IMG/VR virus record: IMGVR_UViG_3300027834_000005
Coordinates: 62,001 to 126,000 of that record
Length of the DNA stretch: 64,000 nt
Reading direction: 5' to 3' (one strand)
The notes under the pieces: model-generated
What the model was told of the DNA's origin: nothing
Database searches by the model: none
Seen by the model: only the letters and a program-made list of their open reading frames with translations
Shown: positions 1 to 64,000 of the stretch, piece by piece
Layout: every line of letters begins with the position of its first letter
How positions within the stretch are numbered: position 1 is the stretch's first letter
Position numbers and translations under genes: made by a program

Positions 1-2
1 TT

Positions 3-290
3 GATGGCTCCATTAAATTCAACCATAGCTACGTTAATGGGTTCAAATGCGGGGAACAAACAACATGGAGAAGTAACGGCGTAATCTTCAGAAGTGAAAT
101 GTGCTCTTCAATCTCTGTGTTGCATGGCGAAGCAGTTGAAAGAGATAGAAACGGGTACGTAAATAGCCACTGCATATATGCTAATGGCGTGGTAGTTGAA
201 CGCCTTGACGATAGCGAACTCACCGACGAAGATAAGTTTGAGCTTAGGCTTAAGTACGGAGACATTGGTTTCCTAAAGCACTTCAAGTAG
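3..290 (+). CDS. Tag-array protein, MORN-variant class (5' partial)
   Basis: Frame open from window start; ends LTDEDKFELRLKYG. Confidence 0.8.
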   Translation, partial: DGSIKFNHSYVNGFKCGEQTTWRSNGVIFRSEMCSSISVLHGEAVERDRNGYVNSHCIYANGVVVERLDDSELTDEDKFELRLKYGDIGFLKHFK

Positions 291-298
291 GAACGTAT

Positions 299-619
299 AT
301 GAGACAAGTTGATCGTGATGACATAGTTACAGGTACGAAGTTCTTATTGGTAGCTAAGCACACTAATGATATTGTCATTGGCGAGGTAATTTCAAAGTCT
401 AGAAGTAATTTTTACTACAAGATTGGAAACGGTAGAGTTTACGTGTTGGGTTTCACCACTACGGAGGTTTTGCCTGTGCCCGATTTGAGGGTCATACCAT
501 TAGACTATATGGATTGGTATGTGGAACAGGGCGAAATCAGAGACCAAGACGTTTTCCTCGCTAAGTTAAGTGGTGACTGGAACGACGTAGTAGATAAGAT
601 AACAGGAAGAAATCTATGA
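299..619 (+). CDS. Tag-array protein, LSGDW class
   Basis: DQDVFLAKLSGDW. Confidence 0.8.
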   Translation: MRQVDRDDIVTGTKFLLVAKHTNDIVIGEVISKSRSNFYYKIGNGRVYVLGFTTTEVLPVPDLRVIPLDYMDWYVEQGEIRDQDVFLAKLSGDWNDVVDKITGRNL

Positions 620-1002
620 CCATGCGTATTGTTACTTCTAGGGACCTAATCAATGAAGGAATGGAGCTTCTCCTTTTTTCATTCACTGATAAGGAGAAGC
701 ACTCACACGGCATATTCGTAGAGAAGTCTGTATCTATGTGGACTGAAGGCCCAGAGTATATAATAGATATCACCAGAAAAGACGGTAACACTACAAAGTT
801 TGGTGCTAAGAAACATGTATTAATGGGTGTCGTACCTTACTCAGAAAAAGATGGCATCAAGAAGTTCTTGGTTGCTATACCAGTTTCAAGTTTAGATGAG
901 AACGACCTGTTTCTGTTAAAACTAAGTAATAATGCTGATCATATAAGAGCTAAGACAAAAAAGCTTATCAACTCATATTCAATTGAACACTGGGTAGACT
1001 AA
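616..1002 (+). CDS. Tag-array protein, LSGDW class
   Basis: DENDLFLLKLSNN; ATGA overlap. Confidence 0.8.
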   Translation: MTMRIVTSRDLINEGMELLLFSFTDKEKHSHGIFVEKSVSMWTEGPEYIIDITRKDGNTTKFGAKKHVLMGVVPYSEKDGIKKFLVAIPVSSLDENDLFLLKLSNNADHIRAKTKKLINSYSIEHWVD

Positions 1003-1433
1003 TGTCGGAATTAAAACGCATAGTAGAAAGAAGTGGCGGAATCATAGAAACGTTCCAAGTTGATGAAACTGGCTCGAAACAGGGAGTCAGTGTTAGGACG
1101 TTCGAGAACGGAAAGCCATGGCTTATATCTTATTACCAAAATGGGTTCTTACATGGCGAATTCATAGAGCTGCACGAAGATGGGTACATACGTGAGCACT
1201 CTATGTACTCTAATGGTAAACAGTGCGGCGAGATGGTATTAAAAAGAGATGACAGGGTAGTACGCCATGAAATATGGTATAGTGCAGAATTGGTCCATAC
1301 ATTCATGTATCTTGGATCTATTTTCTGTGAACCAACAGAAGAAACCAAGTTTGAAATGACACTTAAATACGGCACCAAGTGGTTACCCAAGAGGACATAT
1401 GAAGAGTTATCAGCTGAATTTGAACAGTCCTAA
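1002..1433 (+). CDS. Tag-array protein, MORN-variant class
   Basis: YQNGFLHGEF repeats; PTEETKFEMTLKYG. Confidence 0.85.
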   Translation: MSELKRIVERSGGIIETFQVDETGSKQGVSVRTFENGKPWLISYYQNGFLHGEFIELHEDGYIREHSMYSNGKQCGEMVLKRDDRVVRHEIWYSAELVHTFMYLGSIFCEPTEETKFEMTLKYGTKWLPKRTYEELSAEFEQS

Positions 1434-1722
1434 TTATAGAACTATAAATAAAAAAACATTAGTTCAAGATCTACCTCATAACACAATGCTTATCGGCATA
1501 GATAAGCATAATAGTGGGGATGCGATACACATACAGATTGGCGAAGATGGACGTCATATGTGTAACGGTTCGGTATGCTCTAACCTGCATCTTGATAATG
1601 ATAGATACGCATATGTACCTGAATCTAGCCTAAGTGAAGAAGCCGTGTTCGAAGCTAAGTTGCGTGGTGATTGGAGTGAAGTGGCAATTGAAGCTGCTTC
1701 ACTATACTACCGTGTCTATTAA
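1399..1722 (+). CDS. Tag-array protein, LSGDW class
   Basis: SEEAVFEAKLRGDW; start uncertain. Confidence 0.75.
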   Translation: MKSYQLNLNSPNYRTINKKTLVQDLPHNTMLIGIDKHNSGDAIHIQIGEDGRHMCNGSVCSNLHLDNDRYAYVPESSLSEEAVFEAKLRGDWSEVAIEAASLYYRVY

Positions 1723-1729
1723 TCCGTAT

Positions 1730-2155
1730 ATGAATCTTCCATTCGACCATCTCATATTCACTACGGATATGGAAGTGGGGAAGGAAATATTAGTGTACCG
1801 TCATGATGATCACGCTGGTGACAGGTATTCTTTTAAGGCTAATATATTCAGAGTACATGATGAATGTGATAGTGATGGTGATTATGATATGCAGCGCATG
1901 ATTGCCTCCCCAGATAACGTGATGGATCAGAAATTCAGCTTTGTTAGACTAGATGAATATAATGGCAACAAACTATGGATGGATTGCATTACGTTATTAG
2001 GTATACCTATACGGTATATAACCGATGAAGATCAGTTTCATGCCAGACTCACTGGGGATTGGAGAGACGTTGCTGATAAAATACGTATAGCTAGAGATGC
2101 GTACGATGAGAATGTTTTGGCTAAAGACTTAGAGGACTTCTTTGATGACTTATAG
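1730..2155 (+). CDS. Tag-array protein, LSGDW class
   Basis: TDEDQFHARLTGDW; start uncertain (GTG 1712 possible). Confidence 0.75.
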   Translation: MNLPFDHLIFTTDMEVGKEILVYRHDDHAGDRYSFKANIFRVHDECDSDGDYDMQRMIASPDNVMDQKFSFVRLDEYNGNKLWMDCITLLGIPIRYITDEDQFHARLTGDWRDVADKIRIARDAYDENVLAKDLEDFFDDL

Positions 2156-2471
2156 TTACTACCCGATAACAAAGCTTACTGATATACAACCATCAGATAC
2201 AGTGTATTACGTGTCTTTAAATCTACGTCAAGGTGTCAATCCTTTGACAGTTAGTATTGATGATGAATCGTGTATAACTTTAACGGCGGCTATGCCTACT
2301 AAATCAGGTAATGACAGTATTGAGTTGAAACATTATCACCTCCCTGATCAATACTCTAGTGAATTCTTAGTAAGAGCTGACAATATAGACCCTAAAGACA
2401 TATTTTATGTTAAGATTTCAGGGGACTACAAAGACCTACACAGGAAAGTATTAGATGCGTTCGAAAGGTGA
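2145..2471 (+). CDS. Tag-array protein, LSGDW class
   Basis: DPKDIFYVKISGDY. Confidence 0.8.
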   Translation: MTYSYYPITKLTDIQPSDTVYYVSLNLRQGVNPLTVSIDDESCITLTAAMPTKSGNDSIELKHYHLPDQYSSEFLVRADNIDPKDIFYVKISGDYKDLHRKVLDAFER

Positions 2472-2790
2472 TATTAGTTGTGATTTTTACATGGAGTGTT
2501 TCGAATGTGCTGGTTTCTATTCATACGAAAAAGAACACGCACTAGGTGACATAATTAACGTGTTCGTTTATAGAGAATATGAACATGATTTCGTCATTAA
2601 AATAAGTTATCTAACTCCACTACATGAAACTAAATGGGGAATGATAACCGTAGAAGAAGACCACATCGTCATGGAGTTCGGTGTCAATGGTACATTCAAA
2701 TTCAAGCTTAGTATGACTGAAGATATAAAGTTTCAAAAATTACTTGATGGGTCTTTACCTACTATTTTTTTAGACGTGGATATAATATGA
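2455..2790 (+). CDS. Tag-array protein, LDGxLP class
   Basis: MTEDIKFQKLLDGSLP. Confidence 0.8.
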   Translation: MRSKGDISCDFYMECFECAGFYSYEKEHALGDIINVFVYREYEHDFVIKISYLTPLHETKWGMITVEEDHIVMEFGVNGTFKFKLSMTEDIKFQKLLDGSLPTIFLDVDII

Positions 2791-3149
2791 AAGATATTTA
2801 CACAGAATCAAACTTTGAATTGATATGCATTAAGACAGAACATACTCCTATGACGTACGGTCATGTCCTTGGTAAAGTCCAACATATTACGTACACTTGT
2901 ACCTCTAAAAACGGAATAGTCCACGGTATACGTACCAACAGGGATACATACCAAACCACTAACAGAACGGAGGGGTATGCTAGTCTATTGTACGGAGGCG
3001 GTAGTTTAGGAGAATATGCACTGTACGTATTTAATATGGACGAAGAAGAGAAGTTTAAAAAAATATTAGATGGTTCCATCCCAACCTATCTGTCACACGT
3101 GATCACTGAAGGAGAGCACAATGAAAGAAAGAAGCGTATGTTTAAGTGA
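2787..3149 (+). CDS. Tag-array protein, LDGxLP class
   Basis: MDEEEKFKKILDGSIP. Confidence 0.8.
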   Translation: MKDIYTESNFELICIKTEHTPMTYGHVLGKVQHITYTCTSKNGIVHGIRTNRDTYQTTNRTEGYASLLYGGGSLGEYALYVFNMDEEEKFKKILDGSIPTYLSHVITEGEHNERKKRMFK

Positions 3150-3447
3150 TGGCGGTGGCAGAACAAAGTATTTCACTGACGAGGCTGGAGATGCCCAAGG
3201 TCTTTTTCTAGGATTCAGTGAAGAAGGCTACCTATGTACTCGTTGTATATTCTTGGACGATAAATGGCATGGTGAGTACGTACGGTACGATAAAGAAGGT
3301 AGCGTTATTGAGCGAGAGTTTTATGAACATGGTGTCCGTATTGTATTACCACCACACATGAACACGTTAAACCTTACGGACGAAGATCTATTCGAATTGA
3401 GATTCACCCACCACGAAATACAATACTTGCCGGAGATGGGAGAATGA
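3121..3447 (+). CDS. Tag-array protein, MORN-variant class
   Basis: WHGEYVRY; LTDEDLFELRF. Confidence 0.8.
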   Translation: MKERSVCLSDGGGRTKYFTDEAGDAQGLFLGFSEEGYLCTRCIFLDDKWHGEYVRYDKEGSVIEREFYEHGVRIVLPPHMNTLNLTDEDLFELRFTHHEIQYLPEMGE

Positions 3448-3845
3448 TAATGCCGAGAAAGGAACAAATAATTGATTTCGAAGACAATGAGTTACCAATA
3501 TACTGCGTCCATGCTGACGAAATAGCTAAGCAGCAAGGCGGTCATTTTGTCGGACGCGAAGTCTACCTAACCAGATACTCAAAAACAGGTAGGTATATGG
3601 TATTGAAAGTTAAAGACAAAAGCAATGATACGTTTGAACATGTAACTTTCATATTATGTAAGGGGGTCCTAGTGGCTTCCTATTCAGAAAGCGACATCAC
3701 TATGTATATTCTTAACATGTCTGATATAGATTTGTTCCAAGCTAAACTGGAAGGCGCACACCCCACGTACTTACTTGACACCACCAGAGACAAAGACACG
3801 GATCTGCCTACGATAGAAGACATTCGTGAAACGATAAGGTCCTAA
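3444..3845 (+). CDS. Tag-array protein, LDGxLP class
   Basis: MSDIDLFQAKLEGAHP. Confidence 0.8.
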   Translation: MIMPRKEQIIDFEDNELPIYCVHADEIAKQQGGHFVGREVYLTRYSKTGRYMVLKVKDKSNDTFEHVTFILCKGVLVASYSESDITMYILNMSDIDLFQAKLEGAHPTYLLDTTRDKDTDLPTIEDIRETIRS

Positions 3846-3846
3846 C

Positions 3847-4191
3847 ATGGATTCATACTGTCTAATAGAAAACATAAATGACTTAGAGAAAGGCGAATGG
3901 TACTACAGTATATTACGAAATGAGGCACATAGATGCGCTAAGATTAGTAGATACGCCCATTACCGTTCGATAGCATATATGATCCTTAAGGGCTATGAAT
4001 ATTCGCAAGACGGTTGGCTAGACGACGATGACATAACAGTATTCAATAAGGACCCATACCTCTACATAAAATTAGATTTGATCTCTGATGAAGACATGTT
4101 CCTCAGTAAGATGAGCGGTGATGGCTCCCACATAAAAGAGAAGGCTTACGTAGTTTCACACGGTTGTTATTATACCGAACTAACACGTTGA
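3847..4191 (+). CDS. Tag-array protein, LSGDW class
   Basis: SDEDMFLSKMSGD. Confidence 0.8.
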   Translation: MDSYCLIENINDLEKGEWYYSILRNEAHRCAKISRYAHYRSIAYMILKGYEYSQDGWLDDDDITVFNKDPYLYIKLDLISDEDMFLSKMSGDGSHIKEKAYVVSHGCYYTELTR

Positions 4192-4216
4192 CAACGTCAT
4201 CATAATAAGGTAAAAT
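4188..4216 (+). promoter_or_regulatory. sigma70-type promoter inside array
   Basis: TTGACA-N17-TAAAAT; similar 17-bp-spacer promoters at 5790-5818 (TTGCCA/TATAAT) and 11395-11423 (TTGCAT/TACAAT). Confidence 0.7.
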
Positions 4217-4240
4217 GCTCGCTCAAGTAAGGGACTAAAC

Positions 4241-4624
4241 ATGACGCAGCAAACTGAAAGAAACCTAGACATCGTAGAAGAACTATCTGTGGGCGAAGTC
4301 TTCTTAGTAATGGATAAGGAGAAAGGCACTTCATGTTTATATGAGAAGATGCCAGATTCTGACGATTTGTTCGATTCGCCTAACTTCACTCGCATAGCTG
4401 GCGACCCAGAGATGAGAACATACGCCACAGTTTCCTATACCAATTTGGTCGTGTATAAACCATGCGAAACTAACTTCTTAGTTAAGGAAGAGAGTCTATT
4501 CCATGCCAAGCTATCAGGTGACTGGAGTCCGGTTCATCAAGATATCATGGCTCACCGTAAGAGATACTATGATGTGTACGTGCTGGACACCCATAATGCA
4601 TGGCAAGAGTCAAGAAAACAATAG
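4241..4624 (+). CDS. Tag-array protein, LSGDW class
   Basis: KEESLFHAKLSGDW. Confidence 0.8.
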   Translation: MTQQTERNLDIVEELSVGEVFLVMDKEKGTSCLYEKMPDSDDLFDSPNFTRIAGDPEMRTYATVSYTNLVVYKPCETNFLVKEESLFHAKLSGDWSPVHQDIMAHRKRYYDVYVLDTHNAWQESRKQ

Positions 4625-5025
4625 GACATTATAACATGCACATTCCACTACACTGTACACAAGGTAACGTACAAGGTTCGTATTACCATCTTGCTTACCA
4701 TGCAAATGACACGGCGTTAGTATCCTTTCCTGAAGAACAACGCATAAGCACAGCTGGGTGTATGTTTGAATTTGAACCATCAGATGAAGAAGACGGTGAT
4801 TATTATATATGCTACGTGATAGATGGCGTGTTAGTTGTACCTTTTAGTGACGCGATTGTATACGTATTCGTTCTTGACATGACCGAGGAATCCAAATTCC
4901 AATGTCTACTTGATGGATCATTACCGTCCGTAATGTCTACCGTAACCAATGACAAGAACGTAAAAGTAGATATCACCTTCGATAGAATAAGTGAGCATCT
5001 GGAAGAATATCGCAACGTCATATAA
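4600..5025 (+). CDS. Tag-array protein, LDGxLP class
   Basis: MTEESKFQCLLDGSLP. Confidence 0.8.
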   Translation: MARVKKTIGHYNMHIPLHCTQGNVQGSYYHLAYHANDTALVSFPEEQRISTAGCMFEFEPSDEEDGDYYICYVIDGVLVVPFSDAIVYVFVLDMTEESKFQCLLDGSLPSVMSTVTNDKNVKVDITFDRISEHLEEYRNVI

Positions 5026-5047
5026 TTACCATTCATTGGAGAATACG

Positions 5048-5500
5048 ATGATAAAATCAGAAAGTGGCAAAGACATAGTAGCCCACACTTTATACCATGA
5101 CAGTAAAGGTCTTGAGGTTGGCCTATGCGTTTTCATGCACGATTCCGTCACTATGCGCGAAACTTCAGAGTATTCCCGTGGGGACTATCACGGTGTTAGG
5201 AAGACTTGGTACACCAATGGACAACAATCTACTTACTCGGTGTACGAACACGGACGAAAAAACGGTATCTATCTCAGTTGGGACCTTGAGGGCAGACTAA
5301 ATTGCGTCATGTATTTCTGCAACGGTAAAAGACATGGGGAAATGAAGAGATATTCCTCTACAGGCGACTTATTTCATAAAATTCTCATCGATGATCACCC
5401 TCACTGTACCATGCCTATCACTGAAGAAGACAAGTTCGAACTGTGCCTTAGACACGAAGGATTATCTTTCATAGAGGACGACTATGATATACGACCATAA
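5048..5500 (+). CDS. Tag-array protein, MORN-variant class
   Basis: HGVRKTWYTNGQ; ITEEDKFELCLRH; RBS GGAG. Confidence 0.85.
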   Translation: MIKSESGKDIVAHTLYHDSKGLEVGLCVFMHDSVTMRETSEYSRGDYHGVRKTWYTNGQQSTYSVYEHGRKNGIYLSWDLEGRLNCVMYFCNGKRHGEMKRYSSTGDLFHKILIDDHPHCTMPITEEDKFELCLRHEGLSFIEDDYDIRP

Positions 5501-5798
5501 CAATGACGTTCCTAACGGAGAGATAGTCATAAACATGAACGAAGAGCTTATGGTTCCTTGGTCATGTAATCCTAGAATGAAACTTTCCTATGGAATTAAA
5601 CTTGACTTAGTAAATGGTAGACGTTTCTCTATACTTACTAACGTCCGTAAAGTTCATATGGTGTGTACGTTGGATGAGTTCAAATGCATAACTGAAGATA
5701 TGCTATTCCAAGCTCGCCTATCTGAAGACTGGAATGAGGTTGCCACTGCACTAAAGGATAATTCTCCATACCCATATATAAAACGTGACTTGCCATAA
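5484..5798 (+). CDS. Tag-array protein, LSGDW class
   Basis: TEDMLFQARLSEDW. Confidence 0.8.
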   Translation: MIYDHNNDVPNGEIVINMNEELMVPWSCNPRMKLSYGIKLDLVNGRRFSILTNVRKVHMVCTLDEFKCITEDMLFQARLSEDWNEVATALKDNSPYPYIKRDLP

Positions 5799-5850
5799 CG
5801 TCGAATATACTGTATAATTACGCTCACACCTGAAGAGTCCAAATAATACT

Positions 5851-6234
5851 ATGAATTTAAAACTTATCGAGACTGATAACGAGTTATACCATATTGATGC
5901 CACTGGTAAAATTCAAGGTGAATACCGCAGAAGATACCGTAGTGGCGCTCGTCAAGTGAGAAGCTTCTACGTAGATGATAAAGCGGAAGGAATGTTTCGT
6001 AGTTGGCATGAAAATGGCACGCCTTGTGTCAATTGCATGATGAAAAACAATGCACCGCATGGTGAATATTTGATGCTGCACGATTGTGGATCAGTCAACG
6101 AACACACCATCCACATTGATGGCGTTACGATAGTGACTCCAGAACACATAGACGTTACAGACATGTCAGAGACAGACATGTTTGAATTGAAACTTTTATA
6201 TGGAGACATAGGTTTCCTTCGTGACAATAAATGA
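5851..6234 (+). CDS. Tag-array protein, MORN-variant class
   Basis: EGMFRSWHENG; SETDMFELKLLYG. Confidence 0.85.
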   Translation: MNLKLIETDNELYHIDATGKIQGEYRRRYRSGARQVRSFYVDDKAEGMFRSWHENGTPCVNCMMKNNAPHGEYLMLHDCGSVNEHTIHIDGVTIVTPEHIDVTDMSETDMFELKLLYGDIGFLRDNK

Positions 6235-6542
6235 CTACCATAAAGAAAAAAACCACTAATGGGTCCTATTGGCATGAAAATGACAACGGCGACAAGCATG
6301 GATTTTTCTGTAAGATGTACAGTAATGGGCTGCCATGGTGTGTGGGTTTCTACAGGAACAACGTATTACACGGCGAATCAATACACTTCAATAAAGATGG
6401 TACTGCCATAGAACGAGTCATATACATAGATGACTGCGCAGTAGAACGTCACGTTAGTCTGATGACCCCAGAAGAGAAATTTGAATACTGCTTGCGCAAT
6501 GGCCAAGTTGAATTCTTAGGAGAAGAATATGACGCCTTTTAA
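6231..6542 (+). CDS. Tag-array protein, MORN-variant class
   Basis: LHGESIHF; TPEEKFEYCLRNG. Confidence 0.8.
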   Translation: MTTIKKKTTNGSYWHENDNGDKHGFFCKMYSNGLPWCVGFYRNNVLHGESIHFNKDGTAIERVIYIDDCAVERHVSLMTPEEKFEYCLRNGQVEFLGEEYDAF

Positions 6543-6867
6543 TATGATGTGCACCAATATAATGGGCGATCTTTCGTTCACTAACGCACATAAGATAGGC
6601 ATTGGCGTCACAGTCAATAGGGTGATAAAACACTCAGACCGTGATGTGTACACATTTGAACTAACCCATCATGTAGATGGTTCTCACTATGACAATGAAT
6701 ACTACGTCACGTTTGAAGAAGGCAAGTTTAGGATTGCATATGGCATCCATGAGGACTGTAGTTTTTCATACGCGGTTTACGACATAGAATTTTTGAGTGA
6801 CGAAGAGCAATTCCATTGCGTGTTATCTGGTGAATTGCCTAAATGGATAGAGGTAGAATTCGAATGA
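6529..6867 (+). CDS. Tag-array protein, LDGxLP class
   Basis: LSDEEQFHCVLSGELP. Confidence 0.8.
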   Translation: MTPFNMMCTNIMGDLSFTNAHKIGIGVTVNRVIKHSDRDVYTFELTHHVDGSHYDNEYYVTFEEGKFRIAYGIHEDCSFSYAVYDIEFLSDEEQFHCVLSGELPKWIEVEFE

Positions 6868-7175
6868 ACTATAAGATGATCAGACACTTACCTCTTAATG
6901 AGCCGGTATACCACACTAATTCGTTAACAGGAAACATAGCCGGTGCCGTAATTAGAATGACCAAGTATAAATTATTAGATTTAGAAACAATGGACATACG
7001 GCCATTAGGATTCTACGGCGGTTACCGTGACTTTAAGCCTCTAACTAATCTCACTGCGGTGCCTGATGATTCTATATTCAAAGCTATTCTATCTGACGAT
7101 TGGAAAGAGGTACAATCACTCATTCCTTTCTATGCATTCCCATACACAGACGAACATGAAGGTATCAAGTTTTGA
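6864..7175 (+). CDS. Tag-array protein, LSGDW class
   Basis: PDDSIFKAILSDDW. Confidence 0.8.
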   Translation: MNYKMIRHLPLNEPVYHTNSLTGNIAGAVIRMTKYKLLDLETMDIRPLGFYGGYRDFKPLTNLTAVPDDSIFKAILSDDWKEVQSLIPFYAFPYTDEHEGIKF

Positions 7176-7552
7176 GTAATAATCACATAGACGAACCAGA
7201 AGTGGCATTTAACCTTACGCTTATAGATAGACAAGGTCATATAAACGAAAGAGTGGACTGTCCAGAAACAATGGCAGTGGACACGTTCATCTTATTAAGC
7301 GATGACGACATAGATGGCCTACCCGCGTATAGGATGTGGTATGGGGATGGTCATAGCTTTTACGTCACTGTGGAAGAAGGTAATGTGCGAGTTGGGTTTA
7401 ATTGCCGTACACAAGAAGACTATGCATATTTATTATATAGCATAGATGGTTTGACCGAGGAAGATAAACTATACTACGCATTAAGCGGTGAGTTACCTGA
7501 GTGTTTAGCTACGTGCATTGAAAAACGCACCGCAAAGAGATATACATTTTGA
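7172..7552 (+). CDS. Tag-array protein, LDGxLP class
   Basis: LTEEDKLYYALSGELP; TTG start. Confidence 0.75.
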   Translation: MSNNHIDEPEVAFNLTLIDRQGHINERVDCPETMAVDTFILLSDDDIDGLPAYRMWYGDGHSFYVTVEEGNVRVGFNCRTQEDYAYLLYSIDGLTEEDKLYYALSGELPECLATCIEKRTAKRYTF

Positions 7553-7842
7553 TATACGATAATGTGTTTGCAGTGCCTGAAGGTACATGGGTAGTTTCGT
7601 ACAGGTTAATATGTGATAACGTTGAAGTACAAGACATGTTCAAGAGAAAGTGCAAAGATTCCACTAAGTACATCATATGGGATTGCCCACATGAAGAGAC
7701 TCATGGATACCTATTACATAGTGAAAGCCTAGACACACTTGTCGATCTTATAGACATGGATGGCATAACAGAAGAGATGGTTTTCCATGCTGAGCTTTCG
7801 GGCGACTGGCATGAAATATTCACCACGTTAAATTTGGAGTGA
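7549..7842 (+). CDS. Tag-array protein, LSGDW class
   Basis: TEEMVFHAELSGDW; TTG start. Confidence 0.75.
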   Translation: MIYDNVFAVPEGTWVVSYRLICDNVEVQDMFKRKCKDSTKYIIWDCPHEETHGYLLHSESLDTLVDLIDMDGITEEMVFHAELSGDWHEIFTTLNLE

Positions 7843-7845
7843 AAC

Positions 7846-8142
7846 ATGAAGCTAACGATACTATTCATTATTGCGTTACTATCTCTACCATTGCACTCTA
7901 AAGAGAAACATAGAGAGGTAGTAGTGTGCGTGTCAGAGACGGCATCTGTTAGGTTCCATAAGGACACTGCTAGAGATAAAAGATATCGTGGTAATGAGTT
8001 AGTTAGTGTGAGTATTAAGGACTTACGTAGCGGTAAACGATTACGATTACGTAGTCGTGACTTCATAGACATGTCTTGTTTTTCAGAGCCAGCACCTAGG
8101 CCTATAACCCATGCCGATATACCTTACTTGGCGGTACTATGA
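7846..8142 (+). CDS. Secreted hypothetical protein (untagged)
   Basis: Signal-peptide-like MKLTILFIIALLSLPLHS; lacks tag. Confidence 0.7.
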   Translation: MKLTILFIIALLSLPLHSKEKHREVVVCVSETASVRFHKDTARDKRYRGNELVSVSIKDLRSGKRLRLRSRDFIDMSCFSEPAPRPITHADIPYLAVL

Positions 8143-8558
8143 GACACGATATAGCTAATATACGTACCTTACGTGGATTGAAAGAAGGCGAACTGTACTT
8201 AATTATATACTCGGCGGTGGGTTATGAGATAGGTAGAAGGACTTCATATGGCGGCATTATTTTATATACTATAGACGGTAGGCACCATGGTAATGAAAAA
8301 TCATACGGTACATTAGAACTGACCGTTGATCTATTGAGTAGTCATCTATGCAATCAAGAGCACATAACCAATATAGTTGGTGAAGAGGCTTTATTCTTAG
8401 CTAATCTATCTGGTGATTGGGAACAAGTATCAAACACTATCAACGATAACATAGTGATCGGATTGGATTCATACAGATATTTACGTAAGGTCCCATGGTA
8501 CGTGGTCTTTGGTATGAAAATAAAGAAAGCATTTGGTAACATAAGGAATACACTATGA
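8139..8558 (+). CDS. Tag-array protein, LSGDW class
   Basis: GEEALFLANLSGDW. Confidence 0.8.
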   Translation: MRHDIANIRTLRGLKEGELYLIIYSAVGYEIGRRTSYGGIILYTIDGRHHGNEKSYGTLELTVDLLSSHLCNQEHITNIVGEEALFLANLSGDWEQVSNTINDNIVIGLDSYRYLRKVPWYVVFGMKIKKAFGNIRNTL

Positions 8559-8974
8559 ACACTAAAGACGTACACGTGATATGTATACAGAACGAATTCG
8601 CTAACAAAGAGAACAAAGATAGTGAGCACATAATAGGGACGAAGTCAACCTTATCTAACGTAAAAAGAGAATATAACGAATACACTTTAGAACTTAGACA
8701 TCAATGTAATAAATCATCATATGGGTACTTTGGTAATATCGTTAACGATGTGATATTATTACCCTACGGGGACGGCAAGCACGCATTATATGTTTTGGAT
8801 TTATCGGACGAAGATAAATTCCAAGCTTCCCTTGACGGAACATTACACTCAGACTTCACATGCGTAACCAATGACGTTGACGTAGATATTACTGAACACC
8901 GTAAAATGCCAATGTGTGATATAACTAGTCACATAATGCATGGTTACTCTTACGTTGATCACAACGATGTTTGA
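8555..8974 (+). CDS. Tag-array protein, LDGxLP class
   Basis: LSDEDKFQASLDGTL. Confidence 0.8.
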   Translation: MNTKDVHVICIQNEFANKENKDSEHIIGTKSTLSNVKREYNEYTLELRHQCNKSSYGYFGNIVNDVILLPYGDGKHALYVLDLSDEDKFQASLDGTLHSDFTCVTNDVDVDITEHRKMPMCDITSHIMHGYSYVDHNDV

Positions 8975-9311
8975 CCTAATAGGACCTAGACCTAGAGGCG
9001 AATTTACTATCACATTAGATAGTTCTGAACACCTACGTTTTATACCAGATCTATCTAAGCATATGGTGGTCCATAACTTTACTGAGTGTCCCTACACACG
9101 TAATGATGGTAGTCCTATGTATCGTATGTATTATACCACAGAATATAGCGGATGGTACTTGTTGTACGTCTACTTTAAGGACGGTAATATAATGGTGTCG
9201 TACCCTCAAGAAAGAATCTATATGTACACGGTGGACTTATTGACCGACGAGGATAGAATGTACCATACCATATCGGGCACATCACCTGATTTTTTCTTAT
9301 TTAGGAAATAG
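8967..9311 (+). CDS. Tag-array protein, LDGxLP class
   Basis: LTDEDRMYHTISGTSP. Confidence 0.75.
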   Translation: MFDLIGPRPRGEFTITLDSSEHLRFIPDLSKHMVVHNFTECPYTRNDGSPMYRMYYTTEYSGWYLLYVYFKDGNIMVSYPQERIYMYTVDLLTDEDRMYHTISGTSPDFFLFRK

Positions 9312-9312
9312 A

Positions 9313-9606
9313 ATGTACTATACACTAGAAGACATACCCATCGGCACATACGTTTGTAGTCTTAGAGGGGACGGAACTATAATAGAGGCATTCGTCAAAC
9401 TAAAAGAAGATTGGGTATATGACTTCGAGACAGAGTGCGACGATACTTATGGTCTTCTGTATAAGAGACCTCCGTATATACTTCTGGAAAACTTAGTAGA
9501 CGCTGAACTAATATTTCATGCCAAACTAACAGGGGATCACACCGAACTCCGAGAAGCGACTATGCAGTTGAAATGGGACAATTCATTTGGCGAAATAGAT
9601 GACTAA
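9313..9606 (+). CDS. Tag-array protein, LSGDW class
   Basis: AELIFHAKLTGD; paralog of 11033..11380 (YDFET). Confidence 0.8.
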   Translation: MYYTLEDIPIGTYVCSLRGDGTIIEAFVKLKEDWVYDFETECDDTYGLLYKRPPYILLENLVDAELIFHAKLTGDHTELREATMQLKWDNSFGEIDD

Positions 9607-9685
9607 GTCGTATTAAAATGTTACTCTTTCATTTCCAAATGACACGAATGTGTGCTATAATCCTACGAATACAAAGGTCAATACC

Positions 9686-10096
9686 ATGAAACATAATAAT
9701 CATTTGCCGAAAGATATCCAGATAGCAAGCCGTGACGTCGAAGTTGGAAAGACATACATCATGATCGGTGTGAATGAGTCGGTGGCTGAATATATAGTAG
9801 TTACTAAGATAACTGACTTTGAAGTCCCTATGTTCGGGGGAGTAACCGACACAATAAGCTACGTTGATCTAACCAACGATAGGCTATATACGTGCGATAT
9901 TAATATATTCATAGACCACTTTAAGGATGCATACGTCACTACATTAGACAGTATTAAGTCCACGTTGGACGGGGAATACTTATTCCAAATGGCTTTAACC
10001 AGTAACGACGTTAACCTAGTTAGACTGTGGGTCGAAGATCATAATCTCATCCACACATACTGTGACGACCTTAGTGGACGAGGAAAGGCATCATGA
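9686..10096 (+). CDS. Tag-array protein, LSGDW class (divergent)
   Basis: DGEYLFQMALTSND. Confidence 0.75.
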   Translation: MKHNNHLPKDIQIASRDVEVGKTYIMIGVNESVAEYIVVTKITDFEVPMFGGVTDTISYVDLTNDRLYTCDINIFIDHFKDAYVTTLDSIKSTLDGEYLFQMALTSNDVNLVRLWVEDHNLIHTYCDDLSGRGKAS

Positions 10097-10671
10097 GTCT
10101 CACGGAGTACAGAGATGACACATGTGTTTACTACACCGATGAATACGGTAGATACCAAGGTGAATACATATCATGGTACGGAACTGGCACTGTGTATCAA
10201 ACTCTCACATACGTTGATGATTTAGTTCACGGTGACATTATCACATGGCATCCGAACGGCAAGGTTAAATCTGTGAGGTCCTATGACATGGGCATAGTCA
10301 ACGGGGATTTTGCCTATTGGTGTGAATTTGGTACAATCGAATCATCGAAGTCTTATTCTGACGGTAAGTTACATGGTCTTTATCGTAGATGGTGGAGTAA
10401 CGGTCACCCACGATCTGAAACATTAATGGTTAACGATGACGCTCAAGGCGAATACAAAGAATGGCACTGTACCGGCGTTTTGAAATCTAGAACGTCATAT
10501 GTTAATGATCACATGCATGGCGAACTTATAAATTATTCTACTGACGGCACCGTATCAGGTAATTCATACATGGTAAACGATGTAGAGTTAATAGACTTAC
10601 TTCAGACCAACGTCACGGAGGAAGATAAGTTTGCATTAACACTGATTCACGGAGGTAAATGGCTGTCATGA
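10093..10671 (+). CDS. Tag-array protein, MORN-variant class
   Basis: Multiple HGxYxxWxxNG repeats; VTEEDKFALTLIHGG. Confidence 0.85.
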   Translation: MSLTEYRDDTCVYYTDEYGRYQGEYISWYGTGTVYQTLTYVDDLVHGDIITWHPNGKVKSVRSYDMGIVNGDFAYWCEFGTIESSKSYSDGKLHGLYRRWWSNGHPRSETLMVNDDAQGEYKEWHCTGVLKSRTSYVNDHMHGELINYSTDGTVSGNSYMVNDVELIDLLQTNVTEEDKFALTLIHGGKWLS

Positions 10672-11036
10672 ACGAAGAATTTACTGAACATAAATCTTCC
10701 AGAGTTCACTTTTTTACCGACGAAGAAGGACGAATGCATGGTAAATGTACTCGTTGGTTTGGCGATGGAAACTTAGATACTGAATCCTTCTATATCCATG
10801 GTGAACTAGACGGAGAATACAAAGAATGGTATCATAACGGTAACATTGCTGATCATGCCCAGATGAAAGATGGCTACACTAACGGCGAAAGTAAAGGCTG
10901 GAATAGTAACGGTAAACTTATAAATCACACGTATACTGTAGGCAATGTAATATCTGTGGATCTACTATCCAAAGACTTATCAGACGAAGATAAGTTCGAA
11001 ATAACATTGACCTATGGCGGGAAATGGTTACCATGA
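10668..11036 (+). CDS. Tag-array protein, MORN-variant class
   Basis: DGEYKEWYHNG; LSDEDKFEITLTYGG. Confidence 0.85.
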   Translation: MNEEFTEHKSSRVHFFTDEEGRMHGKCTRWFGDGNLDTESFYIHGELDGEYKEWYHNGNIADHAQMKDGYTNGESKGWNSNGKLINHTYTVGNVISVDLLSKDLSDEDKFEITLTYGGKWLP

Positions 11037-11380
11037 ATAATATCACGTACGATACATGGAAGGAAGTCCCCGTAGGCAAATATGTGTATGGCTTGACCGA
11101 AGATGGTAAGGTCAACGAAGTGTTTAGAATGCTTGAAGATGATTATGTCTATGACTTTGAGACTAACTCAGAGGAGCATAATAACATCCTATATAACAGA
11201 GCAGCAACCTTTCATCCCCTTGAAAATCTAGTGGACGAAAGAATCATATTCCTGTCCGCATTGACAGGTAGCATAGTCGAATTAAGGAATGCTGTTCGAA
11301 AAATTGATTGGGACCATGGGCCTGAATTTCTTGAGAACTATGACCGCAATACTAGACGTGTTGAAGACGAAGACGTTTAA
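11033..11380 (+). CDS. Tag-array protein, LSGDW class
   Basis: DERIIFLSALTG. Confidence 0.8.
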   Translation: MNNITYDTWKEVPVGKYVYGLTEDGKVNEVFRMLEDDYVYDFETNSEEHNNILYNRAATFHPLENLVDERIIFLSALTGSIVELRNAVRKIDWDHGPEFLENYDRNTRRVEDEDV

Positions 11381-11458
11381 GTATCTCCCTCCCCTTGCAT
11401 TCTTTTTGAAACTACTGTACAATTAACTTCACATTAACAACTCACATAAGATTATCAT

Positions 11459-11842
11459 ATGAATACGGAATCTGTAGGTATGACTGTGGAAACTATAGAG
11501 ATTGGTATAGTTCGCGCTGTGCCTACTGGAAGCATTTTTCTGAAATGGCCATTTAATGAACAAGACAGTAGAGTATTCTTCAAGATATCCGATGACGAAA
11601 TGTACATATTCAGCGTAGTGTATGATCGCCCATCAGAAAAACACATCGTGAGAAAACGTAAAAGAACTATTAATAAATGCGCATGGACTAAATTCACATG
11701 CGTTAGTGTGTCCGAAGAAGACATATTCCATGCCCAATTATCTGAAGATTGGGGTAGTATTTGTAGACAAGCTAATGAACATAGAAATAGAATCAACTGT
11801 AGACATGTTGATTCTATGGAAGTGGATAAGTTGGAAGTGTAG
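11459..11842 (+). CDS. Tag-array protein, LSGDW class
   Basis: SEEDIFHAQLSEDW. Confidence 0.8.
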   Translation: MNTESVGMTVETIEIGIVRAVPTGSIFLKWPFNEQDSRVFFKISDDEMYIFSVVYDRPSEKHIVRKRKRTINKCAWTKFTCVSVSEEDIFHAQLSEDWGSICRQANEHRNRINCRHVDSMEVDKLEV

Positions 11843-11843
11843 A

Positions 11844-12068
11844 ATGTCATACGAGGTGAGGTATTCAAAGGGAAATTATCATTACCGAATGAGTAATGAT
11901 TTCCTGTTCCAAGGAGAGTGTAAATTCTGGGATGAAAATGATATCATAAACATGCACGTGTATGTGATTGATAACGAGATACTACATGATTTCCTCAAGG
12001 ATGAACCTATCACCGAAGAACTCAAATTCGAAATCACTTTAAGATATGGGAATTTATGGCTACCATGA
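11844..12068 (+). CDS. Tag-array protein, minimal MORN-variant class
   Basis: QGECKFW; ITEELKFEITLRYG. Confidence 0.75.
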   Translation: MSYEVRYSKGNYHYRMSNDFLFQGECKFWDENDIINMHVYVIDNEILHDFLKDEPITEELKFEITLRYGNLWLP

Positions 12069-12433
12069 ACATACACGAATTAGCACTCAGTTTACACGTA
12101 GGTTCGTCATACGTATCATATTGTATAAATATCGACAATGAATTAGAGTCTATAGGTTTATTCAAAGTGGTTGACATGGACATTGACGAAGAGACGATAA
12201 CCACACACGACATGTTCAGGAATAAAGAAGACAAGAATTTTATCGAAGACCTAATTAGAATGCATGATAGCGAGGATGAGACTTTCATAATGCTTGATGT
12301 AGTCCATGCTGCACTACCAGCAGAATTCATATTCGAAGCAACCCTACGTGGTGATTTCAGAATCGTCCTTTCTGAATACTTCGGACTACAAGGCGTAGTG
12401 AATGCTAAAGGCATAATGGAGCTAAAAGTATGA
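12065..12433 (+). CDS. Tag-array protein, LSGDW class
   Basis: PAEFIFEATLRGDF. Confidence 0.8.
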   Translation: MNIHELALSLHVGSSYVSYCINIDNELESIGLFKVVDMDIDEETITTHDMFRNKEDKNFIEDLIRMHDSEDETFIMLDVVHAALPAEFIFEATLRGDFRIVLSEYFGLQGVVNAKGIMELKV

Positions 12434-12810
12434 GTACATTGAAAACACTATGCATACTAAAGAACCTCAAGGAAGGCGAAACTTACGTCATGTTCAGATG
12501 TGTAATGGACCAAGTGTCGTACATGCGTACCATACGTGTTGAAAAGGTAGAGACACGACCAAGTGAACTAGGATTAACCAAAGCCTGTACTTTCATCCAC
12601 TTCCATAACGTCACGATGGACACCCACGGCATCCAAACGTTAAGTTCGTTTACGTCTACGTTCAGGGATAAACGAATTGAGGTGCTCGATGACATACTAT
12701 CGTCATTGTCTGACGAAGAGAACCTTCAGGTCTTTGAAGAAACGCTCAAAGGTACAGTGAACTCTCACATGCGCATCTGGTTCAAGAAGGAGGGTTTGAT
12801 ATGGCGGTAG
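12430..12810 (+). CDS. Tag-array protein, LSGDW class
   Basis: DEENLQVFEETLKG. Confidence 0.75.
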   Translation: MSTLKTLCILKNLKEGETYVMFRCVMDQVSYMRTIRVEKVETRPSELGLTKACTFIHFHNVTMDTHGIQTLSSFTSTFRDKRIEVLDDILSSLSDEENLQVFEETLKGTVNSHMRIWFKKEGLIWR

Positions 12811-13136
12811 CATTCAGAGACGTAGTCGAAGGTGATGTTCTATATTTCATTAGTCGCGGTTTGAGCGAAATTGTCATATGGCATGTCATGGGGATCACAT
12901 CAGGTAACAAACAGCAGCACGTTCTCCATTTGGAGCAGAATGGTAACGTTATCACTCCAATGAACGAGAAAGAGTACAACTCGATAGTACGGAGTTCAAG
13001 ACTCATAGTGGAAAGAGACATAAAAGAGAATATACCTGAAGAAGATATATTCGAAGCTACACTATCTGGTAAACTATACGATCTATACAGTAACTATCTC
13101 AAAGAAGAGAATGACGATAGGGACATAAACACATGA
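12801..13136 (+). CDS. Tag-array protein (GD..Y subfamily)
   Basis: EGDVLYF; PEEDIFEATLSG. Confidence 0.8.
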   Translation: MAVAFRDVVEGDVLYFISRGLSEIVIWHVMGITSGNKQQHVLHLEQNGNVITPMNEKEYNSIVRSSRLIVERDIKENIPEEDIFEATLSGKLYDLYSNYLKEENDDRDINT

Positions 13137-13432
13137 AATACGAAGAGTTACTAGAAGGCGACGAGATACATATCATACACAGTCATGTCTTTGCTACTTG
13201 GACTTTAATCGATGTTAAGTTTGGATACAATGGCGTCCATATTGGGTACAATATTAAAATGAATGATGAGTCATATAAATATCTTTTGGAGAGAGACGAA
13301 TATGAAAGTCTTACTGAGCGGAATAGAATAGTCGTACAACGAGATCTGGAAGATAACGATCCTGAAGGATTGTTCAAGGCTACACTTTCTGGTGATATAT
13401 TATCTTTCCTACTGGAATACGCAGACAAATGA
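13133..13432 (+). CDS. Tag-array protein (GD..Y subfamily)
   Basis: PEGLFKATLSGD. Confidence 0.8.
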   Translation: MKYEELLEGDEIHIIHSHVFATWTLIDVKFGYNGVHIGYNIKMNDESYKYLLERDEYESLTERNRIVVQRDLEDNDPEGLFKATLSGDILSFLLEYADK

Positions 13433-13764
13433 GCATGCAATATACTAACCTTAGTATTGGTGACGTTTTTTACTACCCAATCAATATAGAATACAAACCC
13501 ATGCAGATTTGGACTATTACTGGTGCAGAATTCAAACGTAATATCCACACGTTTAAGGTTATGAGTGAAGATAGTCCGCCCGATACTAGGTTCTTCATGA
13601 ACAGAGAAGGATGGGAATCGATGGTTCATGGGAGATCCATCGTGACTCGTAATGAACTTGTCAAGTTGTACTCAGAAGAAGCTGTATTCCAAGCTCTACT
13701 ATCCGGTGATATGTCTGTTCTTATCGGACAGTACGACGAGGACAATAGCCATGACGATAATTAA
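13429..13764 (+). CDS. Tag-array protein (GD..Y subfamily)
   Basis: IGDVFYYP; SEEAVFQALLSGD. Confidence 0.8.
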   Translation: MSMQYTNLSIGDVFYYPINIEYKPMQIWTITGAEFKRNIHTFKVMSEDSPPDTRFFMNREGWESMVHGRSIVTRNELVKLYSEEAVFQALLSGDMSVLIGQYDEDNSHDDN

Positions 13765-13845
13765 GCTAGTAATACTATCCATACTTGCGAAGAAGATAAA
13801 TTTGAGATATACTTGATCTACGGTCATATGGAATTTATACCATGA
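13751..13845 (+). pseudogene. Deleted MORN-class array gene (orphan tag)
   Basis: TCEEDKFEIYLIYGHMEFIP* at 13783-13845 has no in-frame start; ATG 13751 is out of frame. Confidence 0.7.
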
Positions 13846-14285
13846 GTAAGCTAAAATTTATTGAAACGCCAACGTCACAGTACTTCGAAGATGAACTTGG
13901 AAGATTACAAGGTAAGCATATAGAATGGTATGAATTCGAGGACGGATATAAATGCATGAAATCTTTGAGTTTTTACAAAGACGATGAGATGCATGGTCCT
14001 TTCAAACGATGGTTCGAAAATGGTAAACCACAAAGATTCTGTACGTACGTGGAAGATAGACTCGATGGTGAGTACCAGAGATGGCATCGTAACAATAAAA
14101 GAAAGAGACATTGTTTCTATAAGAACACTGTGTTACATGGAGAGTACCAAAGATGGGATGAGGATGGAGAAGTAGAAATTAACAGACTCTATGTTGATGG
14201 TAAAAGATTATCGTGTCCTATACCTACATCCGAAGAAGATAAATTTGAGATATGCCTGAAATATGGACATATGGATTTCATATGA
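13842..14285 (+). CDS. Tag-array protein, MORN-variant class
   Basis: HGPFKRWFENG; TSEEDKFEICLKYG. Confidence 0.85.
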   Translation: MSKLKFIETPTSQYFEDELGRLQGKHIEWYEFEDGYKCMKSLSFYKDDEMHGPFKRWFENGKPQRFCTYVEDRLDGEYQRWHRNNKRKRHCFYKNTVLHGEYQRWDEDGEVEINRLYVDGKRLSCPIPTSEEDKFEICLKYGHMDFI

Positions 14286-14809
14286 AACTAGAAGAGGTCA
14301 GAACTAGAACACGACATTACTACGTTGATGAAGAAGACAATATTCAAGGCGAATATATACGTTACTACGACGATGCCCCATCGGTAATTCGATCCGCATG
14401 CACGTACATAGACGACAAAAAAGAAGGTTTATATGTACATTTCTACAGAAACGGGAAAGTGGATAGCGTAAGTGAGTACGTAAATAATGAAAAGGACGGC
14501 GAGTATGTGTCGTGGCATAAAAATGGCGGTGTTTGTACCAGAACTACGTTCAGGAAAGGCGTGGAGAATGGAGAGTACATGGACTGGCATGCGAACGGTC
14601 AGTTATGGGAACATCTATTCTTTAAGGATGGACGTGAACATGGTGAATCTATAATGATTAAAGAGAATGGCGAGGTAAGGTCACATGCCATATACCTTGA
14701 GGGTAGAGAAACTAAGATACCAATACCAACCACTGAGGAAGATCAATTTCTCCTCTGCCTAGAACACGGTCACATGGATTTCCTACCAATAGGACTGCAT
14801 GACGTATGA
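14282..14809 (+). CDS. Tag-array protein, MORN-variant class
   Basis: GEYMDWHANGQ; TEEDQFLLCLEHG. Confidence 0.85.
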   Translation: MKLEEVRTRTRHYYVDEEDNIQGEYIRYYDDAPSVIRSACTYIDDKKEGLYVHFYRNGKVDSVSEYVNNEKDGEYVSWHKNGGVCTRTTFRKGVENGEYMDWHANGQLWEHLFFKDGREHGESIMIKENGEVRSHAIYLEGRETKIPIPTTEEDQFLLCLEHGHMDFLPIGLHDV

Positions 14810-15348
14810 AACTTAAAGAGATAAAGACACGAACCATACACTACTTCGAAGATGAACTTGGACGAAGACAAGGTGAACTAATTCTTCGTTATGAGGAGAA
14901 ACCATCACAAATTAAATCCATTAATAATTACGTTGATGGTATTAAAGTTGGCACCAGTATAGATTGGTACATGAACGGTAAGATAAGAACCGTGGCCAAC
15001 TACGTGAATGAGCTTAAGGAAGGTAACCACGCTGAATGGCACGAAAGCGGCAATAAACGATCACGTACTTTTTACAAGGACGGTTCAGAGCATGGCGAGT
15101 ACATGGACTGGCATGCGAACGGTCAGTTATGGGAGCACGTATTTCTAATAGATAGTGCAGAAAACGGAGAGTCTATAATTTTCGACATATATGGTAATGT
15201 AACAGACCATGACATTTTTGTTAATGGTACGATAATTGATGTTCCAATCCCTACGTGTGAAGAAGAACAGTTTCTCTTGTGCCTTGAGTATGGACACATG
15301 GAATTCTTTCCTATAGGTATGTATGAACTTACAGCAAGTAAACACTAG
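14806..15348 (+). CDS. Tag-array protein, MORN-variant class
   Basis: Close paralog of previous gene; CEEEQFLLCLEYG. Confidence 0.85.
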   Translation: MKLKEIKTRTIHYFEDELGRRQGELILRYEEKPSQIKSINNYVDGIKVGTSIDWYMNGKIRTVANYVNELKEGNHAEWHESGNKRSRTFYKDGSEHGEYMDWHANGQLWEHVFLIDSAENGESIIFDIYGNVTDHDIFVNGTIIDVPIPTCEEEQFLLCLEYGHMEFFPIGMYELTASKH

Positions 15349-15613
15349 AGAAGAAACGTTCACCGTGGACAGAGATACCGGATGCATGGAAGGTGAATAT
15401 GTTAGCCGGTACAGTGACGGCTCAGTAAATATACACTGCTTCTATAAGAAGCATAAATTACATGGTGAGTTCAAAAGATGGGTGAATAGTATAAAACCAC
15501 TCGTCCATATTATATACATTGATGGGGTCCATTCCGATATCACTCCTCCAGTCACTGAGGAGGAAAGGTTCCTTTTCAAATTACAATACGATCTTCCATT
15601 ATTAGGAGAGTAA
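15323..15613 (+). CDS. Tag-array protein, MORN-variant class
   Basis: LHGEFKRW; VTEEERFLFKLQY. Confidence 0.8.
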   Translation: MNLQQVNTREETFTVDRDTGCMEGEYVSRYSDGSVNIHCFYKKHKLHGEFKRWVNSIKPLVHIIYIDGVHSDITPPVTEEERFLFKLQYDLPLLGE

Positions 15614-15615
15614 AC

Positions 15616-15954
15616 ATGACCCCATCAGAGAAATTAATACGGTCAGCATCCATTGGTGACACGATACTAATTGCCGAAAAGCGTGATTCCGTCACGTGGT
15701 CTGTAGATGAAACTAAGCTAGTGGTACAAGATGTGATTCTGTATGGTGAGAGAACCATAAAATATACGTTCAAGGATAATGACGAAACAGAGAGACTTAC
15801 CATGTCTATTTCTGACTGTGATCTTGAGCGTATATTCCGATCACACGAGCAAGTCATCTTATTAGTTAAGATCATCCCAGAAGACATCATGTTCCAATGT
15901 AAATTGTCAGGTGACTACTCAGACGCTGTGGCGTTCCAAGGCTTTGCTCCGTGA
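15616..15954 (+). CDS. Tag-array protein (PEDxLFQC subfamily)
   Basis: PEDIMFQCKLSGDY. Confidence 0.8.
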   Translation: MTPSEKLIRSASIGDTILIAEKRDSVTWSVDETKLVVQDVILYGERTIKYTFKDNDETERLTMSISDCDLERIFRSHEQVILLVKIIPEDIMFQCKLSGDYSDAVAFQGFAP

Positions 15955-16268
15955 ACAAATTCGAACGCCTAGTTAACAATTTTGAAGCTGGGGATAGATT
16001 ACTAATCCTACGTTCAAGGGAAGGCGTTTGGATTCTGTACGAAGAAGCTACGATAACCAGAGACCCTGATTTTGACTTTAAGTTTAACTTCAAGTATGAT
16101 GGCAATCCAACAATATACAACTCTGATGCATCAGAGCTAGAAGCCATAAACAATGCTGGGTCATTTGCTATGGTATTGAAAAGAGATGTGCCAGAAGAGT
16201 TATTATTTCAATGTGTACTATCTAATACATACGACGAAGTACTAAGGTACTTGGGATATATACAATGA
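15951..16268 (+). CDS. Tag-array protein (PEDxLFQC subfamily)
   Basis: PEELLFQCVLSNTY. Confidence 0.8.
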   Translation: MNKFERLVNNFEAGDRLLILRSREGVWILYEEATITRDPDFDFKFNFKYDGNPTIYNSDASELEAINNAGSFAMVLKRDVPEELLFQCVLSNTYDEVLRYLGYIQ

Positions 16269-16588
16269 ATATGTACATAGAGTTCATCGACATCTTGGTA
16301 GACACTGACACTGTTGTGATCGTACAGGAAAATCACGATAAAACGTGGACTAAAGCTAGTGAACTCATTGTGACATCTGTGAAACGACGTACCAAGCCAT
16401 CTTTTCTATATAGGCTAAATCATGACCATAATGTTTATGAGCTAACATGCAAAGATTTAGCTAGACTAAGTAACTCCAATGATTTTTCATTCGTACTCGA
16501 AAGAGTCATACCTGAAGATGTATTGTTCCAATGCAGACTGTCTGGCAACTACGCAGAAGCAATAAGACACCATGGGTTCACGTCATGA
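16265..16588 (+). CDS. Tag-array protein (PEDxLFQC subfamily)
   Basis: PEDVLFQCRLSGNY. Confidence 0.8.
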   Translation: MNMYIEFIDILVDTDTVVIVQENHDKTWTKASELIVTSVKRRTKPSFLYRLNHDHNVYELTCKDLARLSNSNDFSFVLERVIPEDVLFQCRLSGNYAEAIRHHGFTS

Positions 16589-16938
16589 AATCAGAACTAT
16601 TTTGCTACAGAGATTTCCTATACTCATTGAAAGTGGGAGACAGAATCATGCGTATTCGATACATTCCTGAGAAATTCGAACATGTAGATACGTTAACTAT
16701 TACGCATATATCAACGCCTATAGGTCACACTCCTATATGCTCCTACACCTCCAGTGCTACCGGAGATAAGAGAATCAGGTTGTCAATGGGAAGCTTGGAA
16801 TATATGGAGCGTCAAGAAGGCATATACACTAGGAAGGAAGAAGAAATATTGAAAGGCGTACCTGAAGATATTCTATTTCAATGTGTGTTATCTAATGACT
16901 ACACAGATGCTCTTAAGTATAGGGGGTTCAAGGTATGA
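16585..16938 (+). CDS. Tag-array protein (PEDxLFQC subfamily)
   Basis: PEDILFQCVLSNDY. Confidence 0.8.
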   Translation: MKSELFCYRDFLYSLKVGDRIMRIRYIPEKFEHVDTLTITHISTPIGHTPICSYTSSATGDKRIRLSMGSLEYMERQEGIYTRKEEEILKGVPEDILFQCVLSNDYTDALKYRGFKV

Positions 16939-17255
16939 ATCTATATGAACAGCTCACTCATGACGCAAACACCAATGACATCTTAATAGTCGTACAGAAG
17001 GACAAAGCCAGTGAAGCGTGGACATTAAACCTAGTCGTACGAGTAGTCGTCGCGTCTAAAATGGACTTCGTTAGATTCAAGGCAGACGAATGGACCATAG
17101 GCACAAACGTATCCATTAAGGAATTAGAACAGTACCACGTACATTCTAACCTATGTCTTCTTTTAGAGAAAAACATACCAGAGGACATTCTATTTCATGC
17201 TAGACTGTCTGAAGACTACACTGATGCCGCAAGACTCGCGGGGTATATAGAATGA
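16935..17255 (+). CDS. Tag-array protein (PEDxLFQC subfamily)
   Basis: PEDILFHARLSEDY. Confidence 0.8.
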   Translation: MNLYEQLTHDANTNDILIVVQKDKASEAWTLNLVVRVVVASKMDFVRFKADEWTIGTNVSIKELEQYHVHSNLCLLLEKNIPEDILFHARLSEDYTDAARLAGYIE

Positions 17256-17563
17256 CATATGCATATCATGACATGAAGAAAGGCGATAAGTTCTACTACC
17301 CTGTGGGGTTTGAAGATGTCCCTAAAGAATGGATAGTAACACGTGCATCTAATAGATCCCAACCTATGACTGTGTACCGTGGGGGGACAGGTTCACACCC
17401 CGTGTCTTTAGAAGAGGACACATGGAATAGAACCGTCACGGACGGCGTCATTGTTACGTATGGGCAGATCTTGACAGCAGTAGGAGAAGAGTGTATGTTT
17501 GAACATGAACTGGCTGGCACAGTAACCTCACTGCTCGCGGAGATGAAGAATGACAAGTTTTAA
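17252..17563 (+). CDS. Tag-array protein (GD..Y subfamily)
   Basis: KGDKFYYP; GEECMFEHELAG. Confidence 0.8.
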   Translation: MTYAYHDMKKGDKFYYPVGFEDVPKEWIVTRASNRSQPMTVYRGGTGSHPVSLEEDTWNRTVTDGVIVTYGQILTAVGEECMFEHELAGTVTSLLAEMKNDKF

Positions 17564-17651
17564 TGATGTGAAAGTAGGTGACATTTTGTACTACCCAGTA
17601 GCTGGATCATTAAGTGATCTATTACGGGACATGGGCAATTGGAATGTGTGA
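17550..17651 (+). pseudogene. Internally deleted array gene (33 aa)
   Basis: MTSFNDVKVGDILYYP fused directly to tag tail VAGSLSDLL. Confidence 0.65.
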
Positions 17652-17952
17652 GTATGATGATTTAGAAGTGGGTGATGTATTCTATCATCCCGCAGGCCAT
17701 CCAAGAAAGAAAGCGAATAAGTGGACAATAATCCAACAGAGACGTACAAAGAACCTTGTTGCTATACGTGATGGTAGCGAAGATAAACGCGGAACACAAA
17801 TAAGTAAAACGCAATGGCACATACTGAGTGCACGTAATAGGATTGTCTCACATAAGAAATTACTGAGTGATAACAGCGAAGAAACTATATTCTTACATAC
17901 GCTCGCTGGCACTCTATATGATTTACTGAGTGCATACGGCCCATCAGACTAA
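17644..17952 (+). CDS. Tag-array protein (GD..Y subfamily)
   Basis: VGDVFYHP; SEETIFLHTLAG. Confidence 0.8.
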   Translation: MCEYDDLEVGDVFYHPAGHPRKKANKWTIIQQRRTKNLVAIRDGSEDKRGTQISKTQWHILSARNRIVSHKKLLSDNSEETIFLHTLAGTLYDLLSAYGPSD

Positions 17953-17963
17953 GGTAGATAGTT

Positions 17964-18290
17964 ATGGAAGCATACGTAAAAGCACTACATGGTGCTAAAA
18001 AAGGCGACATTGTTACAGTAGTTGAATACGACGAGGATAACAGATCGTGGGATCTCTTCATAGAGATAAAAATCGTGAGTTTACATACATATCCCATGCG
18101 ATTAGAGTACACGCATGAAGGAATGAGCATCACCAACTACGTTAACCTTGATAATCTACTGAGCACCGGCATAAATGCCATTTTCTTAAGAAGAACTATA
18201 CCGGAAGACATTATATTCCAATGTTCGTTATCAGGCAACTATGTAGAGGCTGTAAAGTACCACGGATACGATACCTATGAAACTGCATAA
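17964..18290 (+). CDS. Tag-array protein (PEDxLFQC subfamily)
   Basis: PEDIIFQCSLSGNY. Confidence 0.8.
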   Translation: MEAYVKALHGAKKGDIVTVVEYDEDNRSWDLFIEIKIVSLHTYPMRLEYTHEGMSITNYVNLDNLLSTGINAIFLRRTIPEDIIFQCSLSGNYVEAVKYHGYDTYETA

Positions 18291-18570
18291 AATAGAGACA
18301 CCTTCATACATCATGTTCGTAGATGAGTATGGAAGGAAACAAGGTACATTTAAAGAATTCTATGAGGATGGACGATTAGAATACATATACAACTATGTAG
18401 ATGATCTTAAGCATGGCGATTATAAAGGATACACAAAGGACGGAGAAATTCTAGTCCATACACTATGTATTAATGGTGAGTTTGTGCATAGGTATCACAT
18501 TAACGGTCCTCTATCAGCCGAAGACAAGTTCGAGCTGTGCCTTAAGCACGGACATTTGGAGTTCCTATAA
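18277..18570 (+). CDS. Tag-array protein, MORN-variant class
   Basis: LSAEDKFELCLKHG. Confidence 0.85.
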   Translation: MKLHKIETPSYIMFVDEYGRKQGTFKEFYEDGRLEYIYNYVDDLKHGDYKGYTKDGEILVHTLCINGEFVHRYHINGPLSAEDKFELCLKHGHLEFL

Positions 18571-18860
18571 TGTTAACTGAACATACGTCTAGTTTTTATA
18601 ACTACTTCACTGATAACCTTGGAAGGAAACAAGGTTTATTCAATACGTACTACGATAATGGCCAAAAAGAACAACATGACTACTTCGTGAATGATAAAAG
18701 ACATGGCGATAGTAAAAGTTACTACACTGGCGGTCAACTACGTACCCACATACTATTCATAAATGGGTCTATGCACCATAGCTACCTATGCGATGGTCCT
18801 CTATCAGCCGAAGACAAGTTCGAGCTGTGCCTTAAGTACGGACATTTGGAGTTCCTATGA
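18570..18860 (+). CDS. Tag-array protein, MORN-variant class
   Basis: LSAEDKFELCLKYG. Confidence 0.85.
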   Translation: MLTEHTSSFYNYFTDNLGRKQGLFNTYYDNGQKEQHDYFVNDKRHGDSKSYYTGGQLRTHILFINGSMHHSYLCDGPLSAEDKFELCLKYGHLEFL

Positions 18861-19150
18861 AACATAAAGATATGCAAGTAGGCGATACCTTCTACCATTA
18901 CGGCATACGCGAGGTAGCTAAATGGAAGATAGACAGCATTAGCGTGATACACGTTATTGTTATAGGTGAAGGTGGTAACCCAGTAACTGTGAGCTTAGGT
19001 AGCTGGGGCGCACTAGTGAGAGAATGTACTATGGTGGCACATAAAGACTTAGTTGAAACCTACGGGGAAGAAGCAGTGTTTGAACATACTTTGTCCGGTA
19101 CAGTTAAAGACCTTTTATCCACATACAAAGAATTATCTAATAGACTATAA
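18857..19150 (+). CDS. Tag-array protein (GD..Y subfamily)
   Basis: VGDTFYHY; GEEAVFEHTLSG. Confidence 0.8.
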   Translation: MKHKDMQVGDTFYHYGIREVAKWKIDSISVIHVIVIGEGGNPVTVSLGSWGALVRECTMVAHKDLVETYGEEAVFEHTLSGTVKDLLSTYKELSNRL

Positions 19151-19206
19151 CATAAACTTATGGTATACTCTCTCATCACACACAGAACACCTACAAGGAT
19201 AGTAAT

Positions 19207-19869
19207 ATGAACGAAGAAACAACAGCCGTAGATACAGAAGCAGCAGAAGATCAAAATGTAACTATGGGACAAAGAGACATCACTACCCATGGCACACTGG
19301 ACAACAGTAAAGCAATGGAGTCTGCAGACGGCGATTGCATATGGATGGTGAGAGATGGCAAGCTAGAAATCATCAAGAAACATGAAGAATACTTCCTATG
19401 TATGTTATTCGATCACGTGAATAAAGCCTATGGCATAACCATTGAGAGAAACCCATGTGAGGGTGCCACTCATAGATTACCTTGCTTACAACAAACCATC
19501 GTTACGTATCCTGATGCCAAGCAAGATGACGGGAGCACAAAGGAAGTGGGATACATTCTGCAGCACTTTACACCGCCTGACACAATGACTGGCATACCTA
19601 ACTTAGAGAACACTGAGTCTCGTAGTAAGATGAAGATCACTATGGCTGATGGTAAAGTCGTTAAGAGCAAGAACCATATGCTCGTGCAACTAGACACAGG
19701 AAAGACTCTTCATGATAAGAAGAAAGCATTCACTAAGAAAGATAAAACCATGCACGTGAATAGACATGGCGTTACGCACTGGTTAGATGATAAACTTGTG
19801 AGACTGTCAGAGGACTTCTTCCGTCTGTACTCTGAAATCCCAGATAGCACAATCACTGAACTAACCTAG
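19207..19869 (+). CDS. Hypothetical protein (untagged, own promoter)
   Basis: 220 aa; RBS AAGGA; upstream TAGACT-N17-TATACT. Confidence 0.8.
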   Translation: MNEETTAVDTEAAEDQNVTMGQRDITTHGTLDNSKAMESADGDCIWMVRDGKLEIIKKHEEYFLCMLFDHVNKAYGITIERNPCEGATHRLPCLQQTIVTYPDAKQDDGSTKEVGYILQHFTPPDTMTGIPNLENTESRSKMKITMADGKVVKSKNHMLVQLDTGKTLHDKKKAFTKKDKTMHVNRHGVTHWLDDKLVRLSEDFFRLYSEIPDSTITELT

Positions 19870-19889
19870 TCCGTTTAAGGAATATTCCT

Positions 19890-20192
19890 GTGAGTACTCT
19901 AACTGAACATAGGTCTCTGACTTATCACTATTTCGGTGATGATGACGGGAATATACATGGTGAATATAAGGGCTGGTGTGATGACGGTACACAAACTGTG
20001 CATGCATTATACGTCCATGGAAAAAGACATGGTGAGTACAAGAGCTGGTATAATGATGGGGATTTAAGCACCCATTGCATATACGTTCATGGAAAAAGAC
20101 ATGATGTGCCTTACATCGATATCTTATCTGATGAAGACAAATTCGAGCTATGTCTCATACATGGACATATGGAGTTCTTACCCAATACATAA
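19890..20192 (+). CDS. Tag-array protein, MORN-variant class
   Basis: HGEYKSWY; LSDEDKFELCLIHG. Confidence 0.85.
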   Translation: MSTLTEHRSLTYHYFGDDDGNIHGEYKGWCDDGTQTVHALYVHGKRHGEYKSWYNDGDLSTHCIYVHGKRHDVPYIDILSDEDKFELCLIHGHMEFLPNT

Positions 20193-20550
20193 CCCACTCT
20201 TTCGTACTTTTTCGTACCTGATTTTATTATATACGGACATTATCTTTGCTAAAACAGGGGTAAAAAGTACGAAATGAGTTTATGTACGAAGACCCTGAGC
20301 GCTCTGTATTGCCATATAAGCCACCCAAATAACATACCAACCCAATGACACCTCTATCCCAGTAACGACGCCACACAGAGCTTATATAAGCATTCCCTTT
20401 GGTACATTAACTTATATATAAGTGCAACGCTTTTTTGCCCAAAACACACCCACTTTTTTTCTTACCCCTCGACGTGCGTGTCTCTCTTGTAAACAAATTG
20501 AAAATAATGTATACTCTCCTACATAAATTACCATTAGTGACGCATATCAA

Positions 20551-20862
20551 ATGAAGCTAACAGAACACATAACAGACACTTGCCACTTCTTTAAAGATGA
20601 AGAAGGAAGAACTCAAGGCGAATACATATCGTGGTATGATGAAGATAAACAGCAATGTAGTTGTCATTGTTTCTATAAGGATGGCAAAGCTCATGGAGAA
20701 TATTTATCCCTGTATTTTGATGGGAATATCGCATCACACCTTATCATCGTAAATGGCATCGGCACTTCTGAATGCCCTGACAATCTCACAGAAGAAGATA
20801 AGTTTGAGATATGTCTAAAGTATGGACATATGAAATTCCTCACTAACAACTGGAATACGTAA
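20551..20862 (+). CDS. Tag-array protein, MORN-variant class
   Basis: LTEEDKFEICLKYG. Confidence 0.85.
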   Translation: MKLTEHITDTCHFFKDEEGRTQGEYISWYDEDKQQCSCHCFYKDGKAHGEYLSLYFDGNIASHLIIVNGIGTSECPDNLTEEDKFEICLKYGHMKFLTNNWNT

Positions 20863-21230
20863 TGGATATCAAAGATATAAAAGTAGGCGATATCATCTAC
20901 TACCAACAACTACCTGGTCGCCCACTAGAAACACACAAGGTAGTAGAACTCCGCATGAACAAAAATAAACCCACTGTATGTGTACGTTACGCAGAAGATG
21001 GAGGACATCGCTCTCTCATCACAGAGAAAGAATATGATGAACTCAGAGAGAACGGTAGACTCATCACAGACAAAGAAGCACGAACTAATTTTTCCGATGA
21101 AGAACTATTCCAAGCTGAGCTAGCAGGAGACACACCACAACTCATTACCAAGTACTTGGAAAACAAAGCCAAAGCATTCGATGCACATCTCATACACAAG
21201 AGCACATTGCCATATGCCCCAGATGAATGA
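20862..21230 (+). CDS. Tag-array protein (GD..Y subfamily)
   Basis: VGDIIYY; SDEELFQAELAGD. Confidence 0.8.
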   Translation: MDIKDIKVGDIIYYQQLPGRPLETHKVVELRMNKNKPTVCVRYAEDGGHRSLITEKEYDELRENGRLITDKEARTNFSDEELFQAELAGDTPQLITKYLENKAKAFDAHLIHKSTLPYAPDE

Positions 21231-21576
21231 TTACTATAGCTTACAAGTGGGAGATGAGTACTACTACCCCATAGGACACCACCCACTAAAAATCAACACG
21301 TGGACCGTAGAACAGATACCAACGTCCCCACAAGGAGGCACTACATACGTGAGAAGAGATTTCGATAAGGTACGGTCTGCCATATCTCTACCCAACTGGA
21401 TGTCTCTAGTGGCAAAAGGAAACATCGTCACAAAGAAATACCTCATAGATATGGTGGGGGAAGAAGAACTCTTTCAACACATACTAGCCGACACTCTTAA
21501 AGACCTACTACTCATAGCGAAGATACAGATGATAGAGGAAGGCAAGGATACGATACGTAAAGGAATAATGAGATGA
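21223..21576 (+). CDS. Tag-array protein (GD..Y subfamily)
   Basis: VGDEYYYP; GEEELFQHILAD. Confidence 0.8.
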   Translation: MNDYYSLQVGDEYYYPIGHHPLKINTWTVEQIPTSPQGGTTYVRRDFDKVRSAISLPNWMSLVAKGNIVTKKYLIDMVGEEELFQHILADTLKDLLLIAKIQMIEEGKDTIRKGIMR

Positions 21577-21878
21577 CCAAGCACATACCCGATAAAGACT
21601 CATCTCTATATGGCGTGCAAGAGGGAGACAAATACTACTCCATAAGAGAACATGAAGCCAACCTATGGATTGTACACACCGTACGACAAAGACATATATG
21701 CATAACTAATGAAGGCGATGACAAACTAACCCTCACTAAAGATAGCTGGTATACGCTCATAGCAACACAAATCATGGTAGCACATGAAGACTTAATACAT
21801 GCGTACGGAGAAGAAGCACTCTTCCAACACCTACTAGCTGATACCCTATTAGAACTACTAACTCTATATACTGATTAA
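21573..21878 (+). CDS. Tag-array protein (GD..Y subfamily)
   Basis: EGDKYY; GEEALFQHLLAD. Confidence 0.8.
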   Translation: MTKHIPDKDSSLYGVQEGDKYYSIREHEANLWIVHTVRQRHICITNEGDDKLTLTKDSWYTLIATQIMVAHEDLIHAYGEEALFQHLLADTLLELLTLYTD

Positions 21879-21889
21879 TAGGCAAGAAG

Positions 21890-22186
21890 ATGAATCTAAC
21901 TGAACATAACACTCCAAGTAGAAGTCCATGCTTCCACGACGAGAATAGAAACAAACAAGGTCTGTATTCGCGTACTTTTTTCACAGGAAAGGAAGCCGCA
22001 CGAGTATTCTACCTTGATAACTATGAACATGGTGAAGTGAAGCGCTGGTGCGTTAACGGAGATGTACTTGAACATGCCATCTATGTACGTGGGCACGTAG
22101 TTAAAGACCTCATGAACGACATACTCACTGATGAAGATAAGTTCCTACTGTGCCTAGAACATGGACACATGGAATTCTTATCATAA
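21890..22186 (+). CDS. Tag-array protein, MORN-variant class
   Basis: LTDEDKFLLCLEHG. Confidence 0.85.
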   Translation: MNLTEHNTPSRSPCFHDENRNKQGLYSRTFFTGKEAARVFYLDNYEHGEVKRWCVNGDVLEHAIYVRGHVVKDLMNDILTDEDKFLLCLEHGHMEFLS

Positions 22187-22227
22187 ACATATACCCCATG
22201 TGTATACTCTACTAAAACGCCATAGGA

Positions 22228-22292
22228 GAATGGGAAATATGAATGGCATATTTGAGTGGCATATTTGAATCCCATTATTGAATCTCACCCGT
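22228..22292. repeat. 13-bp-period repeat array, copy 1
   Basis: gaatgggaaatat gaatggcatattt gagtggcatattt gaatcccattatt gaatctcacccgt. Confidence 0.75.
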
Positions 22293-22549
22293 AGAGAGAA
22301 ACCCATATGCATATACATACCCACACACGTATATGGAAACTAATCCTATTAAACATTATTGTTAATGATCCTTGACACTATAGGGAATAAGTTATATAAT
22401 AGATACACAATAAAGAAACGGGATCTCCTCACTTATTCTTATTGTATAGAGCATAGACACATCGCCAGTACCCTTGGATATAATGTCCCCGTAGTACGTG
22501 TCTATGCTCACCACCTATACTGGAATTCATCCCTATACATGTAAGTGGC

Positions 22550-22800
22550 CCTATATACGAAAAACATGGCTATAGCTGAAAATGTATCTATATGGGAAAA
22601 TCATGGCTATAGCTGAAAATGTGTGCTATACTGAAAAAACCATCTATATACGTAATTGTCCCTATAGGGGGAAATCATGGTCAAACTGGAAAGTTGCCCT
22701 ATAGTGGAAAAGTTACCTATAGTGCCCCTTAAGGGGAAATCATAGTCAAATTGGAAAAGTTGGTCAAAACTGAAAATTCCATTTTAGCTGGAAAATTTTT
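22550..22800. repeat. Degenerate ~18-19-bp repeats with phased GAAAA tracts (island left boundary)
   Basis: catggctatagctgaaaatgt at 22565 and 22602; GAAA(A) recurring about every 18-19 bp; non-coding. Confidence 0.7.
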
Positions 22801-22834
22801 ATTGAATGCTAAACGTAATGGTAATACGAATCGT

Positions 22835-22980
22835 AATACGAATCATTCTCATTTGCGCCTGTAAACCGTAATGCGAATCATTCTCATTCTCATCTATAAC
22901 TATCAGGCAGGAGTGGTGTTTATCTCCTCGGTTATCCCAAGCCATGTAAGTATTATACCTATCCTCACGTAGAGTGCAAG
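22835..22980 (-). ncRNA. Non-coding cassette A (promoter, ACACCACTCCTG core, 2 Fur-like boxes)
   Basis: -10 at 22952-22957(-); core 22908-22919; Fur-like boxes 22835-22853 and 22870-22888. Confidence 0.55.
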
Positions 22981-23004
22981 CATTTATTTGATATAATTTC
23001 AGAT

Positions 23005-23023
23005 AGTAATGATAATGATTATC
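23005..23023. promoter_or_regulatory. Fur box
   Basis: AGTAATGATAATGATTATC, 16/19 match to GATAATGATAATCATTATC. Confidence 0.55.
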
Positions 23024-23252
23024 CCTTAGTCTCTGCGATTACTCTAGTGTCGATATTATGCATAATATCGTGAGCGGTGGCAAGGGATATATACACTATT
23101 ACATGAGTACTTGTCCCCATAGTAGTTTTTATATAAGGAGATGATTCTGTATCTTTGGGTATTACCAGAATATTATTCTCATCATGCATACTGCCCGTCA
23201 TAGGTTTGTTGCTGTATACGCGCTCTGTTGATGATTCGTGTAATAGTTTCAT
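23019..23252 (-). CDS. Hypothetical early protein
   Basis: RBS AAGGAG; own promoter (duplicated at 23676-23730). Confidence 0.7.
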   Translation of the reverse strand: MKLLHESSTERVYSNKPMTGSMHDENNILVIPKDTESSPYIKTTMGTSTHVIVYISLATAHDIMHNIDTRVIAETKG

Positions 23253-23315
23253 GGTTATCTCCTTGTCTCTAAGTTGAATATGTAGTATAGTGTATCCATA
23301 TAAGAAGTCAAGGGT

Positions 23316-23501
23316 TTATTCTAAAGAATCATAGTTTAAATTACTGAGGTCGTTTATCACGACTAAGAGCAGAGATAGCTGCGCGTCTATTCTGTTATAG
23401 TTTTGACTACCAGCCCTACACTTACTCAGTCTTATCTCTAAGTTGCTAATTGTTTGGCGATAGTCGTTGATTAGGTCTTGTATAGACATAGACGATTTCA
23501 T
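23316..23501 (-). CDS. Hypothetical early protein
   Basis: ATGA-coupled to upstream gene. Confidence 0.65.
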   Translation of the reverse strand: MKSSMSIQDLINDYRQTISNLEIRLSKCRAGSQNYNRIDAQLSLLLVVINDLSNLNYDSLE

Positions 23502-23665
23502 GATTTAAACCCACTGAATGCTTCTAGTTCTTCTCTGAATGCTCTCTTAGAGTCGTCGTCGTGATACCCTTCATCCATGCCCATGCATATGCCATGATTG
23601 ATACATGCCCATACCATGTTCTTAAGGGCCTCTTGTGCTTCTTCTGATAGTTGGTCGTAGGTCAT
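23498..23665 (-). CDS. Hypothetical early protein
   Basis: Start MTYDQL after AAGGA RBS and promoter. Confidence 0.7.
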   Translation of the reverse strand: MTYDQLSEEAQEALKNMVWACINHGICMGMDEGYHDDDSKRAFREELEAFSGFKS

Positions 23666-23875
23666 GATAATGTCCTTGTCTCTAAGTTGAATATGTAGTA
23701 TAGTGTATCTATATAAGAAGTCAAGGGTTTTATTCAATGTATTTCATATTAGAGGCAATATCTATTATTGTCGTTATAGCATTAGTAACGGCTTTATTAT
23801 GTATTATATGGCTTTAGTTGTTGACACTGTAGTTATGGTGTGTATACTGGGTGTATATTAAATAAGGGGATAGCT

Positions 23876-24205
23876 ATGGCTATTGTAGTTAAGGCAGACC
23901 AGAAACTGTTAGATCGTCTTAAGGACGCTTCTGAACATGATGCTGTATTTGATGAGCTAACAGCTAAGAGTAACGCAATTGATCCTAGTGATAGCATTGT
24001 GGGTGCGTTCCTTGCGTTTTACATGGGTGATGGCTATGCCTATTACTTATGTACTAGCGAATCTCCATTAGAAGTACAGCATATCCCTTTATGGGATGAA
24101 TGGGAGATAAACGTTAAAGGGTTTGATAAGCAATACCTTACGCAGAAAATAGTTAATGAGCGTAGAATTAATGCTCTTAAGTCTAAACAAACCTTGACAT
24201 TGTAG
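23876..24205 (+). CDS. Hypothetical early protein
   Basis: Repeated leader tatactgggtgtatattaaataaggggatagctATG. Confidence 0.75.
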   Translation: MAIVVKADQKLLDRLKDASEHDAVFDELTAKSNAIDPSDSIVGAFLAFYMGDGYAYYLCTSESPLEVQHIPLWDEWEINVKGFDKQYLTQKIVNERRINALKSKQTLTL

Positions 24206-24248
24206 TTATACTCGCTATACTGGGTGTATATTAAATAAGGGGATAGCT

Positions 24249-24572
24249 ATGGCTACCGACATTAAAGTAATACATATGAGTAATACCTCTGGTGGGTATA
24301 ATAACACTACGGTAAAGTCTGCCACGGACAATGTAACGCCTTTAGTGGTTGCTACACGTAAGTATATCATTACCTCTACGTTATTAGAAGCATGTAACAG
24401 TGACTACTCCCCTGTAACGTTTAAGGCTGAAGTATGGAACGATAGGCTATCGGAGTGGAAAGATGTATATTACTTGCATATTACCCATGAGCGTGCTACT
24501 ATGTCTGTGGATGATTTTGTATCTAAGCATACTAAAGAAATAGAAGATATAATGCTTGCTATTTTGTTTTAG
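24249..24572 (+). CDS. Hypothetical early protein
   Basis: Same repeated leader. Confidence 0.75.
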   Translation: MATDIKVIHMSNTSGGYNNTTVKSATDNVTPLVVATRKYIITSTLLEACNSDYSPVTFKAEVWNDRLSEWKDVYYLHITHERATMSVDDFVSKHTKEIEDIMLAILF

Positions 24573-24612
24573 TGGGTTATACTGGGTGTATATTAATTAA
24601 GGGGAGAATCCC

Positions 24613-24801
24613 ATGCCACAGAAAATATCTTTTGGTACAGCCTTGATACTAGGTTTCCTAGGTCATCAGTTCGGTATGTCCGTATTACAGTTAGGTGCTA
24701 TCATTGTATTAGTTGCTGTTATAGCTACGGCTAGTTATGTACAGGGATTGCGTGAAGGTGATAAGATGGGTGCTGGTCGTATTAGACGTGGTGAAGGCTA
24801 A
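24613..24801 (+). CDS. Small membrane protein
   Basis: Two hydrophobic segments. Confidence 0.7.
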   Translation: MPQKISFGTALILGFLGHQFGMSVLQLGAIIVLVAVIATASYVQGLREGDKMGAGRIRRGEG

Positions 24802-24950
24802 TGTCTGATTGTGAACATAGTGATGATGGTGGAAAAACAACGTGTAGTGATATGTATAACTGCTGTAGTTGTGGCGGTAATGATTGTGGCTGTCGCTATT
24901 GTTTTGATTGTAATGCATGTGAAGAATGTTTAGGGGATGATGATGAGTAA
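24801..24950 (+). CDS. Cys-rich metallothionein-like peptide (49 aa)
   Basis: MSDCEHSDDGGKTTCSDMYNCCSCGGNDCGCRYCFDCNACEECLGDDDE; TAATG coupling; below ORF-track cutoff. Confidence 0.65.
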   Translation: MSDCEHSDDGGKTTCSDMYNCCSCGGNDCGCRYCFDCNACEECLGDDDE

Positions 24951-25233
24951 AAGAAAAATGTTATTAGCTGGTGTTATAGCTGCTAGTGTTATGTTAGTGG
25001 GTTGTAATGATGTTATTAGTATATCACCTGAAGCTATAGAACTAGTTGAGCCTGTATGTGATACGAATGATGGTGTGTTTAAATATACCATTGAAGAGAC
25101 TAGTACCTATAACTATGTGTCTGTTACGTGTCTTAACAATGCTAATTTTAATCGTGTGGCGTTTTATAACAGTTCTAATGAACCGGCTTATGCGCCAGTA
25201 TATAAATACTTAGCGGATAAAAAACAAGAATAA
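24937..25233 (+). CDS. Putative lipoprotein
   Basis: Lipobox LVGC after hydrophobic leader. Confidence 0.7.
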   Translation: MMMSKRKMLLAGVIAASVMLVGCNDVISISPEAIELVEPVCDTNDGVFKYTIEETSTYNYVSVTCLNNANFNRVAFYNSSNEPAYAPVYKYLADKKQE

Positions 25234-25246
25234 GGAAAGGGTAGTC

Positions 25247-25354
25247 ATGGAATGGCTTGATTCTATAAGGGATGTTGAATGGTTTATAGGTGCTATCTTA
25301 GTGGCATGTATAGTTGTGCTTGCGAATTACTTCGGGAGAAGTGATGATGATTGA
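25247..25354 (+). CDS. Small membrane peptide
   Basis: MEWLDSIRDVEWFIGAILVACIVVLANYF; paralog of next gene. Confidence 0.55.
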   Translation: MEWLDSIRDVEWFIGAILVACIVVLANYFGRSDDD

Positions 25355-25487
25355 TTGGCTAATGAGCTTGCAAGATGAGCATTGGTTCTTTATAATAATG
25401 GGAACTGTGCTGTTTGTGTTGTTACTTAGTGGCAGTGAGACATTATTTGGCTCTGAGGAGACGCATGACGAGTTTCCTGATGTATAG
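25347..25487 (+). CDS. Small membrane peptide
   Basis: MIDWLMSLQDEHWFFIIMGTVLFVLLL. Confidence 0.55.
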   Translation: MIDWLMSLQDEHWFFIIMGTVLFVLLLSGSETLFGSEETHDEFPDV

Positions 25488-25549
25488 AGGGTGATTGTAT
25501 GCCTGAACGCATAAAAGCCCTTACGGGCTATTGTGGGGCTTCTGAGAGG

Positions 25550-25750
25550 CTACACGACTACATTAGATAAGTCTCTCATGTTATCTAATACATCTTCAAG
25601 GGATTTATGTGGTAGGATGGTTCTATCATCTGCTTGATCTTTTAATCGCATTGATGCTTCTACGCATTCAGCATAGTCTTTACTTTTATGGATAGCAAGT
25701 CCATCATGCATTATCTTATACGCTATCTCTGGTTGTATTGAAGTAGCCAT
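25550..25750 (-). CDS. Hypothetical protein
   Basis: Coupled - strand trio. Confidence 0.65.
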   Translation of the reverse strand: MATSIQPEIAYKIMHDGLAIHKSKDYAECVEASMRLKDQADDRTILPHKSLEDVLDNMRDLSNVVV

Positions 25751-25956
25751 TATGCATTATCCTTGCGGTATTGTTTAAGAGCTTCACTATACATACGTGC
25801 ATAGGTATAGTCAACATTAATGTTAGCAGATTTTTGGAATAGCAGTTCACTTTCATCTTTAGTGCCATACTTCCATGCTTGCACTTGCCATGTGTTTGTG
25901 CTTTCCGCAATCTGTTCAAAGATAATACATACAAATCCAATTCTATAATAAAACAT
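25750..25956 (-). CDS. Hypothetical protein
   Basis: Start MFYYRIG, TAATG coupling. Confidence 0.6.
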   Translation of the reverse strand: MFYYRIGFVCIIFEQIAESTNTWQVQAWKYGTKDESELLFQKSANINVDYTYARMYSEALKQYRKDNA

Positions 25957-26168
25957 TATGCTTCGTCCCATTCTGATAAGTCTTGTGTAGTGCCATCTAA
26001 GAAACCCAATGCATCTTCCAACGTACACTGTACCGTGAGCTTACCATCAAAGCTATTCATGATACGCATTTGTTCTGTAGCTTCTTCTGCGTGCTGCTCA
26101 CCATGGTGCTGAGTTAAGCCAACACGGATAGACACTGCTGATTCTGTATGTTCTCTTGCCTTAGACAT
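25956..26168 (-). CDS. Hypothetical protein
   Basis: RBS AAGGAG, divergent promoter. Confidence 0.7.
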   Translation of the reverse strand: MSKAREHTESAVSIRVGLTQHHGEQHAEEATEQMRIMNSFDGKLTVQCTLEDALGFLDGTTQDLSEWDEA

Positions 26169-26299
26169 GATGTTCTCCTTAGTTATACCACCTATAATAC
26201 CTACTCCTCACTTGTTGTCAACAACTAAATTAAATTAATATATTACTTGACTATGTATAGGGTACGTATATAATGAGAATCAAATTAAAGGAGAACACC

Positions 26300-26527
26300 A
26301 TGAAGCACATATCCGATTTCAATATTACTGAGGGTGACTGTACATTCCCAGACGCCAAAGCTATCCTTGAATATGTAAATGTGCACGGGGTAAACTCTGT
26401 TAGTACTGAAGCATACGAACTTATCTCTTGTGCTGACTGTGGCGCAGAGATGGACGGTGGCTACCCTAACGATTGTTTCGGTACTACTCATGGTTGGTGC
26501 GGTGAATGCGAACAAGAGGAAGACTAA
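26300..26527 (+). CDS. Zn-ribbon-like small protein
   Basis: CADC...CGEC. Confidence 0.7.
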   Translation: MKHISDFNITEGDCTFPDAKAILEYVNVHGVNSVSTEAYELISCADCGAEMDGGYPNDCFGTTHGWCGECEQEED

Positions 26528-26697
26528 TGGACGATCACACAGAACTAAAATGTAACACTTGTAATGATAATACAGGTGTGTATTATCAAGACTGCGGTGC
26601 GCCATTCTATCAAATATTCGTATGTTACTCTTGTAAAGAGAAAGAAGTACGCGAAGAAGAAGAACGCCTTGAAGAGGAAGATGAAGATGAAGAATAA
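26527..26697 (+). CDS. Zn-finger protein with acidic tail
   Basis: CNTC..CYSC; EEEERLEEEDEDEE. Confidence 0.65.
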   Translation: MDDHTELKCNTCNDNTGVYYQDCGAPFYQIFVCYSCKEKEVREEEERLEEEDEDEE

Positions 26698-27007
26698 GAA
26701 ACCAATCGTAGGTATAGTGGGCACAAGTAGCATTGGGCATAGTAGTCTAGTCCGCCACATAGGTCAATCTGTCCCTGTAGTAGTGATAGACGATATCGAT
26801 AAGGCTGACTTCTCTAATGAAGGTCTAGCTAGAAAAACTATCGAAGAGTTCTATACACAATCAGGCGATTGCATAAAGCACACGGTTAATAATTGCCAGC
26901 CATGTAAGGTTAAAGCCGTAGATAGATTATCTCAGCGTATAGACTTACATAGTGTAACGCCTAAAGATATGATGAATGCTTTAGAAAAATATAAACATAA
27001 ACGTTGA
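26687..27007 (+). CDS. Hypothetical protein
   Basis: ORF; start uncertain. Confidence 0.6.
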   Translation: MKNKKPIVGIVGTSSIGHSSLVRHIGQSVPVVVIDDIDKADFSNEGLARKTIEEFYTQSGDCIKHTVNNCQPCKVKAVDRLSQRIDLHSVTPKDMMNALEKYKHKR

Positions 27008-27057
27008 CTTTGTATATGTGCCCTGTATAGTGGGGCATAACTTCTGAGGAGAAGAAC

Positions 27058-27456
27058 ATGTATCTATCCAAAAACGTACAATCAGTTACTATTAGTGTTG
27101 ATCCAGAAGACCTGTACATGTTGACGTTGTTTGCTCGTCACTACTGTTTAGCTAAGCATTACGCGAGATCTAGTGGTAAGCGTAAGAATAAAGTTGAGCG
27201 TTTAATTAACAAGAACAAAAAAGTTATCCAGCGTATTATTGGTGAAACACTGGGGGATAGACTGGTGTTAGATACATTCGCTTGGGAATTTAAGAACAGA
27301 GAAGGATATAAGGGCATATTCAATAAGAGAAGTGTTCATGATGCGTATGACACTGTGTGTCGTTATGAATGGTACATTGTAATCACGTCTGATTTAGCGA
27401 AGCATGGCTATGGTAAACCAAAAAAAGACTTGACTCCTAGCGACACTACTGTATAG
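27058..27456 (+). CDS. Hypothetical early protein
   Basis: Promoter plus GAGGAG RBS. Confidence 0.75.
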   Translation: MYLSKNVQSVTISVDPEDLYMLTLFARHYCLAKHYARSSGKRKNKVERLINKNKKVIQRIIGETLGDRLVLDTFAWEFKNREGYKGIFNKRSVHDAYDTVCRYEWYIVITSDLAKHGYGKPKKDLTPSDTTV

Positions 27457-27481
27457 TGGACTCATCACTAAGGGGAATAGC

Positions 27482-27769
27482 ATGTTATTTAACAATAGAC
27501 GCGGACGTATCCGTGACCATGTAGAAAGTAAAGCTAAGATTATCTCTAAGGCTATTGCTCCTATCAAGGGCGCTAGTGCTATGGAAACGTCTAGTTCTAA
27601 CATTAATGCCTCATCATTCCGCATTTACTGTAAGACTGAAGAGGTAGTTGATCGCGTAGAGAATACATTACGTGGTTTAGCTATTCAGCGTTTGCACACT
27701 AATACCATTCAAGGTACTGGACGTGGCATTGTAGTGTGTGTTACTATTATTACTGATCTTATTCGATAG
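27482..27769 (+). CDS. Hypothetical early protein
   Basis: AAGGGGAA RBS. Confidence 0.7.
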   Translation: MLFNNRRGRIRDHVESKAKIISKAIAPIKGASAMETSSSNINASSFRIYCKTEEVVDRVENTLRGLAIQRLHTNTIQGTGRGIVVCVTIITDLIR

Positions 27770-27777
27770 GTGTAGTT

Positions 27778-28266
27778 ATGCTCAAAGTCATGAAGATGGT
27801 TAAGGTATTGGGGAAAGTACGTGTTCCTTATACTACATACCGTGTACCTTTACTTAAAGGAATCATTGAGGGCACTGTCACTATTGTCAGTGCTGAGTGG
27901 TGTGACCCGTGGAAAACAAAACATTCTGATTTATACGCCAAGCCGAATCTATGTGTTAGCTTTGATGAAAATGGCGAACGTGGTTCATTTAATAATTGGT
28001 GTGCGGTTCAGGATGGCTTTGACTATAAAGTATACCCTGACGGTAAGATAGAAGTAACCAAGTATGAAAGTGGCGGATATCATGGTGGACGTGGTGATAA
28101 GCATTGGGTAGCAGTATTACAGGCTGACCCTAAGATTGTCAAGGAATCATTCGGCTCTAGTATTACCCGTGCATGGCAAAGACATGTAGATGATAAGCTT
28201 TGTGCTATTGAAGAAAAGGAACGTTTGGAACGGCTTAATTCCTTATCTAAACTTTTATTGAAATAG
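27778..28266 (+). CDS. Hypothetical protein
   Basis: 162-aa ORF. Confidence 0.7.
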   Translation: MLKVMKMVKVLGKVRVPYTTYRVPLLKGIIEGTVTIVSAEWCDPWKTKHSDLYAKPNLCVSFDENGERGSFNNWCAVQDGFDYKVYPDGKIEVTKYESGGYHGGRGDKHWVAVLQADPKIVKESFGSSITRAWQRHVDDKLCAIEEKERLERLNSLSKLLLK

Positions 28267-28319
28267 GTTGACACTGCATTCCTCTTAGGTATAATGGATA
28301 CATAACTAAGGGGAACACC

Positions 28320-28742
28320 ATGAAACATATCACTACTCTAGCACCTACTTGCTTCGCAGACATTAGACTGCCTACTACCATTACTTGTTTAGATCAAGAC
28401 TTGGCTACGTTAAAAGCGCAAAAGGATGCTAAGGTAAACAGCTATATGCACCACTGCTTCTATTCATTAGCAGCACGTTTCCCTAAGCGCGACTTCTATG
28501 TTGATCATGGTATGGGTTGTCTCACTGTTGAGATTGTGCCTAAAGGCGCAAAGAAGAGCGAATCCCAAACTATCCTATGTGAGATGCATAGTCAATTTTC
28601 TATAGTAAGGGTTGACGGAACTAAACATTACATGTATGGTAGTAGTCCTCTATTCATTGAACTTAATGATATACTAACACAGTTCGATATGTATGATACA
28701 CATATCAAACCTTTCACTACAGCCGCAGAGCTAAAGGATTAA
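28320..28742 (+). CDS. Hypothetical early protein
   Basis: TTGACA-N16-TATAAT at 28268. Confidence 0.75.
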   Translation: MKHITTLAPTCFADIRLPTTITCLDQDLATLKAQKDAKVNSYMHHCFYSLAARFPKRDFYVDHGMGCLTVEIVPKGAKKSESQTILCEMHSQFSIVRVDGTKHYMYGSSPLFIELNDILTQFDMYDTHIKPFTTAAELKD

Positions 28743-28744
28743 CC

Positions 28745-29152
28745 ATGTCAGAATTCACACAAGAACAGTTAGATATGGCTGTGGCCATGCAAAAACGTGC
28801 AGTATTCATTGGCGACCAGATAATGGTTTTACGCAAGGGCGAAATCTATACAAGGCATGGTCAGTGCTCGGAAGTTGATTTTGAAGATGATTACATTGAA
28901 CTATCCTATGAGTACAGTGATGGTGACCATTTGGGCAGTGTATCGTTAACCATTGAAGACCTCAATGATCCTGACGGTACTGTAGAGAAAGAGCGTGCTA
29001 GTATTGCACGTGAGATTATGCGTAAGGAAGCTGAAGAAGTAGCACTTACGGTTGCTGTTGAATCCGAAGAGCGTGAAAAACGTAAAGCTGAGTATGAGAA
29101 ATTAAAAGCAGAATTTGAGCCGAAATCACTTGACAGCGGTGATGGCCAATAG
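28745..29152 (+). CDS. Hypothetical protein, C-terminal coiled coil
   Basis: ERKAEYEKLKAEF-type tail. Confidence 0.75.
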   Translation: MSEFTQEQLDMAVAMQKRAVFIGDQIMVLRKGEIYTRHGQCSEVDFEDDYIELSYEYSDGDHLGSVSLTIEDLNDPDGTVEKERASIAREIMRKEAEEVALTVAVESEEREKRKAEYEKLKAEFEPKSLDSGDGQ

Positions 29153-29184
29153 TAATATAGTACTCATCAGCTAAGGGGAATGTC

Positions 29185-29511
29185 ATGCATTTAGAAGAAT
29201 CGCACAAGTCACTACACGTATCATACATTGAGTCGTTATCTGAAACGCGCTTGATGTTCCAATTAAGTGGCCACCCTTATTGGGGTAATGATGCTATCTT
29301 TTGTGCATGGCCTGAAGATGGCCTGAAGAATCGCATTAAGCTTGGCGTCGATTATATTGACGAGAGTAGCGTATTCTGTAAGTGGGTTGTGACTGCTGTT
29401 GGCTTTGAGCCACGTGACGGACACAATGACATACGTGTTTGGGTAAAAGATGCAGATGATCACTTGACATTACTTACAAGTGAGAATATGATTATGGTGA
29501 GTGGCACATGA
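29185..29511 (+). CDS. Hypothetical early protein
   Basis: Promoter and RBS. Confidence 0.7.
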   Translation: MHLEESHKSLHVSYIESLSETRLMFQLSGHPYWGNDAIFCAWPEDGLKNRIKLGVDYIDESSVFCKWVVTAVGFEPRDGHNDIRVWVKDADDHLTLLTSENMIMVSGT

Positions 29512-29693
29512 TGCGCTCATCGACTAGAACAAGACTTCGCATTTTAGGGATATCAGTTGCTATGTGGCCAGTAGAAAAATGTTATTACGAACCGATTGTT
29601 GTTAAGAATCCAAGCGAACCTGTAAATCGTGACGGTAAGCAACGTGGTAAGAAGAAGCTACGCGACTGGAATATACATGGTCGTGGTCGGTAG
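29508..29693 (+). CDS. Small basic protein
   Basis: ATGA coupling. Confidence 0.55.
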   Translation: MMRSSTRTRLRILGISVAMWPVEKCYYEPIVVKNPSEPVNRDGKQRGKKKLRDWNIHGRGR

Positions 29694-29747
29694 TTGACTA
29701 TTATTTGAACATGTGTTATAATGTATTGCATATACAAGGAACAATAT

Positions 29748-29957
29748 ATGCGATGCATAGAATTATGTAATGCTATCTCAGCTCAAGACGGTTGGCGAGC
29801 TGAATTCACCTATTGCGGAAGCACTGGCGAGTACGTGGGTAGAGTATACACTCATGAAGATGGAATTGGATGGATATGTGATAAGATCGCGGTAAGTGCA
29901 AACATACACGTAGTTGAAGATATACTCGTGGAAGCATTGCACAGTTTGTTATTTTAA
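29748..29957 (+). CDS. Hypothetical protein
   Basis: Promoter at 29694, AAGGA RBS. Confidence 0.65.
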   Translation: MRCIELCNAISAQDGWRAEFTYCGSTGEYVGRVYTHEDGIGWICDKIAVSANIHVVEDILVEALHSLLF

Positions 29958-29986
29958 TACATGTTCGTATGACAAGGAGTCATAGC

Positions 29987-30190
29987 ATGAAAACAGCTCT
30001 ATTTGTAATCGCATTAAGTATGTGCTTATGTGCCCGTGCGCATATTCCTAATAATGCCCCTGTGCCATCTAACCATGTACTTAAGTGTGACATTGTAGAA
30101 AAGGTATGCATCCTATCTAACGTGAAGACGTCTACTTGTACAGCCAAGAAAGAACGTTGTTTAAGTAAAATAATTGATAAAAAGACTTGA
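29987..30190 (+). CDS. Small secreted Cys-containing protein
   Basis: Signal-peptide-like N-terminus. Confidence 0.6.
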   Translation: MKTALFVIALSMCLCARAHIPNNAPVPSNHVLKCDIVEKVCILSNVKTSTCTAKKERCLSKIIDKKT

Positions 30191-30246
30191 CCTTTAATTC
30201 CCCTATGCTATTATGGTTACACATTAAACGTTCTGAGGGGAACATC

Positions 30247-30819
30247 ATGGGTTGGACTTGCACACATAAACCAGACAATATCAAAGATCACTTAGACCAA
30301 GGAATGACTTGGGACACTGATACGCATTCTATGTGCGTACTTGAAAGTGCTTTGAAGAACTTCACTGAATACTACGCCGCCGTAGAACGTACCGATAAGG
30401 CTACTGGTGAGACAATGGTATTCGCCGCAATCACTTTAGTTACGTATCATAACAAAGGTTCTGAAGTATGCTTTAAGGACATGGACGAATCTGCAGGCCC
30501 GAACGCAGTTAAATGCCCACTATCTATCCTTAAGCTATTGACTCCCTTACCAGAAGATGATACATCTTATGCTGCTAAGTGGCGCGAGTCGTGCTACGCT
30601 TCGATTGAGGCTAGTAAGAAGATCACCAAACTAAAGCATGGCCAATTGGTTAAGTTCAAAAATGCTATTAGTTTTGGTATGAACGACAAATATACAGAAA
30701 TGTATGTGTATAAGCAAGGCAGAAAGCTACGCTTTGCCCCATACCCAACTATTAACATGAACTCTGCGCCACCGTATCAAATACGCCGCTCTTCATTACT
30801 GAACAACTTGGAGTCATAA
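30247..30819 (+). CDS. DUF6927-like protein
   Basis: MGW start; FKDMDESAGP..CPLSIL.LLTP..AAKWRE motif. Confidence 0.65.
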   Translation: MGWTCTHKPDNIKDHLDQGMTWDTDTHSMCVLESALKNFTEYYAAVERTDKATGETMVFAAITLVTYHNKGSEVCFKDMDESAGPNAVKCPLSILKLLTPLPEDDTSYAAKWRESCYASIEASKKITKLKHGQLVKFKNAISFGMNDKYTEMYVYKQGRKLRFAPYPTINMNSAPPYQIRRSSLLNNLES

Positions 30820-31031
30820 TGGAACAATTCGACACGGTATTACTAGCATACATTGTATTCTGTGTGCTATACTTACCAGCACACTACTTGGCATACAAGT
30901 TATGCCTGAATGCAGCTAAAAATGTATACATCGAACGCTTGACAACTGTGTTACGTCGTGCTATGTATGGGGATATAGCTGTAGTTGTTATTGGATTGAT
31001 CTATTTAATAGTTAAATATTTTATAATTTAA
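30819..31031 (+). CDS. Small membrane protein
   Basis: Two TM-like segments. Confidence 0.65.
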   Translation: MEQFDTVLLAYIVFCVLYLPAHYLAYKLCLNAAKNVYIERLTTVLRRAMYGDIAVVVIGLIYLIVKYFII

Positions 31032-31094
31032 TGCTTGACTCTATGTGTAACCCTGTTATTATGGTTACACATTAAACGTTCTGAGGGGAACATC

Positions 31095-31574
31095 ATGCAA
31101 AACAAATCACACTTGACCGCTATATCGCGCAGTAAGCTAAGCGCACCTATGCAATACTTACTTGACAATGGCGCATTGAACACAACAGTTGGCCTTGACT
31201 ATGGTAGTGGACGTGGGCATGATGCCGACTATATAGGCATGGATAAGTTTGACCCTTACTACACCAGCGGTAAGATCATGGAATGGGATAGGGACATACA
31301 CCATGATATGTTGGATATGTCCAGTGGCTATCAAGTTATCACTTGCAATTATGTGCTTAATGTGATTGAGGATCAAGCAGAGCGTGATATGGTGCTGCTA
31401 AATATCAAAATGTTACTGTGTGACACTGGAAAAGCATACATCACCGTGCGCCGCGACTCTCATGTGCAAGAAGGTTATACCAGTAAAGGTACATACCAAG
31501 CAACTATAGAACTAGATCTCCCTGTATATCATCATGCTAAAGGCAAATACATTACTTATTTGCTCGAAAAGTAG
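31095..31574 (+). CDS. Class I SAM-dependent methyltransferase
   Basis: TAISRSKLSAP, LDYGSGRG, FDPYY, ITCNYVLNVIED. Confidence 0.8.
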   Translation: MQNKSHLTAISRSKLSAPMQYLLDNGALNTTVGLDYGSGRGHDADYIGMDKFDPYYTSGKIMEWDRDIHHDMLDMSSGYQVITCNYVLNVIEDQAERDMVLLNIKMLLCDTGKAYITVRRDSHVQEGYTSKGTYQATIELDLPVYHHAKGKYITYLLEK

Positions 31575-31636
31575 TTGACTTCAGCGGTGACCATGGTATC
31601 ATGGTTACATATTAAATAGTTCTGAGGGGAACGATC

Positions 31637-31987
31637 ATGGCAGCTAAACACTATGTGTATCTAAACACTGTTAAGAAAAGTATGTCTATCAAGCTACGTG
31701 GTATTGTCATTGAACATACCAAGAGCAAGAAATTAATCAATGTTTTGTTTGACACTGTCAATGATGGTGCTATTATTAAAGCCGGTGATATTGCTGATAG
31801 AAACATTAGCGACTCACATGATCAAGACATCGTGGAAATTGTTGACTTCCCCAATGGTAAGTGGTATGTTCTTAGTACTAGAGAACAAGTACTAGGCGCT
31901 AAAGAAGCTGTTATTGTAGGCACGAAGATATTTTGCCATGAAGCTGACCTTAGTTACCCTGAAAAACAATTGACGTTGGAGGTATAG
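31637..31987 (+). CDS. Hypothetical early protein
   Basis: Family-1 leader. Confidence 0.7.
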   Translation: MAAKHYVYLNTVKKSMSIKLRGIVIEHTKSKKLINVLFDTVNDGAIIKAGDIADRNISDSHDQDIVEIVDFPNGKWYVLSTREQVLGAKEAVIVGTKIFCHEADLSYPEKQLTLEV

Positions 31988-31988
31988 C

Positions 31989-32468
31989 ATGTTACAGTTA
32001 CGCAAGAAGAATACCGCTCTGACTACTGGAGAACAAAAGACAGTAGACCGTGCGATGGAGGTACTCGATAGAGCAGCCAAGCGACAAGGTTCTGTGTTCA
32101 GTAGTATCTCTATGGTAAAGAAGTACTTTAAGACCAGACTATCGGGCTTAAGTAAAGAGAAATTTGAAGTTGCTTTCCTAGACACTGGACTGCGATTGAT
32201 TGAATGTGAAACTATGTTCGATGGATCTGCCGATTATGTCCATGTAGACGTAACAGAAATTACACGAAAGGCATTGACATTAAATGCCACACGTGTTATA
32301 CTGGCACACAATCACCCTAGCGGTAACGCTAATGCCAGTGACGGAGATAAACTCCTAACTAAAGAAATAAAGGGTGTACTTTCTCAATTTGATATAGTAC
32401 TATGTGACCATATCATAGTGGCGGACGGCAAGACACCGTTCTCTATGAGCGAAGCTAACTTATTATAG
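31989..32468 (+). CDS. radC: RadC-like JAB/MPN domain protein
   Basis: KEKFEVAFLD, HNHPSGNANASDGD, LCDHII. Confidence 0.85.
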   Translation: MLQLRKKNTALTTGEQKTVDRAMEVLDRAAKRQGSVFSSISMVKKYFKTRLSGLSKEKFEVAFLDTGLRLIECETMFDGSADYVHVDVTEITRKALTLNATRVILAHNHPSGNANASDGDKLLTKEIKGVLSQFDIVLCDHIIVADGKTPFSMSEANLL

Positions 32469-32477
32469 TGACGAACG

Positions 32478-32813
32478 ATGGATAGAATAGGTCCCAATTT
32501 AAACATAGAACGAGCCTTGGACATGATCCAGTTCGAGGATGCAGTACCAGTAACAGAATGGCGTGGGGCAGTGTATCACATTGATCCTACAGGCCGTGCA
32601 CTAGGTAACCTATATTACACTAGGTTCACACTAGACATGGCCACAGCTGTACACTCAGTGGAAATGCCTTATTCTAAGATGCATACCCTAGGTGAACTGC
32701 TTGACCGTGGCGAGAACATGCAAAACAAAGTACCGCCAAAGATAGAAGAATTGCCGCCACTAGCCTATGCAGTGGTAGTATGTAAGACTGAGCCTATTAT
32801 CACTAAGAAGTAA
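32478..32813 (+). CDS. Hypothetical protein
   Basis: ORF in operon. Confidence 0.65.
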   Translation: MDRIGPNLNIERALDMIQFEDAVPVTEWRGAVYHIDPTGRALGNLYYTRFTLDMATAVHSVEMPYSKMHTLGELLDRGENMQNKVPPKIEELPPLAYAVVVCKTEPIITKK

Positions 32814-32830
32814 CAGACTGGAGAGTAAAC

Positions 32831-33217
32831 ATGTTATCAGCTATTTCCTTATCATTCTTAATGGGCTTTATCAATAACATCACTGACGACCCTATTGACA
32901 CGTACGCCAAGACTGTGTTTATGGAAGCATACAACATAGAGGTAAGTCAAGAAGATATGCAAGGTTTCTTGTTCGACACTGATGTAGTAGTGACGGAGCA
33001 TACACTAGGCACGGAGAACGGAGACTACTGGTGTACTACTACGACCAATGGTAACCAAACTCTACATACAGCCGCCTATATACATAATGGCGAGTTCGGG
33101 CACATACCCAAAGGTGTTACATTCTACGCCGGACTATGTGAGCCTGACACTGAAGAAGGCAGGACAGAAAAGACTTTCATGCAGATTATGAGTTCATTTG
33201 GCTCCATGTTCAAGTAA
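32831..33217 (+). CDS. Hypothetical protein
   Basis: GGAGAG RBS. Confidence 0.65.
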   Translation: MLSAISLSFLMGFINNITDDPIDTYAKTVFMEAYNIEVSQEDMQGFLFDTDVVVTEHTLGTENGDYWCTTTTNGNQTLHTAAYIHNGEFGHIPKGVTFYAGLCEPDTEEGRTEKTFMQIMSSFGSMFK

Positions 33218-33346
33218 CTCTTCACTAGGTTCAACCCCTCAAAGTGCTCACCCATAATACTCCCCTCAGTTGGGGTGGGCACTTTTCCCCGCATATATCT
33301 TATCACTCATTTCCGATAAATACTAGTAACAACATGGAAATGGACA

Positions 33347-33679
33347 ATGTCATCATTCAACTTAAACATCAAACACATAAATAAGTGGCTTATTGCCCCA
33401 TATTTTCTATGTTTTGCTACTATCGCATACGTGCAAATCTCTATAACTAACATGCATACTCTGTATGATACCAACATACAAGACACAATCACGGTACAAA
33501 CCGCACAGAATCGTCTGATTTCATACGAGAATTCTCAAAAGATAGATGAATTACACGCAGAAGTAGTAAAAGAAACCATTAATAGGTTCAGAGCTGAAGA
33601 TATGCAGTCATGGATCACTACGTTCAAGAGAGACAACCCAGAGTTACACATACCTGAACTAAAACTAGATCGTCAGTAA
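33347..33679 (+). CDS. Single-TM coiled-coil protein
   Basis: TM helix; C-term WITTFKRDNPELHIP; gaTAAATA at 33315. Confidence 0.7.
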   Translation: MSSFNLNIKHINKWLIAPYFLCFATIAYVQISITNMHTLYDTNIQDTITVQTAQNRLISYENSQKIDELHAEVVKETINRFRAEDMQSWITTFKRDNPELHIPELKLDRQ

Positions 33680-33696
33680 TCAAGGAGAATAGATGT

Positions 33697-34056
33697 ATGG
33701 CTACTGATAACGAAGAAAGAAAGCACTTTAGTGAAGATAAAAAAGCTCATTGGGCACTAGGTATATCCGCAATACCAACTTTTATGTTATTACTCACGTT
33801 AGTATGGCAACAATCGGCGTTCCAGACTACATTAACAGAAAAATTGAACCATTACGGAGCCAAGCAAGAGCAAATCTTAGAGTCTGTTGACGAAAACGGC
33901 AAGCTTATCAAGTTAAATACTATAAGATTGTCTGAAGTAGAGAACATATTAGCGGACAGTGTGACACGTGAGGACTTATTTCACTGGTTACTGGAGCTAA
34001 AGACAAATAACCCAGACATAAAAGTGCCCTTGCCCCCAAAGAAGAGCGACAAATAA
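33697..34056 (+). CDS. Single-TM coiled-coil protein (paralog)
   Basis: TM helix; C-term WLLELKTNNPDIKVP. Confidence 0.7.
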   Translation: MATDNEERKHFSEDKKAHWALGISAIPTFMLLLTLVWQQSAFQTTLTEKLNHYGAKQEQILESVDENGKLIKLNTIRLSEVENILADSVTREDLFHWLLELKTNNPDIKVPLPPKKSDK

Positions 34057-34068
34057 CACTTTCAAATC

Positions 34069-34092
34069 AGCAACTTAGGTTGCTTTTTTTTA
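34069..34092 (+). terminator. Rho-independent terminator
   Basis: agcaac-ttag-gttgct followed by T8. Confidence 0.75.
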
Positions 34093-34186
34093 TTCTCAAT
34101 TTTAATTCACAAAAACGCTTGACATCTAATCACCCCACACATATTATAGATCACATATTCAAACACACCAGCGCGGGAGCGACACC

Positions 34187-34726
34187 ATGAACACTAATAC
34201 TTCTAACTATACAATTGAACGCACTAAATCTGACAAAGAACGTACTTGGTTCTTAACCATCGATGGCATTAAGTTTGGTCAGGCCGAAGTGGTACACCTT
34301 ACTGATACCTTACGCTCTGTAGTAGCAACGTTTGAAGCATTCACAGCTGACGGATTCAAGCCTATCACAGTATCATATGATTGCAACAAGGTCAAGGCGC
34401 GTGTAGCTTACTCTATCAACAACTTCATTGACGATATTATGGAAGCAATCGGCGATAAAGAAATCTTTATCCCTCGCGTATTAGACGACAATGTTATGGG
34501 GCAGGTTATCGTACCTGAAGACGTTACTCTACAGAACACCCGCGAAGCTGCCGAAGTACTTAAGCTTGATGTTGATGCTGACTTAGATGTGGCTCGTGTG
34601 CAAGTTATCAATCACCTAGCAGATAACAAAGCCAAGCATTTAGATATGCCTATGTTTGACCTAGTACAAAAGTCTAAGCTTGGTCGTACACGTGCGACTG
34701 CTGTACACCATCACATGGCTTGGTAA
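34187..34726 (+). CDS. Hypothetical early protein
   Basis: Promoter at 34119. Confidence 0.75.
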   Translation: MNTNTSNYTIERTKSDKERTWFLTIDGIKFGQAEVVHLTDTLRSVVATFEAFTADGFKPITVSYDCNKVKARVAYSINNFIDDIMEAIGDKEIFIPRVLDDNVMGQVIVPEDVTLQNTREAAEVLKLDVDADLDVARVQVINHLADNKAKHLDMPMFDLVQKSKLGRTRATAVHHHMAW

Positions 34727-34805
34727 TTAATTGAAATAAAGTGTTGACACTATGTGTGATCATGCTATTATGGTCACACATTAAAGAGTTCTGAGGGGAA
34801 CCACC

Positions 34806-35585
34806 ATGTATCAAGTAACTAAAGCGCTAAAATCAATCGTAGCTCAATCTGACCTTTACATTCCTGTATCTATGTTATCAGTTAATGCTGATGCAAAGAC
34901 AGTAAAGGGCACTAAAAAAGGTTTTCTAACTGGTATCATGTACCTTGCGCCTAACGCTACTTTATGCCCTAGCGCAAAAGCTGCTGATTGTCTAAGCCCT
35001 TGTCTTTATACTGCTGGTCGCGGCAAGTTTACTAGTGTTCAACTAGGTCGTATTAACAAGACTAAATTATTAGATAAGCACCCAGAAATAGCAATGGTTG
35101 CTTTATGGAAAAGCATAAACGGTTTAGTCAATAAAGCTGCTAAGCAAGGTTTACAGCCTGTAGTGCGCCTTAATGGCACTAGCGATATTGACTGGACTAC
35201 TCGCATGTTAGATGGTAAAACATTGTTTCAGCATTTCCCTGATGTGCAATTTTACGACTACACCAAACGCCCTAATATCTCACGCAAGGCAAGCTTTATT
35301 AGCAACTATGATGTTACTGTAAGCTATAGCTCTGCTGCTGCTTATACTCCTGTTATGTCTAAGCTTATGAAAGGCAATGATAATATCGCGGTAGTGTTTG
35401 ACGGTGGCCTGCCTGATACATTCCTAGGCTTGCCAGTGATTGACGGTGACGATAGTGATTTGCGTTTCTTAGATAAAGAAGAACACAAAGAGCGTGTTGT
35501 TGTTGGCCTTAAGGCTAAAGGCGATGCAAGGGGCAGCGACTCTGCCCTAGTCGTTAACACTAACATCATAGCAGTGGCGGCCTAA
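34806..35585 (+). CDS. Gp88-like (DUF7227-type) protein
   Basis: C..A.ADC...CL...GRG, VRLNGTSDI, QFYDYTK, VIDGDDSDLRFLD, VVGLKAKG. Confidence 0.7.
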   Translation: MYQVTKALKSIVAQSDLYIPVSMLSVNADAKTVKGTKKGFLTGIMYLAPNATLCPSAKAADCLSPCLYTAGRGKFTSVQLGRINKTKLLDKHPEIAMVALWKSINGLVNKAAKQGLQPVVRLNGTSDIDWTTRMLDGKTLFQHFPDVQFYDYTKRPNISRKASFISNYDVTVSYSSAAAYTPVMSKLMKGNDNIAVVFDGGLPDTFLGLPVIDGDDSDLRFLDKEEHKERVVVGLKAKGDARGSDSALVVNTNIIAVAA

Positions 35586-35801
35586 TGGTCGCTCTAGACC
35601 TAAGCCGATACACTGTGCTTAGGTCGTACTATGTAGGCAGCATCAAAATGGCTACTATCACTAATCATGGTAATAGCCATTATCTACAAGTCAACTATTC
35701 TCGCATAATAGAATTTTATGAAAAACAATTTTATAAAGCATTGACAAAGTAACCGTCTATGCTATTATAGGTACACATTAACAAGTTCTGAGGGGAATAG
35801 C

Positions 35802-36122
35802 ATGGGCATTATCAAAGTAGCGGTATGGAATAAAGATGATTTTGAAGATCATGACTATAGAGATATTCTAAACCAAGAAACCCATGACGGTAAAAAGTAT
35901 TCCACTTTGATGGGAGTACCAACGGGCACCGCCGATAAAACTATCAAAGAGATAATTATGGCCTCTGGTGAAGCAGCCGAAACTAATCTTGCATTCGAGA
36001 TACTTAGGCCAAAATGTATCTCTCAGTTCTGTATAGCCACTGGCTTATCTGGCGGCACTGCAACCAATGAAGCTCATGCAGCATACATAAAAGCTTACAA
36101 TGAAGTAAATAATATACTTTGA
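35802..36122 (+). CDS. Hypothetical early protein
   Basis: N-term KVAVWN resembles 46758 gene. Confidence 0.7.
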   Translation: MGIIKVAVWNKDDFEDHDYRDILNQETHDGKKYSTLMGVPTGTADKTIKEIIMASGEAAETNLAFEILRPKCISQFCIATGLSGGTATNEAHAAYIKAYNEVNNIL

Positions 36123-36179
36123 CATTGAGCGTAGCCATGCTATTATAGGCACACATTAACAAGTTCTGAGGGGAACACC

Positions 36180-36653
36180 ATGACAGTATCATTCGAAGAC
36201 TTAGCAGTAAAAAAATTAGCGATGGTTCGCGGCTGTTTTGGCACTGAGAAAGCAAAAGAAGTATTCATCACAGAAGTAGATGAAGATATAAAAAACGGCG
36301 AAGCCGGTATCTGCTACTCTACCCCTGACGGCGCGTCTGGTTGGGCATATATCGATCAAATAGATAGTGTATATTCCGCAGAGTCTATGCCGAATATTCG
36401 TAGAAAATTTATAGAACATGCCTCATCTTGTGGCGCGGTAGAAGTTGACGGTAAGCTATACGCTAACCCTCCGCTATCCGCCGATAACGATTTTAGACTT
36501 GACACGACAGGTCTCATTGTATCTGTACGTGCGTTAGACTTCTTCAATGACGATGTGGCATGGTGCGACGACAAACTATGTTTTGTTATCACAGAACTAG
36601 ACGATTCCAAGTACACCATTAAATTTTACAACCTTGTACCATACGGAGAGTAG
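36180..36653 (+). CDS. Hypothetical early protein
   Basis: Family-1 leader. Confidence 0.75.
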   Translation: MTVSFEDLAVKKLAMVRGCFGTEKAKEVFITEVDEDIKNGEAGICYSTPDGASGWAYIDQIDSVYSAESMPNIRRKFIEHASSCGAVEVDGKLYANPPLSADNDFRLDTTGLIVSVRALDFFNDDVAWCDDKLCFVITELDDSKYTIKFYNLVPYGE

Positions 36654-36655
36654 CA

Positions 36656-36835
36656 ATGCAACGTTTTGATGATAAAGTCCATACTGGACAGACAGCGCTA
36701 TTCAATAAAAAGGTCGTTATACCACGTGCCCAAGTTATTGTCAAGCCAAACAAATCGAAAGAAGTTGTTGCTTCTGGTAAGAACTTCAACTATAATGCTT
36801 CTCATTGTGTACCTGTATACATTGACGAAGTATAA
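36656..36835 (+). CDS. Small hypothetical protein (59 aa)
   Basis: GGAGAG RBS; MQRFDDKVHT...YIDEV*; stop abuts the ribozyme. Confidence 0.55.
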   Translation: MQRFDDKVHTGQTALFNKKVVIPRAQVIVKPNKSKEVVASGKNFNYNASHCVPVYIDEV

Positions 36836-36900
36836 CCGTTCTGATGAGCTTGCGAAATACAAGCGAAACATGGAATCATACGATTCTATGTCAACGGACT
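36829..36900 (+). ncRNA. Hammerhead ribozyme (type I)
   Basis: ccgtt CTGATGA gcttg-cgaaata-caagc GAAA catggaatc-atac-gattctatGTC|aacgg; all three stems pair; cleavage 3' of 36892. Confidence 0.9.
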
Positions 36901-37210
36901 GCGAGACGGGCTGGAAAACTGTCTCGTAAACAAGTGAGGTGGAAAATGCTACCACTAATGCTAGGCCTGCCAGCGGCTATTGGACACTTGACTATGGTTT
37001 TGCAGACTGCTATTGATCTATCGCCTCACGTGATATAGTATAATAGAAATTAAAACTGTCCTAATATAGAAGGTCTCTATATAAGAGACACAACTGGGGA
37101 AACCGTGCCAATGCAGATTTAACTATATGTAAGATTGTGATCTATTACAAGCCACAGAAAGTGGGTACTAAGTCACATTATAAAAGCATATGGTTCTGTG
37201 ATTGGCGCGT
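36893..37210 (+). ncRNA. Candidate structured ncRNA released by the hammerhead
   Basis: Non-coding; stems gcgagacgg/ctgtctcgt, gtgaggtg/cgcctcac, cgtgccaat/attggcgcg. Confidence 0.45.
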
Positions 37211-37275
37211 AGCTAATTCTTGCATTCCATGCTCTACTATGTTATACTCCTCAAAAATTACACAGGAGTTATAGC

Positions 37276-37839
37276 ATGGATGCTATCACAGCACAACAAG
37301 CACAGCAATATATTGACGCAGTAAGCGTATCTACAGAACAAGTGGCGGACACCATTGAAGATGAGCAATCATACGAGATCGTTTCTGTTACTAAAGTGAA
37401 GACAGCGGCCAAGCACAAAGAAGAAACAATCAATAAGGTATCGCGTTCAATCGCCATACTGCCATTATCTGGCAACACTTACCGTGATATGGTTATAGAA
37501 TCAGCCAAGTCCATGGGGACAGATGCTGAGGTGGCGGATAGCTTCACAGTATCAGACACGTTCTATGAGCATACAGACCTATACCCACTATGTAAAGCTA
37601 AGAGAAACGACACCATGTATTTGTATGGTATCTATGAGCGCTCCTCTAAGCCCGTTTACGTGCATAATGGCGTAGAGCTAAGCAAAGAGCAAGTGGCGGA
37701 GTTCCTGACGCCTGCAGAGGCTAAGAAGCTGCTTGGTGACACTGTAACAGTCACAGAGAACAAAGCCAATAGCTTGACACATAAAGTCAATGCGCGTACA
37801 GTGAAACTTGATAACGTTAAATCTATTAAAAAGATTTGA
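37276..37839 (+). CDS. Hypothetical early protein (paralog of 49482..50102)
   Basis: Shared QVAE..T...AKKLLGDT...RT.K..NV. Confidence 0.8.
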   Translation: MDAITAQQAQQYIDAVSVSTEQVADTIEDEQSYEIVSVTKVKTAAKHKEETINKVSRSIAILPLSGNTYRDMVIESAKSMGTDAEVADSFTVSDTFYEHTDLYPLCKAKRNDTMYLYGIYERSSKPVYVHNGVELSKEQVAEFLTPAEAKKLLGDTVTVTENKANSLTHKVNARTVKLDNVKSIKKI

Positions 37840-37888
37840 CACTACCCATAAGTTGCGGTATCATTAGTTAAATTATTGAGGACACACC

Positions 37889-38275
37889 ATGGCCATTAAA
37901 TCTAACGTTTCAATCGGTGACACAGTTGACTGGTACGATAGCGGTGATAATACATGCTTCGCACTCAACGTAACAGTTACGTCTATTAATGGTTCACGCT
38001 ATAACTTACGTGCTCCTGATGGCGGTGTTATAGTCGCACGTGATCATGAACTATATGAAGTAGGGACTACTCCCTATGTACCTCATGACCATTCTGTTGA
38101 GAACGTTATTGAAGAAGTGGCCACAGAATGGTTTGATGACAACTTCGATGAAGTCGCTCTTGAAATCTTGGAATCGTCTGGCGTTATATCTCAAGCTGAA
38201 GGATTCCGTATGTCTTGCTTGGCAACGCTACAGATAGAGCTAGCCAGTAAGTTAGAAACTATTTCGCATAAATAG
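37889..38275 (+). CDS. Hypothetical early protein
   Basis: Promoter and GAGGA RBS. Confidence 0.75.
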   Translation: MAIKSNVSIGDTVDWYDSGDNTCFALNVTVTSINGSRYNLRAPDGGVIVARDHELYEVGTTPYVPHDHSVENVIEEVATEWFDDNFDEVALEILESSGVISQAEGFRMSCLATLQIELASKLETISHK

Positions 38276-38328
38276 TTGACTATCACCTCAGTTACTGTAT
38301 TATGTACTTACTGACTGAGGAGATTACC

Positions 38329-38715
38329 ATGCAACATAACAATGTGTTTAATAGAAACTTATTAGCTAAACTTATCATTGAAGCTGGTAATGGTACTGCT
38401 ACTCGCGCTACTAATAGCAGGGGCACCTACATAACGACAGTGTATAGCACTGAAGATATAAAGTCCGTCCGCCGTGTAGTTCGCATGGCCAATAAGATGA
38501 TTAAGCGAGCTGGCGTGTCCAGCGGTTATAAGATTGATATTAAAGGCCGATTAGGTAAGAAAAACCCTAACGCCCATAAGTATGTCACGCGTGACAAGTG
38601 GGGTAAAGGGATAGATCAATGGGATGGCAGAATTCGCATAGAAGATGCCACAAGATTCGATGTATATGTTTATTTCAAATCTAGGCAAGAAAGTCTTGAC
38701 TGGCTAAAGAATTAA
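38329..38715 (+). CDS. Hypothetical basic early protein
   Basis: Promoter at 38276, GAGGAG RBS. Confidence 0.75.
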   Translation: MQHNNVFNRNLLAKLIIEAGNGTATRATNSRGTYITTVYSTEDIKSVRRVVRMANKMIKRAGVSSGYKIDIKGRLGKKNPNAHKYVTRDKWGKGIDQWDGRIRIEDATRFDVYVYFKSRQESLDWLKN

Positions 38716-38729
38716 AGATATAATGTACA

Positions 38730-38977
38730 ACATGAACTGAAGGGAGAATACCCTACACTACAATCGTTTGATTGGTTCATGGCAGGTAAGTGTCCGGTTC
38801 GATTCCGGTTGACGTATGATATCATATCCTATGATGTTACGTGCTTTTAGGAACTGCAAGCCATCGGTGGTGACTCAAAAGGTCGATGATCCCGCTAGCA
38901 ACGTACTGCTTCAGAAGTGATACTGTTATGTGCTTTGTAGCCTTCGGGCGGTAAAGAGTACATAGCGATTATCATTA
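38730..38977 (+). ncRNA. Candidate structured ncRNA upstream of tRNAs
   Basis: Promoter 38696-38724; several hairpins, a T-loop-like ccggttcgattccgg and a cUUCGg-capped long stem. Confidence 0.45.
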
Positions 38978-38978
38978 C

Positions 38979-39055
38979 GCGCTTGTAGCTCAGCTGGATA
39001 GAGCATCCGCCTTCTAAGCGGAGGGTCATTGGTTCGAATCCAATCAGGCGCACCA
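38979..39055 (+). tRNA. tRNA-Arg(UCU)
   Basis: Cloverleaf GCGCTTG/CAGGCGC, anticodon loop CT-TCT-AA, GGTTCGAATCC, encoded CCA. Confidence 0.95.
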
Positions 39056-39077
39056 CATTAACACACGGATAAATACA

Positions 39078-39236
39078 ATGCAAGTACTAACAGCAATAGC
39101 TTTTACAATAGCAATATTAGTTGTGGCATTGATATCCATCTCGTTATGTAATACTTCTCTATACTTCATGAATAGAAGACGCGCTACTAAAGCGGGTAAG
39201 AAAGTAAGAGAGAAACTTTTAGGGCCTATAGCATAG
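39078..39236 (+). CDS. Small membrane peptide between tRNAs
   Basis: 52 aa, TM plus basic tail; overlaps the 5' end of the second tRNA. Confidence 0.4.
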   Translation: MQVLTAIAFTIAILVVALISISLCNTSLYFMNRRRATKAGKKVREKLLGPIA

Positions 39237-39298
39237 TCGGTTAATGCGTTCGACTCATAATCGAGGGAGGTGCGGTTCGAATCCGCGTAGGCCCACCA
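39222..39298 (+). tRNA. tRNA with CAU anticodon, probably Ile2 (lysidine)
   Basis: GGGCCTA/TAGGCCC, loop CT-CAT-AA, C4/C5 acceptor pairs typical of TilS substrates, CCA. Confidence 0.85.
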
Positions 39299-39358
39299 AA
39301 CAGTCCAGTTAGCTATCTGGTCATGACAAAAATAGCATCCATCCTCTACTCAAGGGGC

Positions 39359-39393
39359 AAAAGGGCATTAAGTTAATCTTTCTGCCCTTTTTT
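39359..39393 (+). terminator. Terminator after tRNAs
   Basis: aaaagggca...tgccc followed by a T-run. Confidence 0.6.
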
Positions 39394-39465
39394 ATTGCCT
39401 GCCTATTGACAACACATCTCACAATGCTATTATGGTTACACATTAAACGTTCTGAGGGGAACACG

Positions 39466-39834
39466 ATGGATAATACATTTATCACTAGCGCAGATTACAA
39501 CGGCCTCACATTAGCCACTCACCGCGAAGAGACGATACATGACCTGTCTTATCGCGTAAAGAATTCTAGGGGTAACACTCTGTACAAGGTGAGAGATAAC
39601 TTCGAGGCAGCGATTAAGTGGATAGACAAGAACGCCGCCCGTGTACGTGTAGCTGACGAATATTTTATCAAGAAAGATTCCCCCGAAATACTTTATACCT
39701 GCTCTGTGCTCCCGAATGACGATTGTGTCATCGAGTGGTATGATAGCAACAACTCATTACATACAGAGAGTATGAGCGGAATTGAGTTTGACCGAGTTTA
39801 CTACAAAAACAAAGACTATGAAGTTTTATCATAA
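39466..39834 (+). CDS. Hypothetical early protein
   Basis: Family-1 leader. Confidence 0.75.
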   Translation: MDNTFITSADYNGLTLATHREETIHDLSYRVKNSRGNTLYKVRDNFEAAIKWIDKNAARVRVADEYFIKKDSPEILYTCSVLPNDDCVIEWYDSNNSLHTESMSGIEFDRVYYKNKDYEVLS

Positions 39835-39892
39835 GTCCTTGACAATACATCTCACAATGCTATTATGGTTACACATTAACGGAGCGCATACC

Positions 39893-40219
39893 ATGAAGAC
39901 CGGAACTAAACTATTCGCAGTAACAGACCAACATGTAATTATCCCTCTAGTGGTAACATCGTTAGCGACAAGAGAGGACTACACTAAGGCCGTGACTGAG
40001 ATCGTTGGTGAGTCCACTAGCCATGCCCAATGCCATCACGAAACATACTTCATGTCTATGTGGTTAGAAGAAGACGGAAGCATAGACAAGGCTAACGTAT
40101 TCACGGACGTAGAGCAAGCCAAAGTGTATGCTATCGAGAGAGTGGATATGGCATTAGCTACTATCAACAGACAAATCTGCTCATTGGGCAATCAAAGAAA
40201 TAAGTTAGAAAACACTTGA
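39893..40219 (+). CDS. Hypothetical early protein
   Basis: Family-1 leader. Confidence 0.75.
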   Translation: MKTGTKLFAVTDQHVIIPLVVTSLATREDYTKAVTEIVGESTSHAQCHHETYFMSMWLEEDGSIDKANVFTDVEQAKVYAIERVDMALATINRQICSLGNQRNKLENT

Positions 40220-40276
40220 CTCCAAACGTAACCATGCTATTATGGTTACACATTAACAAGTTCTGAGGAGAACACT

Positions 40277-40609
40277 ATGAACACTGCAACTTTATTACAT
40301 GGTTCATTTCGCGTTGGTCGTTTCAAGCACACTACATCTAAGCGTGCTGTTAACGTAGCATGTCACGTAGGTAACATCAACGGTGAGTCTAGTTTCTTCT
40401 TCACCCGTGATGGTGCGCCCGTGTTCATTCCTAGCAATGAGCTATTGAATGACTGGGAGCAGATCGAAGAGCACAAAGGTATGTGGTCTACTATCCGTCC
40501 GTGTAGCAAGCGTACTTTCTCACAAGTGAAGACGTTAGGTCAAGTCATGGAATCGTCCGCACCTGTAAAGCGTGAGAAGTTAAGCTTAAAGAAAAAAGAA
40601 TTAGTATAA
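40277..40609 (+). CDS. Hypothetical early protein
   Basis: Family-1 leader. Confidence 0.75.
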   Translation: MNTATLLHGSFRVGRFKHTTSKRAVNVACHVGNINGESSFFFTRDGAPVFIPSNELLNDWEQIEEHKGMWSTIRPCSKRTFSQVKTLGQVMESSAPVKREKLSLKKKELV

Positions 40610-40673
40610 ACACTTGACATTGTGTGTAGCCATGCTATTATGGTTACACATTAAACGTTCTAAGGGGAACAGT

Positions 40674-40784
40674 ATGAAATTTTTAGCCGGTATCGCAGTA
40701 GGTGTATTCTTGTCACCAATCTTATTACCTCTGTTCTTCTTTGCCATTGGTACAATCAGTACAGCAGGCAGAATCATTTTTTAA
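40674..40784 (+). CDS. 36-aa hydrophobic peptide
   Basis: MKFLAGIAVGVFLSPILLPLFFFAIGTISTAGRIIF behind family-1 promoter and RBS. Confidence 0.65.
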   Translation: MKFLAGIAVGVFLSPILLPLFFFAIGTISTAGRIIF

Positions 40785-40835
40785 GATAGCACATCTAAAT
40801 GCCATTTTTAAGTCACATTTTTAAATGGCATTATT
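40784..40835. repeat. 13-bp-period repeat array, copy 2
   Basis: agatagcacatct aaatgccattttt aagtcacattttt aaatggcattatt. Confidence 0.7.
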
Positions 40836-40889
40836 GACTTTCAATCCTGAATGACATACCATGTATATATTACATACGAGGATACACCC

Positions 40890-41135
40890 ATGGCCACACA
40901 AGTATTAAGCGTTAGGCAGATAGATGATGCGCTATGCGACCCAATCATGGTAGCGTCTTATCGTAAAGAACGCCACTTCGTTAGACTATCTTTTGATCCA
41001 CGTGATTGTAAGTTTGCTCTGGCCTATGGTATCACTCGCCTCAAGCAAGACTTTAAGTCATTCAAGCATGACGAGAAAGAAGCAGCCGTCACCATGTACA
41101 ATGATTTAGTGGAGAAATACAATGCCAGCATTTAA
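40890..41135 (+). CDS. Hypothetical early protein
   Basis: GAGGA RBS. Confidence 0.7.
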   Translation: MATQVLSVRQIDDALCDPIMVASYRKERHFVRLSFDPRDCKFALAYGITRLKQDFKSFKHDEKEAAVTMYNDLVEKYNASI

Positions 41136-41379
41136 AGCGAAAGATACCAAAGTACTTGAGCTAGCCAATCAAGCAATCAGTCAGTTCTGTAAAGAGACTG
41201 GAGTCATGGAGCCAACCGCTGGCTACGCTAATATATTGAGACGTGAATTAATTCATATCTTACTACAACAAGATGCCGCTACAAAAGCAGCTATCCTTGC
41301 TGACGCCACGGGCGGTGATGCAGACAGTTACCCAACCCTAACACAAACAATCAATAATTGTCAAGGCGGACTCGTTTGA
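41122..41379 (+). CDS. Hypothetical protein
   Basis: GGAG RBS. Confidence 0.65.
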   Translation: MPAFKAKDTKVLELANQAISQFCKETGVMEPTAGYANILRRELIHILLQQDAATKAAILADATGGDADSYPTLTQTINNCQGGLV

Positions 41380-41386
41380 GTTCGTT

Positions 41387-41402
41387 TGTTTCACGTGAAA
41401 CA
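41387..41402. promoter_or_regulatory. parS site (ParB binding)
   Basis: TGTTTCACGTGAAACA, perfect consensus. Confidence 0.85.
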
Positions 41403-41407
41403 TTGTA

Positions 41408-41516
41408 AACGATAATCATTCTCATTAGGGGATAGCGGACAGGAGTAGTGTTTATCTTCGCCTCCTCCAGCGCCTCTATCTGTAACCATTATACATCTCC
41501 CCCATTACATAGCAAG
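41408..41516 (-). ncRNA. Non-coding cassette B
   Basis: -10 at 41488-41493(-); core 41440-41451; Fur-like box 41408-41426; parS follows. Confidence 0.55.
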
Positions 41517-41611
41517 CATTTTATTCATTTAATTTAATTCATTATTCGCTTGACTTCACATGAGCTTAGAGTAGAATGGGAACCATATTAAATAGTTCTG
41601 AGGGGAACAAC

Positions 41612-42364
41612 ATGATAAACCAAGACACCATGAAAGCAATGATCAATCTATTCGGTAGACTACGTCCATTCGATTTACGTGATGCACGTGAAGATAGAGT
41701 TAACGCAGTCATGTGGTCAATCATTGAAGCATTCAACTGGAACGCCAATGGTAACGAAAACATTACGCAAATCCAACGTGCCATGATTAGCCACTTCGAC
41801 AACGACCTAATGTTACGCGCCTGTAAGTTTGCACGTGAGCGTATCTCCGAACTACACACTCATGCGTTCGATGCGTGTACGGTTGGCGGTGATGACTCAT
41901 ACAACGACTGCGTATCTCATGCTGTAGGTATGGGCGAAGACTATTTCAATAAAGCAATGGCAAATCCAGCCATTCTTAACAGCCTAGATTATAAAGAATC
42001 GTTTAGTTATGTATTATTCAGTGAGGCGAGCGATTTTGAAAAGTTTGATACACACTATCACAAACAACAAGCGTATATGCTTTGGGGTCAACTAAACTTC
42101 CACCACGACAGCTACAAGTCGGATAATGCTGGATTATGGGCAAAACTAGCAGTGCGCTTTGATGACGTGCTGGGTGCAATTGGTGAACAAAACGACACAC
42201 CAGATATGGACGCACTATGGTTAGCCGTTGGTGACTTGCAGAATAGAGAAGTATACAGTGAGCTATCTGGTTTCTGCTATAGCTATCCTAACATTCTTAA
42301 GGATATGGCCGAGTACTTGTTTGACTGGGACAAGCAAAAGAATACACAAAAAGAATTGTTTTAG
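41612..42364 (+). CDS. DUF4240-like protein
   Basis: GGDDSYNDCVSHAVGMGEDYFNKAMANP resembles the DUF4240 motif. Confidence 0.55.
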   Translation: MINQDTMKAMINLFGRLRPFDLRDAREDRVNAVMWSIIEAFNWNANGNENITQIQRAMISHFDNDLMLRACKFARERISELHTHAFDACTVGGDDSYNDCVSHAVGMGEDYFNKAMANPAILNSLDYKESFSYVLFSEASDFEKFDTHYHKQQAYMLWGQLNFHHDSYKSDNAGLWAKLAVRFDDVLGAIGEQNDTPDMDALWLAVGDLQNREVYSELSGFCYSYPNILKDMAEYLFDWDKQKNTQKELF

Positions 42365-42427
42365 TAGTTGACAACGAGTGTGACCGTGCTATGATGGTCA
42401 CACATTAAACGTTCTGAGGGGAACAAC

Positions 42428-42892
42428 ATGGCAGACCAAACGAATACATTAGTTATCAATCTTGGCGGCGACGAGCTTAATGATGAAGATAAGCGCATGT
42501 TATGCAACAACGTTGATTTTGCATTGGAACAGCAACGCTCTGAGGGTATGTTATCTACCAACCTAAGCCATGATGCTAATGGCGATCAGAAAGCGATTGA
42601 CTGGATAGACGTTGACTTCTTTACTCCAGCTCCTCCTAAGTCTAACACACTAACGGACGATAGCAAGTTCAAAGTATTCCAAAAAACATCTGGTCACTTT
42701 TTGACCGAATGTGTACCTGATAACTGGAATGATCTTGATGATACAGAATCGGATGATTTCTTAACTTCTCACTTAACCAGCGACTTAGAACATCACACAG
42801 CTAGCGATGTTTATAGCTTGATTGAAGACGCCGCCACTGTTACAATAGAGCTTATTGAAAGCAACACATTAACCTTTACTGAGGAGAAGTAA
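42428..42892 (+). CDS. Acidic hypothetical protein
   Basis: Family-1 leader; D/E-rich. Confidence 0.75.
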   Translation: MADQTNTLVINLGGDELNDEDKRMLCNNVDFALEQQRSEGMLSTNLSHDANGDQKAIDWIDVDFFTPAPPKSNTLTDDSKFKVFQKTSGHFLTECVPDNWNDLDDTESDDFLTSHLTSDLEHHTASDVYSLIEDAATVTIELIESNTLTFTEEK

Positions 42893-42893
42893 G

Positions 42894-43139
42894 ATGGGCG
42901 ATAAAAACTATGCAGTATTCGACATGTCCCGTGAGAACCAATTTGACGATGGTAATGGCAACGGCGTATCTCTTGAAGATCACGTCAGGTATGTAGACAA
43001 TTACATGGGGACGCCAGACTGCGGTATCTTCTGTGATACCTTAGCAGAAGCTTTTGAAGAAGCCAAGATGTTTAAGGAAGGCGCTGGCATTGTTGACCTT
43101 GAAGAAGGTAGCATTGTAGAAGTAACAGAAGCACAATAA
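42894..43139 (+). CDS. Acidic small protein
   Basis: GAGGAG RBS. Confidence 0.7.
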   Translation: MGDKNYAVFDMSRENQFDDGNGNGVSLEDHVRYVDNYMGTPDCGIFCDTLAEAFEEAKMFKEGAGIVDLEEGSIVEVTEAQ

Positions 43140-43207
43140 AACACTTGACGCCACTGTTATCCTATGCGATGATGGTGGTCTATTCAATAATAACTCTGGG
43201 AAGCAAC

Positions 43208-43894
43208 ATGAAAAAGCCATACGGATTCAAGCGAGCCTTTGCCTCGTTATCACTCTTACTCGTGCTAGTCATGCCATCTATTGCAATGGCAACCAACTGC
43301 GCATCACAAATCAATAACATCTCCGACCTACCCGACATTGCCAAGCAACAAATGATCGTAGAGTGCGAACAGAACAAGCTTAACGATGTGCGCAGTATCG
43401 TAGAGCCTGATATGTCCGCTGATGAAGCTGCTGACATGGCACAGAAGTGGGCGGGTGTAGCTAATGCGTTCCTCGGTGCAATCAATACGGTGGCCAAAGA
43501 CTTAGGCGTAACCATTAACGAATTCTTACCCACGCCAGCCGGTATACTTACCGCTGTCCTTATCACATGGGAAGTTATGGGCGATGACATAGGCGAGGTG
43601 GTTTCGTCAGTGGTTGGATGTAGTGCTTTCGTTATCCTCGGTTTCATTGTACTTAACATGGGCAGACGTTACTGTAAACGTCAACTTGTAACCAAAACAG
43701 AAACAGTACTCATTAAGGGCTGGTTTGGTAGAGAGAAACATGTACAGAAGGACACTTATTGTTCAATTAATGAACTAGACAGACACGGTGGCGGCAGTGA
43801 TTCTCCCTCGGATCACTCATGGTACTACATTACCGTACTGGTTACAACCGGAATAGGTCTGTCGTGTATCGCTATCGGTATTTTACAGTTATAG
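43208..43894 (+). CDS. Membrane protein
   Basis: Signal peptide plus about 3 TM segments. Confidence 0.75.
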   Translation: MKKPYGFKRAFASLSLLLVLVMPSIAMATNCASQINNISDLPDIAKQQMIVECEQNKLNDVRSIVEPDMSADEAADMAQKWAGVANAFLGAINTVAKDLGVTINEFLPTPAGILTAVLITWEVMGDDIGEVVSSVVGCSAFVILGFIVLNMGRRYCKRQLVTKTETVLIKGWFGREKHVQKDTYCSINELDRHGGGSDSPSDHSWYYITVLVTTGIGLSCIAIGILQL

Positions 43895-43917
43895 AATAGT
43901 CCGATTACATACCAAAC

Positions 43918-43942
43918 AAAAGCCACTCTTTAGTGGCTTTTT
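43918..43942 (+). terminator. Terminator
   Basis: aaaagccact-cttt-agtggcttttt. Confidence 0.7.
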
Positions 43943-43997
43943 CTGTTGACAGCGATTATACATTGTGTATAATGATACTCATCAACTGGAGAAGACC

Positions 43998-44651
43998 ATG
44001 CCAAACATAACAGCAATAGCAAAAGACATAGCATCAGTGATGATCACAGCAGAGACTGCAATGGGCAGTAGTGATTTAGGCGACTACTTACATGAGTGCG
44101 TAACTGACGAGTATTGGGGTATCAAGCTAAAGGCAGCAGCCAAGCCATGCCAAGACCTCATTGATAAGTGTTTAGCCATAGGTGCTATCAGTAACGACTC
44201 TAGTGTATGGATTGGGGACGCTGACGCCTATATCTGGGTAGAAGAGATTAAACCAACTAAGAGCTACCATACATTACGCCATGCACTAATCATCAAGAAC
44301 GTAGTGACGTGCGCAGAGAACAATGTATTCATCTATGATCTTGACAGTATGGATGATGATTTCTCAGCTACGTTCCATTGTGTGGCGGTAGAAGACTCCG
44401 AAGAAGTAATGCGCTATAATCCGCGCCAGTTCAATGATAACCGTGATTGGGAAAAAGCCACGCTCAAGACTTACCGCGACCATAACTTTACTTTTGGCTA
44501 TCGTGACTGCCGTGATAGAGGACATAGCTTCTTACTAAAGCATGGTTCATGTGAGAAGGCAACACCTCATGAAGTAAGATTTGCCTTACGTGAACTTATG
44601 TGGGCGTATAATTCCATAGTAGAGGCAGAAGATTACACGAAAAAGAACTAA
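43998..44651 (+). CDS. Hypothetical early protein
   Basis: Promoter and GGAGA RBS. Confidence 0.75.
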   Translation: MPNITAIAKDIASVMITAETAMGSSDLGDYLHECVTDEYWGIKLKAAAKPCQDLIDKCLAIGAISNDSSVWIGDADAYIWVEEIKPTKSYHTLRHALIIKNVVTCAENNVFIYDLDSMDDDFSATFHCVAVEDSEEVMRYNPRQFNDNRDWEKATLKTYRDHNFTFGYRDCRDRGHSFLLKHGSCEKATPHEVRFALRELMWAYNSIVEAEDYTKKN

Positions 44652-44678
44652 AAATAGCTTGACTTTTGAATCGTATCA

Positions 44679-44709
44679 TGTTATTATAACAGCTTCTGTT
44701 ATAATAACA
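44679..44709. repeat. Perfect 14-bp inverted repeat over the -10 box of the mom-like promoter
   Basis: tgttattataacag-ctt-ctgttataataaca. Confidence 0.7.
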
Positions 44710-44756
44710 GTTTATAAATTAGTTTACAGCATAGTCTAGGTGTGTTATAATAGCGC

Positions 44757-45380
44757 ATGATTAAATATACTGTAGAACAAATAGAAAGAAAAGATTGCGA
44801 ACCATACATAATAGGTATACACTACGCCAAACGATGGCCAAGTATCTCCTATGCGTATGGTTTATTTGCTGATGGCGACCTATGCGGGATTGTATCATAC
44901 GGCACACCACCTAGCGCACCACTCAAGCGCGGCATAGCAGGAGACGATTATAAGGATAAAATCCTTGAACTCAATCGATTATGCTTACTCCACAACAGAA
45001 AGAACGAAGCCAGTATACTTGTAGGCCAAAGCCTCAAGATGCTACCAAGGAATCGTATCATTGTATCTTTTGCCGACATAAGCCAAGGTCACACAGGCAC
45101 AGTATACCAAGCAACCAATTTTACATACTGCGGACTAAGCGCCAAGCGTACTGACTGGAAGGTGAAAGGCAAGGAACACTTACACGGCCAAACCATAGCA
45201 GACGAGTTCAGAGGCGTAAAGAACAGAGCACAGGCAATGCGCGACAAGTACGGTGATGACTTCTATCTGGCACCACGCCCACGTAAACATAGATACATCT
45301 ATTTCTGTGGTGGGAAGAACTTTAGAAAACATGCCATACGCGCACTAAAATATAAAGTAGAAGATTATCCCAAAAAGTAG
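44757..45380 (+). CDS. Mom-like (GNAT-fold) DNA adenine modification protein
   Basis: HYAKRWPS, LELNRL, IVSFAD..QGHTGTVYQATNF.YCG, RKHRYIYF. Confidence 0.75.
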   Translation: MIKYTVEQIERKDCEPYIIGIHYAKRWPSISYAYGLFADGDLCGIVSYGTPPSAPLKRGIAGDDYKDKILELNRLCLLHNRKNEASILVGQSLKMLPRNRIIVSFADISQGHTGTVYQATNFTYCGLSAKRTDWKVKGKEHLHGQTIADEFRGVKNRAQAMRDKYGDDFYLAPRPRKHRYIYFCGGKNFRKHAIRALKYKVEDYPKK

Positions 45381-45449
45381 TTGACATTAAATGTGACCAT
45401 GCTATTATGGTCACACATCAAACGAAACAAGTTCTGAGGGGAACACATC

Positions 45450-46019
45450 ATGGGCTATACAACTGAATTTACCGGCAAAATCGAAATCGTACCAGCTCTT
45501 AATGAGACTGAAATTAAGTACATCCAGCAATTCAATGACACACGTCGTATGGAACGTACCAACGGTGCATACTTTGTTGGCGGCACTGGCATGTGTGGTC
45601 AAGGTCAAGACGATGATATCATCAATTACAATCAGCCACCACAAGGCCAACCATCACTGTGGTGTCAGGTAACATGTTCAGACGATGGTAAGTATTTAGA
45701 ATGGGACGGCGGCGAGAAAGCATATAGCATGGAAATCTGGATGCTTTATATCATTAAACACTTCTTAGGTAAAGACCCAATTGCTAGACAGGTAAACAAA
45801 TCTTTTGGCTTCCTTAAAGGTCACATGCTTAATGGTACGCTAGCAGCCGAAGGCGAGAGCCACGATGATAACTGGCAGATCAGCGTTATTGATAACGTAG
45901 TGTACAAGCAAGAGCACGACGAAAGCAAGCTAGGTTTAGGCGAACTGGTACAGGTTGAACTTGAAGTAGGGCAACTGGCACTATCTAACTCACCCACCGG
46001 ATTATTAGAACACAGTTAA
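45450..46019 (+). CDS. Conserved phage hypothetical protein
   Basis: MGYTTEFTG..PSLWCQ..WDGGEK motif familiar from phage hypotheticals. Confidence 0.75.
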   Translation: MGYTTEFTGKIEIVPALNETEIKYIQQFNDTRRMERTNGAYFVGGTGMCGQGQDDDIINYNQPPQGQPSLWCQVTCSDDGKYLEWDGGEKAYSMEIWMLYIIKHFLGKDPIARQVNKSFGFLKGHMLNGTLAAEGESHDDNWQISVIDNVVYKQEHDESKLGLGELVQVELEVGQLALSNSPTGLLEHS

Positions 46020-46069
46020 GGCGGCGATTAAGTAGCGCCTTATATACTCAGACGAATTCATAAGCCTTT

Positions 46070-46098
46070 GCCCATCCCTAAAAAAGATGGGCTTTTTT
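46070..46098 (+). terminator. Terminator
   Basis: gcccatc...gatgggc followed by T6. Confidence 0.65.
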
Positions 46099-46162
46099 GT
46101 GTCTTACCTATTGACATTGTGTGTGTAGCACGTATAATTATCACATAACTAAGGGGCACGCC

Positions 46163-46699
46163 ATGAACATTCCATTATTTGATAAATTCCAAGCGCTAGT
46201 AGTAGAACATTACAATCCCAAACACATGCCCCTTACTAATTACCCTCGCGGTGATTGGGTAGACGACGAAACATTCATCTCCATAGCAGAAGGTTACTTG
46301 ACGTGGTTAGACAAAAACCTAGAGCGTTTAGTGGACAATGTAACCGCCATATATGAAGCAACTGGCTACGAGTCTGGATATTCCGCGCTAACCGAGAACT
46401 TATTATGGAAGCGTGAGATTATAATAGATCACCCTGAAAGAGCATACAGCCGTGAGAGTATAAAAGGCAACATATTAGAGAAGTCATTATCGCCATTATA
46501 TCACTTGTATCAGAATAAAGCATGGGGTAAGCGTGAGAAGTCAGAGAGGTTCGGGTTCACTGGCTCACTAGTAACATCTTCACTGAACGTAGAAGTAGAA
46601 GAAAGCGTCAGGCGAGGTAAGATGGACGTGTCTTATTCTTTCCATATTAGCATGAGTATTGGCAGTACTCACAGAGGCGTTATAGAAATAGCAGAATAA
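46163..46699 (+). CDS. Hypothetical early protein
   Basis: Promoter duplicated at 46703. Confidence 0.75.
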   Translation: MNIPLFDKFQALVVEHYNPKHMPLTNYPRGDWVDDETFISIAEGYLTWLDKNLERLVDNVTAIYEATGYESGYSALTENLLWKREIIIDHPERAYSRESIKGNILEKSLSPLYHLYQNKAWGKREKSERFGFTGSLVTSSLNVEVEESVRRGKMDVSYSFHISMSIGSTHRGVIEIAE

Positions 46700-46757
46700 A
46701 CCTTGACTTTGTGTGTGTGTAGCACGTATAATGATTACATCAACTAAGGGGAACACC

Positions 46758-47288
46758 ATGCAAGTAGCCATTTGGAACAACGATAAAGTCGAAGGCGAAA
46801 CATACGCTGAAGTACAAGAGAACGAAAAGGAAGAGAAAGGCACAGTGTCCTCTGTCCTTACACTACCAACAAATTCGATGTATGTCTTAAAGGATATACT
46901 GGAAGCTGTCTATAACGAAACTGACATTAGTCTGAAATGGGAAATCGTTGGTGATGTTGCGCCAGTAACACTACCAAAAGTTACCGATTTGCCAGTGCCC
47001 AACTTCATCAATGTTGAGCGTAATAACCGCAACGCTGCCATCGAGTTCATTAACGGTAGCTTAGCAAGAGCCATACTCAGTAAGATGAATAGCACTAACG
47101 TACGTCCTAAAGACGGCAAGTTCCACACTAGCATGAAAGATCCTGACGTGTCAAAAGAAGTTCTAGTCATCGTTAAGGAAATGGCTAAGGTGCTAGGCTA
47201 CACACTATCAGATAGCCACGATGGTGGCGGCATGTTCTACGTATTAGCCATTCAATGGCAAATAGATCTTGACACGCTAGAAGACTAG
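46758..47288 (+). CDS. Hypothetical early protein
   Basis: AAGGGGAAC RBS. Confidence 0.75.
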   Translation: MQVAIWNNDKVEGETYAEVQENEKEEKGTVSSVLTLPTNSMYVLKDILEAVYNETDISLKWEIVGDVAPVTLPKVTDLPVPNFINVERNNRNAAIEFINGSLARAILSKMNSTNVRPKDGKFHTSMKDPDVSKEVLVIVKEMAKVLGYTLSDSHDGGGMFYVLAIQWQIDLDTLED

Positions 47289-47325
47289 CGGTATTATAAC
47301 CACACACTCACATAGGGATACAATC

Positions 47326-47631
47326 ATGGCTAAGATGCAGATAATTACATGTTTATGTGGGTGTGGCGGTAAGAAAGCAGTACGCCAAGCTGATATTGAT
47401 CGCGGCTGGGGATTGTACTACAGTAAGCGCTGTAAGGCTAAGCACCAAGCCCAAGGGTTTAAGTCTCCAACCGCCAACAAGAAACGTTCTGTTAAGCACG
47501 ATAAGTATGACAGACAGTATACCAAGGGCGGTGTAGCAACTACATGGTATTTTGGTTCTGATCAAGAACACGACGACCTGATGGATGAAGCCGAAATGGG
47601 CTGGGATGCACACAAGGATATCACGTTATGA
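47326..47631 (+). CDS. Zn-finger-like phage protein
   Basis: CLCGCG..ADIDRGWG.YYSKRCKA. Confidence 0.7.
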   Translation: MAKMQIITCLCGCGGKKAVRQADIDRGWGLYYSKRCKAKHQAQGFKSPTANKKRSVKHDKYDRQYTKGGVATTWYFGSDQEHDDLMDEAEMGWDAHKDITL

Positions 47632-48125
47632 CTATCAATGCAACTATAAATTTTAAGCTTGATCTGTATGGCGATAATACGCATAGTTTCCTATCTAGGA
47701 TAGATATTTTATCTTACCCTCAAAACAAAGATATATGCGACATAATACGCGAGTATATCAGAGATGGCTTGACAGTAGAGTGCGAATACGTTAATGACAT
47801 TGACGGTCTATATGAGTACTACGTCCCTATATACTTTGAAGACGTGAAGCCAGAAGAGCTAAGCGATATAGCTATGAAAGCAGCTGATTCTATAGCTGAA
47901 GCGGTAGCAAGTTTTAAGAGCGAGTACCACGTTGATGAGTACTACAAAATATACGAACGCTTCGAGAAAGTATACACCGACTACATGATAGATGGCGAAA
48001 CTGTAATGTATGAGCGTTTGGCTGGCAAGGGGTATCGTCTGAGAAACTGGCAGAATGCAGAGAGCTATCTATATACACGTTTATTTTGCAAAAAGACCTT
48101 GACGCCACGTTCAGAGCTGGTATAG
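47628..48125 (+). CDS. Hypothetical protein
   Basis: ATGA coupling. Confidence 0.7.
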   Translation: MTINATINFKLDLYGDNTHSFLSRIDILSYPQNKDICDIIREYIRDGLTVECEYVNDIDGLYEYYVPIYFEDVKPEELSDIAMKAADSIAEAVASFKSEYHVDEYYKIYERFEKVYTDYMIDGETVMYERLAGKGYRLRNWQNAESYLYTRLFCKKTLTPRSELV

Positions 48126-48150
48126 TAGACACATAACTAAGGGGAACACT

Positions 48151-48315
48151 ATGAACATTGAACACTTCGTAAACGGCAAGAGCACAGGCACTATCACTCC
48201 AGACACCAAAGCATGGCGTGATCATTCCATCAACTTCCAAGCACGTAGTGATGCTCACTACCAACCATCGCGCCCGTCTAAAGTGACGTTTGTTGAGGTG
48301 CCGCGCAATGCCTAA
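48151..48315 (+). CDS. Small hypothetical protein (54 aa)
   Basis: AAGGGGAAC RBS; MNIEHFVNG. Confidence 0.6.
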   Translation: MNIEHFVNGKSTGTITPDTKAWRDHSINFQARSDAHYQPSRPSKVTFVEVPRNA

Positions 48316-48508
48316 TCTAATCGCATGTGTCGTGATGGCACTCTGTTTATTATTCAATCTAGTGCGCTGGTTAATGCTACCAGAGGACATACGCCTAGCT
48401 ATTGACATATTCATGCTGTTTGTTTTCGTGGAACTTTTTTTGACTTTCTGCTTCTTAATGAATTTTGATAAAGCTAAGAAATATATCTCGAAGTACTGCC
48501 GATCATAA
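48308..48508 (+). CDS. Small membrane protein
   Basis: Two hydrophobic segments. Confidence 0.55.
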   Translation: MPNLIACVVMALCLLFNLVRWLMLPEDIRLAIDIFMLFVFVELFLTFCFLMNFDKAKKYISKYCRS

Positions 48509-48514
48509 CAGTCT

Positions 48515-48579
48515 GAATAGCAAATGTAAATGCCATTTTTGAACCACATTTTTGAATGGCATTTTTGAATCTCATACCC
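48515..48579. repeat. 13-bp-period repeat array, copy 3
   Basis: gaatagcaaatgt aaatgccattttt gaaccacattttt gaatggcattttt gaatctcataccc. Confidence 0.75.
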
Positions 48580-48744
48580 GCGCCACACTCCCGCGCCACA
48601 CACGACACGTCAGTCACACGCGAACATATACTCGCACGAATACATACGTGCATATAATATCACACATTATATACATATAGCGCTTGACAACGTGTGTACC
48701 TATGCTATTATAGGCACACATTAACAAGTTCTGAGGGGAACACC

Positions 48745-49047
48745 ATGAGTACAACATCTACTAAGTCATTGCGCATTAGAACCTACACTGGTTATATTAA
48801 CACACAAGCCATCGTCATTGGCGAGCACGTAGCTACTAACACCTACATTGCCGCGAAAGGCATCATAGGCGGTCTGTGGGACGTAGACCATACCGAGGCA
48901 CAAGAGATTATCATGGGCGCTATCGTAGGCACTGAAGCGATACACAGAACTAGATTATGTAGTGATGGTGATGTAACAATGAGATTGATAGTGGATGTCA
49001 TAGAAACAGACGCCACTGAGATCAAAGATGAGTATGCATACGCATAG
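48745..49047 (+). CDS. Hypothetical early protein
   Basis: Family-1 leader. Confidence 0.75.
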   Translation: MSTTSTKSLRIRTYTGYINTQAIVIGEHVATNTYIAAKGIIGGLWDVDHTEAQEIIMGAIVGTEAIHRTRLCSDGDVTMRLIVDVIETDATEIKDEYAYA

Positions 49048-49106
49048 TCACACAGTCCACCATCATACCACACATGTAGTTATCCGCAACATGTTTATTC
49101 ATACAG

Positions 49107-49180
49107 TACTGGTTGGATATACAGTACTGGTTGGATATACAGTACTGGTTGGATATACAGTACTGGTTGGATATACAGTG
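49107..49180. repeat. Four tandem LexA SOS boxes (18-bp repeat)
   Basis: CTG-GTTGGATATA-CAG at 49109, 49127, 49145, 49163; reverse strand reads TACTGTATATCCAACCAGTA. Confidence 0.8.
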
Positions 49181-49189
49181 GATTTGGTA

Positions 49190-49283
49190 AACGCGAATCA
49201 TTCGCATTCGCATTCTCATTACCCAAATAGCAGGCAGGAGTGGTGTAGCTCTATTATACTAGCATTCACAACAACAACACAAG
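49190..49283 (-). ncRNA. Non-coding cassette C
   Basis: TTGTGT..TATAAT(-); core starts at predicted +1 (49246); Fur-like hexamers 49190-49220. Confidence 0.55.
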
Positions 49284-49481
49284 CTTTATTTCATCTAATT
49301 AAATATAAAATGAATGAATAAAAAGCTTTACATATACAGCCAGTTCTATAATATAGGTGGCACTTGTTTAGAACAACAAACAAAAAGAAAGACAAATAAA
49401 AGCTTGCAATACTCTTTCACTTGTCTATAATGAGAATCATCAAAACAAAAAAACAAAAACTTTTATATAACGGGCTTACTT

Positions 49482-50102
49482 ATGAACATTATCTCTTCTT
49501 TGAAAAAAGCAACATTGGCTAAAATCGAATCAGCACAGGCGAATGCAGCCATTACTAAACGCGCAAACGGCGCACGTATCACAGCGGGACAAGTGGCGGC
49601 AATCGCGGCAACTAAGCCAGCACTGGTTAAACTAACACAAGTCACGCCTGTAGCACTAGCAGCAGCCAACAAACAGCGCAACATTGTTAAGGTAGCACAA
49701 ACAGTGTGTATCTTGCCTAATGATTCGGACGTATACACAAGCGCCATTAAGCACACGGCAAAAGGTAGCGCCGAAGATATCGCAGCATATACGCCACGCG
49801 AAAGCAAGTATAATCATTGCGGTAGTGCTTATGCAGCGCTAACACTTAAATCAGATGATAGCAAGGAATATTTATATACAATTCAAGACAATTGTACAAA
49901 ATCTGTACTAGTTGACGCCGACACTGGCACAGTTTTAGAAAAAGCGCAAGTTGCTGAATTAATGACCAAATCAGCAGCCAAAAAATTGCTAGGTGATACC
50001 AGCGCAGAAAAAACCAACAAAACCTTTGACATTGAGCACGATGTATGCGTACGCACAATCAAGATGGAAAATGTTATTAAGATGGAAGAAGTATCCATCT
50101 AA
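49482..50102 (+). CDS. Hypothetical early protein (paralog of 37276..37839)
   Basis: Tandem promoters upstream; shared C-terminal motifs. Confidence 0.8.
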   Translation: MNIISSLKKATLAKIESAQANAAITKRANGARITAGQVAAIAATKPALVKLTQVTPVALAAANKQRNIVKVAQTVCILPNDSDVYTSAIKHTAKGSAEDIAAYTPRESKYNHCGSAYAALTLKSDDSKEYLYTIQDNCTKSVLVDADTGTVLEKAQVAELMTKSAAKKLLGDTSAEKTNKTFDIEHDVCVRTIKMENVIKMEEVSI

Positions 50103-50116
50103 TAGAACGCTAACAC

Positions 50117-50145
50117 AAAAGACTGGCATTGTCCAGTCTTTTTTT
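50117..50145. terminator. Bidirectional terminator
   Basis: aaaagactgg-cattgt-ccagtc followed by T-run; near-copy at 55192-55218. Confidence 0.75.
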
Positions 50146-50147
50146 AT

Positions 50148-50251
50148 ATACGAATGATTCTCAATTGCAAATGATTATCATTCTCATTACCCAAATACCA
50201 TGCAGGAGTGGTGTAAGGTCATTATACTACCAACCACAACAACAACACAAG
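50148..50251 (-). ncRNA. Non-coding cassette D
   Basis: -10 at 50221-50226(-); core 50203-50214; Fur box 50170-50188; runs into the bidirectional terminator. Confidence 0.6.
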
Positions 50252-50374
50252 CTTTATTTCATCTAAATTAAATATAAAAAGAATGAATAAAAAGCTTTAC
50301 ATACTCAGCTCGTTCTATATAATGATTACATCAGCTAAGGGATTACCTCTTAGCACCCTTTGAGAGTATTTGCT

Positions 50375-50926
50375 ATGTCTTCACGTAGAATTAATGTATC
50401 AGTTGAACAGTTAGCCACAGAAGCGAAACAGAACGAATTAGCCCGTGTGGACGCAATTAATGCAACTCGTAACATGCTCAATAAGTTACAGCCCTTAATT
50501 GCTGCGCGTATAGCCAAAGGTATTAAGTTTAAAAACGACGGTAGCCCATACGCTAAAGACGCCAAAGATATTGCCGCTATCGTAGCCAATGCGGTTGGTG
50601 GTGAAAAAATACATGTTATGGTAATGTATAAAGAAATCCCTAACCCAATTAGACCTATTCCTTCGACTATACGCATACAGGCAAGGGCGCACTATAGCAA
50701 AATTAGCTCAATATATAACGACTTGAACGGAAAACCGGACGTAAGCGGCCAGAGCTGCGAGGAAAATGCCTATGTGGGTGTTGCTGAGTCTTTCGAGTAC
50801 AAAGATAAACCGCTTTTATCAGTGGATCAAGTAGTAAAGGCTAAAGCCAGAATCACAGAAATAGACGACCTGATAAGTGCATTAAATGGCGAGCGTTCCG
50901 CACTTGCGCACTCTATTGATCTTTAA
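50375..50926 (+). CDS. Hypothetical early protein
   Basis: Family-2 promoter. Confidence 0.75.
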   Translation: MSSRRINVSVEQLATEAKQNELARVDAINATRNMLNKLQPLIAARIAKGIKFKNDGSPYAKDAKDIAAIVANAVGGEKIHVMVMYKEIPNPIRPIPSTIRIQARAHYSKISSIYNDLNGKPDVSGQSCEENAYVGVAESFEYKDKPLLSVDQVVKAKARITEIDDLISALNGERSALAHSIDL

Positions 50927-51018
50927 TACACATTAATACTTTACATACTCAGCTAGTTCTGTATAATGATTACATCAGCTAGGGGATTGTCCCCTAGCAC
51001 CTTTTAAGAGTATTTGCC

Positions 51019-51312
51019 ATGACTACTGTCGCTGCTATTGCCACCGCTACGCCTAAAGATATGATGATAAAACATGTTAACTTTTGTTTCCCTGTCGCTT
51101 GTGCCCGTGATGGACAAGATTTCTTTAAGCACGCATCAGACACTATACACTTAAACTCTAAAAATGTCATCTTGAAGTTTACGCCGTTGTATGATAGCAA
51201 GACGCGCACTGTCGAGAAAGTATTCGATAACTTTCTAAAAAGCCACGGGTGGTACTTAGAAGCGTACACGGTAACAGAACTAATCTTAAGAAAACGCATA
51301 ACACACAATTAA
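51019..51312 (+). CDS. Hypothetical early protein
   Basis: Family-2 promoter. Confidence 0.7.
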   Translation: MTTVAAIATATPKDMMIKHVNFCFPVACARDGQDFFKHASDTIHLNSKNVILKFTPLYDSKTRTVEKVFDNFLKSHGWYLEAYTVTELILRKRITHN

Positions 51313-51321
51313 ACCGTTCTA

Positions 51322-51337
51322 TGTTTCACGTGAAACA
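51322..51337. promoter_or_regulatory. parS site
   Basis: TGTTTCACGTGAAACA, perfect consensus. Confidence 0.85.
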
Positions 51338-51357
51338 TTACCCACTATATGTGGGTA

Positions 51358-51439
51358 AATGCGTATCATTCTCATTAAGTAAATAGCGGACAGGAGTGGT
51401 GTAAGGTCATTATACTACCAACCGCAACAACAACACAAG
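51358..51439 (-). ncRNA. Non-coding cassette E
   Basis: -10 at 51409-51414(-); core 51391-51402; Fur-like box 51358-51376; parS follows. Confidence 0.6.
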
Positions 51440-51528
51440 CTTTTTCTTTATTATCTTTTTGCACAATAAAGCTTTACATACTCAGCTAGATCTGTATAAT
51501 TCAGTAATGTTTATAAGGTTCTATGTGT

Positions 51529-51939
51529 ATGAAAACTACAGACAAGCAAACAAATATATCAGGTTTTTGGCGTATGTGCGCGAGCATCATATTTGACGTT
51601 GTTGCGCACGACGGTGGCGGCTTATCATACTCTTATTACCACGGCAGACAGTTAAGGTCTGGATGTATGCATGATCCTAAGCTATTCACGCAGAATTACA
51701 CACAGTTTAACGTAGATAGCGCAGAAAAAGACCTTGAAGCATTTATTAATGTATTCAATACTTTACATGCTGCCAATGACGCGCTAACAGAGGAAAAACA
51801 ATTTATATTTGATAAAGTTGACACACTAATAACTTTACTGTATAGGGCAGGCGTGGATTATGATGGTGTTACACTAGACATTGACTATAGAAAAGACCAC
51901 CCAACGTATAGCAGAAATAGTAAGTTTTCTTTTCAATAA
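51529..51939 (+). CDS. Hypothetical early protein
   Basis: Family-2 promoter. Confidence 0.7.
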   Translation: MKTTDKQTNISGFWRMCASIIFDVVAHDGGGLSYSYYHGRQLRSGCMHDPKLFTQNYTQFNVDSAEKDLEAFINVFNTLHAANDALTEEKQFIFDKVDTLITLLYRAGVDYDGVTLDIDYRKDHPTYSRNSKFSFQ

Positions 51940-52021
51940 AGCTTTACATACTCAGCTAGATCTGTATAATTGTTAACAAGTCGGGGGCATACAGCAACCG
52001 ACACAGTTTAGAGTATTTGTT

Positions 52022-52399
52022 ATGACTTTTTCTATCGTTAGTTCTACTGCAAAAACCATCTTCACCCCTAGTGCATCTACTCCGCGCCATGAACACGACT
52101 GCGACTGTTGTACATTTACTGGTACTTACGGCGACTATGATCTTTATCATTGCCCTAAGAGCGATGAGGGCACGATCATAGCACGTTTCGGCATTGATGG
52201 CGATTACTATAGCCGCCCGTTATCCTTATGTAAAAGTTCAATGAGCTGTGATCATCCATTGTCTGCCGCCCTTGCTGCATATAAGGAGCACACAGAACAA
52301 CCCGTAACAATTGGCGATCTTATCAAGCGACAAATGGACGAGTCAACCTTTAAAGAAGAACATCTAGCGCATTTTAATAAATGTCTTAATAGGGAATAA
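52022..52399 (+). CDS. His/Cys-motif hypothetical protein
   Basis: PRHEHDCDCC..DLYHC. Confidence 0.75.
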   Translation: MTFSIVSSTAKTIFTPSASTPRHEHDCDCCTFTGTYGDYDLYHCPKSDEGTIIARFGIDGDYYSRPLSLCKSSMSCDHPLSAALAAYKEHTEQPVTIGDLIKRQMDESTFKEEHLAHFNKCLNRE

Positions 52400-52486
52400 A
52401 AACCCTTTACATACTCAGCTAGTTCTGTATAATTGTTAACAAGTCGGGGGCATACAGCAACCGACACCTTTTTGAGAGTATTTACC

Positions 52487-52663
52487 ATGGCTACATTAGT
52501 TGCTGCGAAACAAGTTAAAGCTGGCGATCTTATCATGGACAAGGGCACAAAGCGACAAGTGTCTATGGTTCGCGTATCAGGTGGCGGCGTCGATATCTAT
52601 TGTGTATGTGGCGAGCATTTAGACAAGATAGCCGATCAACAAGTATCATTGGTGGAGGTGTAA
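52487..52663 (+). CDS. Small hypothetical protein
   Basis: Family-2 leader. Confidence 0.65.
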   Translation: MATLVAAKQVKAGDLIMDKGTKRQVSMVRVSGGGVDIYCVCGEHLDKIADQQVSLVEV

Positions 52664-52665
52664 TC

Positions 52666-52857
52666 ATGGCTAGTGTATACGGTGTTAATAGTCCTCGTAG
52701 TGGTCACATAGATGTAAGCAATACGGAACGTGGTGCAAAGAACTACGCAACGCGCAACGGCTACACAGAAGTAACAGAGCGCAACACAAATCACATGACG
52801 GCTATTATCATAGCTGAAAAACATGATGGTATGTGGTGCAAACCTTATTCATTATAG
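52666..52857 (+). CDS. Small hypothetical protein
   Basis: GGAGG RBS. Confidence 0.65.
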   Translation: MASVYGVNSPRSGHIDVSNTERGAKNYATRNGYTEVTERNTNHMTAIIIAEKHDGMWCKPYSL

Positions 52858-52943
52858 TAGTTGACATACTCAGTCAGTTCTATATAATTGTTAACAAGTC
52901 GGGGGCATACAGCAACCGACACAAATCAAAAACGGGATTTATC

Positions 52944-53198
52944 ATGGCTTCATACAAACTTTCTACTATTGCCGCTATCTACGCACTACAACAAGCCATC
53001 GTTGCCGATAAAGCACCTTGCACCCTAACGCAACATTACTTTGCCAAGCAAGTGGTACAGATTGCCGAGCAAGTAGATAACGAGTTTATCATTGATACGC
53101 CTTTAGAGGAAGTCAAAGCAAGCGTTCAATGCGCGTATGATTTTGCTAAGGTTGTGGCGGATAGTGGCGGCCTTGTATACACTCAGGCGAGTGTATAA
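52944..53198 (+). CDS. Small hypothetical protein
   Basis: Family-2 leader. Confidence 0.65.
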   Translation: MASYKLSTIAAIYALQQAIVADKAPCTLTQHYFAKQVVQIAEQVDNEFIIDTPLEEVKASVQCAYDFAKVVADSGGLVYTQASV

Positions 53199-53269
53199 CT
53201 ATGGCTATCACGTTATCAGTTATCATGGTTCTTTCTTTTCCTTTAGTCTTTAGCCTGTAGGGGTTTATT

Positions 53270-53614
53270 ATGCTATTAGTCATTAATGCACTAGAACAAG
53301 TCAAAAGCGGCACTGATGGCGCGGCCACTATAATCTCTCATATTAACGCGCACCCACTCAAAGCGCTTATTGCTGAAGGGCTTTATGAAAAGGTACGGGA
53401 ACGCGATAACATAGCAGATAAACGCTATTCATTACAGGCACGCCGTAAAAAGGCCGACAAGTACACAAACACCGACGCTATGGATAAAGACATAGAAGCG
53501 TTAGGGTTGCAAGAAGATGCCCTAGATGGCGATATAGAGGCCATAGTGCATGAATCTAAGAAAATGCTAAACTTTGAAATTGCATTGATTGTAAACGAAT
53601 TCTCAAAATATTAA
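53270..53614 (+). CDS. Hypothetical coiled-coil protein
   Basis: 114-aa ORF. Confidence 0.65.
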   Translation: MLLVINALEQVKSGTDGAATIISHINAHPLKALIAEGLYEKVRERDNIADKRYSLQARRKKADKYTNTDAMDKDIEALGLQEDALDGDIEAIVHESKKMLNFEIALIVNEFSKY

Positions 53615-53632
53615 ATAAGCCTTTGGGGGGAC

Positions 53633-53711
53633 TTGTGTCCCCTCTTTTTTTGTGTATAATAGAACCACACCACTCCTGCCTGCTATTCCACTAATGAGAA
53701 TGATTATCATT
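53633..53711 (+). ncRNA. Non-coding cassette F
   Basis: TTGTGT-N16-TATAAT; core 53667-53678 at predicted +1; Fur box AATGAGAATGATTATCATT at 53693-53711. Confidence 0.6.
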
Positions 53712-53716
53712 CACAC

Positions 53717-53732
53717 TGTTCCACGTGAAACA
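53717..53732. promoter_or_regulatory. parS site
   Basis: TGTTCCACGTGAAACA fits TGTTNCACGTGAAACA. Confidence 0.8.
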
Positions 53733-53756
53733 TAAACTAACACGCAATCAACTCTA

Positions 53757-53878
53757 AATGAGAATGATTCCCAACAACTGATAGCAGACAGGAGTAGTGT
53801 TTGCCTCCTAGCTCCGCAGCTAGCCCCAATCCCTTATCTCTTAATACCTATTATAATGATCTGAATACATAACGCAAG
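53757..53878 (-). ncRNA. Non-coding cassette G (converges on F)
   Basis: -10 at 53850-53855(-); core 53789-53800; partial Fur-like box at 53757. Confidence 0.55.
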
Positions 53879-54116
53879 CATTATTTCACCTAAATTAAAT
53901 ACAAAATTAGATGATTATATAGTTGACACTAACAGCAGAATGATTAATAATAGCTTCACTGTTTAGGCAAGCCCTAACAGCGCTAAAACAGATATGAAAT
54001 TATCTGAAAATAAAACAAGTAATCGCTTGACTCTATAATCACTAAGCGATACTATATAACAACTGAAACCAATAACGAGTTTCGGACAAAGCCCCAAAGG
54101 GGCAAAGGCTATTATT

Positions 54117-55172
54117 ATGAATACTTCTACTCCTTCAAACGTTGTTTCTCTTTTCTCTAAAACTTCTGCCGCTGTAGCTGTTACTACTGCCGCCGTGGAC
54201 TATGCGCCTGTACGTCAAGAGGCACGCGAGAACGGTCTGTCTACGCCTAACTGGAACGTTCCTACATGTAAGCGTGAAGATATCGGCCTAACGTTACATG
54301 CTCAGCTAGACGCTAAAGGCGTGTTCTATACTGTTGATGGCCGTGATAACTTCGTACAGAATAATGCGGGTGAATTTGTAAGCACTGGCTCGAAAACTAT
54401 CTACAATGAAACGAATGAAAAAACTCTTGGCGTTATGTCTAAAGGTTATGAGATTGTCCAGAATGAAAACATCTTCACTTCTCTTTTTGCAGAGATTGAA
54501 CGTGCTGGCCTAGACGTCTCTAATGCCTTCACACGCGTTAGAATGGATAACGACGGTCAAAGAGTAATGGCGGAAATCATCTTTCCAGAAACATCGTTCG
54601 ACGTCGCTGTAGGTGATACCGTCGCCTTGTCTATCACTGCAATCAATAGCTTTGATGGTAGTGGCGCTTTTCACCTTAAAATGGGCGCGTTTCGTTTCAT
54701 CTGTGCTAACGGTATGGTATCAGCTAACGGTATCATTGAGTATAAGCACCAACACAGCAAAGGCTTAAGCGCTTCAAGTGCTGCTAAGCATATCGCTAAC
54801 GGCATGACTCAATATAATGAAGACAAAGAGTCTTTATTAGAACAAGCCAACACACAAGTAAACGCGCAAGATGTTTATGAAGCGTTAGCAATCATGAACA
54901 AAATTGATACTAAACTAGCGCCAACCTATGAGCAATACCAGCTTGTTATTCGCCCAACACTTAAACGTGAGCCAGCTATAGAGCGTCATATGGGCTTATG
55001 GAATAAGTACAAGGCAGAGCTAGGCAATACCCAATGGGCACTTAACAACGTGCTAACGCATATCAGCACACATGGCGACAAGCCAGAGTATACAGCAGAT
55101 CAAAACATTACTACCCGCTCAGGCAAAGAGAAGTTAGTAGGTGTTGCACTACGTAACATGTTAGCGGCATAA
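54117..55172 (+). CDS. DUF932/DUF945-family protein
   Basis: LGVMSKGYEIVQNE, NSFDGS, GAFRFICANG, TQWALNNVLTH. Confidence 0.8.
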   Translation: MNTSTPSNVVSLFSKTSAAVAVTTAAVDYAPVRQEARENGLSTPNWNVPTCKREDIGLTLHAQLDAKGVFYTVDGRDNFVQNNAGEFVSTGSKTIYNETNEKTLGVMSKGYEIVQNENIFTSLFAEIERAGLDVSNAFTRVRMDNDGQRVMAEIIFPETSFDVAVGDTVALSITAINSFDGSGAFHLKMGAFRFICANGMVSANGIIEYKHQHSKGLSASSAAKHIANGMTQYNEDKESLLEQANTQVNAQDVYEALAIMNKIDTKLAPTYEQYQLVIRPTLKREPAIERHMGLWNKYKAELGNTQWALNNVLTHISTHGDKPEYTADQNITTRSGKEKLVGVALRNMLAA

Positions 55173-55234
55173 GCCCTAACACCTAACACGATAAGGCTGG
55201 CATTGTCCAGCCTTTTTTACGTCTATTGTAATAG

Positions 55235-55554
55235 TTATCCACACCCTGTGCATAACCTGTTAGTAATACTTATCCCCTACCTTATCCACAATCCTATAGT
55301 TATCCACAACCACTGCGCTATTATAGTGCACGACCATGCACCATAGGGGGGCACCCCCCTACCCCTGCCCCTATGCACACGGGTGGCGGCATGTCAAGGG
55401 ATAACTTATGCACAATTGTACACAGAGTTACACACAATATAGCGGTTTTAGCGAAAGTCAAGGGATAACTAGCACTATTTCTGTGCATAAGCCTGTGGAT
55501 AAGAAAAAATAGTTATCACCAGGGGTCCTGTGTATATGTATAACCTGTGGATAA
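55235..55554. promoter_or_regulatory. Cluster of DnaA boxes
   Basis: TTATCCACA at 55235, 55282, 55300, 55494(-), 55546(-); TTATGCACA at 55247(-), 55406, 55482(-); further 1-mismatch boxes. Confidence 0.85.
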
Positions 55555-55652
55555 CTTAGGGGCGACCTAGCCAGCGGCCCAATTTTTTTGCCCCCAGACC
55601 CCCCCCATGGTAAAAATTTTTCCCAGAAAATTTTCCGACCCTCCTACCCCCC

Positions 55653-55725
55653 AACCCTCGGTAAACCCTTGGTGAACCCTTGGTAAACCCTTGGGCGACG
55701 TAGTCGCTACCCTCGGTAAACCTTG
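55653..55725. repeat. 11-bp direct repeats (island right boundary)
   Basis: aaccctcggta aacccttggtg aacccttggta aacccttgggc, preceded by C-runs and A/T tracts. Confidence 0.7.
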
Positions 55726-56387
55726 TACATGATCCTGTGCTTATGTTCTATCCACTCACACAACTCTTCTGCCGACACATTAGGGGGTGGGAGTGACCAC
55801 GCTTTCCGTGTTCCTGACGTCGCAGCCCCAAAGGGCAGCTCTGTTAGTGGTGGGGCAAGCGTTCCGACTCCTCGACTCGACACTCCTAGCGGCACTTTAG
55901 TGGATACTTTAGTGGATACTTTAGTGGATACTTTAGTGGATACACTAGAGGAAAAGTCACCACTATGATTAGTTATGGTGGGAATGTAGGGTGCATAGTA
56001 GAACCCACTGTCAGAATCACGTTGGGGGATATACTTCCGATCCATGTAGACCCCCAGATATAGCCCTGTGAAGGCCCTGACGCGATCTTTTGGATCATAG
56101 AGTATATCGGTTAGGATTTCATCCTCTTCGCCTCCTAGCTCGTGCTGGAACTGTGTGGGGCCATCTACTATCCCTGTGACGGAACTATAGAAGTCACCCA
56201 CAACAGAACCCCATAAATTTACTTGTATGTCTATGTCGTGGAGTTTAGATGTATTGAGGAAATGATAGAACATGTCTCCGGCAGCATTTCTAAAGCATAT
56301 GTGACGGTTGTAGTAGACTTTATGCAGTTCCATGCCTATTGAATGAATCATGTTTTTTGATCGCATCATGTTTTTTGATTGCATCAT
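55707..56387 (-). CDS. Hypothetical protein with repeat expansions
   Basis: STKV x4 (12-bp repeat 55894-55941); DSGFYYAPYIP motif. Confidence 0.55.
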   Translation of the reverse strand: MMQSKNMMRSKNMIHSIGMELHKVYYNRHICFRNAAGDMFYHFLNTSKLHDIDIQVNLWGSVVGDFYSSVTGIVDGPTQFQHELGGEEDEILTDILYDPKDRVRAFTGLYLGVYMDRKYIPQRDSDSGFYYAPYIPTITNHSGDFSSSVSTKVSTKVSTKVSTKVPLGVSSRGVGTLAPPLTELPFGAATSGTRKAWSLPPPNVSAEELCEWIEHKHRIMYKVYRG

Positions 56388-56830
56388 GTTTTTATGTTCT
56401 CGCGTAATAGTCTTTCCACTGTTCGAGTGTCTACTAGCGCACCGTATACTGCGATGCAGGATGGTGGCATACTGCATGCAGTGGCGTAGTTTCTAGTGTC
56501 TTCGTATTTATGAAGGAAGTGGTAGAATGCCACTCCCTGTCTTTCACTCTTGAGTTCATCGAATTCATAATCGTCAAATGCGTCCAATCCTTCTCCGCTC
56601 AGTTCGTAGTTGAATTGATCTTCACGGCTAAACTCTACCATACGGACGGTATAAAATTCTTCGCCGATATTAATTCCGAAAGTAGAATTCTTTTTCTTCT
56701 TTTCGGAATGCATATAGGCAAGTGAGAATGAATGCGCATAGTGGATGAATTTTTCTCCATCCTGTCTTGCAATAGAAAAATGATTTCTATATCCAAATGG
56801 GTATACTTTATGAAATGAATAATTATGCAC
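56384..56830 (-). CDS. Tag-bearing protein
   Basis: SREDQFNYELSG. Confidence 0.7.
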   Translation of the reverse strand: MHNYSFHKVYPFGYRNHFSIARQDGEKFIHYAHSFSLAYMHSEKKKKNSTFGINIGEEFYTVRMVEFSREDQFNYELSGEGLDAFDDYEFDELKSERQGVAFYHFLHKYEDTRNYATACSMPPSCIAVYGALVDTRTVERLLRENIKT

Positions 56831-57215
56831 GGATACTGTATCCTCTATCTAAAAACCTTGGTGGTTTAATGCCAAAAAATGTGCTTTCTCTTCCGTATTT
56901 GAAATAGTACCGTGGTTTAGCTTCTGGGTGTTTTTTCTTTATTTGTTGTATCATGGACCAGAACCCATGGCCATAATATACAAAACCATCGCACCCTACC
57001 GGCGTACCTGATAATTTTCTTTCGAACTCTTCTTCTACGGAGAGCACCATGAGATCCACTACCCATACTTCTTTACCGATGCATTGTCCAAAATAGGTTG
57101 GTTGAGTACCGCTAGGCTTGGGTCTAATATGAGTGATGCCTTGTATGTGATAGAAATTACCATCGTCGTCTGTGACAATTATATATGCTTCTGTAACTAT
57201 TGATTGCAGTTTCAT
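56823..57215 (-). CDS. Tag-bearing protein
   Basis: SVEEEFERKLSG. Confidence 0.7.
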   Translation of the reverse strand: MKLQSIVTEAYIIVTDDDGNFYHIQGITHIRPKPSGTQPTYFGQCIGKEVWVVDLMVLSVEEEFERKLSGTPVGCDGFVYYGHGFWSMIQQIKKKHPEAKPRYYFKYGRESTFFGIKPPRFLDRGYSIRA

Positions 57216-57709
57216 ACTGATTGTTCCTGAAAATATTCTGATGCGAATGGGTTTGCCCCAAATACTCCGCGAATAGTGCGTGTTACAGTATTATCTTCTC
57301 CGTATTCAGAATGTATAAATTTTCTGAATACTTCAATACTATGCCATACGACTATGCCTTCTCCGTCCTGACTATGGTCCCAGTATTCATCGTCTCGGTA
57401 TGCCTCAGTGAGCCGGTCTAGGAAAAATTCTTCCACGGTAACTACTTTCAATATGAATGCGTGTCCGTGTTCCTTAGTAATTAAGGTATGTAGTGGGCAA
57501 CCGTATACGACTTCTGTGGTTGTTGGGTTACTAGTTTCTGGATAGACTATTCTACAGTGTTTGATATCTAGGTTGATACTCCACTGATAGAGATATACAA
57601 TTTCTGGGCGTGTAGAGTCCATGACGGCGTAAAAGCTTTTTCTTTCGAATATACTTTTACCTGCTAACCTTTGGGCGTTCTGGCTCTGTAGCGTGGTGTA
57701 TTTTAGCAT
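57212..57709 (-). CDS. Tag-bearing protein (weak)
   Basis: TVEEFFLDRLT. Confidence 0.65.
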   Translation of the reverse strand: MLKYTTLQSQNAQRLAGKSIFERKSFYAVMDSTRPEIVYLYQWSINLDIKHCRIVYPETSNPTTTEVVYGCPLHTLITKEHGHAFILKVVTVEEFFLDRLTEAYRDDEYWDHSQDGEGIVVWHSIEVFRKFIHSEYGEDNTVTRTIRGVFGANPFASEYFQEQSV

Positions 57710-57783
57710 GTGTATGCCCTATATTAATAGTATTATATACTATTATTTTGAAGTTTACTATAGTCTTATAGGATTTTTCGGCT

Positions 57784-58083
57784 TTATAGTTTCAGATTTT
57801 GAGGTTGCCACTTCAGGCTCATGCACCGGATCTGCAGCGCGGCTCTTATGATTCGATACGGCCAACCTAACAGGATTGTCAACGGAAAGAACATTATATG
57901 GTCGTCTAGGTGTTCGCTTCCGTGTGTGATTTCCATTATGAGTTCGGTTATGCAATACGCCATAACGAAGGTGAAGTACGCTAAAAGCGCAATAAAAAGA
58001 ATAGCCCCTAGGTGTGAACTTCCGTTAACAGTCACAGTACATGCTTCTATAGTACATCTTGCAGTAGATTCAATGCCGAGCAT
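57784..58083 (-). CDS. Small 2-TM protein
   Basis: Tandem paralog family; start uncertain. Confidence 0.55.
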   Translation of the reverse strand: MLGIESTARCTIEACTVTVNGSSHLGAILFIALLAYFTFVMAYCITELIMEITHGSEHLDDHIMFFPLTILLGWPYRIIRAALQIRCMSLKWQPQNLKL

Positions 58084-58268
58084 GAGGTTCTCCTTCTAAA
58101 TAATATCCCAATGAATAGGTATAGTGGACAAATAAACTTCTCAGTGAACCCTCTGAAGTTATCATAGTTCCACCCAAAATGCTCATATATGACTATGGCC
58201 CACGTTATGTTAGCTACTAAGTACATTCCTACCATATAGACGAATGTCACATATAATAAAGTGTTCAT
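58047..58268 (-). CDS. Small 2-TM protein
   Basis: HFGWNY motif. Confidence 0.65.
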   Translation of the reverse strand: MNTLLYVTFVYMVGMYLVANITWAIVIYEHFGWNYDNFRGFTEKFICPLYLFIGILFRRRTSCSALNLLQDVL

Positions 58269-58471
58269 AGCACATTACTCCATATATTGGGCACATTCTT
58301 TTCCCTAAGTACGAATCGTATAACACGGAAAGGTAACAGTGTGATCTTATCGAATATTCCGTCAGGCTCGTAGTTCCACCCATATGCATACACAGCAATC
58401 AATGAACATATAATTGCCATGAACGAGTAGGAAGTGCCCAATATAATTACAGAAAGTATAATACCCATCAT
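58265..58471 (-). CDS. Small 2-TM protein
   Basis: AYGWNY..LPFRVI. Confidence 0.65.
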   Translation of the reverse strand: MMGIILSVIILGTSYSFMAIICSLIAVYAYGWNYEPDGIFDKITLLPFRVIRFVLREKNVPNIWSNVL

Positions 58472-58689
58472 CTCTCACACCGATTCCATCGCACGGGCAT
58501 TGTCCTCTTACGAAAAACAACAGCCAGAATTCTATAAGGGATAAGGAACGCAGAATCCCATATATCTTCATTCTGGAAATCCCATCCGTACACCTCTACT
58601 GTGGAGACGGTATACGCGAACGAAAAAATTACATACACCCCAATAGAGATGAACATCCAGAACTGCGTGGCACTTATAGGGTCTATCAT
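58468..58689 (-). CDS. Small 2-TM protein
   Basis: VYGWDF..IPYRIL. Confidence 0.65.
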   Translation of the reverse strand: MIDPISATQFWMFISIGVYVIFSFAYTVSTVEVYGWDFQNEDIWDSAFLIPYRILAVVFRKRTMPVRWNRCER

Positions 58690-58729
58690 GTTTATATTCC
58701 TATATCAATAAGACTATACTACCATAAAT

Positions 58730-59269
58730 TCAAGATTTCATATAGTACTTAGCATGGATATCTGTCCACGTATTTCTATTTGCGTTTAACTTATTATGGG
58801 CCGCAACTATATTAGCGTATGGATTATGGGGAACAGGATAGTAATCGCCTGCCATAGAGAAGTATACGAGTGAACTTTTAAACGTTCTGTTACTTCCTCC
58901 AAATAAAGGTAGATGGTATACCCCTACATTTTCAGACTCCACTTCAGCTAGTAATAAGAATATATCTTCGTGGAGAGTACCCATCAATGAAGACATGAAA
59001 TATTCAGTCGTTTCCATGGTCACTTTCTTCCCCTCGCATATGGTTCCGGTGAGAGAGCCGAAACACGGGGTGATATTTTCTTCAGTTGTTTTCACTAAGT
59101 ATGACGGTAGCTTAACGACACAGACGTACTCAACTGAGTCCTCTTCATAGAAATGAAGATATAAGTCTTCTGTTATTAGGCCGATAAACGAACCCACGCC
59201 ACGTTTATTGACAGGATTAGTTTTAATTCGATTTTCATACTTACTTATTTTTTGATACTGGAATGTCAT
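58730..59269 (-). CDS. Tag-bearing protein (weak)
   Basis: ETTEYFMSSLMG; paralog of next gene (FGS..G). Confidence 0.7.
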   Translation of the reverse strand: MTFQYQKISKYENRIKTNPVNKRGVGSFIGLITEDLYLHFYEEDSVEYVCVVKLPSYLVKTTEENITPCFGSLTGTICEGKKVTMETTEYFMSSLMGTLHEDIFLLLAEVESENVGVYHLPLFGGSNRTFKSSLVYFSMAGDYYPVPHNPYANIVAAHNKLNANRNTWTDIHAKYYMKS

Positions 59270-59697
59270 GTGTAGTGCCTACCGAATCCGTATTCTCTTG
59301 CTGCGCTATCATAGTTACAGAAATCTATATAACTTTGGTATGAACATGGTGATTTATATTCGTATGGTCCATCATTCATATATAAGTACATTTCATAATA
59401 CGCGCCTACCTTAGCACGCGACGTTTTACTTCTGTATTGATTTACAGTTCCTCTAAGCTTAGCCTCGAAAAATTCATCCTCCGGTACTTCTGCGCTATGA
59501 ACTGCAATAACGGGTCCAACAAAAGAACCAAACACGGTGATATTACTTTCTTTCTCCTTTCTATCGAGTATAGTATCTAGCATTCGTCCTAGGTCATAAC
59601 CACCGCAGAAATATAATATATAACTATCCCTACTAGTGGGTATCTCAATCACGTATCTATCGTCTTTATCGAGGACAACTTTATTCTTTATAGTCAT
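59266..59697 (-). CDS. Tag-bearing protein
   Basis: PEDEFFEAKLRG. Confidence 0.75.
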   Translation of the reverse strand: MTIKNKVVLDKDDRYVIEIPTSRDSYILYFCGGYDLGRMLDTILDRKEKESNITVFGSFVGPVIAVHSAEVPEDEFFEAKLRGTVNQYRSKTSRAKVGAYYEMYLYMNDGPYEYKSPCSYQSYIDFCNYDSAAREYGFGRHYT

Positions 59698-59700
59698 ATA

Positions 59701-59853
59701 TCACCATATAAGCGCACGAAAAACTACATTAACCATGAACACAGCGAAACCCACAATGACAAGAAGCACAGGGGAACTATCTAAACGCATGGGCACCTCT
59801 TCAAGGGTCACAATAGTAAGAATTATGACTACAAAACTCACGAAAATTCCCAT
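59701..59853 (-). CDS. 50-aa 2-TM peptide
   Basis: MGIFVSFVVIILTIV...VFRALIW. Confidence 0.5.
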   Translation of the reverse strand: MGIFVSFVVIILTIVTLEEVPMRLDSSPVLLVIVGFAVFMVNVVFRALIW

Positions 59854-59861
59854 ACCAATGC

Positions 59862-60071
59862 CTATGTGTCTTTTTTTGACATCATATCACGAATGCCAAA
59901 TGGATCGAATACCTTCATAACGTTGGATTTTATTTCAGTCACCAGTCTGTCACGCAGCACGGTGTCATCCCCGACTATTTTATCCCACATGGGATTCAAG
60001 TCTGGTAACCCAACCAACTCTCTGGCCTCTTTGGGCGTGAGGTCAACGTTCATATTAATATCGATCTTCAT
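59862..60071 (-). CDS. DUF6489-like protein
   Basis: MKIDINMNVDLTPKEARELVGLPDLNPM. Confidence 0.65.
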   Translation of the reverse strand: MKIDINMNVDLTPKEARELVGLPDLNPMWDKIVGDDTVLRDRLVTEIKSNVMKVFDPFGIRDMMSKKDT

Positions 60072-60415
60072 TATAATCTCATTTTCACAAGTTTTACCAT
60101 CGGATCACCCTCAACGGCACCCAACGTATATGCAAAATAATCTCTCTCCTTTATAAAGCGGAAACAAATATATTTGTCATCTTCTTTACCCATTACCATA
60201 TGGACGTTAAACTTCACAAACGTGAATATCTTCAGGCACGCGCCCATCTTAACAGCCATCACTTGGTCGCCAGACTCTAATGCGCCCACACTTTCATCCA
60301 GAGCATCAGGGTCCACCGGATCGAACATGGCAAAAAACAACATATACGGATAATATAAGAACCACATGTATGCTCTGTAAAATATATTCACTTTATTTCC
60401 CTCTTTCAAACCCAT
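60071..60415 (-). CDS. Hypothetical protein
   Basis: Coupled ORF. Confidence 0.65.
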   Translation of the reverse strand: MGLKEGNKVNIFYRAYMWFLYYPYMLFFAMFDPVDPDALDESVGALESGDQVMAVKMGACLKIFTFVKFNVHMVMGKEDDKYICFRFIKERDYFAYTLGAVEGDPMVKLVKMRL

Positions 60416-60974
60416 AGGTAAGTAGACGCTCGTCTGTCATCTGCTTTCTGACGTCTTTACCAACGCCCTGCATATAGCATAGGAAATCATTATAGGTGTA
60501 TTTCTCACTCCTGTCAACCCTATCATCTATTCTATCAAAGCAATAGTTAATGAGCATCATGGCATTACACTCATCCATGTAGAATGCTGTCTCGCCCATC
60601 TTACCTACCGTCACTGTATTAGACGAGTTAGGAGTCAGAGCAAGTTCATCAGGGATAGTTGGCCATCTCACGTTGAAGAAAGGTTCTATGACTGAGCCGT
60701 TGAAGGCTGTGCACACTTTATGTGTAGGTAAAAGACTGGCTCTCACACCGACTGCCTTAAACAAACGATGGGTCGCTATCTTCTGTCTTCCGAAGAATCC
60801 GTCATTGTATAATGATAAGATATAGATGTCCGAACCAAGACCGTTAAGGAACTTAGCTTCGTCCGTGGATAGGATACCAAGGGTTAGGGATCTTAATTTT
60901 ATCTCAGATTCTGTGATCTTTAACGCGCCAGACTTGGTGTCTTTGCGTATTTGATAGGGTTTGTTGACTGACAT
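60393..60974 (-). CDS. Hypothetical protein
   Basis: 193-aa ORF. Confidence 0.7.
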   Translation of the reverse strand: MSVNKPYQIRKDTKSGALKITESEIKLRSLTLGILSTDEAKFLNGLGSDIYILSLYNDGFFGRQKIATHRLFKAVGVRASLLPTHKVCTAFNGSVIEPFFNVRWPTIPDELALTPNSSNTVTVGKMGETAFYMDECNAMMLINYCFDRIDDRVDRSEKYTYNDFLCYMQGVGKDVRKQMTDERLLTYGFERGK

Positions 60975-61026
60975 ATGGCACCATAATGTTTTATATTCCG
61001 CATTATAGCACCATTTGTAGTTAGTG

Positions 61027-62664
61027 TCAAATTACTTTGGTTATGAAAACCATAGCGTAATTGTTCAGATCGTCAATGCCGATGGTATGACTGTGGGTAT
61101 GAGTTACGTTATGCGTATGCGTGCCATCTGAACTTATACCATGGTCATGTGATGATCCACTACCTGTAGATCCAGAAGTAGAACTTGCTCCGGTCTGACC
61201 CTCATAAGGTTCAGATATTGTCCCGCCGCCCACACCACTATATGCACCAACTGCATGTGTATGTGCTGGCATTTCGCTAATAGATAATACATGTCCCGCT
61301 GTGTCACCACCATGGGAATGATTACCGGCGCTAGTAGAGGTCATAGTGTCAGTGGAACTTAACGTGATTGATGGTGAGCCATTTGCTCCCACATCGCCGT
61401 CGTCATCTACGCCCTTAATGAATCGATTAACTAGGTTAGGGGTCTTAATGTCTCCGGTGCCATTGGCAACTAAAATACCATTAGTGTAGGTGTCACCATT
61501 GCATAACTTCCAACCGCTAGGGATAGTAACGATATTACCATTCCACATCATTGTCATGCCCACAGGGAAGAAATCCATGTACGATGCTTTTTCTATAGCG
61601 CCATCATCCTTAACAATTACCACTTTGTCAGTGGCTGGTGTCAATGAACCATTAGGTAAATTATCAACGCCACTTTCGAACACAGTTGTGCCTATAGTGT
61701 CGGATACCGTAAATGTTTGGTTTGGACTTTCATTAAGACTAGTAACATATAATTGGTTTACATGTACACTTGCTAATCTTTTGGTCGTAGATCCTATACC
61801 TGTTCCACTATCTGACTCAGGTACAATATAAGTTCCGCCGATAAGATTAATGTCGTTGTTTCCGTCTCCGCCTAAATTAGATACGTTTGCCGTTTCCACA
61901 GTGATTGCGTTGAATGGCGTAGCCGCGTTACCAAGATTTACTTGGTTGCCGCTTTCACTAATAGGAACGATAGAGGATACATTATTCTCTACGATTTCCT
62001 TAAGGATTACATTTCTACCTTCGCCAAATCTCAACTCTTCGGCAAATACAGATTTAATAGGGTTGTCATATTCACCTAAGTCAATAAAACTTCCGCTCTC
62101 AGCTGTTATTTTAGAAACGTTACCAGTAGATGATTTGGAGTTTGACAGTACCGTGTTACCGTCTATAGACAAAGCAGGGATACCATCTGGATCAGATACG
62201 CCTACTTGACCGGCATATCTGTTCGTGTTCAATGTTAAATGAGTAACGAAAGCTTCATGCCAGTACAATGAATCAGTGCCGATATTCTGTTCTGAATCTC
62301 TCGCAGGAACCAGCGACTGCGTAGTTGATTCTTGCGCAACTAAAGTCCATCCGTAAGTAGGACTAGAGACCTCTGAATTATACACTTTAAGTCTTTCTAC
62401 GGATGTATCAAACCATAGCTGTCCGGTAACTGGTGTTACTGGTGCCGGTGATGTATCGTCATTGTTATTAAAGTTTACAAAAGGATTACTTTCTGGAGGA
62501 AGATCAGACGCGTAATTTTCTGATAACTGAAATAAAGATTGCGCCACAGAGGACCCATAATCTTCGACGTCACGACCTAATAGACTAGTACTATAGATTC
62601 TGTTTATTTCAGAATCTTGCACCGGAACAGAAAGTCCGTTAGATTTCTTAAATGTAAGAGACAT
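61027..62664 (-). CDS. Tail fibre/baseplate protein with tail-collar domain
   Basis: N-term LSENYA..PVTGQLWFDT; FPVGMTMMWNG..IPSGWKLCNG..TPNLVNRFIKG; His-repeat tip. Confidence 0.8.
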   Translation of the reverse strand: MSLTFKKSNGLSVPVQDSEINRIYSTSLLGRDVEDYGSSVAQSLFQLSENYASDLPPESNPFVNFNNNDDTSPAPVTPVTGQLWFDTSVERLKVYNSEVSSPTYGWTLVAQESTTQSLVPARDSEQNIGTDSLYWHEAFVTHLTLNTNRYAGQVGVSDPDGIPALSIDGNTVLSNSKSSTGNVSKITAESGSFIDLGEYDNPIKSVFAEELRFGEGRNVILKEIVENNVSSIVPISESGNQVNLGNAATPFNAITVETANVSNLGGDGNNDINLIGGTYIVPESDSGTGIGSTTKRLASVHVNQLYVTSLNESPNQTFTVSDTIGTTVFESGVDNLPNGSLTPATDKVVIVKDDGAIEKASYMDFFPVGMTMMWNGNIVTIPSGWKLCNGDTYTNGILVANGTGDIKTPNLVNRFIKGVDDDGDVGANGSPSITLSSTDTMTSTSAGNHSHGGDTAGHVLSISEMPAHTHAVGAYSGVGGGTISEPYEGQTGASSTSGSTGSGSSHDHGISSDGTHTHNVTHTHSHTIGIDDLNNYAMVFITKVI

Positions 62665-62665
62665 A

Positions 62666-63298
62666 TTACACTGCCTCCAAATAGATTCTTATAGTGTAGT
62701 CAATCTCAAGAATACGATTGTTAGACTTTTGGATAGGATGAAAAATAACATGAGAAATCATCAACGCATCATTAGTGTTGGCCAATGTAGTTGATAGAGG
62801 AATATTTGACTCACCTGTATACAAAGCTATCTCATCAAACACCGTGGCGTCATCTAAGTTATTTGCTCTATCAATCGGGTCCTGTAGACTACCAGTATCA
62901 TTGAAATCTAAAGTACACGTGATTTTTACATCGGCATACTGCGCATTACTTTGGATAGGAATAACTGTGTTACCAGAATCGGCTCCGGTATTCGTTGAAC
63001 CATTCTCTCCTACTTCTTGGTGGTAAATTTCCGAGTATAATGATGAACTAGGATCTTTTATATTAGTCACATCCGGTTTTCTATATGTAATTTCTCCGTT
63101 TGCAGAGATAGACGTACCGCCATTACCAAATGCCATATATCTAATATGTCCGGTTCCTAGACCAGACAATGCATCAACTACGGACGCCGCGAGGTTACCA
63201 TAATGTATAGCGTTCATTTCGTCACGTATTACTTCTCTAGTAACTTTGTCACGAATGATGACATGCCCTTCAGCACGCATACCAATTCCTTCAATCAT
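62666..63298 (-). CDS. Virion structural (baseplate-type) protein
   Basis: GHVIIRD..NAIHYGN, MAFGNGG, FDEIAL, HVIFHPIQKS motifs typical of large myophages. Confidence 0.7.
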   Translation of the reverse strand: MIEGIGMRAEGHVIIRDKVTREVIRDEMNAIHYGNLAASVVDALSGLGTGHIRYMAFGNGGTSISANGEITYRKPDVTNIKDPSSSLYSEIYHQEVGENGSTNTGADSGNTVIPIQSNAQYADVKITCTLDFNDTGSLQDPIDRANNLDDATVFDEIALYTGESNIPLSTTLANTNDALMISHVIFHPIQKSNNRILEIDYTIRIYLEAV

Positions 63299-63299
63299 T

Positions 63300-63428
63300 T
63301 TATCCTCTCTTATCAAGCAAAGTCTTGCCTGATTCTTTGTCAATTATCTTGATGTGATCTTCTGCACTGAGGATGATGCCATCTCTGACACCATCATCTT
63401 TATCTTTTACTTCGTCTGTTTCTTTCAT
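63300..63428 (-). CDS. Small virion-associated protein (42 aa)
   Basis: HIKIIDKESGKTLLDKRG resembles the N-terminus of the next gene. Confidence 0.55.
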   Translation of the reverse strand: MKETDEVKDKDDGVRDGIILSAEDHIKIIDKESGKTLLDKRG

Positions 63429-63432
63429 ATCA

Positions 63433-63442
63433 CTATTTATCA
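63433..63442 (-). promoter_or_regulatory. T4-like late promoter motif
   Basis: gaTAAATA on - strand just upstream of structural genes. Confidence 0.5.
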
Positions 63443-63460
63443 CTAAATATTATATCCGTA

Positions 63461-64000
63461 TTAATTGTGCGGTGGCGTAGGTGTTACCGCCACTGGTAAG
63501 AATGGCACCTCTGAGTTAGAGTACACATACGTCCCTAATGGATAGTCTTCCAATAGGTTACCGTTAACAGATCCTTCAACATCTAATGTAGTACCGGCAG
63601 ACATTCTGGTCACGCCAGTCAATGTATTACCAACCTTGCCCGTGTAGATAACTCTCTCCGCGCCAACCCAAATAATACTTGGATTATCAACAGTCGCATC
63701 AACGAATAAAGATCCGTCTGTAACGTTCACATTAGAATCACCGTAAGCAAAGATACTAGAAAGTGTAGTTCTCGAAGTTAAGCTATGTAGCGTCTGGATG
63801 TTCTTCTCACTAACGAAGATTCTACAATCGTCGGAACTAACACCAGAACTTTTATCCGTGTAGCTAATAACTACCGCATCAGAAGATTTATACAAAGCCA
63901 TTTCGTCAGTTACGCCAGCATCAACATTGGAAGGTAAGAACGCTCCGCCGTCAATTGTTTGCTTACTGATATCATTACTGAATACATCGTCTCTCTTAGT
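63461..64000 (-). CDS. C-terminus of large virion structural protein (5' partial)
   Basis: Frame open to window edge; IWVGAERVIYTGKVGNTLTGVTR. Confidence 0.7.
   Translation of the reverse strand, partial: TKRDDVFSNDISKQTIDGGAFLPSNVDAGVTDEMALYKSSDAVVISYTDKSSGVSSDDCRIFVSEKNIQTLHSLTSRTTLSSIFAYGDSNVNVTDGSLFVDATVDNPSIIWVGAERVIYTGKVGNTLTGVTRMSAGTTLDVEGSVNGNLLEDYPLGTYVYSNSEVPFLPVAVTPTPPHN

What the first reader, a model, noticed from the sequence alone, without database searches (positions are those of the whole stretch)
55235..55560. Dense DnaA-box cluster at the island boundary: origin, datA-like sink or injection-stop signal
Seen: 5 perfect TTATCCACA and 3 TTATGCACA plus degenerate boxes, in both orientations, around a G6-CA-C6 inverted repeat, where + and - transcription converge. 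Known: oriC, datA and DARS are DnaA-box clusters, and DnaA-binding sites were reported in the phage T5 injection-stop region. Large myophages normally replicate independently of DnaA. Inference: DnaA titration to block host initiation, a host-dependent early origin, or a two-step injection stop.
Basis: partly seen in the sequence, partly recalled or inferred. Interest (0 to 1): 0.72.

Follow-up and report, generated by a model that had tools for sequence, protein, structure and literature searches.

The report
Host DnaA-binding array in jumbo phage
An uncultured 347-kb marine jumbo phage carries, in one gene-free gap, a dense and conserved array of binding sites for the host replication initiator DnaA. 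It is laid out like the unexplained "injection-stop" region of phage T5 rather than like a replication origin, so it gives a second, unrelated system for working out what such arrays do.

Summary
The 534-bp gap between convergent genes at 55173-55706 holds 8 consensus DnaA boxes (5 TTATCCACA, 3 TTATGCACA), or 13 boxes allowing one mismatch, within 320 bp. The whole 347-kb genome has only 24 consensus boxes. Three assemblies agree base for base, so this is not contamination.

At least four pairs are tandem "double boxes" 2-3 bp apart, the form DnaA binds in vivo. Two inverted arms, each with two double boxes, flank a very stable G6CAC6 centre.

The array is conserved in near relatives. A 71%-identity relative keeps only the right arm, and more distant relatives keep the neighbouring non-coding element without boxes. 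Eleven other large phages checked have no cluster.

There is no AT-rich unwinding element and no phage DnaA, Rep, ParB or integrase, so an origin is disfavoured.

The geometry and setting (after a terminator, at a convergent junction, followed by direct repeats) match T5's iss core. The phage also encodes a T5 A1 homologue, and word depth in the source run drops about 1.8-fold within about 0.4 kb of the array.

Best reading, at low confidence (0.35): a DnaA-protein barrier or anchor of the T5 type, with DnaA titration as a consequence. The function is untested.

The parts
54117..55172 (+). DUF932 (PF06067) gene, the last gene of the + strand block of small genes. It is the conserved left-hand partner of the non-coding element in relatives.
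   Evidence: Pfam E 4e-21. Homologues at 41-71% identity. Model pLDDT 74 with no PDB fold match.
55193..55224 (+). Intrinsic terminator of the + block: an 8-bp stem followed by a T run.
   Evidence: An equivalent hairpin plus T run follows the DUF932 gene in relatives.
55233..55310 (+). Left arm of the array. Boxes at 55235(+), 55247(-), 55270(+, TTATCCCCT), 55282(+) and 55300(+). 55270/55282 form a tandem double box with a 3-bp spacer.
   Evidence: Inverted-repeat pairs I1 and I2 with the right arm. This arm is missing from the 71%, 68% and 56% relatives.
55346..55359 (.). G6-CA-C6 inverted repeat at the centre of the array. It lies in the most thermally stable part of the genome.
   Evidence: The 60-bp window starting at 55331 is within the most stable 0.001% of the genome.
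55371..55470 (+). Central boxes: CTATGCACA 55371, TTATGCACA 55406, TTGTACACA 55416 and TTACACACA 55428 (the last two form a tandem double box). Two copies of GTCAAGGGATAACT at 55393 and 55457 read as degenerate boxes (TTATCCCTT) on the - strand.
   Evidence: family D8; motif unique in the genome.
55482..55554 (-). Right arm, the conserved core. Tandem double box 55482/55494 (3-bp spacer) and double box 55535/55546 (2-bp spacer), about 53 bp apart, all on the - strand.
   Evidence: The same two (-) double boxes 53 bp apart occur in relative L234.
55555..55652 (.). Conserved junction element with A/T tracts and C runs: AATTTTTTTGCCCCCAGACCCCCCC and GGTAAAAATTTTTCCCAGAAAATTTTCCGACCC.
   Evidence: Alignable with L234, L231 and L235 downstream of their DUF932 genes (alignment A1). 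Five of the genome's ten C6 runs lie in the 55173-55706 gap.
55653..55727 (+). 11-bp tandem repeat AACCCTTGGTA, 3.8 copies plus a fourth separated copy. It looks like an iteron and its sequence is specific to this lineage.
   Evidence: (family D1). L235 has a different tandem repeat at the same place. A variant in run X2 skips 55635-55757.
55707..56477 (-). Open reading frame of 256 aa with no known family. It is the first frame of the - block and contains a polymorphic 12-nt repeat (STKV units) at 55894-55943.
   Evidence: No homologue in the relatives' right flanks. One repeat unit fewer in the ENA assembly.

Best explanation
The gap is a docking array for host DnaA, built on the same plan as the core of the T5 injection-stop (iss) region.

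**Proposed layout.** Two inverted arms each carry two "double" DnaA boxes (8 boxes), with five more boxes between them, around a very stable GC palindrome. The array follows a terminator and is followed by a conserved A/T-tract and C-run element and lineage-specific direct repeats.

**Proposed mechanism.** As soon as this DNA is in the cell, DnaA dimers and oligomers load on the double boxes. Together with the rigid centre they form a large protein-DNA plug at the right-hand end of the small-gene block. The plug acts as a barrier or anchor for anything that tracks along the DNA:
- DNA still entering the cell, if this phage has fixed ends like T5 and like its distant relative CBB;
- RNA polymerases arriving from either side, each of which meets TTATCCACA on its own sense strand.

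As copies accumulate, the array also withdraws DnaA from the host.

**Shown:** the boxes, their spacing, orientation, rarity and conservation; the lack of origin features; the A1 homologue; the depth step.

**Inferred:** DnaA binding, by sequence only; the barrier role; any link to DNA entry.
For: **DnaA binding is likely**
- 13 boxes in 320 bp against 1.2 per kb in the genome.
- Four tandem double boxes with 2-3 bp spacers, the arrangement DnaA needs in vivo (PMC11317965).
- No phage DnaA domain IV.

**The layout matches T5's iss core**
- The arms are inverted copies of each other (I1, I2). This mirrors T5's IRC-spacer-IRD and IRD'-spacer-IRC', each with two box pairs 3 bp apart (bioRxiv 10.1101/866236; T5 boxes at 9437/9449 and 9498/9510).
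- T5's iss likewise lies after + strand genes and a terminator, and before a - strand gene.
- The genome encodes a T5 A1 homologue: 41% identity over 465 aa, E 6e-106, phrog_1745.

**The array is under selection**
- A near relative in run X4 differs at 9 of 273 positions inside the array, against 8-11% in the flanking gene.
- The right-arm core is kept in a relative whose DUF932 protein is 71% identical.

**A physical landmark may lie here**
- Word depth in the source run is 66 and 60.5 to the left and 34.2 to the right of a break at 55.9 kb.
- The distant relative CBB has an annotated 22.5-kb terminal repeat made of small + strand genes.

**A barrier to transcription is plausible**
- No intrinsic terminator was found for the - block.
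- DnaA-box complexes are known to block RNA polymerase (cited).
Against: - The DnaA role in T5 injection stop is itself an untested hypothesis.
- There is no significant sequence similarity to the T5 iss beyond the double box itself.
- The A1 homologue is 117 kb from the array, and no A2 was found.
- Five non-T5 phages with A1 homologues have no DnaA cluster.
- The genome assembles as a 347,087-bp circle with arbitrary break points. Fixed ends or a terminal repeat are therefore not shown, and headful packaging would make an injection stop meaningless.
- The depth step could instead come from a co-occurring strain with a different right-hand block. Relatives do differ exactly there.
- Relatives at 68% and 56% DUF932 identity keep the junction element without boxes, so DnaA binding is dispensable for whatever that element does.
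Confidence: 0.35

Rival explanations
1. The array is a DnaA sink, working like datA by titration. Its selected function is to withdraw DnaA, or DnaA-ATP, from the host as the phage genome multiplies. This would block new rounds of host replication or re-tune the DnaA regulon. Under this reading the position at the junction is incidental.
For: - It has many consensus boxes and preferred double boxes.
- The phage has no DnaA of its own.
- Box number varies among relatives (13, 4, about 0), as expected for an accessory, dosage-type trait.
- Dense clusters also occur at odd places in other viral contigs, for example between capsid genes in L186.
Against: - A sink does not need the palindromic two-arm geometry, the fixed position after the terminator, or the stable centre.
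- No IHF consensus site was found, unlike datA.
- No experiment or computation here bears on titration.
Confidence: 0.25
2. The region is a DnaA-assisted replication origin. DnaA on the two opposed arrays, plus an unknown phage protein on the 11-bp repeats, would open nearby DNA and load the phage DnaB-like helicase. This would resemble iteron plasmids, P1 oriR or oriC.
For: - Two opposed box arrays resemble the left and right halves of oriC.
- Adjacent 11-bp tandem repeats and phased A/T tracts are unique in the genome and conserved in position among relatives.
- The phage has a DnaB-like helicase.
- A depth step at an origin is expected for unidirectional replication.
Against: - There is no unwinding element: the least stable 30-bp window is only in the top 5.6% of the genome.
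- The centre is among the most stable DNA in the genome, and the right-hand module is 55% GC in a 40% GC genome.
- There is one GATC and no IHF site.
- No Rep_3, ParB or integrase gene was found.
- The neighbouring genes are a DUF932 gene and an unknown frame, both pointing into the site, so transcription converges rather than diverges.
- Relatives keep the element without boxes.
Confidence: 0.2
3. The boxes are bound mainly by a phage protein, or the region is only a recombination linker between mosaic modules, and the likeness to DnaA boxes has no functional meaning for DnaA.
For: - The junction is a mosaic boundary: right-hand genes are unrelated among relatives, and variants diverge just after 55557-55634.
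- The A1 homologue carries an extra N-terminal helix-turn-helix domain of unknown target.
Against: - Five exact copies of the 9-mer that is the highest-affinity DnaA site, plus preferred double-box spacing, are hard to get without selection for DnaA.
- No DnaA-like DNA-binding domain is encoded in the genome.
Confidence: 0.1

Closest known systems
Injection-stop (iss) region of phage T5 and other Demerecviridae (Repeat Region 3, IRD'-spacer-IRC', and its inverted partner IRC-spacer-IRD)
   Same: - An untranslated region after a terminator and before an opposing gene.
- About 8 DnaA boxes in pairs with 3-bp spacers, two pairs per arm, with arms in inverted orientation.
- Followed by direct repeats and A/T tracts.
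- The phage encodes an A1-family protein.
   Different: - The arms are about 200 bp apart here, against about 3.2 kb in T5, and there are five extra central boxes and a G6CAC6 core.
- No sequence homology beyond the boxes.
- A1 is 117 kb away and no A2 was found.
- A terminal repeat and two-step entry are not shown.
- The host is marine, and the virus is a 347-kb myovirus unrelated to T5.
DnaA-oligomerisation region of oriC (E. coli type)
   Same: A dense array of high- and low-affinity boxes with 2-3 bp spacing, in two oppositely oriented halves.
   Different: - Orientation is inward rather than outward.
- No AT-rich 13-mer unwinding element, no GATC cluster and no IHF site.
- Not next to replication genes.
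datA (DnaA-inactivating and titrating locus) and DARS
   Same: A non-origin cluster of DnaA boxes that acts through DnaA binding.
   Different: datA needs an IHF site and has about 5 boxes over 1 kb, and no IHF consensus was found here. The DARS core arrangement was not tested.
Iteron-type origins with accessory DnaA boxes (P1 oriR, pSC101, RK2 oriV)
   Same: DnaA boxes lie next to short tandem direct repeats, and the number of boxes varies among relatives.
   Different: No Rep gene, no AT-rich segment, and the repeats abut the 3' end of an unrelated frame.
DnaA-box roadblock at the asnC terminator (Schaefer and Messer 1988, 1989)
   Same: DnaA bound downstream of a gene stops RNA polymerase. 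Here each incoming polymerase would meet the boxes in the same relative orientation.
   Different: That case has one box, while this has 13. Which orientation is active could not be checked because the paper is not held.

Membership tests
T5-type injection-stop region | DnaA boxes in pairs 3 bp apart, two pairs per arm, with arms as inverted repeats (about 8 boxes) | tested here: met
   Pairs at 55235/55247, 55270/55282, 55482/55494 and 55535/55546, with arms paired as I1 and I2. The T5 description is and the T5 boxes.
T5-type injection-stop region | Lies at the inner end of a long direct terminal repeat that enters the cell first | tested here: inconclusive
   The genome assembles as a circle. 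Word depth steps 1.8-1.9-fold near the array, but a strain mixture could explain that.
T5-type injection-stop region | A1 and A2 genes upstream in the first-entering segment | tested here: not met
   An A1 homologue is present at record positions 234372-236351, 117 kb from the array. No A2 hit at E<0.1.
T5-type injection-stop region | Sequence homology to the T5 iss | tested here: not met
   The best local alignment is the 22-nt double box, scoring 29 against 22.6±2.6 in shuffles. For the flanks, 15 of 300 shuffles reach the observed score.
T5-type injection-stop region | Two-step DNA transfer observed | not testable with these tools
   The phage is uncultured and known only from a metagenome.
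DnaA-dependent origin (oriC type) | Cluster of DnaA boxes | tested here: met
DnaA-dependent origin (oriC type) | Adjacent AT-rich DNA unwinding element | tested here: not met
   Nearest-neighbour stability profile. The gap is 47.8% GC in a 40% GC genome.
DnaA-dependent origin (oriC type) | GATC and IHF sites, as in gammaproteobacterial origins | tested here: not met
   One GATC and no IHF consensus site.
DnaA-dependent origin (oriC type) | Supports autonomous replication | not testable with these tools
   Needs cloning.
Iteron-type origin | Tandem iterons with a cognate initiator gene next to them | tested here: inconclusive
   The 11-bp repeat in 3.8 copies is present. No Rep_3 was found, and the neighbours are a DUF932 gene and an unknown frame.
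datA-like DnaA sink | DnaA boxes plus an essential IHF site, with titration or hydrolysis of DnaA-ATP | tested here: inconclusive
   Boxes are present but no IHF consensus was found. Activity is not testable here.

The most novel reading that the evidence does not exclude
The array marks the inner boundary of a long terminal repeat and is a true T5-type stop signal in a jumbo myovirus unrelated to T5. Host DnaA would seize the entering DNA at the double boxes. The small-gene block would be expressed first, and the A1-family protein, here fused to an extra helix-turn-helix domain, would release the block. Two-step DNA delivery with DnaA as the stop factor would then be a convergent or widely spread strategy, not a peculiarity of Demerecviridae.
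Probability: 0.12. Interest if true: 0.85.

Novelty: new variant of a known kind. Interest (0 to 1): 0.64.

Why it matters
DnaA-box arrays in virulent phages are known essentially only from T5-like phages, and what they do there has been open since 1987.

This is a second, unrelated lineage: a 347-kb marine myovirus related at about 50% tail-sheath identity to PA5oct. It has the same double-box, inverted-arm design, under visible selection, and with natural variants carrying 13, 4 or about 0 boxes.

That makes the question testable in three ways:
- by comparison across the natural variants;
- by simple binding, titration and read-mapping experiments;
- by surveying other viral contigs, since the scan of viral contigs shows that many more of them carry dense DnaA-box clusters, which may point to a general way in which phages exploit the host initiator.

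Tried and rejected
**Contamination or mis-assembly: rejected.** Three assemblies carry the region with the same flanks.

**Searches that found nothing**
- Nucleotide searches of the phage collection.
- The two neighbouring proteins in viral contigs.
- The iteron sequence in viral contigs.
- Phage-encoded DnaA: no domain IV, and only a weak AAA+ hit to a 427-aa ATPase.
- Plasmid-like or lysogenic maintenance: no ParB, integrase or Rep_3.
- Rfam: nothing credible.

**Checks for the cluster in other phages: none has one**
- Five distant jumbo contigs, PA5oct, and four Rak2/CBB-group phages.
- Five non-T5 phages with A1 homologues. A1 also does not lie near any of 80 other viral DnaA-box loci.
- The terminal-repeat boundary of CBB has no similar element.

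**Homology to the T5 iss:** not significant.

**DUF932 fold:** the model is acceptable (pLDDT 74), but there is no PDB match by sequence or Foldseek.

**Fur-box reading of the dispersed repeats:** not enriched genome-wide.

**The contig break at 55.9 kb as a terminal-repeat edge:** the break itself is explained by a polymorphic 12-nt tandem repeat. Only the depth difference remains unexplained.

**Search for a second-strain variant of a right-flank protein:** none found. This neither proves nor excludes a strain mixture.

**Could not obtain:**
- The 1989 paper on the orientation dependence of DnaA roadblocks is not held.
- The 410-kb parent contig could not be searched as a record.

Full report
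**Observation**

The stated motifs are all present at the stated places. There are five TTATCCACA (55235+, 55282+, 55300+, 55494-, 55546-), three TTATGCACA (55247-, 55406+, 55482-), and GGGGGGCACCCCCC at 55346-55359.

The window is positions 62001-126000 of a 347,232-bp viral record at 40% GC. That record holds only 8 TTATCCACA and 24 TTATNCACA in total. So 8 of 24 fall in 320 bp, where about 0.02 are expected.

Allowing one mismatch gives 13 boxes in 320 bp against 1.2 per kb genome-wide. The next-best window has 5.

**What the genome is**

It is an uncultured marine jumbo myovirus. Its portal, sheath, large terminase, DnaB-like helicase and other genes are recognisable. The nearest named relative is Pseudomonas phage PA5oct at 51% tail-sheath identity, followed by Atu_ph07 and the Rak2/CBB group.

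Three assemblies carry the gap with both flanks and have different break points:

| Assembly | Length (bp) |
|---|---|
| JGI 3300027834 (the record itself) | 347,232 |
| JGI 3300002225 | 410,284 (wraps round by 63 kb) |
| ENA ERZ27237540 | 347,153 |

The JGI 410-kb contig is 100% identical to the record over 11 kb around the gap. The ENA contig differs from it over 6 kb only by one 12-bp repeat unit at 55894-55905. Both match the record exactly at its end.

The record's end overlaps its positions 20-145, and the coordinate offsets give a circle of 347,087 bp. The array is therefore not host contamination or a chimera.

The phage has no DnaA DNA-binding domain, and no ParB, integrase or Rep_3.

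**Setting**

The array fills most of the 534-bp gap between two genes:
- 54117-55172(+), a DUF932 protein and the last gene of a roughly 117-kb run of small + strand genes. It ends in an intrinsic terminator at 55193-55214.
- 55707-56477(-), the first frame of a roughly 29-kb - strand block that holds tail-fibre-like genes and a 3999-aa frame.

It is one of a few strand switches in the genome. No terminator was predicted for the - strand side.

**Anatomy**

Orientation runs + - + + + + + + + on the left and centre (55235-55428; this list adds TTATCCCCT at 55270, which has two mismatches and is outside the 13), then five - boxes on the right (55482-55546).

Four pairs are tandem "double boxes" with 2-3 bp spacers:

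| Pair | Strand |
|---|---|
| 55270/55282 | + |
| 55416/55428 | + |
| 55482/55494 | - |
| 55535/55546 | - |

A fifth pair, 55235/55247, is convergent with a 3-bp spacer.

ChIP-seq work in E. coli shows that DnaA in vivo binds almost only such double boxes 2 or 3 bp apart (PMC11317965). DnaA binding here is therefore very likely, though it is inferred from sequence alone.

The outer and inner parts of the left arm are inverted copies of those of the right arm (I1: 55233-55254 with 55535-55556; I2: 55269-55290 with 55482-55503).

Between the arms lies the G6CAC6 palindrome, in the most stable 0.001% of 60-bp windows of the genome.

To the right follow two further elements:
- an element of A/T tracts and C runs at 55555-55652;
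- an 11-bp tandem repeat (AACCCTTGGTA, 3.8 copies) at 55653-55694, with a further copy at 55708-55727.

All these motifs occur nowhere else in the genome.

**Relatives**

Near relatives (about 85-95% identical) in three marine-sediment runs carry the array. One contig differs at 9 of 273 positions inside it (96.7% identity), whereas contigs over the DUF932 gene differ at 8-11%. This points to purifying selection on non-coding DNA.

Homologues of the DUF932 protein led to four contigs with the downstream DNA (alignment A1):

| Relative (DUF932 identity) | What lies downstream |
|---|---|
| L234 (71%) | Only the right arm: two (-) double boxes 53 bp apart, as in the window, followed by the same A/T-tract and C-run element |
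| L231 (68%) and L235 (56%) | The element is kept (ATAGGGGTTGTT; AATTTTTTTGCCGCCAGACCCCC in L235, a looser AATTTTTTTGGACGAAAACCC in L231; GTAAAAATTTTTTCCAG in L235 only). L235 also has its own different tandem repeat. The box positions are degenerate. |

So the left 260 bp of the array is a recent expansion. The right arm is older. The junction element is older still and does not depend on DnaA boxes.

The genes to the right are unrelated among these phages, which makes this a mosaic boundary.

No cluster exists in any of the following:
- five distant jumbo contigs;
- PA5oct;
- CBB, BF, XbC2 and Muenster.

**Is it an origin?**

The two opposed arrays and the neighbouring repeats look origin-like, but a defining part is missing:
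- The least stable 30-bp window of the gap is only in the top 5.6% of the genome.
- The gap is 47.8% GC, and its right module 55%, in a 40% GC genome.
- There is one GATC and no IHF consensus.
- No initiator gene is nearby, and transcription converges on the site.

I rate an origin as possible but not the best reading.

**The T5 comparison**

Davison's analysis of 25 T5-like phages describes about eight DnaA boxes. They always occur in pairs 3 bp apart, two pairs in each of two inverted repeats, in the untranslated iss region (bioRxiv 10.1101/866236). A 2026 paper still treats the mechanism as unknown.

In the T5 record the iss (9140-10149) follows + strand genes and a terminator and precedes a - strand gene. 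Its pairs lie at 9437/9449 and 9498/9510, with the inverted partner at 6121-6194. That is the same plan as here, except that the arms here are about 200 bp apart rather than about 3 kb.

The jumbo phage also encodes a clear T5 A1 homologue at record positions 234372-236351. It shows 41% identity over 465 aa (E 6e-106, phrog_1745) and has an extra N-terminal helix-turn-helix domain.

Several points count against membership:
- There is no sequence homology beyond the double box.
- No A2 was found.
- A1 lies 117 kb away.
- A1 homologues occur in 1134 phage records. Five of them from non-T5 lineages were checked and have no cluster.

**Depth step**

Word depths of the source run's Logan contigs:

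| Contig span (window coordinates) | Word depth |
|---|---|
| About 39.85-48.73 kb (placed by its flanking letters) | 66.2 |
| 52,894-55,923 | 60.5 |
| 55,914 onward, about 49 kb | 34.2 |

This is a 1.8-1.9-fold step within about 0.4 kb of the array.

The contig break itself is explained by a polymorphic 12-nt tandem repeat at 55894-55943, which has one unit fewer in the ENA assembly. The depth difference is not explained by that. Three readings remain open:
- the edge of a long terminal repeat, which the distant relative CBB has (22,456 bp of small + strand genes);
- a step at a unidirectional origin;
- a second strain that shares the left block but has a different right block. No close variant of a right-flank protein was found, but replacement by unrelated genes is what the relatives show.

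I could not lay reads a second time, so this stays open.

**Conclusion**

The array is real, selected, and almost certainly a DnaA-binding structure. It lacks a defining part of an origin. It matches the T5 iss core in design and setting, but not in sequence or gene neighbourhood.

I commit, at 0.35, to a DnaA-protein barrier or anchor of the T5 type at the end of the small-gene block, with DnaA titration as an automatic consequence. The rivals are titration as the main function (0.25), an origin (0.2), and a role not involving DnaA (0.1).

**Wider note**

Ten of the 80 fetched have 6-10 boxes within 400 bp, and one of these lies between capsid genes. Dense DnaA-box arrays in phage DNA may be commoner than the literature suggests. 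A full-text search found no paper mentioning both DnaA boxes and jumbo phages.

Noticed in passing
Record positions 234372-236351 (L018:8372-10351:+), outside the window: A 659-aa homologue of T5 A1, the "DNA transfer protein" (41% identity, E 6e-106, phrog_1745), with an extra N-terminal helix-turn-helix domain (CENP-B_N/HTH_23) that T5 A1 lacks. A1-family proteins occur in 1134 phage records, including podoviruses and other jumbo phages.
   Followed up: partly
Window 39.8-58.9 kb, from Logan contigs of the source run: Word depth is 66.2 and 60.5 to the left and 34.2 to the right of a contig break at about 55.9 kb, a 1.8-1.9-fold step next to the array. It could be a terminal-repeat edge, a replication step or a strain mixture, and it is unresolved.
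   Followed up: partly
Window 55894-55943: A perfect 12-nt tandem repeat (4.2 copies, encoding STKV units) lies inside the 256-aa - strand frame. The ENA assembly has one unit fewer, so the sample holds at least two alleles, and this is what breaks the Logan contigs.
   Followed up: yes
Window 22840-23024, 41410, 49195-49290, 50153-50186, 53693-53775: Dispersed intergenic repeats of about 80-140 bp in the small-gene block. Their core (TGAGAATGATTATCA) is one mismatch from the Fur-box 7-1-7 consensus. The direct repeats of the T5 iss carry the near-identical TGAGAATCATTATCA. Genome-wide, Fur-like sites are not enriched over shuffles (7 against 4).
   Followed up: partly
Whole record; record ends: The record is a circle of 347,087 bp cut inside the family-B DNA polymerase gene. 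Its last 126 bp repeat positions 20-145, and the first 19 bp do not fit. A 410,284-bp JGI contig of the same phage wraps round the circle by 63 kb.
   Followed up: yes
L186:2737-2854 (IMGVR_UViG_3300045988_068554, 44 kb); also L138, L168, L166, L159, L165: Other viral contigs carry 6-10 consensus DnaA boxes within 400 bp. In L186 the cluster sits between a minor capsid protein gene and a scaffold gene. None of the 80 loci has an A1 or other T5 pre-early homologue nearby.
   Followed up: partly
Window 53615-54116: A 500-bp gene-free stretch upstream of the DUF932 gene, with a G6-containing terminator, inverted repeats and promoter-like TTGACA sites. Together with the gene and the array it forms a 2-kb module (53.6-55.6 kb) that has several-fold higher depth than its flanks in three sediment metagenomes.
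   Followed up: no
Record positions 335-347 kb and 218.8-220.5 kb (outside the window): The phage encodes a ClpB-like AAA+ chaperone, a DnaJ-like protein, a collagen-repeat protein of 1263 aa, a Kelch/peptidase M14 protein and a nicotinamide phosphoribosyltransferase.
   Followed up: no

What the first reader, a model, noticed from the sequence alone, without database searches (positions are those of the whole stretch)
56384..59697. The same tag recurs in a second, oppositely oriented cluster on the far side of the early island
Seen: SREDQFNYELSG, SVEEEFERKLSG and PEDEFFEAKLRG, plus weaker matches in two more genes (five - strand genes in all). Here the motif is internal rather than terminal, and the scaffolds are new. 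Both tagged clusters point toward the island. Inference: the tag is portable and genome-wide, and does not need to be at the extreme C-terminus, which argues for a docking helix rather than a C-terminal degron.
Basis: partly seen in the sequence, partly recalled or inferred. Interest (0 to 1): 0.6.

Follow-up and report, generated by a model that had tools for sequence, protein, structure and literature searches.

The report
Shared helix motif in jumbo-phage genes
Five or six small genes on the minus strand of an uncultured marine jumbo phage carry the same 13-residue helix motif as roughly 130 other genes of that phage, so they are divergent members of one huge phage-specific protein family; the motif looks like a built-in helix, not a loose tail or a degradation tag.

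Summary
The three quoted peptides are present in minus-strand genes 56384-56830, 56823-57215 and 59266-59697. A scoring matrix trained elsewhere in the genome gives them 13.8, 18.5 and 23.6 bits. All but one of 74 early-island control ORFs score 4.0 or less, and the exception scores 11.9. A strict pattern hits 3 of 15 local minus-strand ORFs against 0.005 expected. Of the two weaker genes, 57212-57709 is marginal (7.6 bits, p about 0.007). 58730-59269 is supported only by alignment with its neighbour. A sixth weak member lies at 55707-56333.

The motif is h-[T/S/P]-[E/D]-E-[D/E]-x-F-x-x-x-L-x-G. It occurs in about 100-134 of about 590 ORFs of a 347-kb phage related to PA5oct, and it is selected at the protein level. 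It reads as a capped amphipathic helix. In a confident model (pLDDT 92) it is a helix inside a folded domain: an SH3-like barrel followed by helices.

In the minus-strand cluster 60-69 residues follow the motif, against a median of about 11. This arrangement is conserved in a syntenic relative. A C-terminal degron is excluded. A docking function is neither shown nor excluded. The family has no Pfam, PHROG or named relatives.

The parts
59266..59697 (-). Gene of 143 aa, the strongest minus-strand carrier. The motif VPEDEFFEAKLRG is at aa 71-83 (nt 59449-59487) and 60 residues follow it.
   Evidence: PSSM 23.6 bits. HMM 14.2 bits, above all island controls and all shuffles. AF2 gives helix 73-82 at pLDDT 80-84, but the rest of the model is below 50. 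27-28% identical to the positional counterpart L010:7002-7496. No Pfam or PHROG hit, and only itself in the word search.
58730..59269 (-). Gene of 179 aa, a degenerate member. METTEYFMSSLMG is at aa 85-97 (nt 58979-59017): F...L.G is kept and the acidic part is lost.
   Evidence: Not significant by PSSM (-6.2 bits). Reciprocal best in-genome phmmer hit of 59266-59697 (E 0.05). Shares N-I-T-x-x-F-G upstream of the motif.
57784..58689 (-). Four small ORFs (99, 73, 68 and 73 aa) lying between the motif genes. Three are paralogous membrane-like proteins that share G-W-[ND]-[YF]. None carries the motif.
   Evidence: Translations. PSSM scores -4 to -12. JGI calls genes of 73, 73 and 99 aa here.
57212..57709 (-). 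Gene of 165 aa, a marginal member. VTVEEFFLDRLTE is at aa 90-102 (nt 57404-57442) and 63 residues follow it.
   Evidence: PSSM 7.6 bits, shuffle p about 0.007. No HMM hit. Weak phmmer link to 56384-56830 (E 0.11-0.24).
56823..57215 (-). Gene of 130 aa. LSVEEEFERKLSG is at aa 58-70 (nt 57006-57044) and 60 residues follow it.
   Evidence: PSSM 18.5 bits, with no shuffle reaching that score. Matches the strict pattern. Fails the flank-containing HMM (-1.3 bits). Reciprocal best hit with 56384-56830 (E 0.002-0.004).
56384..56830 (-). Gene of 148 aa with a GTG start. FSREDQFNYELSG is at aa 67-79 (nt 56594-56632) and 69 residues follow it.
   Evidence: PSSM 13.8 bits, p about 0.0009. HMM 7.8 bits, p about 0.001. 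Called as a 148-aa gene by JGI.
55707..56333 (-). Sixth, weak member, just outside the reported range. The start is uncertain: 56333, 56387 or 56477. VDGPTQFQHELGG is at nt 56130-56168. A perfect 4 x STKV repeat lies at nt 55894-55943.
   Evidence: phmmer hit from 56384-56830 at E 0.008. HMM 4.6 bits, p about 0.004, above all island controls. Tandem repeat found.
61002..61030 (-). Perfect sigma-70 consensus promoter (TTGACA-17-TATAAT with a TG extension) at the head of the minus-strand small-gene cluster. It lies against the stop of the tail-fibre gene 61027-62664, overlapping it by about 4 nt. A second perfect one is at 60489-60517.
   Evidence: A near-consensus promoter sits at the same place in the relative, L010:3659-3687.
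299..22186 (+). The plus-strand reference cluster. 46 of 51 ORFs carry the motif, and the cluster continues upstream of the window.
   Evidence: MORN_2 hits. The model of 18857-19150 has pLDDT 92.4.

Best explanation
The minus-strand genes at 55.7-59.7 kb are highly diverged members of one phage-specific superfamily of small, mostly acidic proteins. The family has about 100-134 members, roughly a fifth of the genes of this 347-kb marine phage, which is related to PA5oct.

The only part of these proteins that stays recognisable is a 13-residue block: h-[T/S/P]-[E/D]-E-[D/E]-x-F-x-x-x-L-x-G. The block is a self-contained amphipathic helix. It has a hydrophobic residue just before an S/T/P N-cap, three acidic residues in the first turn, F and L one turn apart, and a glycine stop. 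A second helix usually follows.

The helix is part of the folded protein. It follows directly on a beta strand, a helix or a MORN hairpin. It most likely packs F and L against the variable beta-rich body, acting as the constant closing element of an otherwise free-to-vary binder domain.

In the minus-strand subfamily a further 60-70 residues were added after it, so the helix is internal. The cluster is its own operon behind a consensus sigma-70 promoter, so it is probably transcribed early by host polymerase.

Shown here: presence, significance, protein-level selection, helix prediction, family size, synteny and conservation in a relative. Inferred: burial of F and L, early timing, and the role of the family as host-directed binders.
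For: - Motif statistics.
- Family size and distribution.
- Protein-level selection. All six Leu codons and both Phe codons are used at genome-like frequencies, and third codon positions are mostly uninformative; the one exception is a GAA excess at position 3.
- Conservation is a sharply bounded island at positions 0-12, with no linker. Position 0 is hydrophobic in 91% of members, and positions -8 to -3 are 44-62% hydrophobic.
- AF2 model of 18857-19150: pLDDT 92.4, pTM 0.79. It has four strands, a helix and a short strand, then helices 62-69, 71-80 (the motif) and 83-96. ESM Atlas's own model of the same protein has pTM 0.71.
- Only residues 1-65 match known SH3-like barrels such as TraI TSA, Tudor, PWWP and FeoA, at Z 4-6.4.
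- The motif is helical at pLDDT 80-84 even in the otherwise poor model of 59266-59697.
- Neighbouring minus-strand genes are each other's best in-genome hits.
- hhalign links the minus-strand family to plus-strand families through the motif, with or without the preceding hairpin.
- The relative L010 has the same layout: tail fibres, promoter, homologues of 60393 and 60071, internal-motif genes of 143 and 164 aa, short-tag genes, then a convergent DUF932 gene.
Against:
- F is kept in about 95% of members, L in about 85% and E at position 3 in about 81%, in proteins that are otherwise 20% identical or less. That is more residue-specific than a purely structural helix normally needs and hints at a shared ligand.
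- With the motif masked, no similarity among the five genes reaches E 1e-3. Common descent of the whole proteins is therefore not proven, and a shuffled module remains possible.
- The model of a minus-strand member is unreliable outside the helix.
- No expression data exist: no RNA run holds the region.
Confidence: 0.55

Rival explanations
1. One reading: the helix is a portable docking module. It attaches many different small binder domains to one common hub, which could be a host or phage protein such as a polymerase, a protease/unfoldase adaptor or a scaffold. This would resemble the F-box or PRANC boxes of large eukaryotic viruses. The helix could still be part of the fold.
For: - The same 13-residue block follows MORN_2 repeats, SH3-like barrels and the unrelated-looking minus-strand proteins.
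- F, L and the acidic triplet are conserved in a residue-specific way across about 130 paralogues, and also in 11 foreign metagenomic proteins and in L010, while everything else has diverged.
- Position relative to the C-terminus is free.
Against: - No partner is known or predicted.
- There is no flexible linker.
- Every conserved feature is also a generic helix start or stop signal.
- In the confident model the helix lies between two other helices at pLDDT about 95.
- The self-association test gave no verdict and counts neither way.
Confidence: 0.3
2. The motif is a C-terminal degron or other terminal signal. In the minus-strand genes it would be a decayed remnant without function.
For: In most family members the motif lies within about 25 residues of the C-terminus.
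Against: - Only 10 of 134 instances end the protein, and the distance to the end varies from 0 to 129 residues.
- The motif is predicted helical and folded, not a free tail.
- The internal arrangement, with about 58-75 residues after the motif, is conserved in the relative L010.
Confidence: 0.03
3. The motif marks a processing or packaging site. The residues h-x-E resemble the (L/I)-x-E sites cut by T4-type prohead proteases (from general knowledge), and this phage has a T4-like portal.
For: - Position 0 is L, I, V or M and position 2 is E or D in most instances.
- The portal is T4 gp20-like.
- The minus-strand cluster lies next to tail-fibre genes.
Against: - About 130 small proteins is far too many for head cargo.
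- The clusters sit behind sigma-70-type promoters next to a promoter-dense early region.
- The conserved F...L.G lies downstream of the putative cut and would have no role.
- PA5oct, the nearest isolate, whose record annotates structural proteins by ESI-MS/MS, lacks the family.
Confidence: 0.04
4. The minus-strand matches are chance, or they reflect a DNA- or RNA-level element rather than a protein motif.
For: Two of the five genes are not individually significant. The HMM misses 56823-57215. One island control reaches 11.9 bits.
Against: - Three exact pattern matches in 15 ORFs against 0.005 expected.
- Synonymous codons vary freely within the motif.
- The frames agree with independent gene calls.
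- The motif is conserved in the syntenic relative.
Confidence: 0.02

Closest known systems
Multigene families of large viruses that share one terminal box, such as poxvirus ankyrin-PRANC/F-box-like proteins and pandoravirus MORN-repeat, ankyrin and F-box expansions. These are known to me from general knowledge. PMC6418002 surfaced but was not read.
   Same: There are many paralogues, with variable repeat or beta-rich binder domains and one short constant helical element at or near an end. Here too one of the scaffolds is MORN repeats.
   Different: Those boxes are 40-50-residue domains with a known hub (Skp1/cullin) in eukaryotic hosts. Here the constant element is 13-30 residues, the host is a bacterium, no hub is known, and no Pfam box domain is detected.
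Generic helix start and stop signals: hydrophobic staple, S/T capping box, acidic first turn and glycine C-cap (textbook protein structure).
   Same: The motif has a hydrophobic residue at position 0, T/S/P at 1, E/D-E-D/E at 2-4, and G at 12. It is predicted helical.
   Different: These generic signals do not explain the near-invariant F at position 6 and L at position 10 across about 130 paralogues.
SH3-like small barrels followed by C-terminal helices, such as PWWP and Tudor domains, the TraI translocation-signal domain, FeoA and the CarD/UvrD RNA-polymerase-interacting domains.
   Same: The body of the modelled plus-strand member (residues 1-65) superposes on them at Z 4.3-6.4 and Foldseek E 0.03-0.1.
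   Different: The scores are in the range of common arrangements. The helical part that carries the motif is not matched. No sequence relationship exists. The fold of the minus-strand members is unknown.
MORN_2 repeat proteins (PF07661, YwqK-like).
   Same: About 23 family members have MORN_2 repeats in front of the motif. The profile weakly hits the SET7/9 MORN region.
   Different: The five minus-strand genes have no MORN_2 hit. The C-terminal helix is not part of the Pfam repeat.
14-3-3 proteins, the helix pair around ...GESKVFYYKMKGDYHRY...
   Same: There is local sequence resemblance to the motif plus 'GDY' (profile A5, E 0.002 against PDB sequences). Both are helix-Gly-helix corners.
   Different: 14-3-3 is all-helical and about 240 aa long. 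The rest of the alignment is spurious. The motif-only profile finds nothing in the PDB. I treat this as convergence.

Membership tests
This phage's unnamed 'E-E-D-x-F-x-x-x-L-x-G helix' family | A 13-residue motif scoring above background with a model trained on other members. | tested here: met
   Met for 59266-59697 (23.6 bits), 56823-57215 (18.5) and 56384-56830 (13.8). Marginal for 57212-57709 (7.6). Not met for 58730-59269.
This phage's unnamed 'E-E-D-x-F-x-x-x-L-x-G helix' family | The motif forms an alpha helix. | tested here: met
   Helix 73-82 at pLDDT 80-84 in 59266-59697. Helix 71-80 at pLDDT about 95 in 18857-19150.
This phage's unnamed 'E-E-D-x-F-x-x-x-L-x-G helix' family | The motif lies within about 0-50 residues of the C-terminus of a protein of about 95-150 aa. 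| tested here: not met
   60-69 residues follow the motif in the minus-strand genes. This is the extreme tail of the distribution and defines a subfamily that is also seen in L010.
This phage's unnamed 'E-E-D-x-F-x-x-x-L-x-G helix' family | Homology beyond the motif to other members. | tested here: inconclusive
   hhalign aligns 36 columns (E 1.1e-3, probability 20%) with the DGSLP subfamily and 19 columns with the SH3-type family. Nothing is found at 1e-3 when the motif is masked.
MORN_2 repeat proteins (PF07661) | Pfam MORN_2 repeats above the gathering score. | tested here: not met
   No Pfam family for any of the five genes at E 0.1 or better. Plus-strand members such as 10093-10671 do match.
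SH3-like barrel plus helices (fold of 18857-19150) | A five-stranded small barrel before the motif helix. | tested here: inconclusive
   The model of 59266-59697 has pLDDT below 50 outside the motif, so the fold cannot be judged.
C-terminal degron (ssrA-like tail) | An unstructured signal at the extreme C-terminus. | tested here: not met
   The motif is internal in the minus-strand genes and lies at a variable distance from the end elsewhere. It is predicted helical and folded.
Short linear docking motif | The motif lies in a flexible or disordered region and binds a defined partner. | tested here: inconclusive
   No linker is seen, and the motif is part of the fold in one model. The partner is unknown, and binding cannot be tested with these tools.
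T4-type capsid-targeting or prohead-protease substrates | An N-terminal targeting sequence and cleavage after (L/I)-x-E in virion proteins. | not testable with these tools
   The sequence partly fits h-x-E. The location is not N-terminal, and no proteomics exist for this lineage.
14-3-3 | An all-helical fold of about 240 aa with homology over the whole domain. | tested here: not met
   Only about 17 residues are similar. The model is a beta barrel plus helices.

The most novel reading that the evidence does not exclude
A bacteriophage devotes about a fifth of its genes to one adaptor system. More than 100 small binder proteins with different scaffolds (MORN repeats, SH3-like barrels, and the extended minus-strand type) would all plug, through the same 13-residue acidic F/L helix, into a single host or phage hub. 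This would be the bacterial-virus counterpart of the F-box/PRANC adaptor families of giant eukaryotic viruses.
Probability: 0.2. Interest if true: 0.85.

Novelty: new variant of a known kind. Interest (0 to 1): 0.5.

Why it matters
Large phages carry hundreds of small orphan genes that resist annotation. Here one sharply bounded helix motif ties about 100-134 of them into a single family, including an oppositely oriented cluster with a different layout. That gives a handle for studying them together.

If the helix is only structural, the family is an example of extreme diversification of small binder domains around a constant folding element. If it docks to a hub, one interaction would explain a fifth of a jumbo phage's genes and would point to a central host-takeover or anti-defence node.

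The family has no Pfam, PHROG or named relatives, and it was found only in a few marine metagenome contigs.

Tried and rejected
**Searches that found nothing**
- Near-identity DNA search of 56-60 kb against isolate phages: no match.
- tblastn of 1634-2155 and of 60393-60974 against isolate phages: no match.
- Word-based protein search with 59266-59697 and with 20551-20862: only the query itself.
- Pfam and PHROGs on the five genes and on 31 plus-strand members: no recurrent family.
- ESM Atlas feature search: no usable or named hit.
- IMG/VR scans with the MORN+tag family, the DUF932 neighbour (single protein and alignment) and the 206-kb subfamily: pattern matches but no confirmed relative.
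- The metagenome scan returned only the source contig and one 2-kb fragment.
- PA5oct has no HMM match.
- Paper searches on jumbo phages with MORN repeats, paralogues or family expansion found nothing relevant.

**Hits judged spurious or uninformative**
- Six long repetitive proteins in the big profile search are sums of weak repeat matches.
- 14-3-3 hits are a local resemblance only. The motif-only profile finds nothing in the PDB.

**Readings rejected**
- A DNA-level or ribosome-binding-site-like reading of the GAA-rich motif, rejected on codon usage.

**Tests without a usable result**
- Homodimer prediction for 18857-19150: no verdict (score 0.30, mark 0.42). This is evidence neither for nor against binding.
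- The AF2 model of 59266-59697 is too poor (pLDDT 50.6) for a fold search.
- Read laying was not used. The only run that holds the region is a DNA contig set from what is probably the source sample.

Full report
**Context.** The window is bases 62001-126000 of a 347,232-bp viral record that CheckV estimates to be 94% complete. The same sequence sits in a 410-kb JGI marine metagenome contig and in a Logan assembly. The portal protein is 59.6% identical to that of Pseudomonas phage PA5oct and its relatives, and 45-48% identical to those of Atu_ph07 and Vibrio jumbo phages. So this is an uncultured marine jumbo phage with a T4-like core. GC content is about 40%.

**The motif and its reference set.** In the plus-strand block at 0.3-22.2 kb, 46 of 51 ORFs carry one motif near the C-terminus. 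I refined it on 86 instances outside 55-61 kb. Position 0 is L/I/V/M. Position 1 is T/S/P. Position 2 is E/D, position 3 is E, and position 4 is D/E. Position 5 is K/L/I. Position 6 is F in 82 of 86. Position 10 is L in 79 of 86. Position 11 is S/K/T and position 12 is G/Y/H. The total information is about 22 bits.

- Genome-wide, 134 of about 590 ORFs score 9 bits or more with this 13-mer.
- An HMM built only from 45 window instances finds 101 six-frame places at E 1 or better in this genome and none in PA5oct.
- The instances lie at genome coordinates 1.8-84 kb and 206-273 kb, all on the plus strand, except for three on the minus strand at window 56.4-59.7 kb.
- Inside the motif, synonymous codons are used as in the rest of the genome. 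All six Leu codons appear, and TTT/TTC is 42/58. The constraint therefore acts on the protein, not on DNA or RNA.

**Check of the observation.** The three quoted peptides are present in minus-strand ORFs 56384-56830, 56823-57215 and 59266-59697.

| Gene | PSSM (bits) | HMM (bits) |
|---|---|---|
| 59266-59697 | 23.6 | 14.2 |
| 56823-57215 | 18.5 | -1.3 |
| 56384-56830 | 13.8 | 7.8 |
| 57212-57709 | 7.6 (p about 0.007) | no hit |
| 58730-59269 | not significant | -0.9 |
| 55707 ORF | 2.6 | 4.6 |
| 74 early-island ORFs (controls) | one at 11.9, the rest 4.0 or less | maximum 2.3 |

- For the PSSM, shuffled short proteins have a 99th percentile of 6.9 bits and a 99.9th of 13.0 bits.
- The island control at 11.9 bits is a membrane protein with VTREDLFHWLLEL and no glycine.
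- The HMM misses 56823-57215 because a 13-residue match whose flanks differ cannot pay HMMER's local-alignment cost.
- A model-free pattern, [ED][ED].F...L.G, matches 31 ORFs against 0.375 expected. It matches 3 of the 15 local minus-strand ORFs against 0.0054 expected.
- 58730-59269 (METTEYFMSSLMG) is not significant alone, but it is the reciprocal best in-genome hit of 59266-59697. 56823 and 56384 are likewise each other's best hits (E 0.002-0.004). 56384 also hits the next ORF, 55707-56477 (E 0.008), which carries VDGPTQFQHELGG.

The motif is internal here, with 60-69 residues following it against a median of about 11.

**What the motif is.** Read against textbook helix signals, the block has a hydrophobic staple residue, an S/T/P N-cap, an acidic first turn, F and L one turn apart, and a glycine stop. 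Weak hydrophobic periodicity follows at +14, +17 and +18, which suggests a second helix.

Conservation is a sharply bounded island. Positions -30 to -1 carry 0.5 bit or less each. There is no linker: position 0 is hydrophobic in 91% of members, and positions -8 to -3 look like a strand.

AlphaFold2 on the 97-aa member 18857-19150, using 31 paralogues as the alignment, gives pLDDT 92.4 and pTM 0.79. The model has four strands, a helix and a short strand, then helices 62-69, 71-80 (the motif) and 83-96. ESM Atlas's own single-sequence model of the same protein is also confident, at pTM 0.71.

Fold searches match only residues 1-65, to SH3-like small barrels such as the TraI translocation-signal domain, Tudor, PWWP, FeoA, the MscS beta domain and CarD/UvrD Tudor domains. 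Z is 4.3-6.4 and Foldseek E is 0.03 or worse, which is the range of common arrangements. The helical part has no match.

About 23 other members have MORN_2 repeats in front of the motif. For 59266-59697 the model is poor (pLDDT 50.6), but the motif is a helix at pLDDT 80-84.

**Are the minus-strand scaffolds new?**
- With the motif masked, nothing links the five genes to anything at E 1e-3.
- Profile-profile comparison of the minus-strand family (with two L010 counterparts) against the plus-strand 'DGSLP' subfamily aligns 36 columns, covering the preceding F-G hairpin and the motif (E 1.1e-3, probability 20%).
- Against the SH3-type family it aligns only the 19 motif columns (E 1.1e-4, probability 57%).

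The shared element is thus 19-36 residues long. Homology of the remainder is neither shown nor excluded.

**Relatives.** A profile search of 1.84 billion representative proteins returned 50 hits. Of these, 33 are this phage's own paralogues, 6 are long repeat proteins that are spurious, and 11 are small unnamed proteins from short metagenome contigs. All 11 have the motif.

One of them lies on L010, a 15.8-kb contig that is syntenic with the minus-strand region. In order, L010 carries:
- two tail-fibre genes (31-33% identity to 61027-62664);
- a near-consensus sigma-70 promoter;
- a 2OG-Fe(II) oxygenase;
- homologues of 60393-60974 (43%) and 60071-60415 (40%);
- small genes that include a 143-aa protein with LKREEYFLHTLSD (58 residues after the motif) and a 164-aa protein with IPSADYFAHTLMG (75 residues after);
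- seven short genes with near-terminal motifs;
- a convergent DUF932 gene (64% identity to 54117-55172).

The 164-aa protein aligns with 59266-59697 at 27-28% identity, including N-x-ITVFG, the motif, and C-terminal C...Y...C and ARE[YV]. So both the cluster and the internal-motif layout are conserved in a distant relative, while the acidic part of the motif is looser there than F...L.G. No relative was found in IMG/VR or among isolate phages.

**Regulation.** Two perfect TTGACA-17-TATAAT promoters lie on the minus strand, at 61002-61030 and at 60489-60517. The first sits against the stop of the tail-fibre gene, overlapping it by about 4 nt. The 22-54 kb island has about 35 near-consensus promoters on the plus strand. 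The minus-strand cluster therefore looks like a separate operon read by host polymerase. It converges on the island's last gene (DUF932, with a terminator at 55193-55214). Early timing is an inference, since no RNA data exist.

**Mechanism.** A C-terminal degron is excluded by the variable and internal position and by the folded helical state. A DNA- or RNA-level element is excluded by codon usage. Chance is excluded for three genes.

Two readings remain between which I cannot decide fully.
- *Integral structural helix.* I favour this at about 0.55. The helix closes small variable binder domains. Supporting points are the absence of a linker, the ideal helix start and stop signals, and its place between packed helices in the confident model.
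- *Shared docking surface.* I put this at about 0.3. Supporting points are the near-invariance of F, L and E across paralogues that are 20% identical or less, the use of at least two scaffold types, and conservation in relatives.

The two are not exclusive. A homodimer prediction gave no verdict and is not evidence either way.

**Comparison and novelty.** The nearest analogies are the multigene adaptor families of large eukaryotic viruses, which combine variable repeats with one constant helical box. No such box is detected here, and no hub is known. The family has no Pfam, PHROG or named relatives. A local resemblance to the 14-3-3 segment GESKVFYYKMKGDYHRY (E 0.002 against PDB sequences) is best read as convergence of a helix-Gly-helix corner.

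I rate the finding as a real and statistically solid extension of an unusual phage-specific family (a new variant of a known kind). Its functional interpretation remains open.

Noticed in passing
window 57784-58689 (-): Three or four small hydrophobic ORFs (99, 73, 68 and 73 aa) are interleaved with the motif genes. Three of them share G-W-[ND]-[YF] followed by a basic stretch (F/V-R-x-K/R). They look like tandem paralogous membrane proteins.
   Followed up: partly
window 55894-55943, 56339-56393 and 55653-55694: A perfect 12-bp x 4.2 repeat encodes STKV x 4 inside the 55707 ORF. An 18-bp x 3.1 repeat (KNMMQS-like) lies where the 55707 ORF overlaps the end of 56384-56830. An 11-bp x 3.8 repeat lies in the intergenic gap beyond the cluster.
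   Followed up: no
window 22372-53951 (+): About 35 near-consensus sigma-70 promoters (TTGACA, 16-17 nt, TAT[A/T]AT), almost one per gene, in the 'early island'. The motif clusters have only a few.
   Followed up: partly
window 54117-55172 (+): A DUF932 protein (Pfam E 4e-21), 64% identical to its counterpart in the relative L010. It is the best-conserved gene of the neighbourhood and a useful synteny anchor.
   Followed up: partly
window 63461-64000 (-), continuing to genome 125461-137460: A giant minus-strand ORF of 3999 aa begins beyond the window end, downstream of tail-fibre-like genes (61027-62664 has a Collar domain; 62666-63343 matches phrog_11259).
   Followed up: no
window 7701-8072, 11455-11868, 12034-12414 and 13183-13629: Longest-ORF picking chose minus-strand ORFs at these places. 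The six-frame HMM finds plus-strand motif places there instead (for example genome 69759-69827, 73708-73752, 74003-74080 and 75352-75842). The plus-strand array is therefore probably uninterrupted.
   Followed up: partly
window 33697-34056 (+): The only island ORF with a motif-like score (VTREDLFHWLLEL, 11.9 bits). It has a transmembrane segment and no glycine stop, so it is probably a chance helix.
   Followed up: partly
L010:3717-4244: The relative has a 2OG-Fe(II) oxygenase gene between the tail fibres and the small-gene cluster. This gene is absent at the same place in the window.
   Followed up: no
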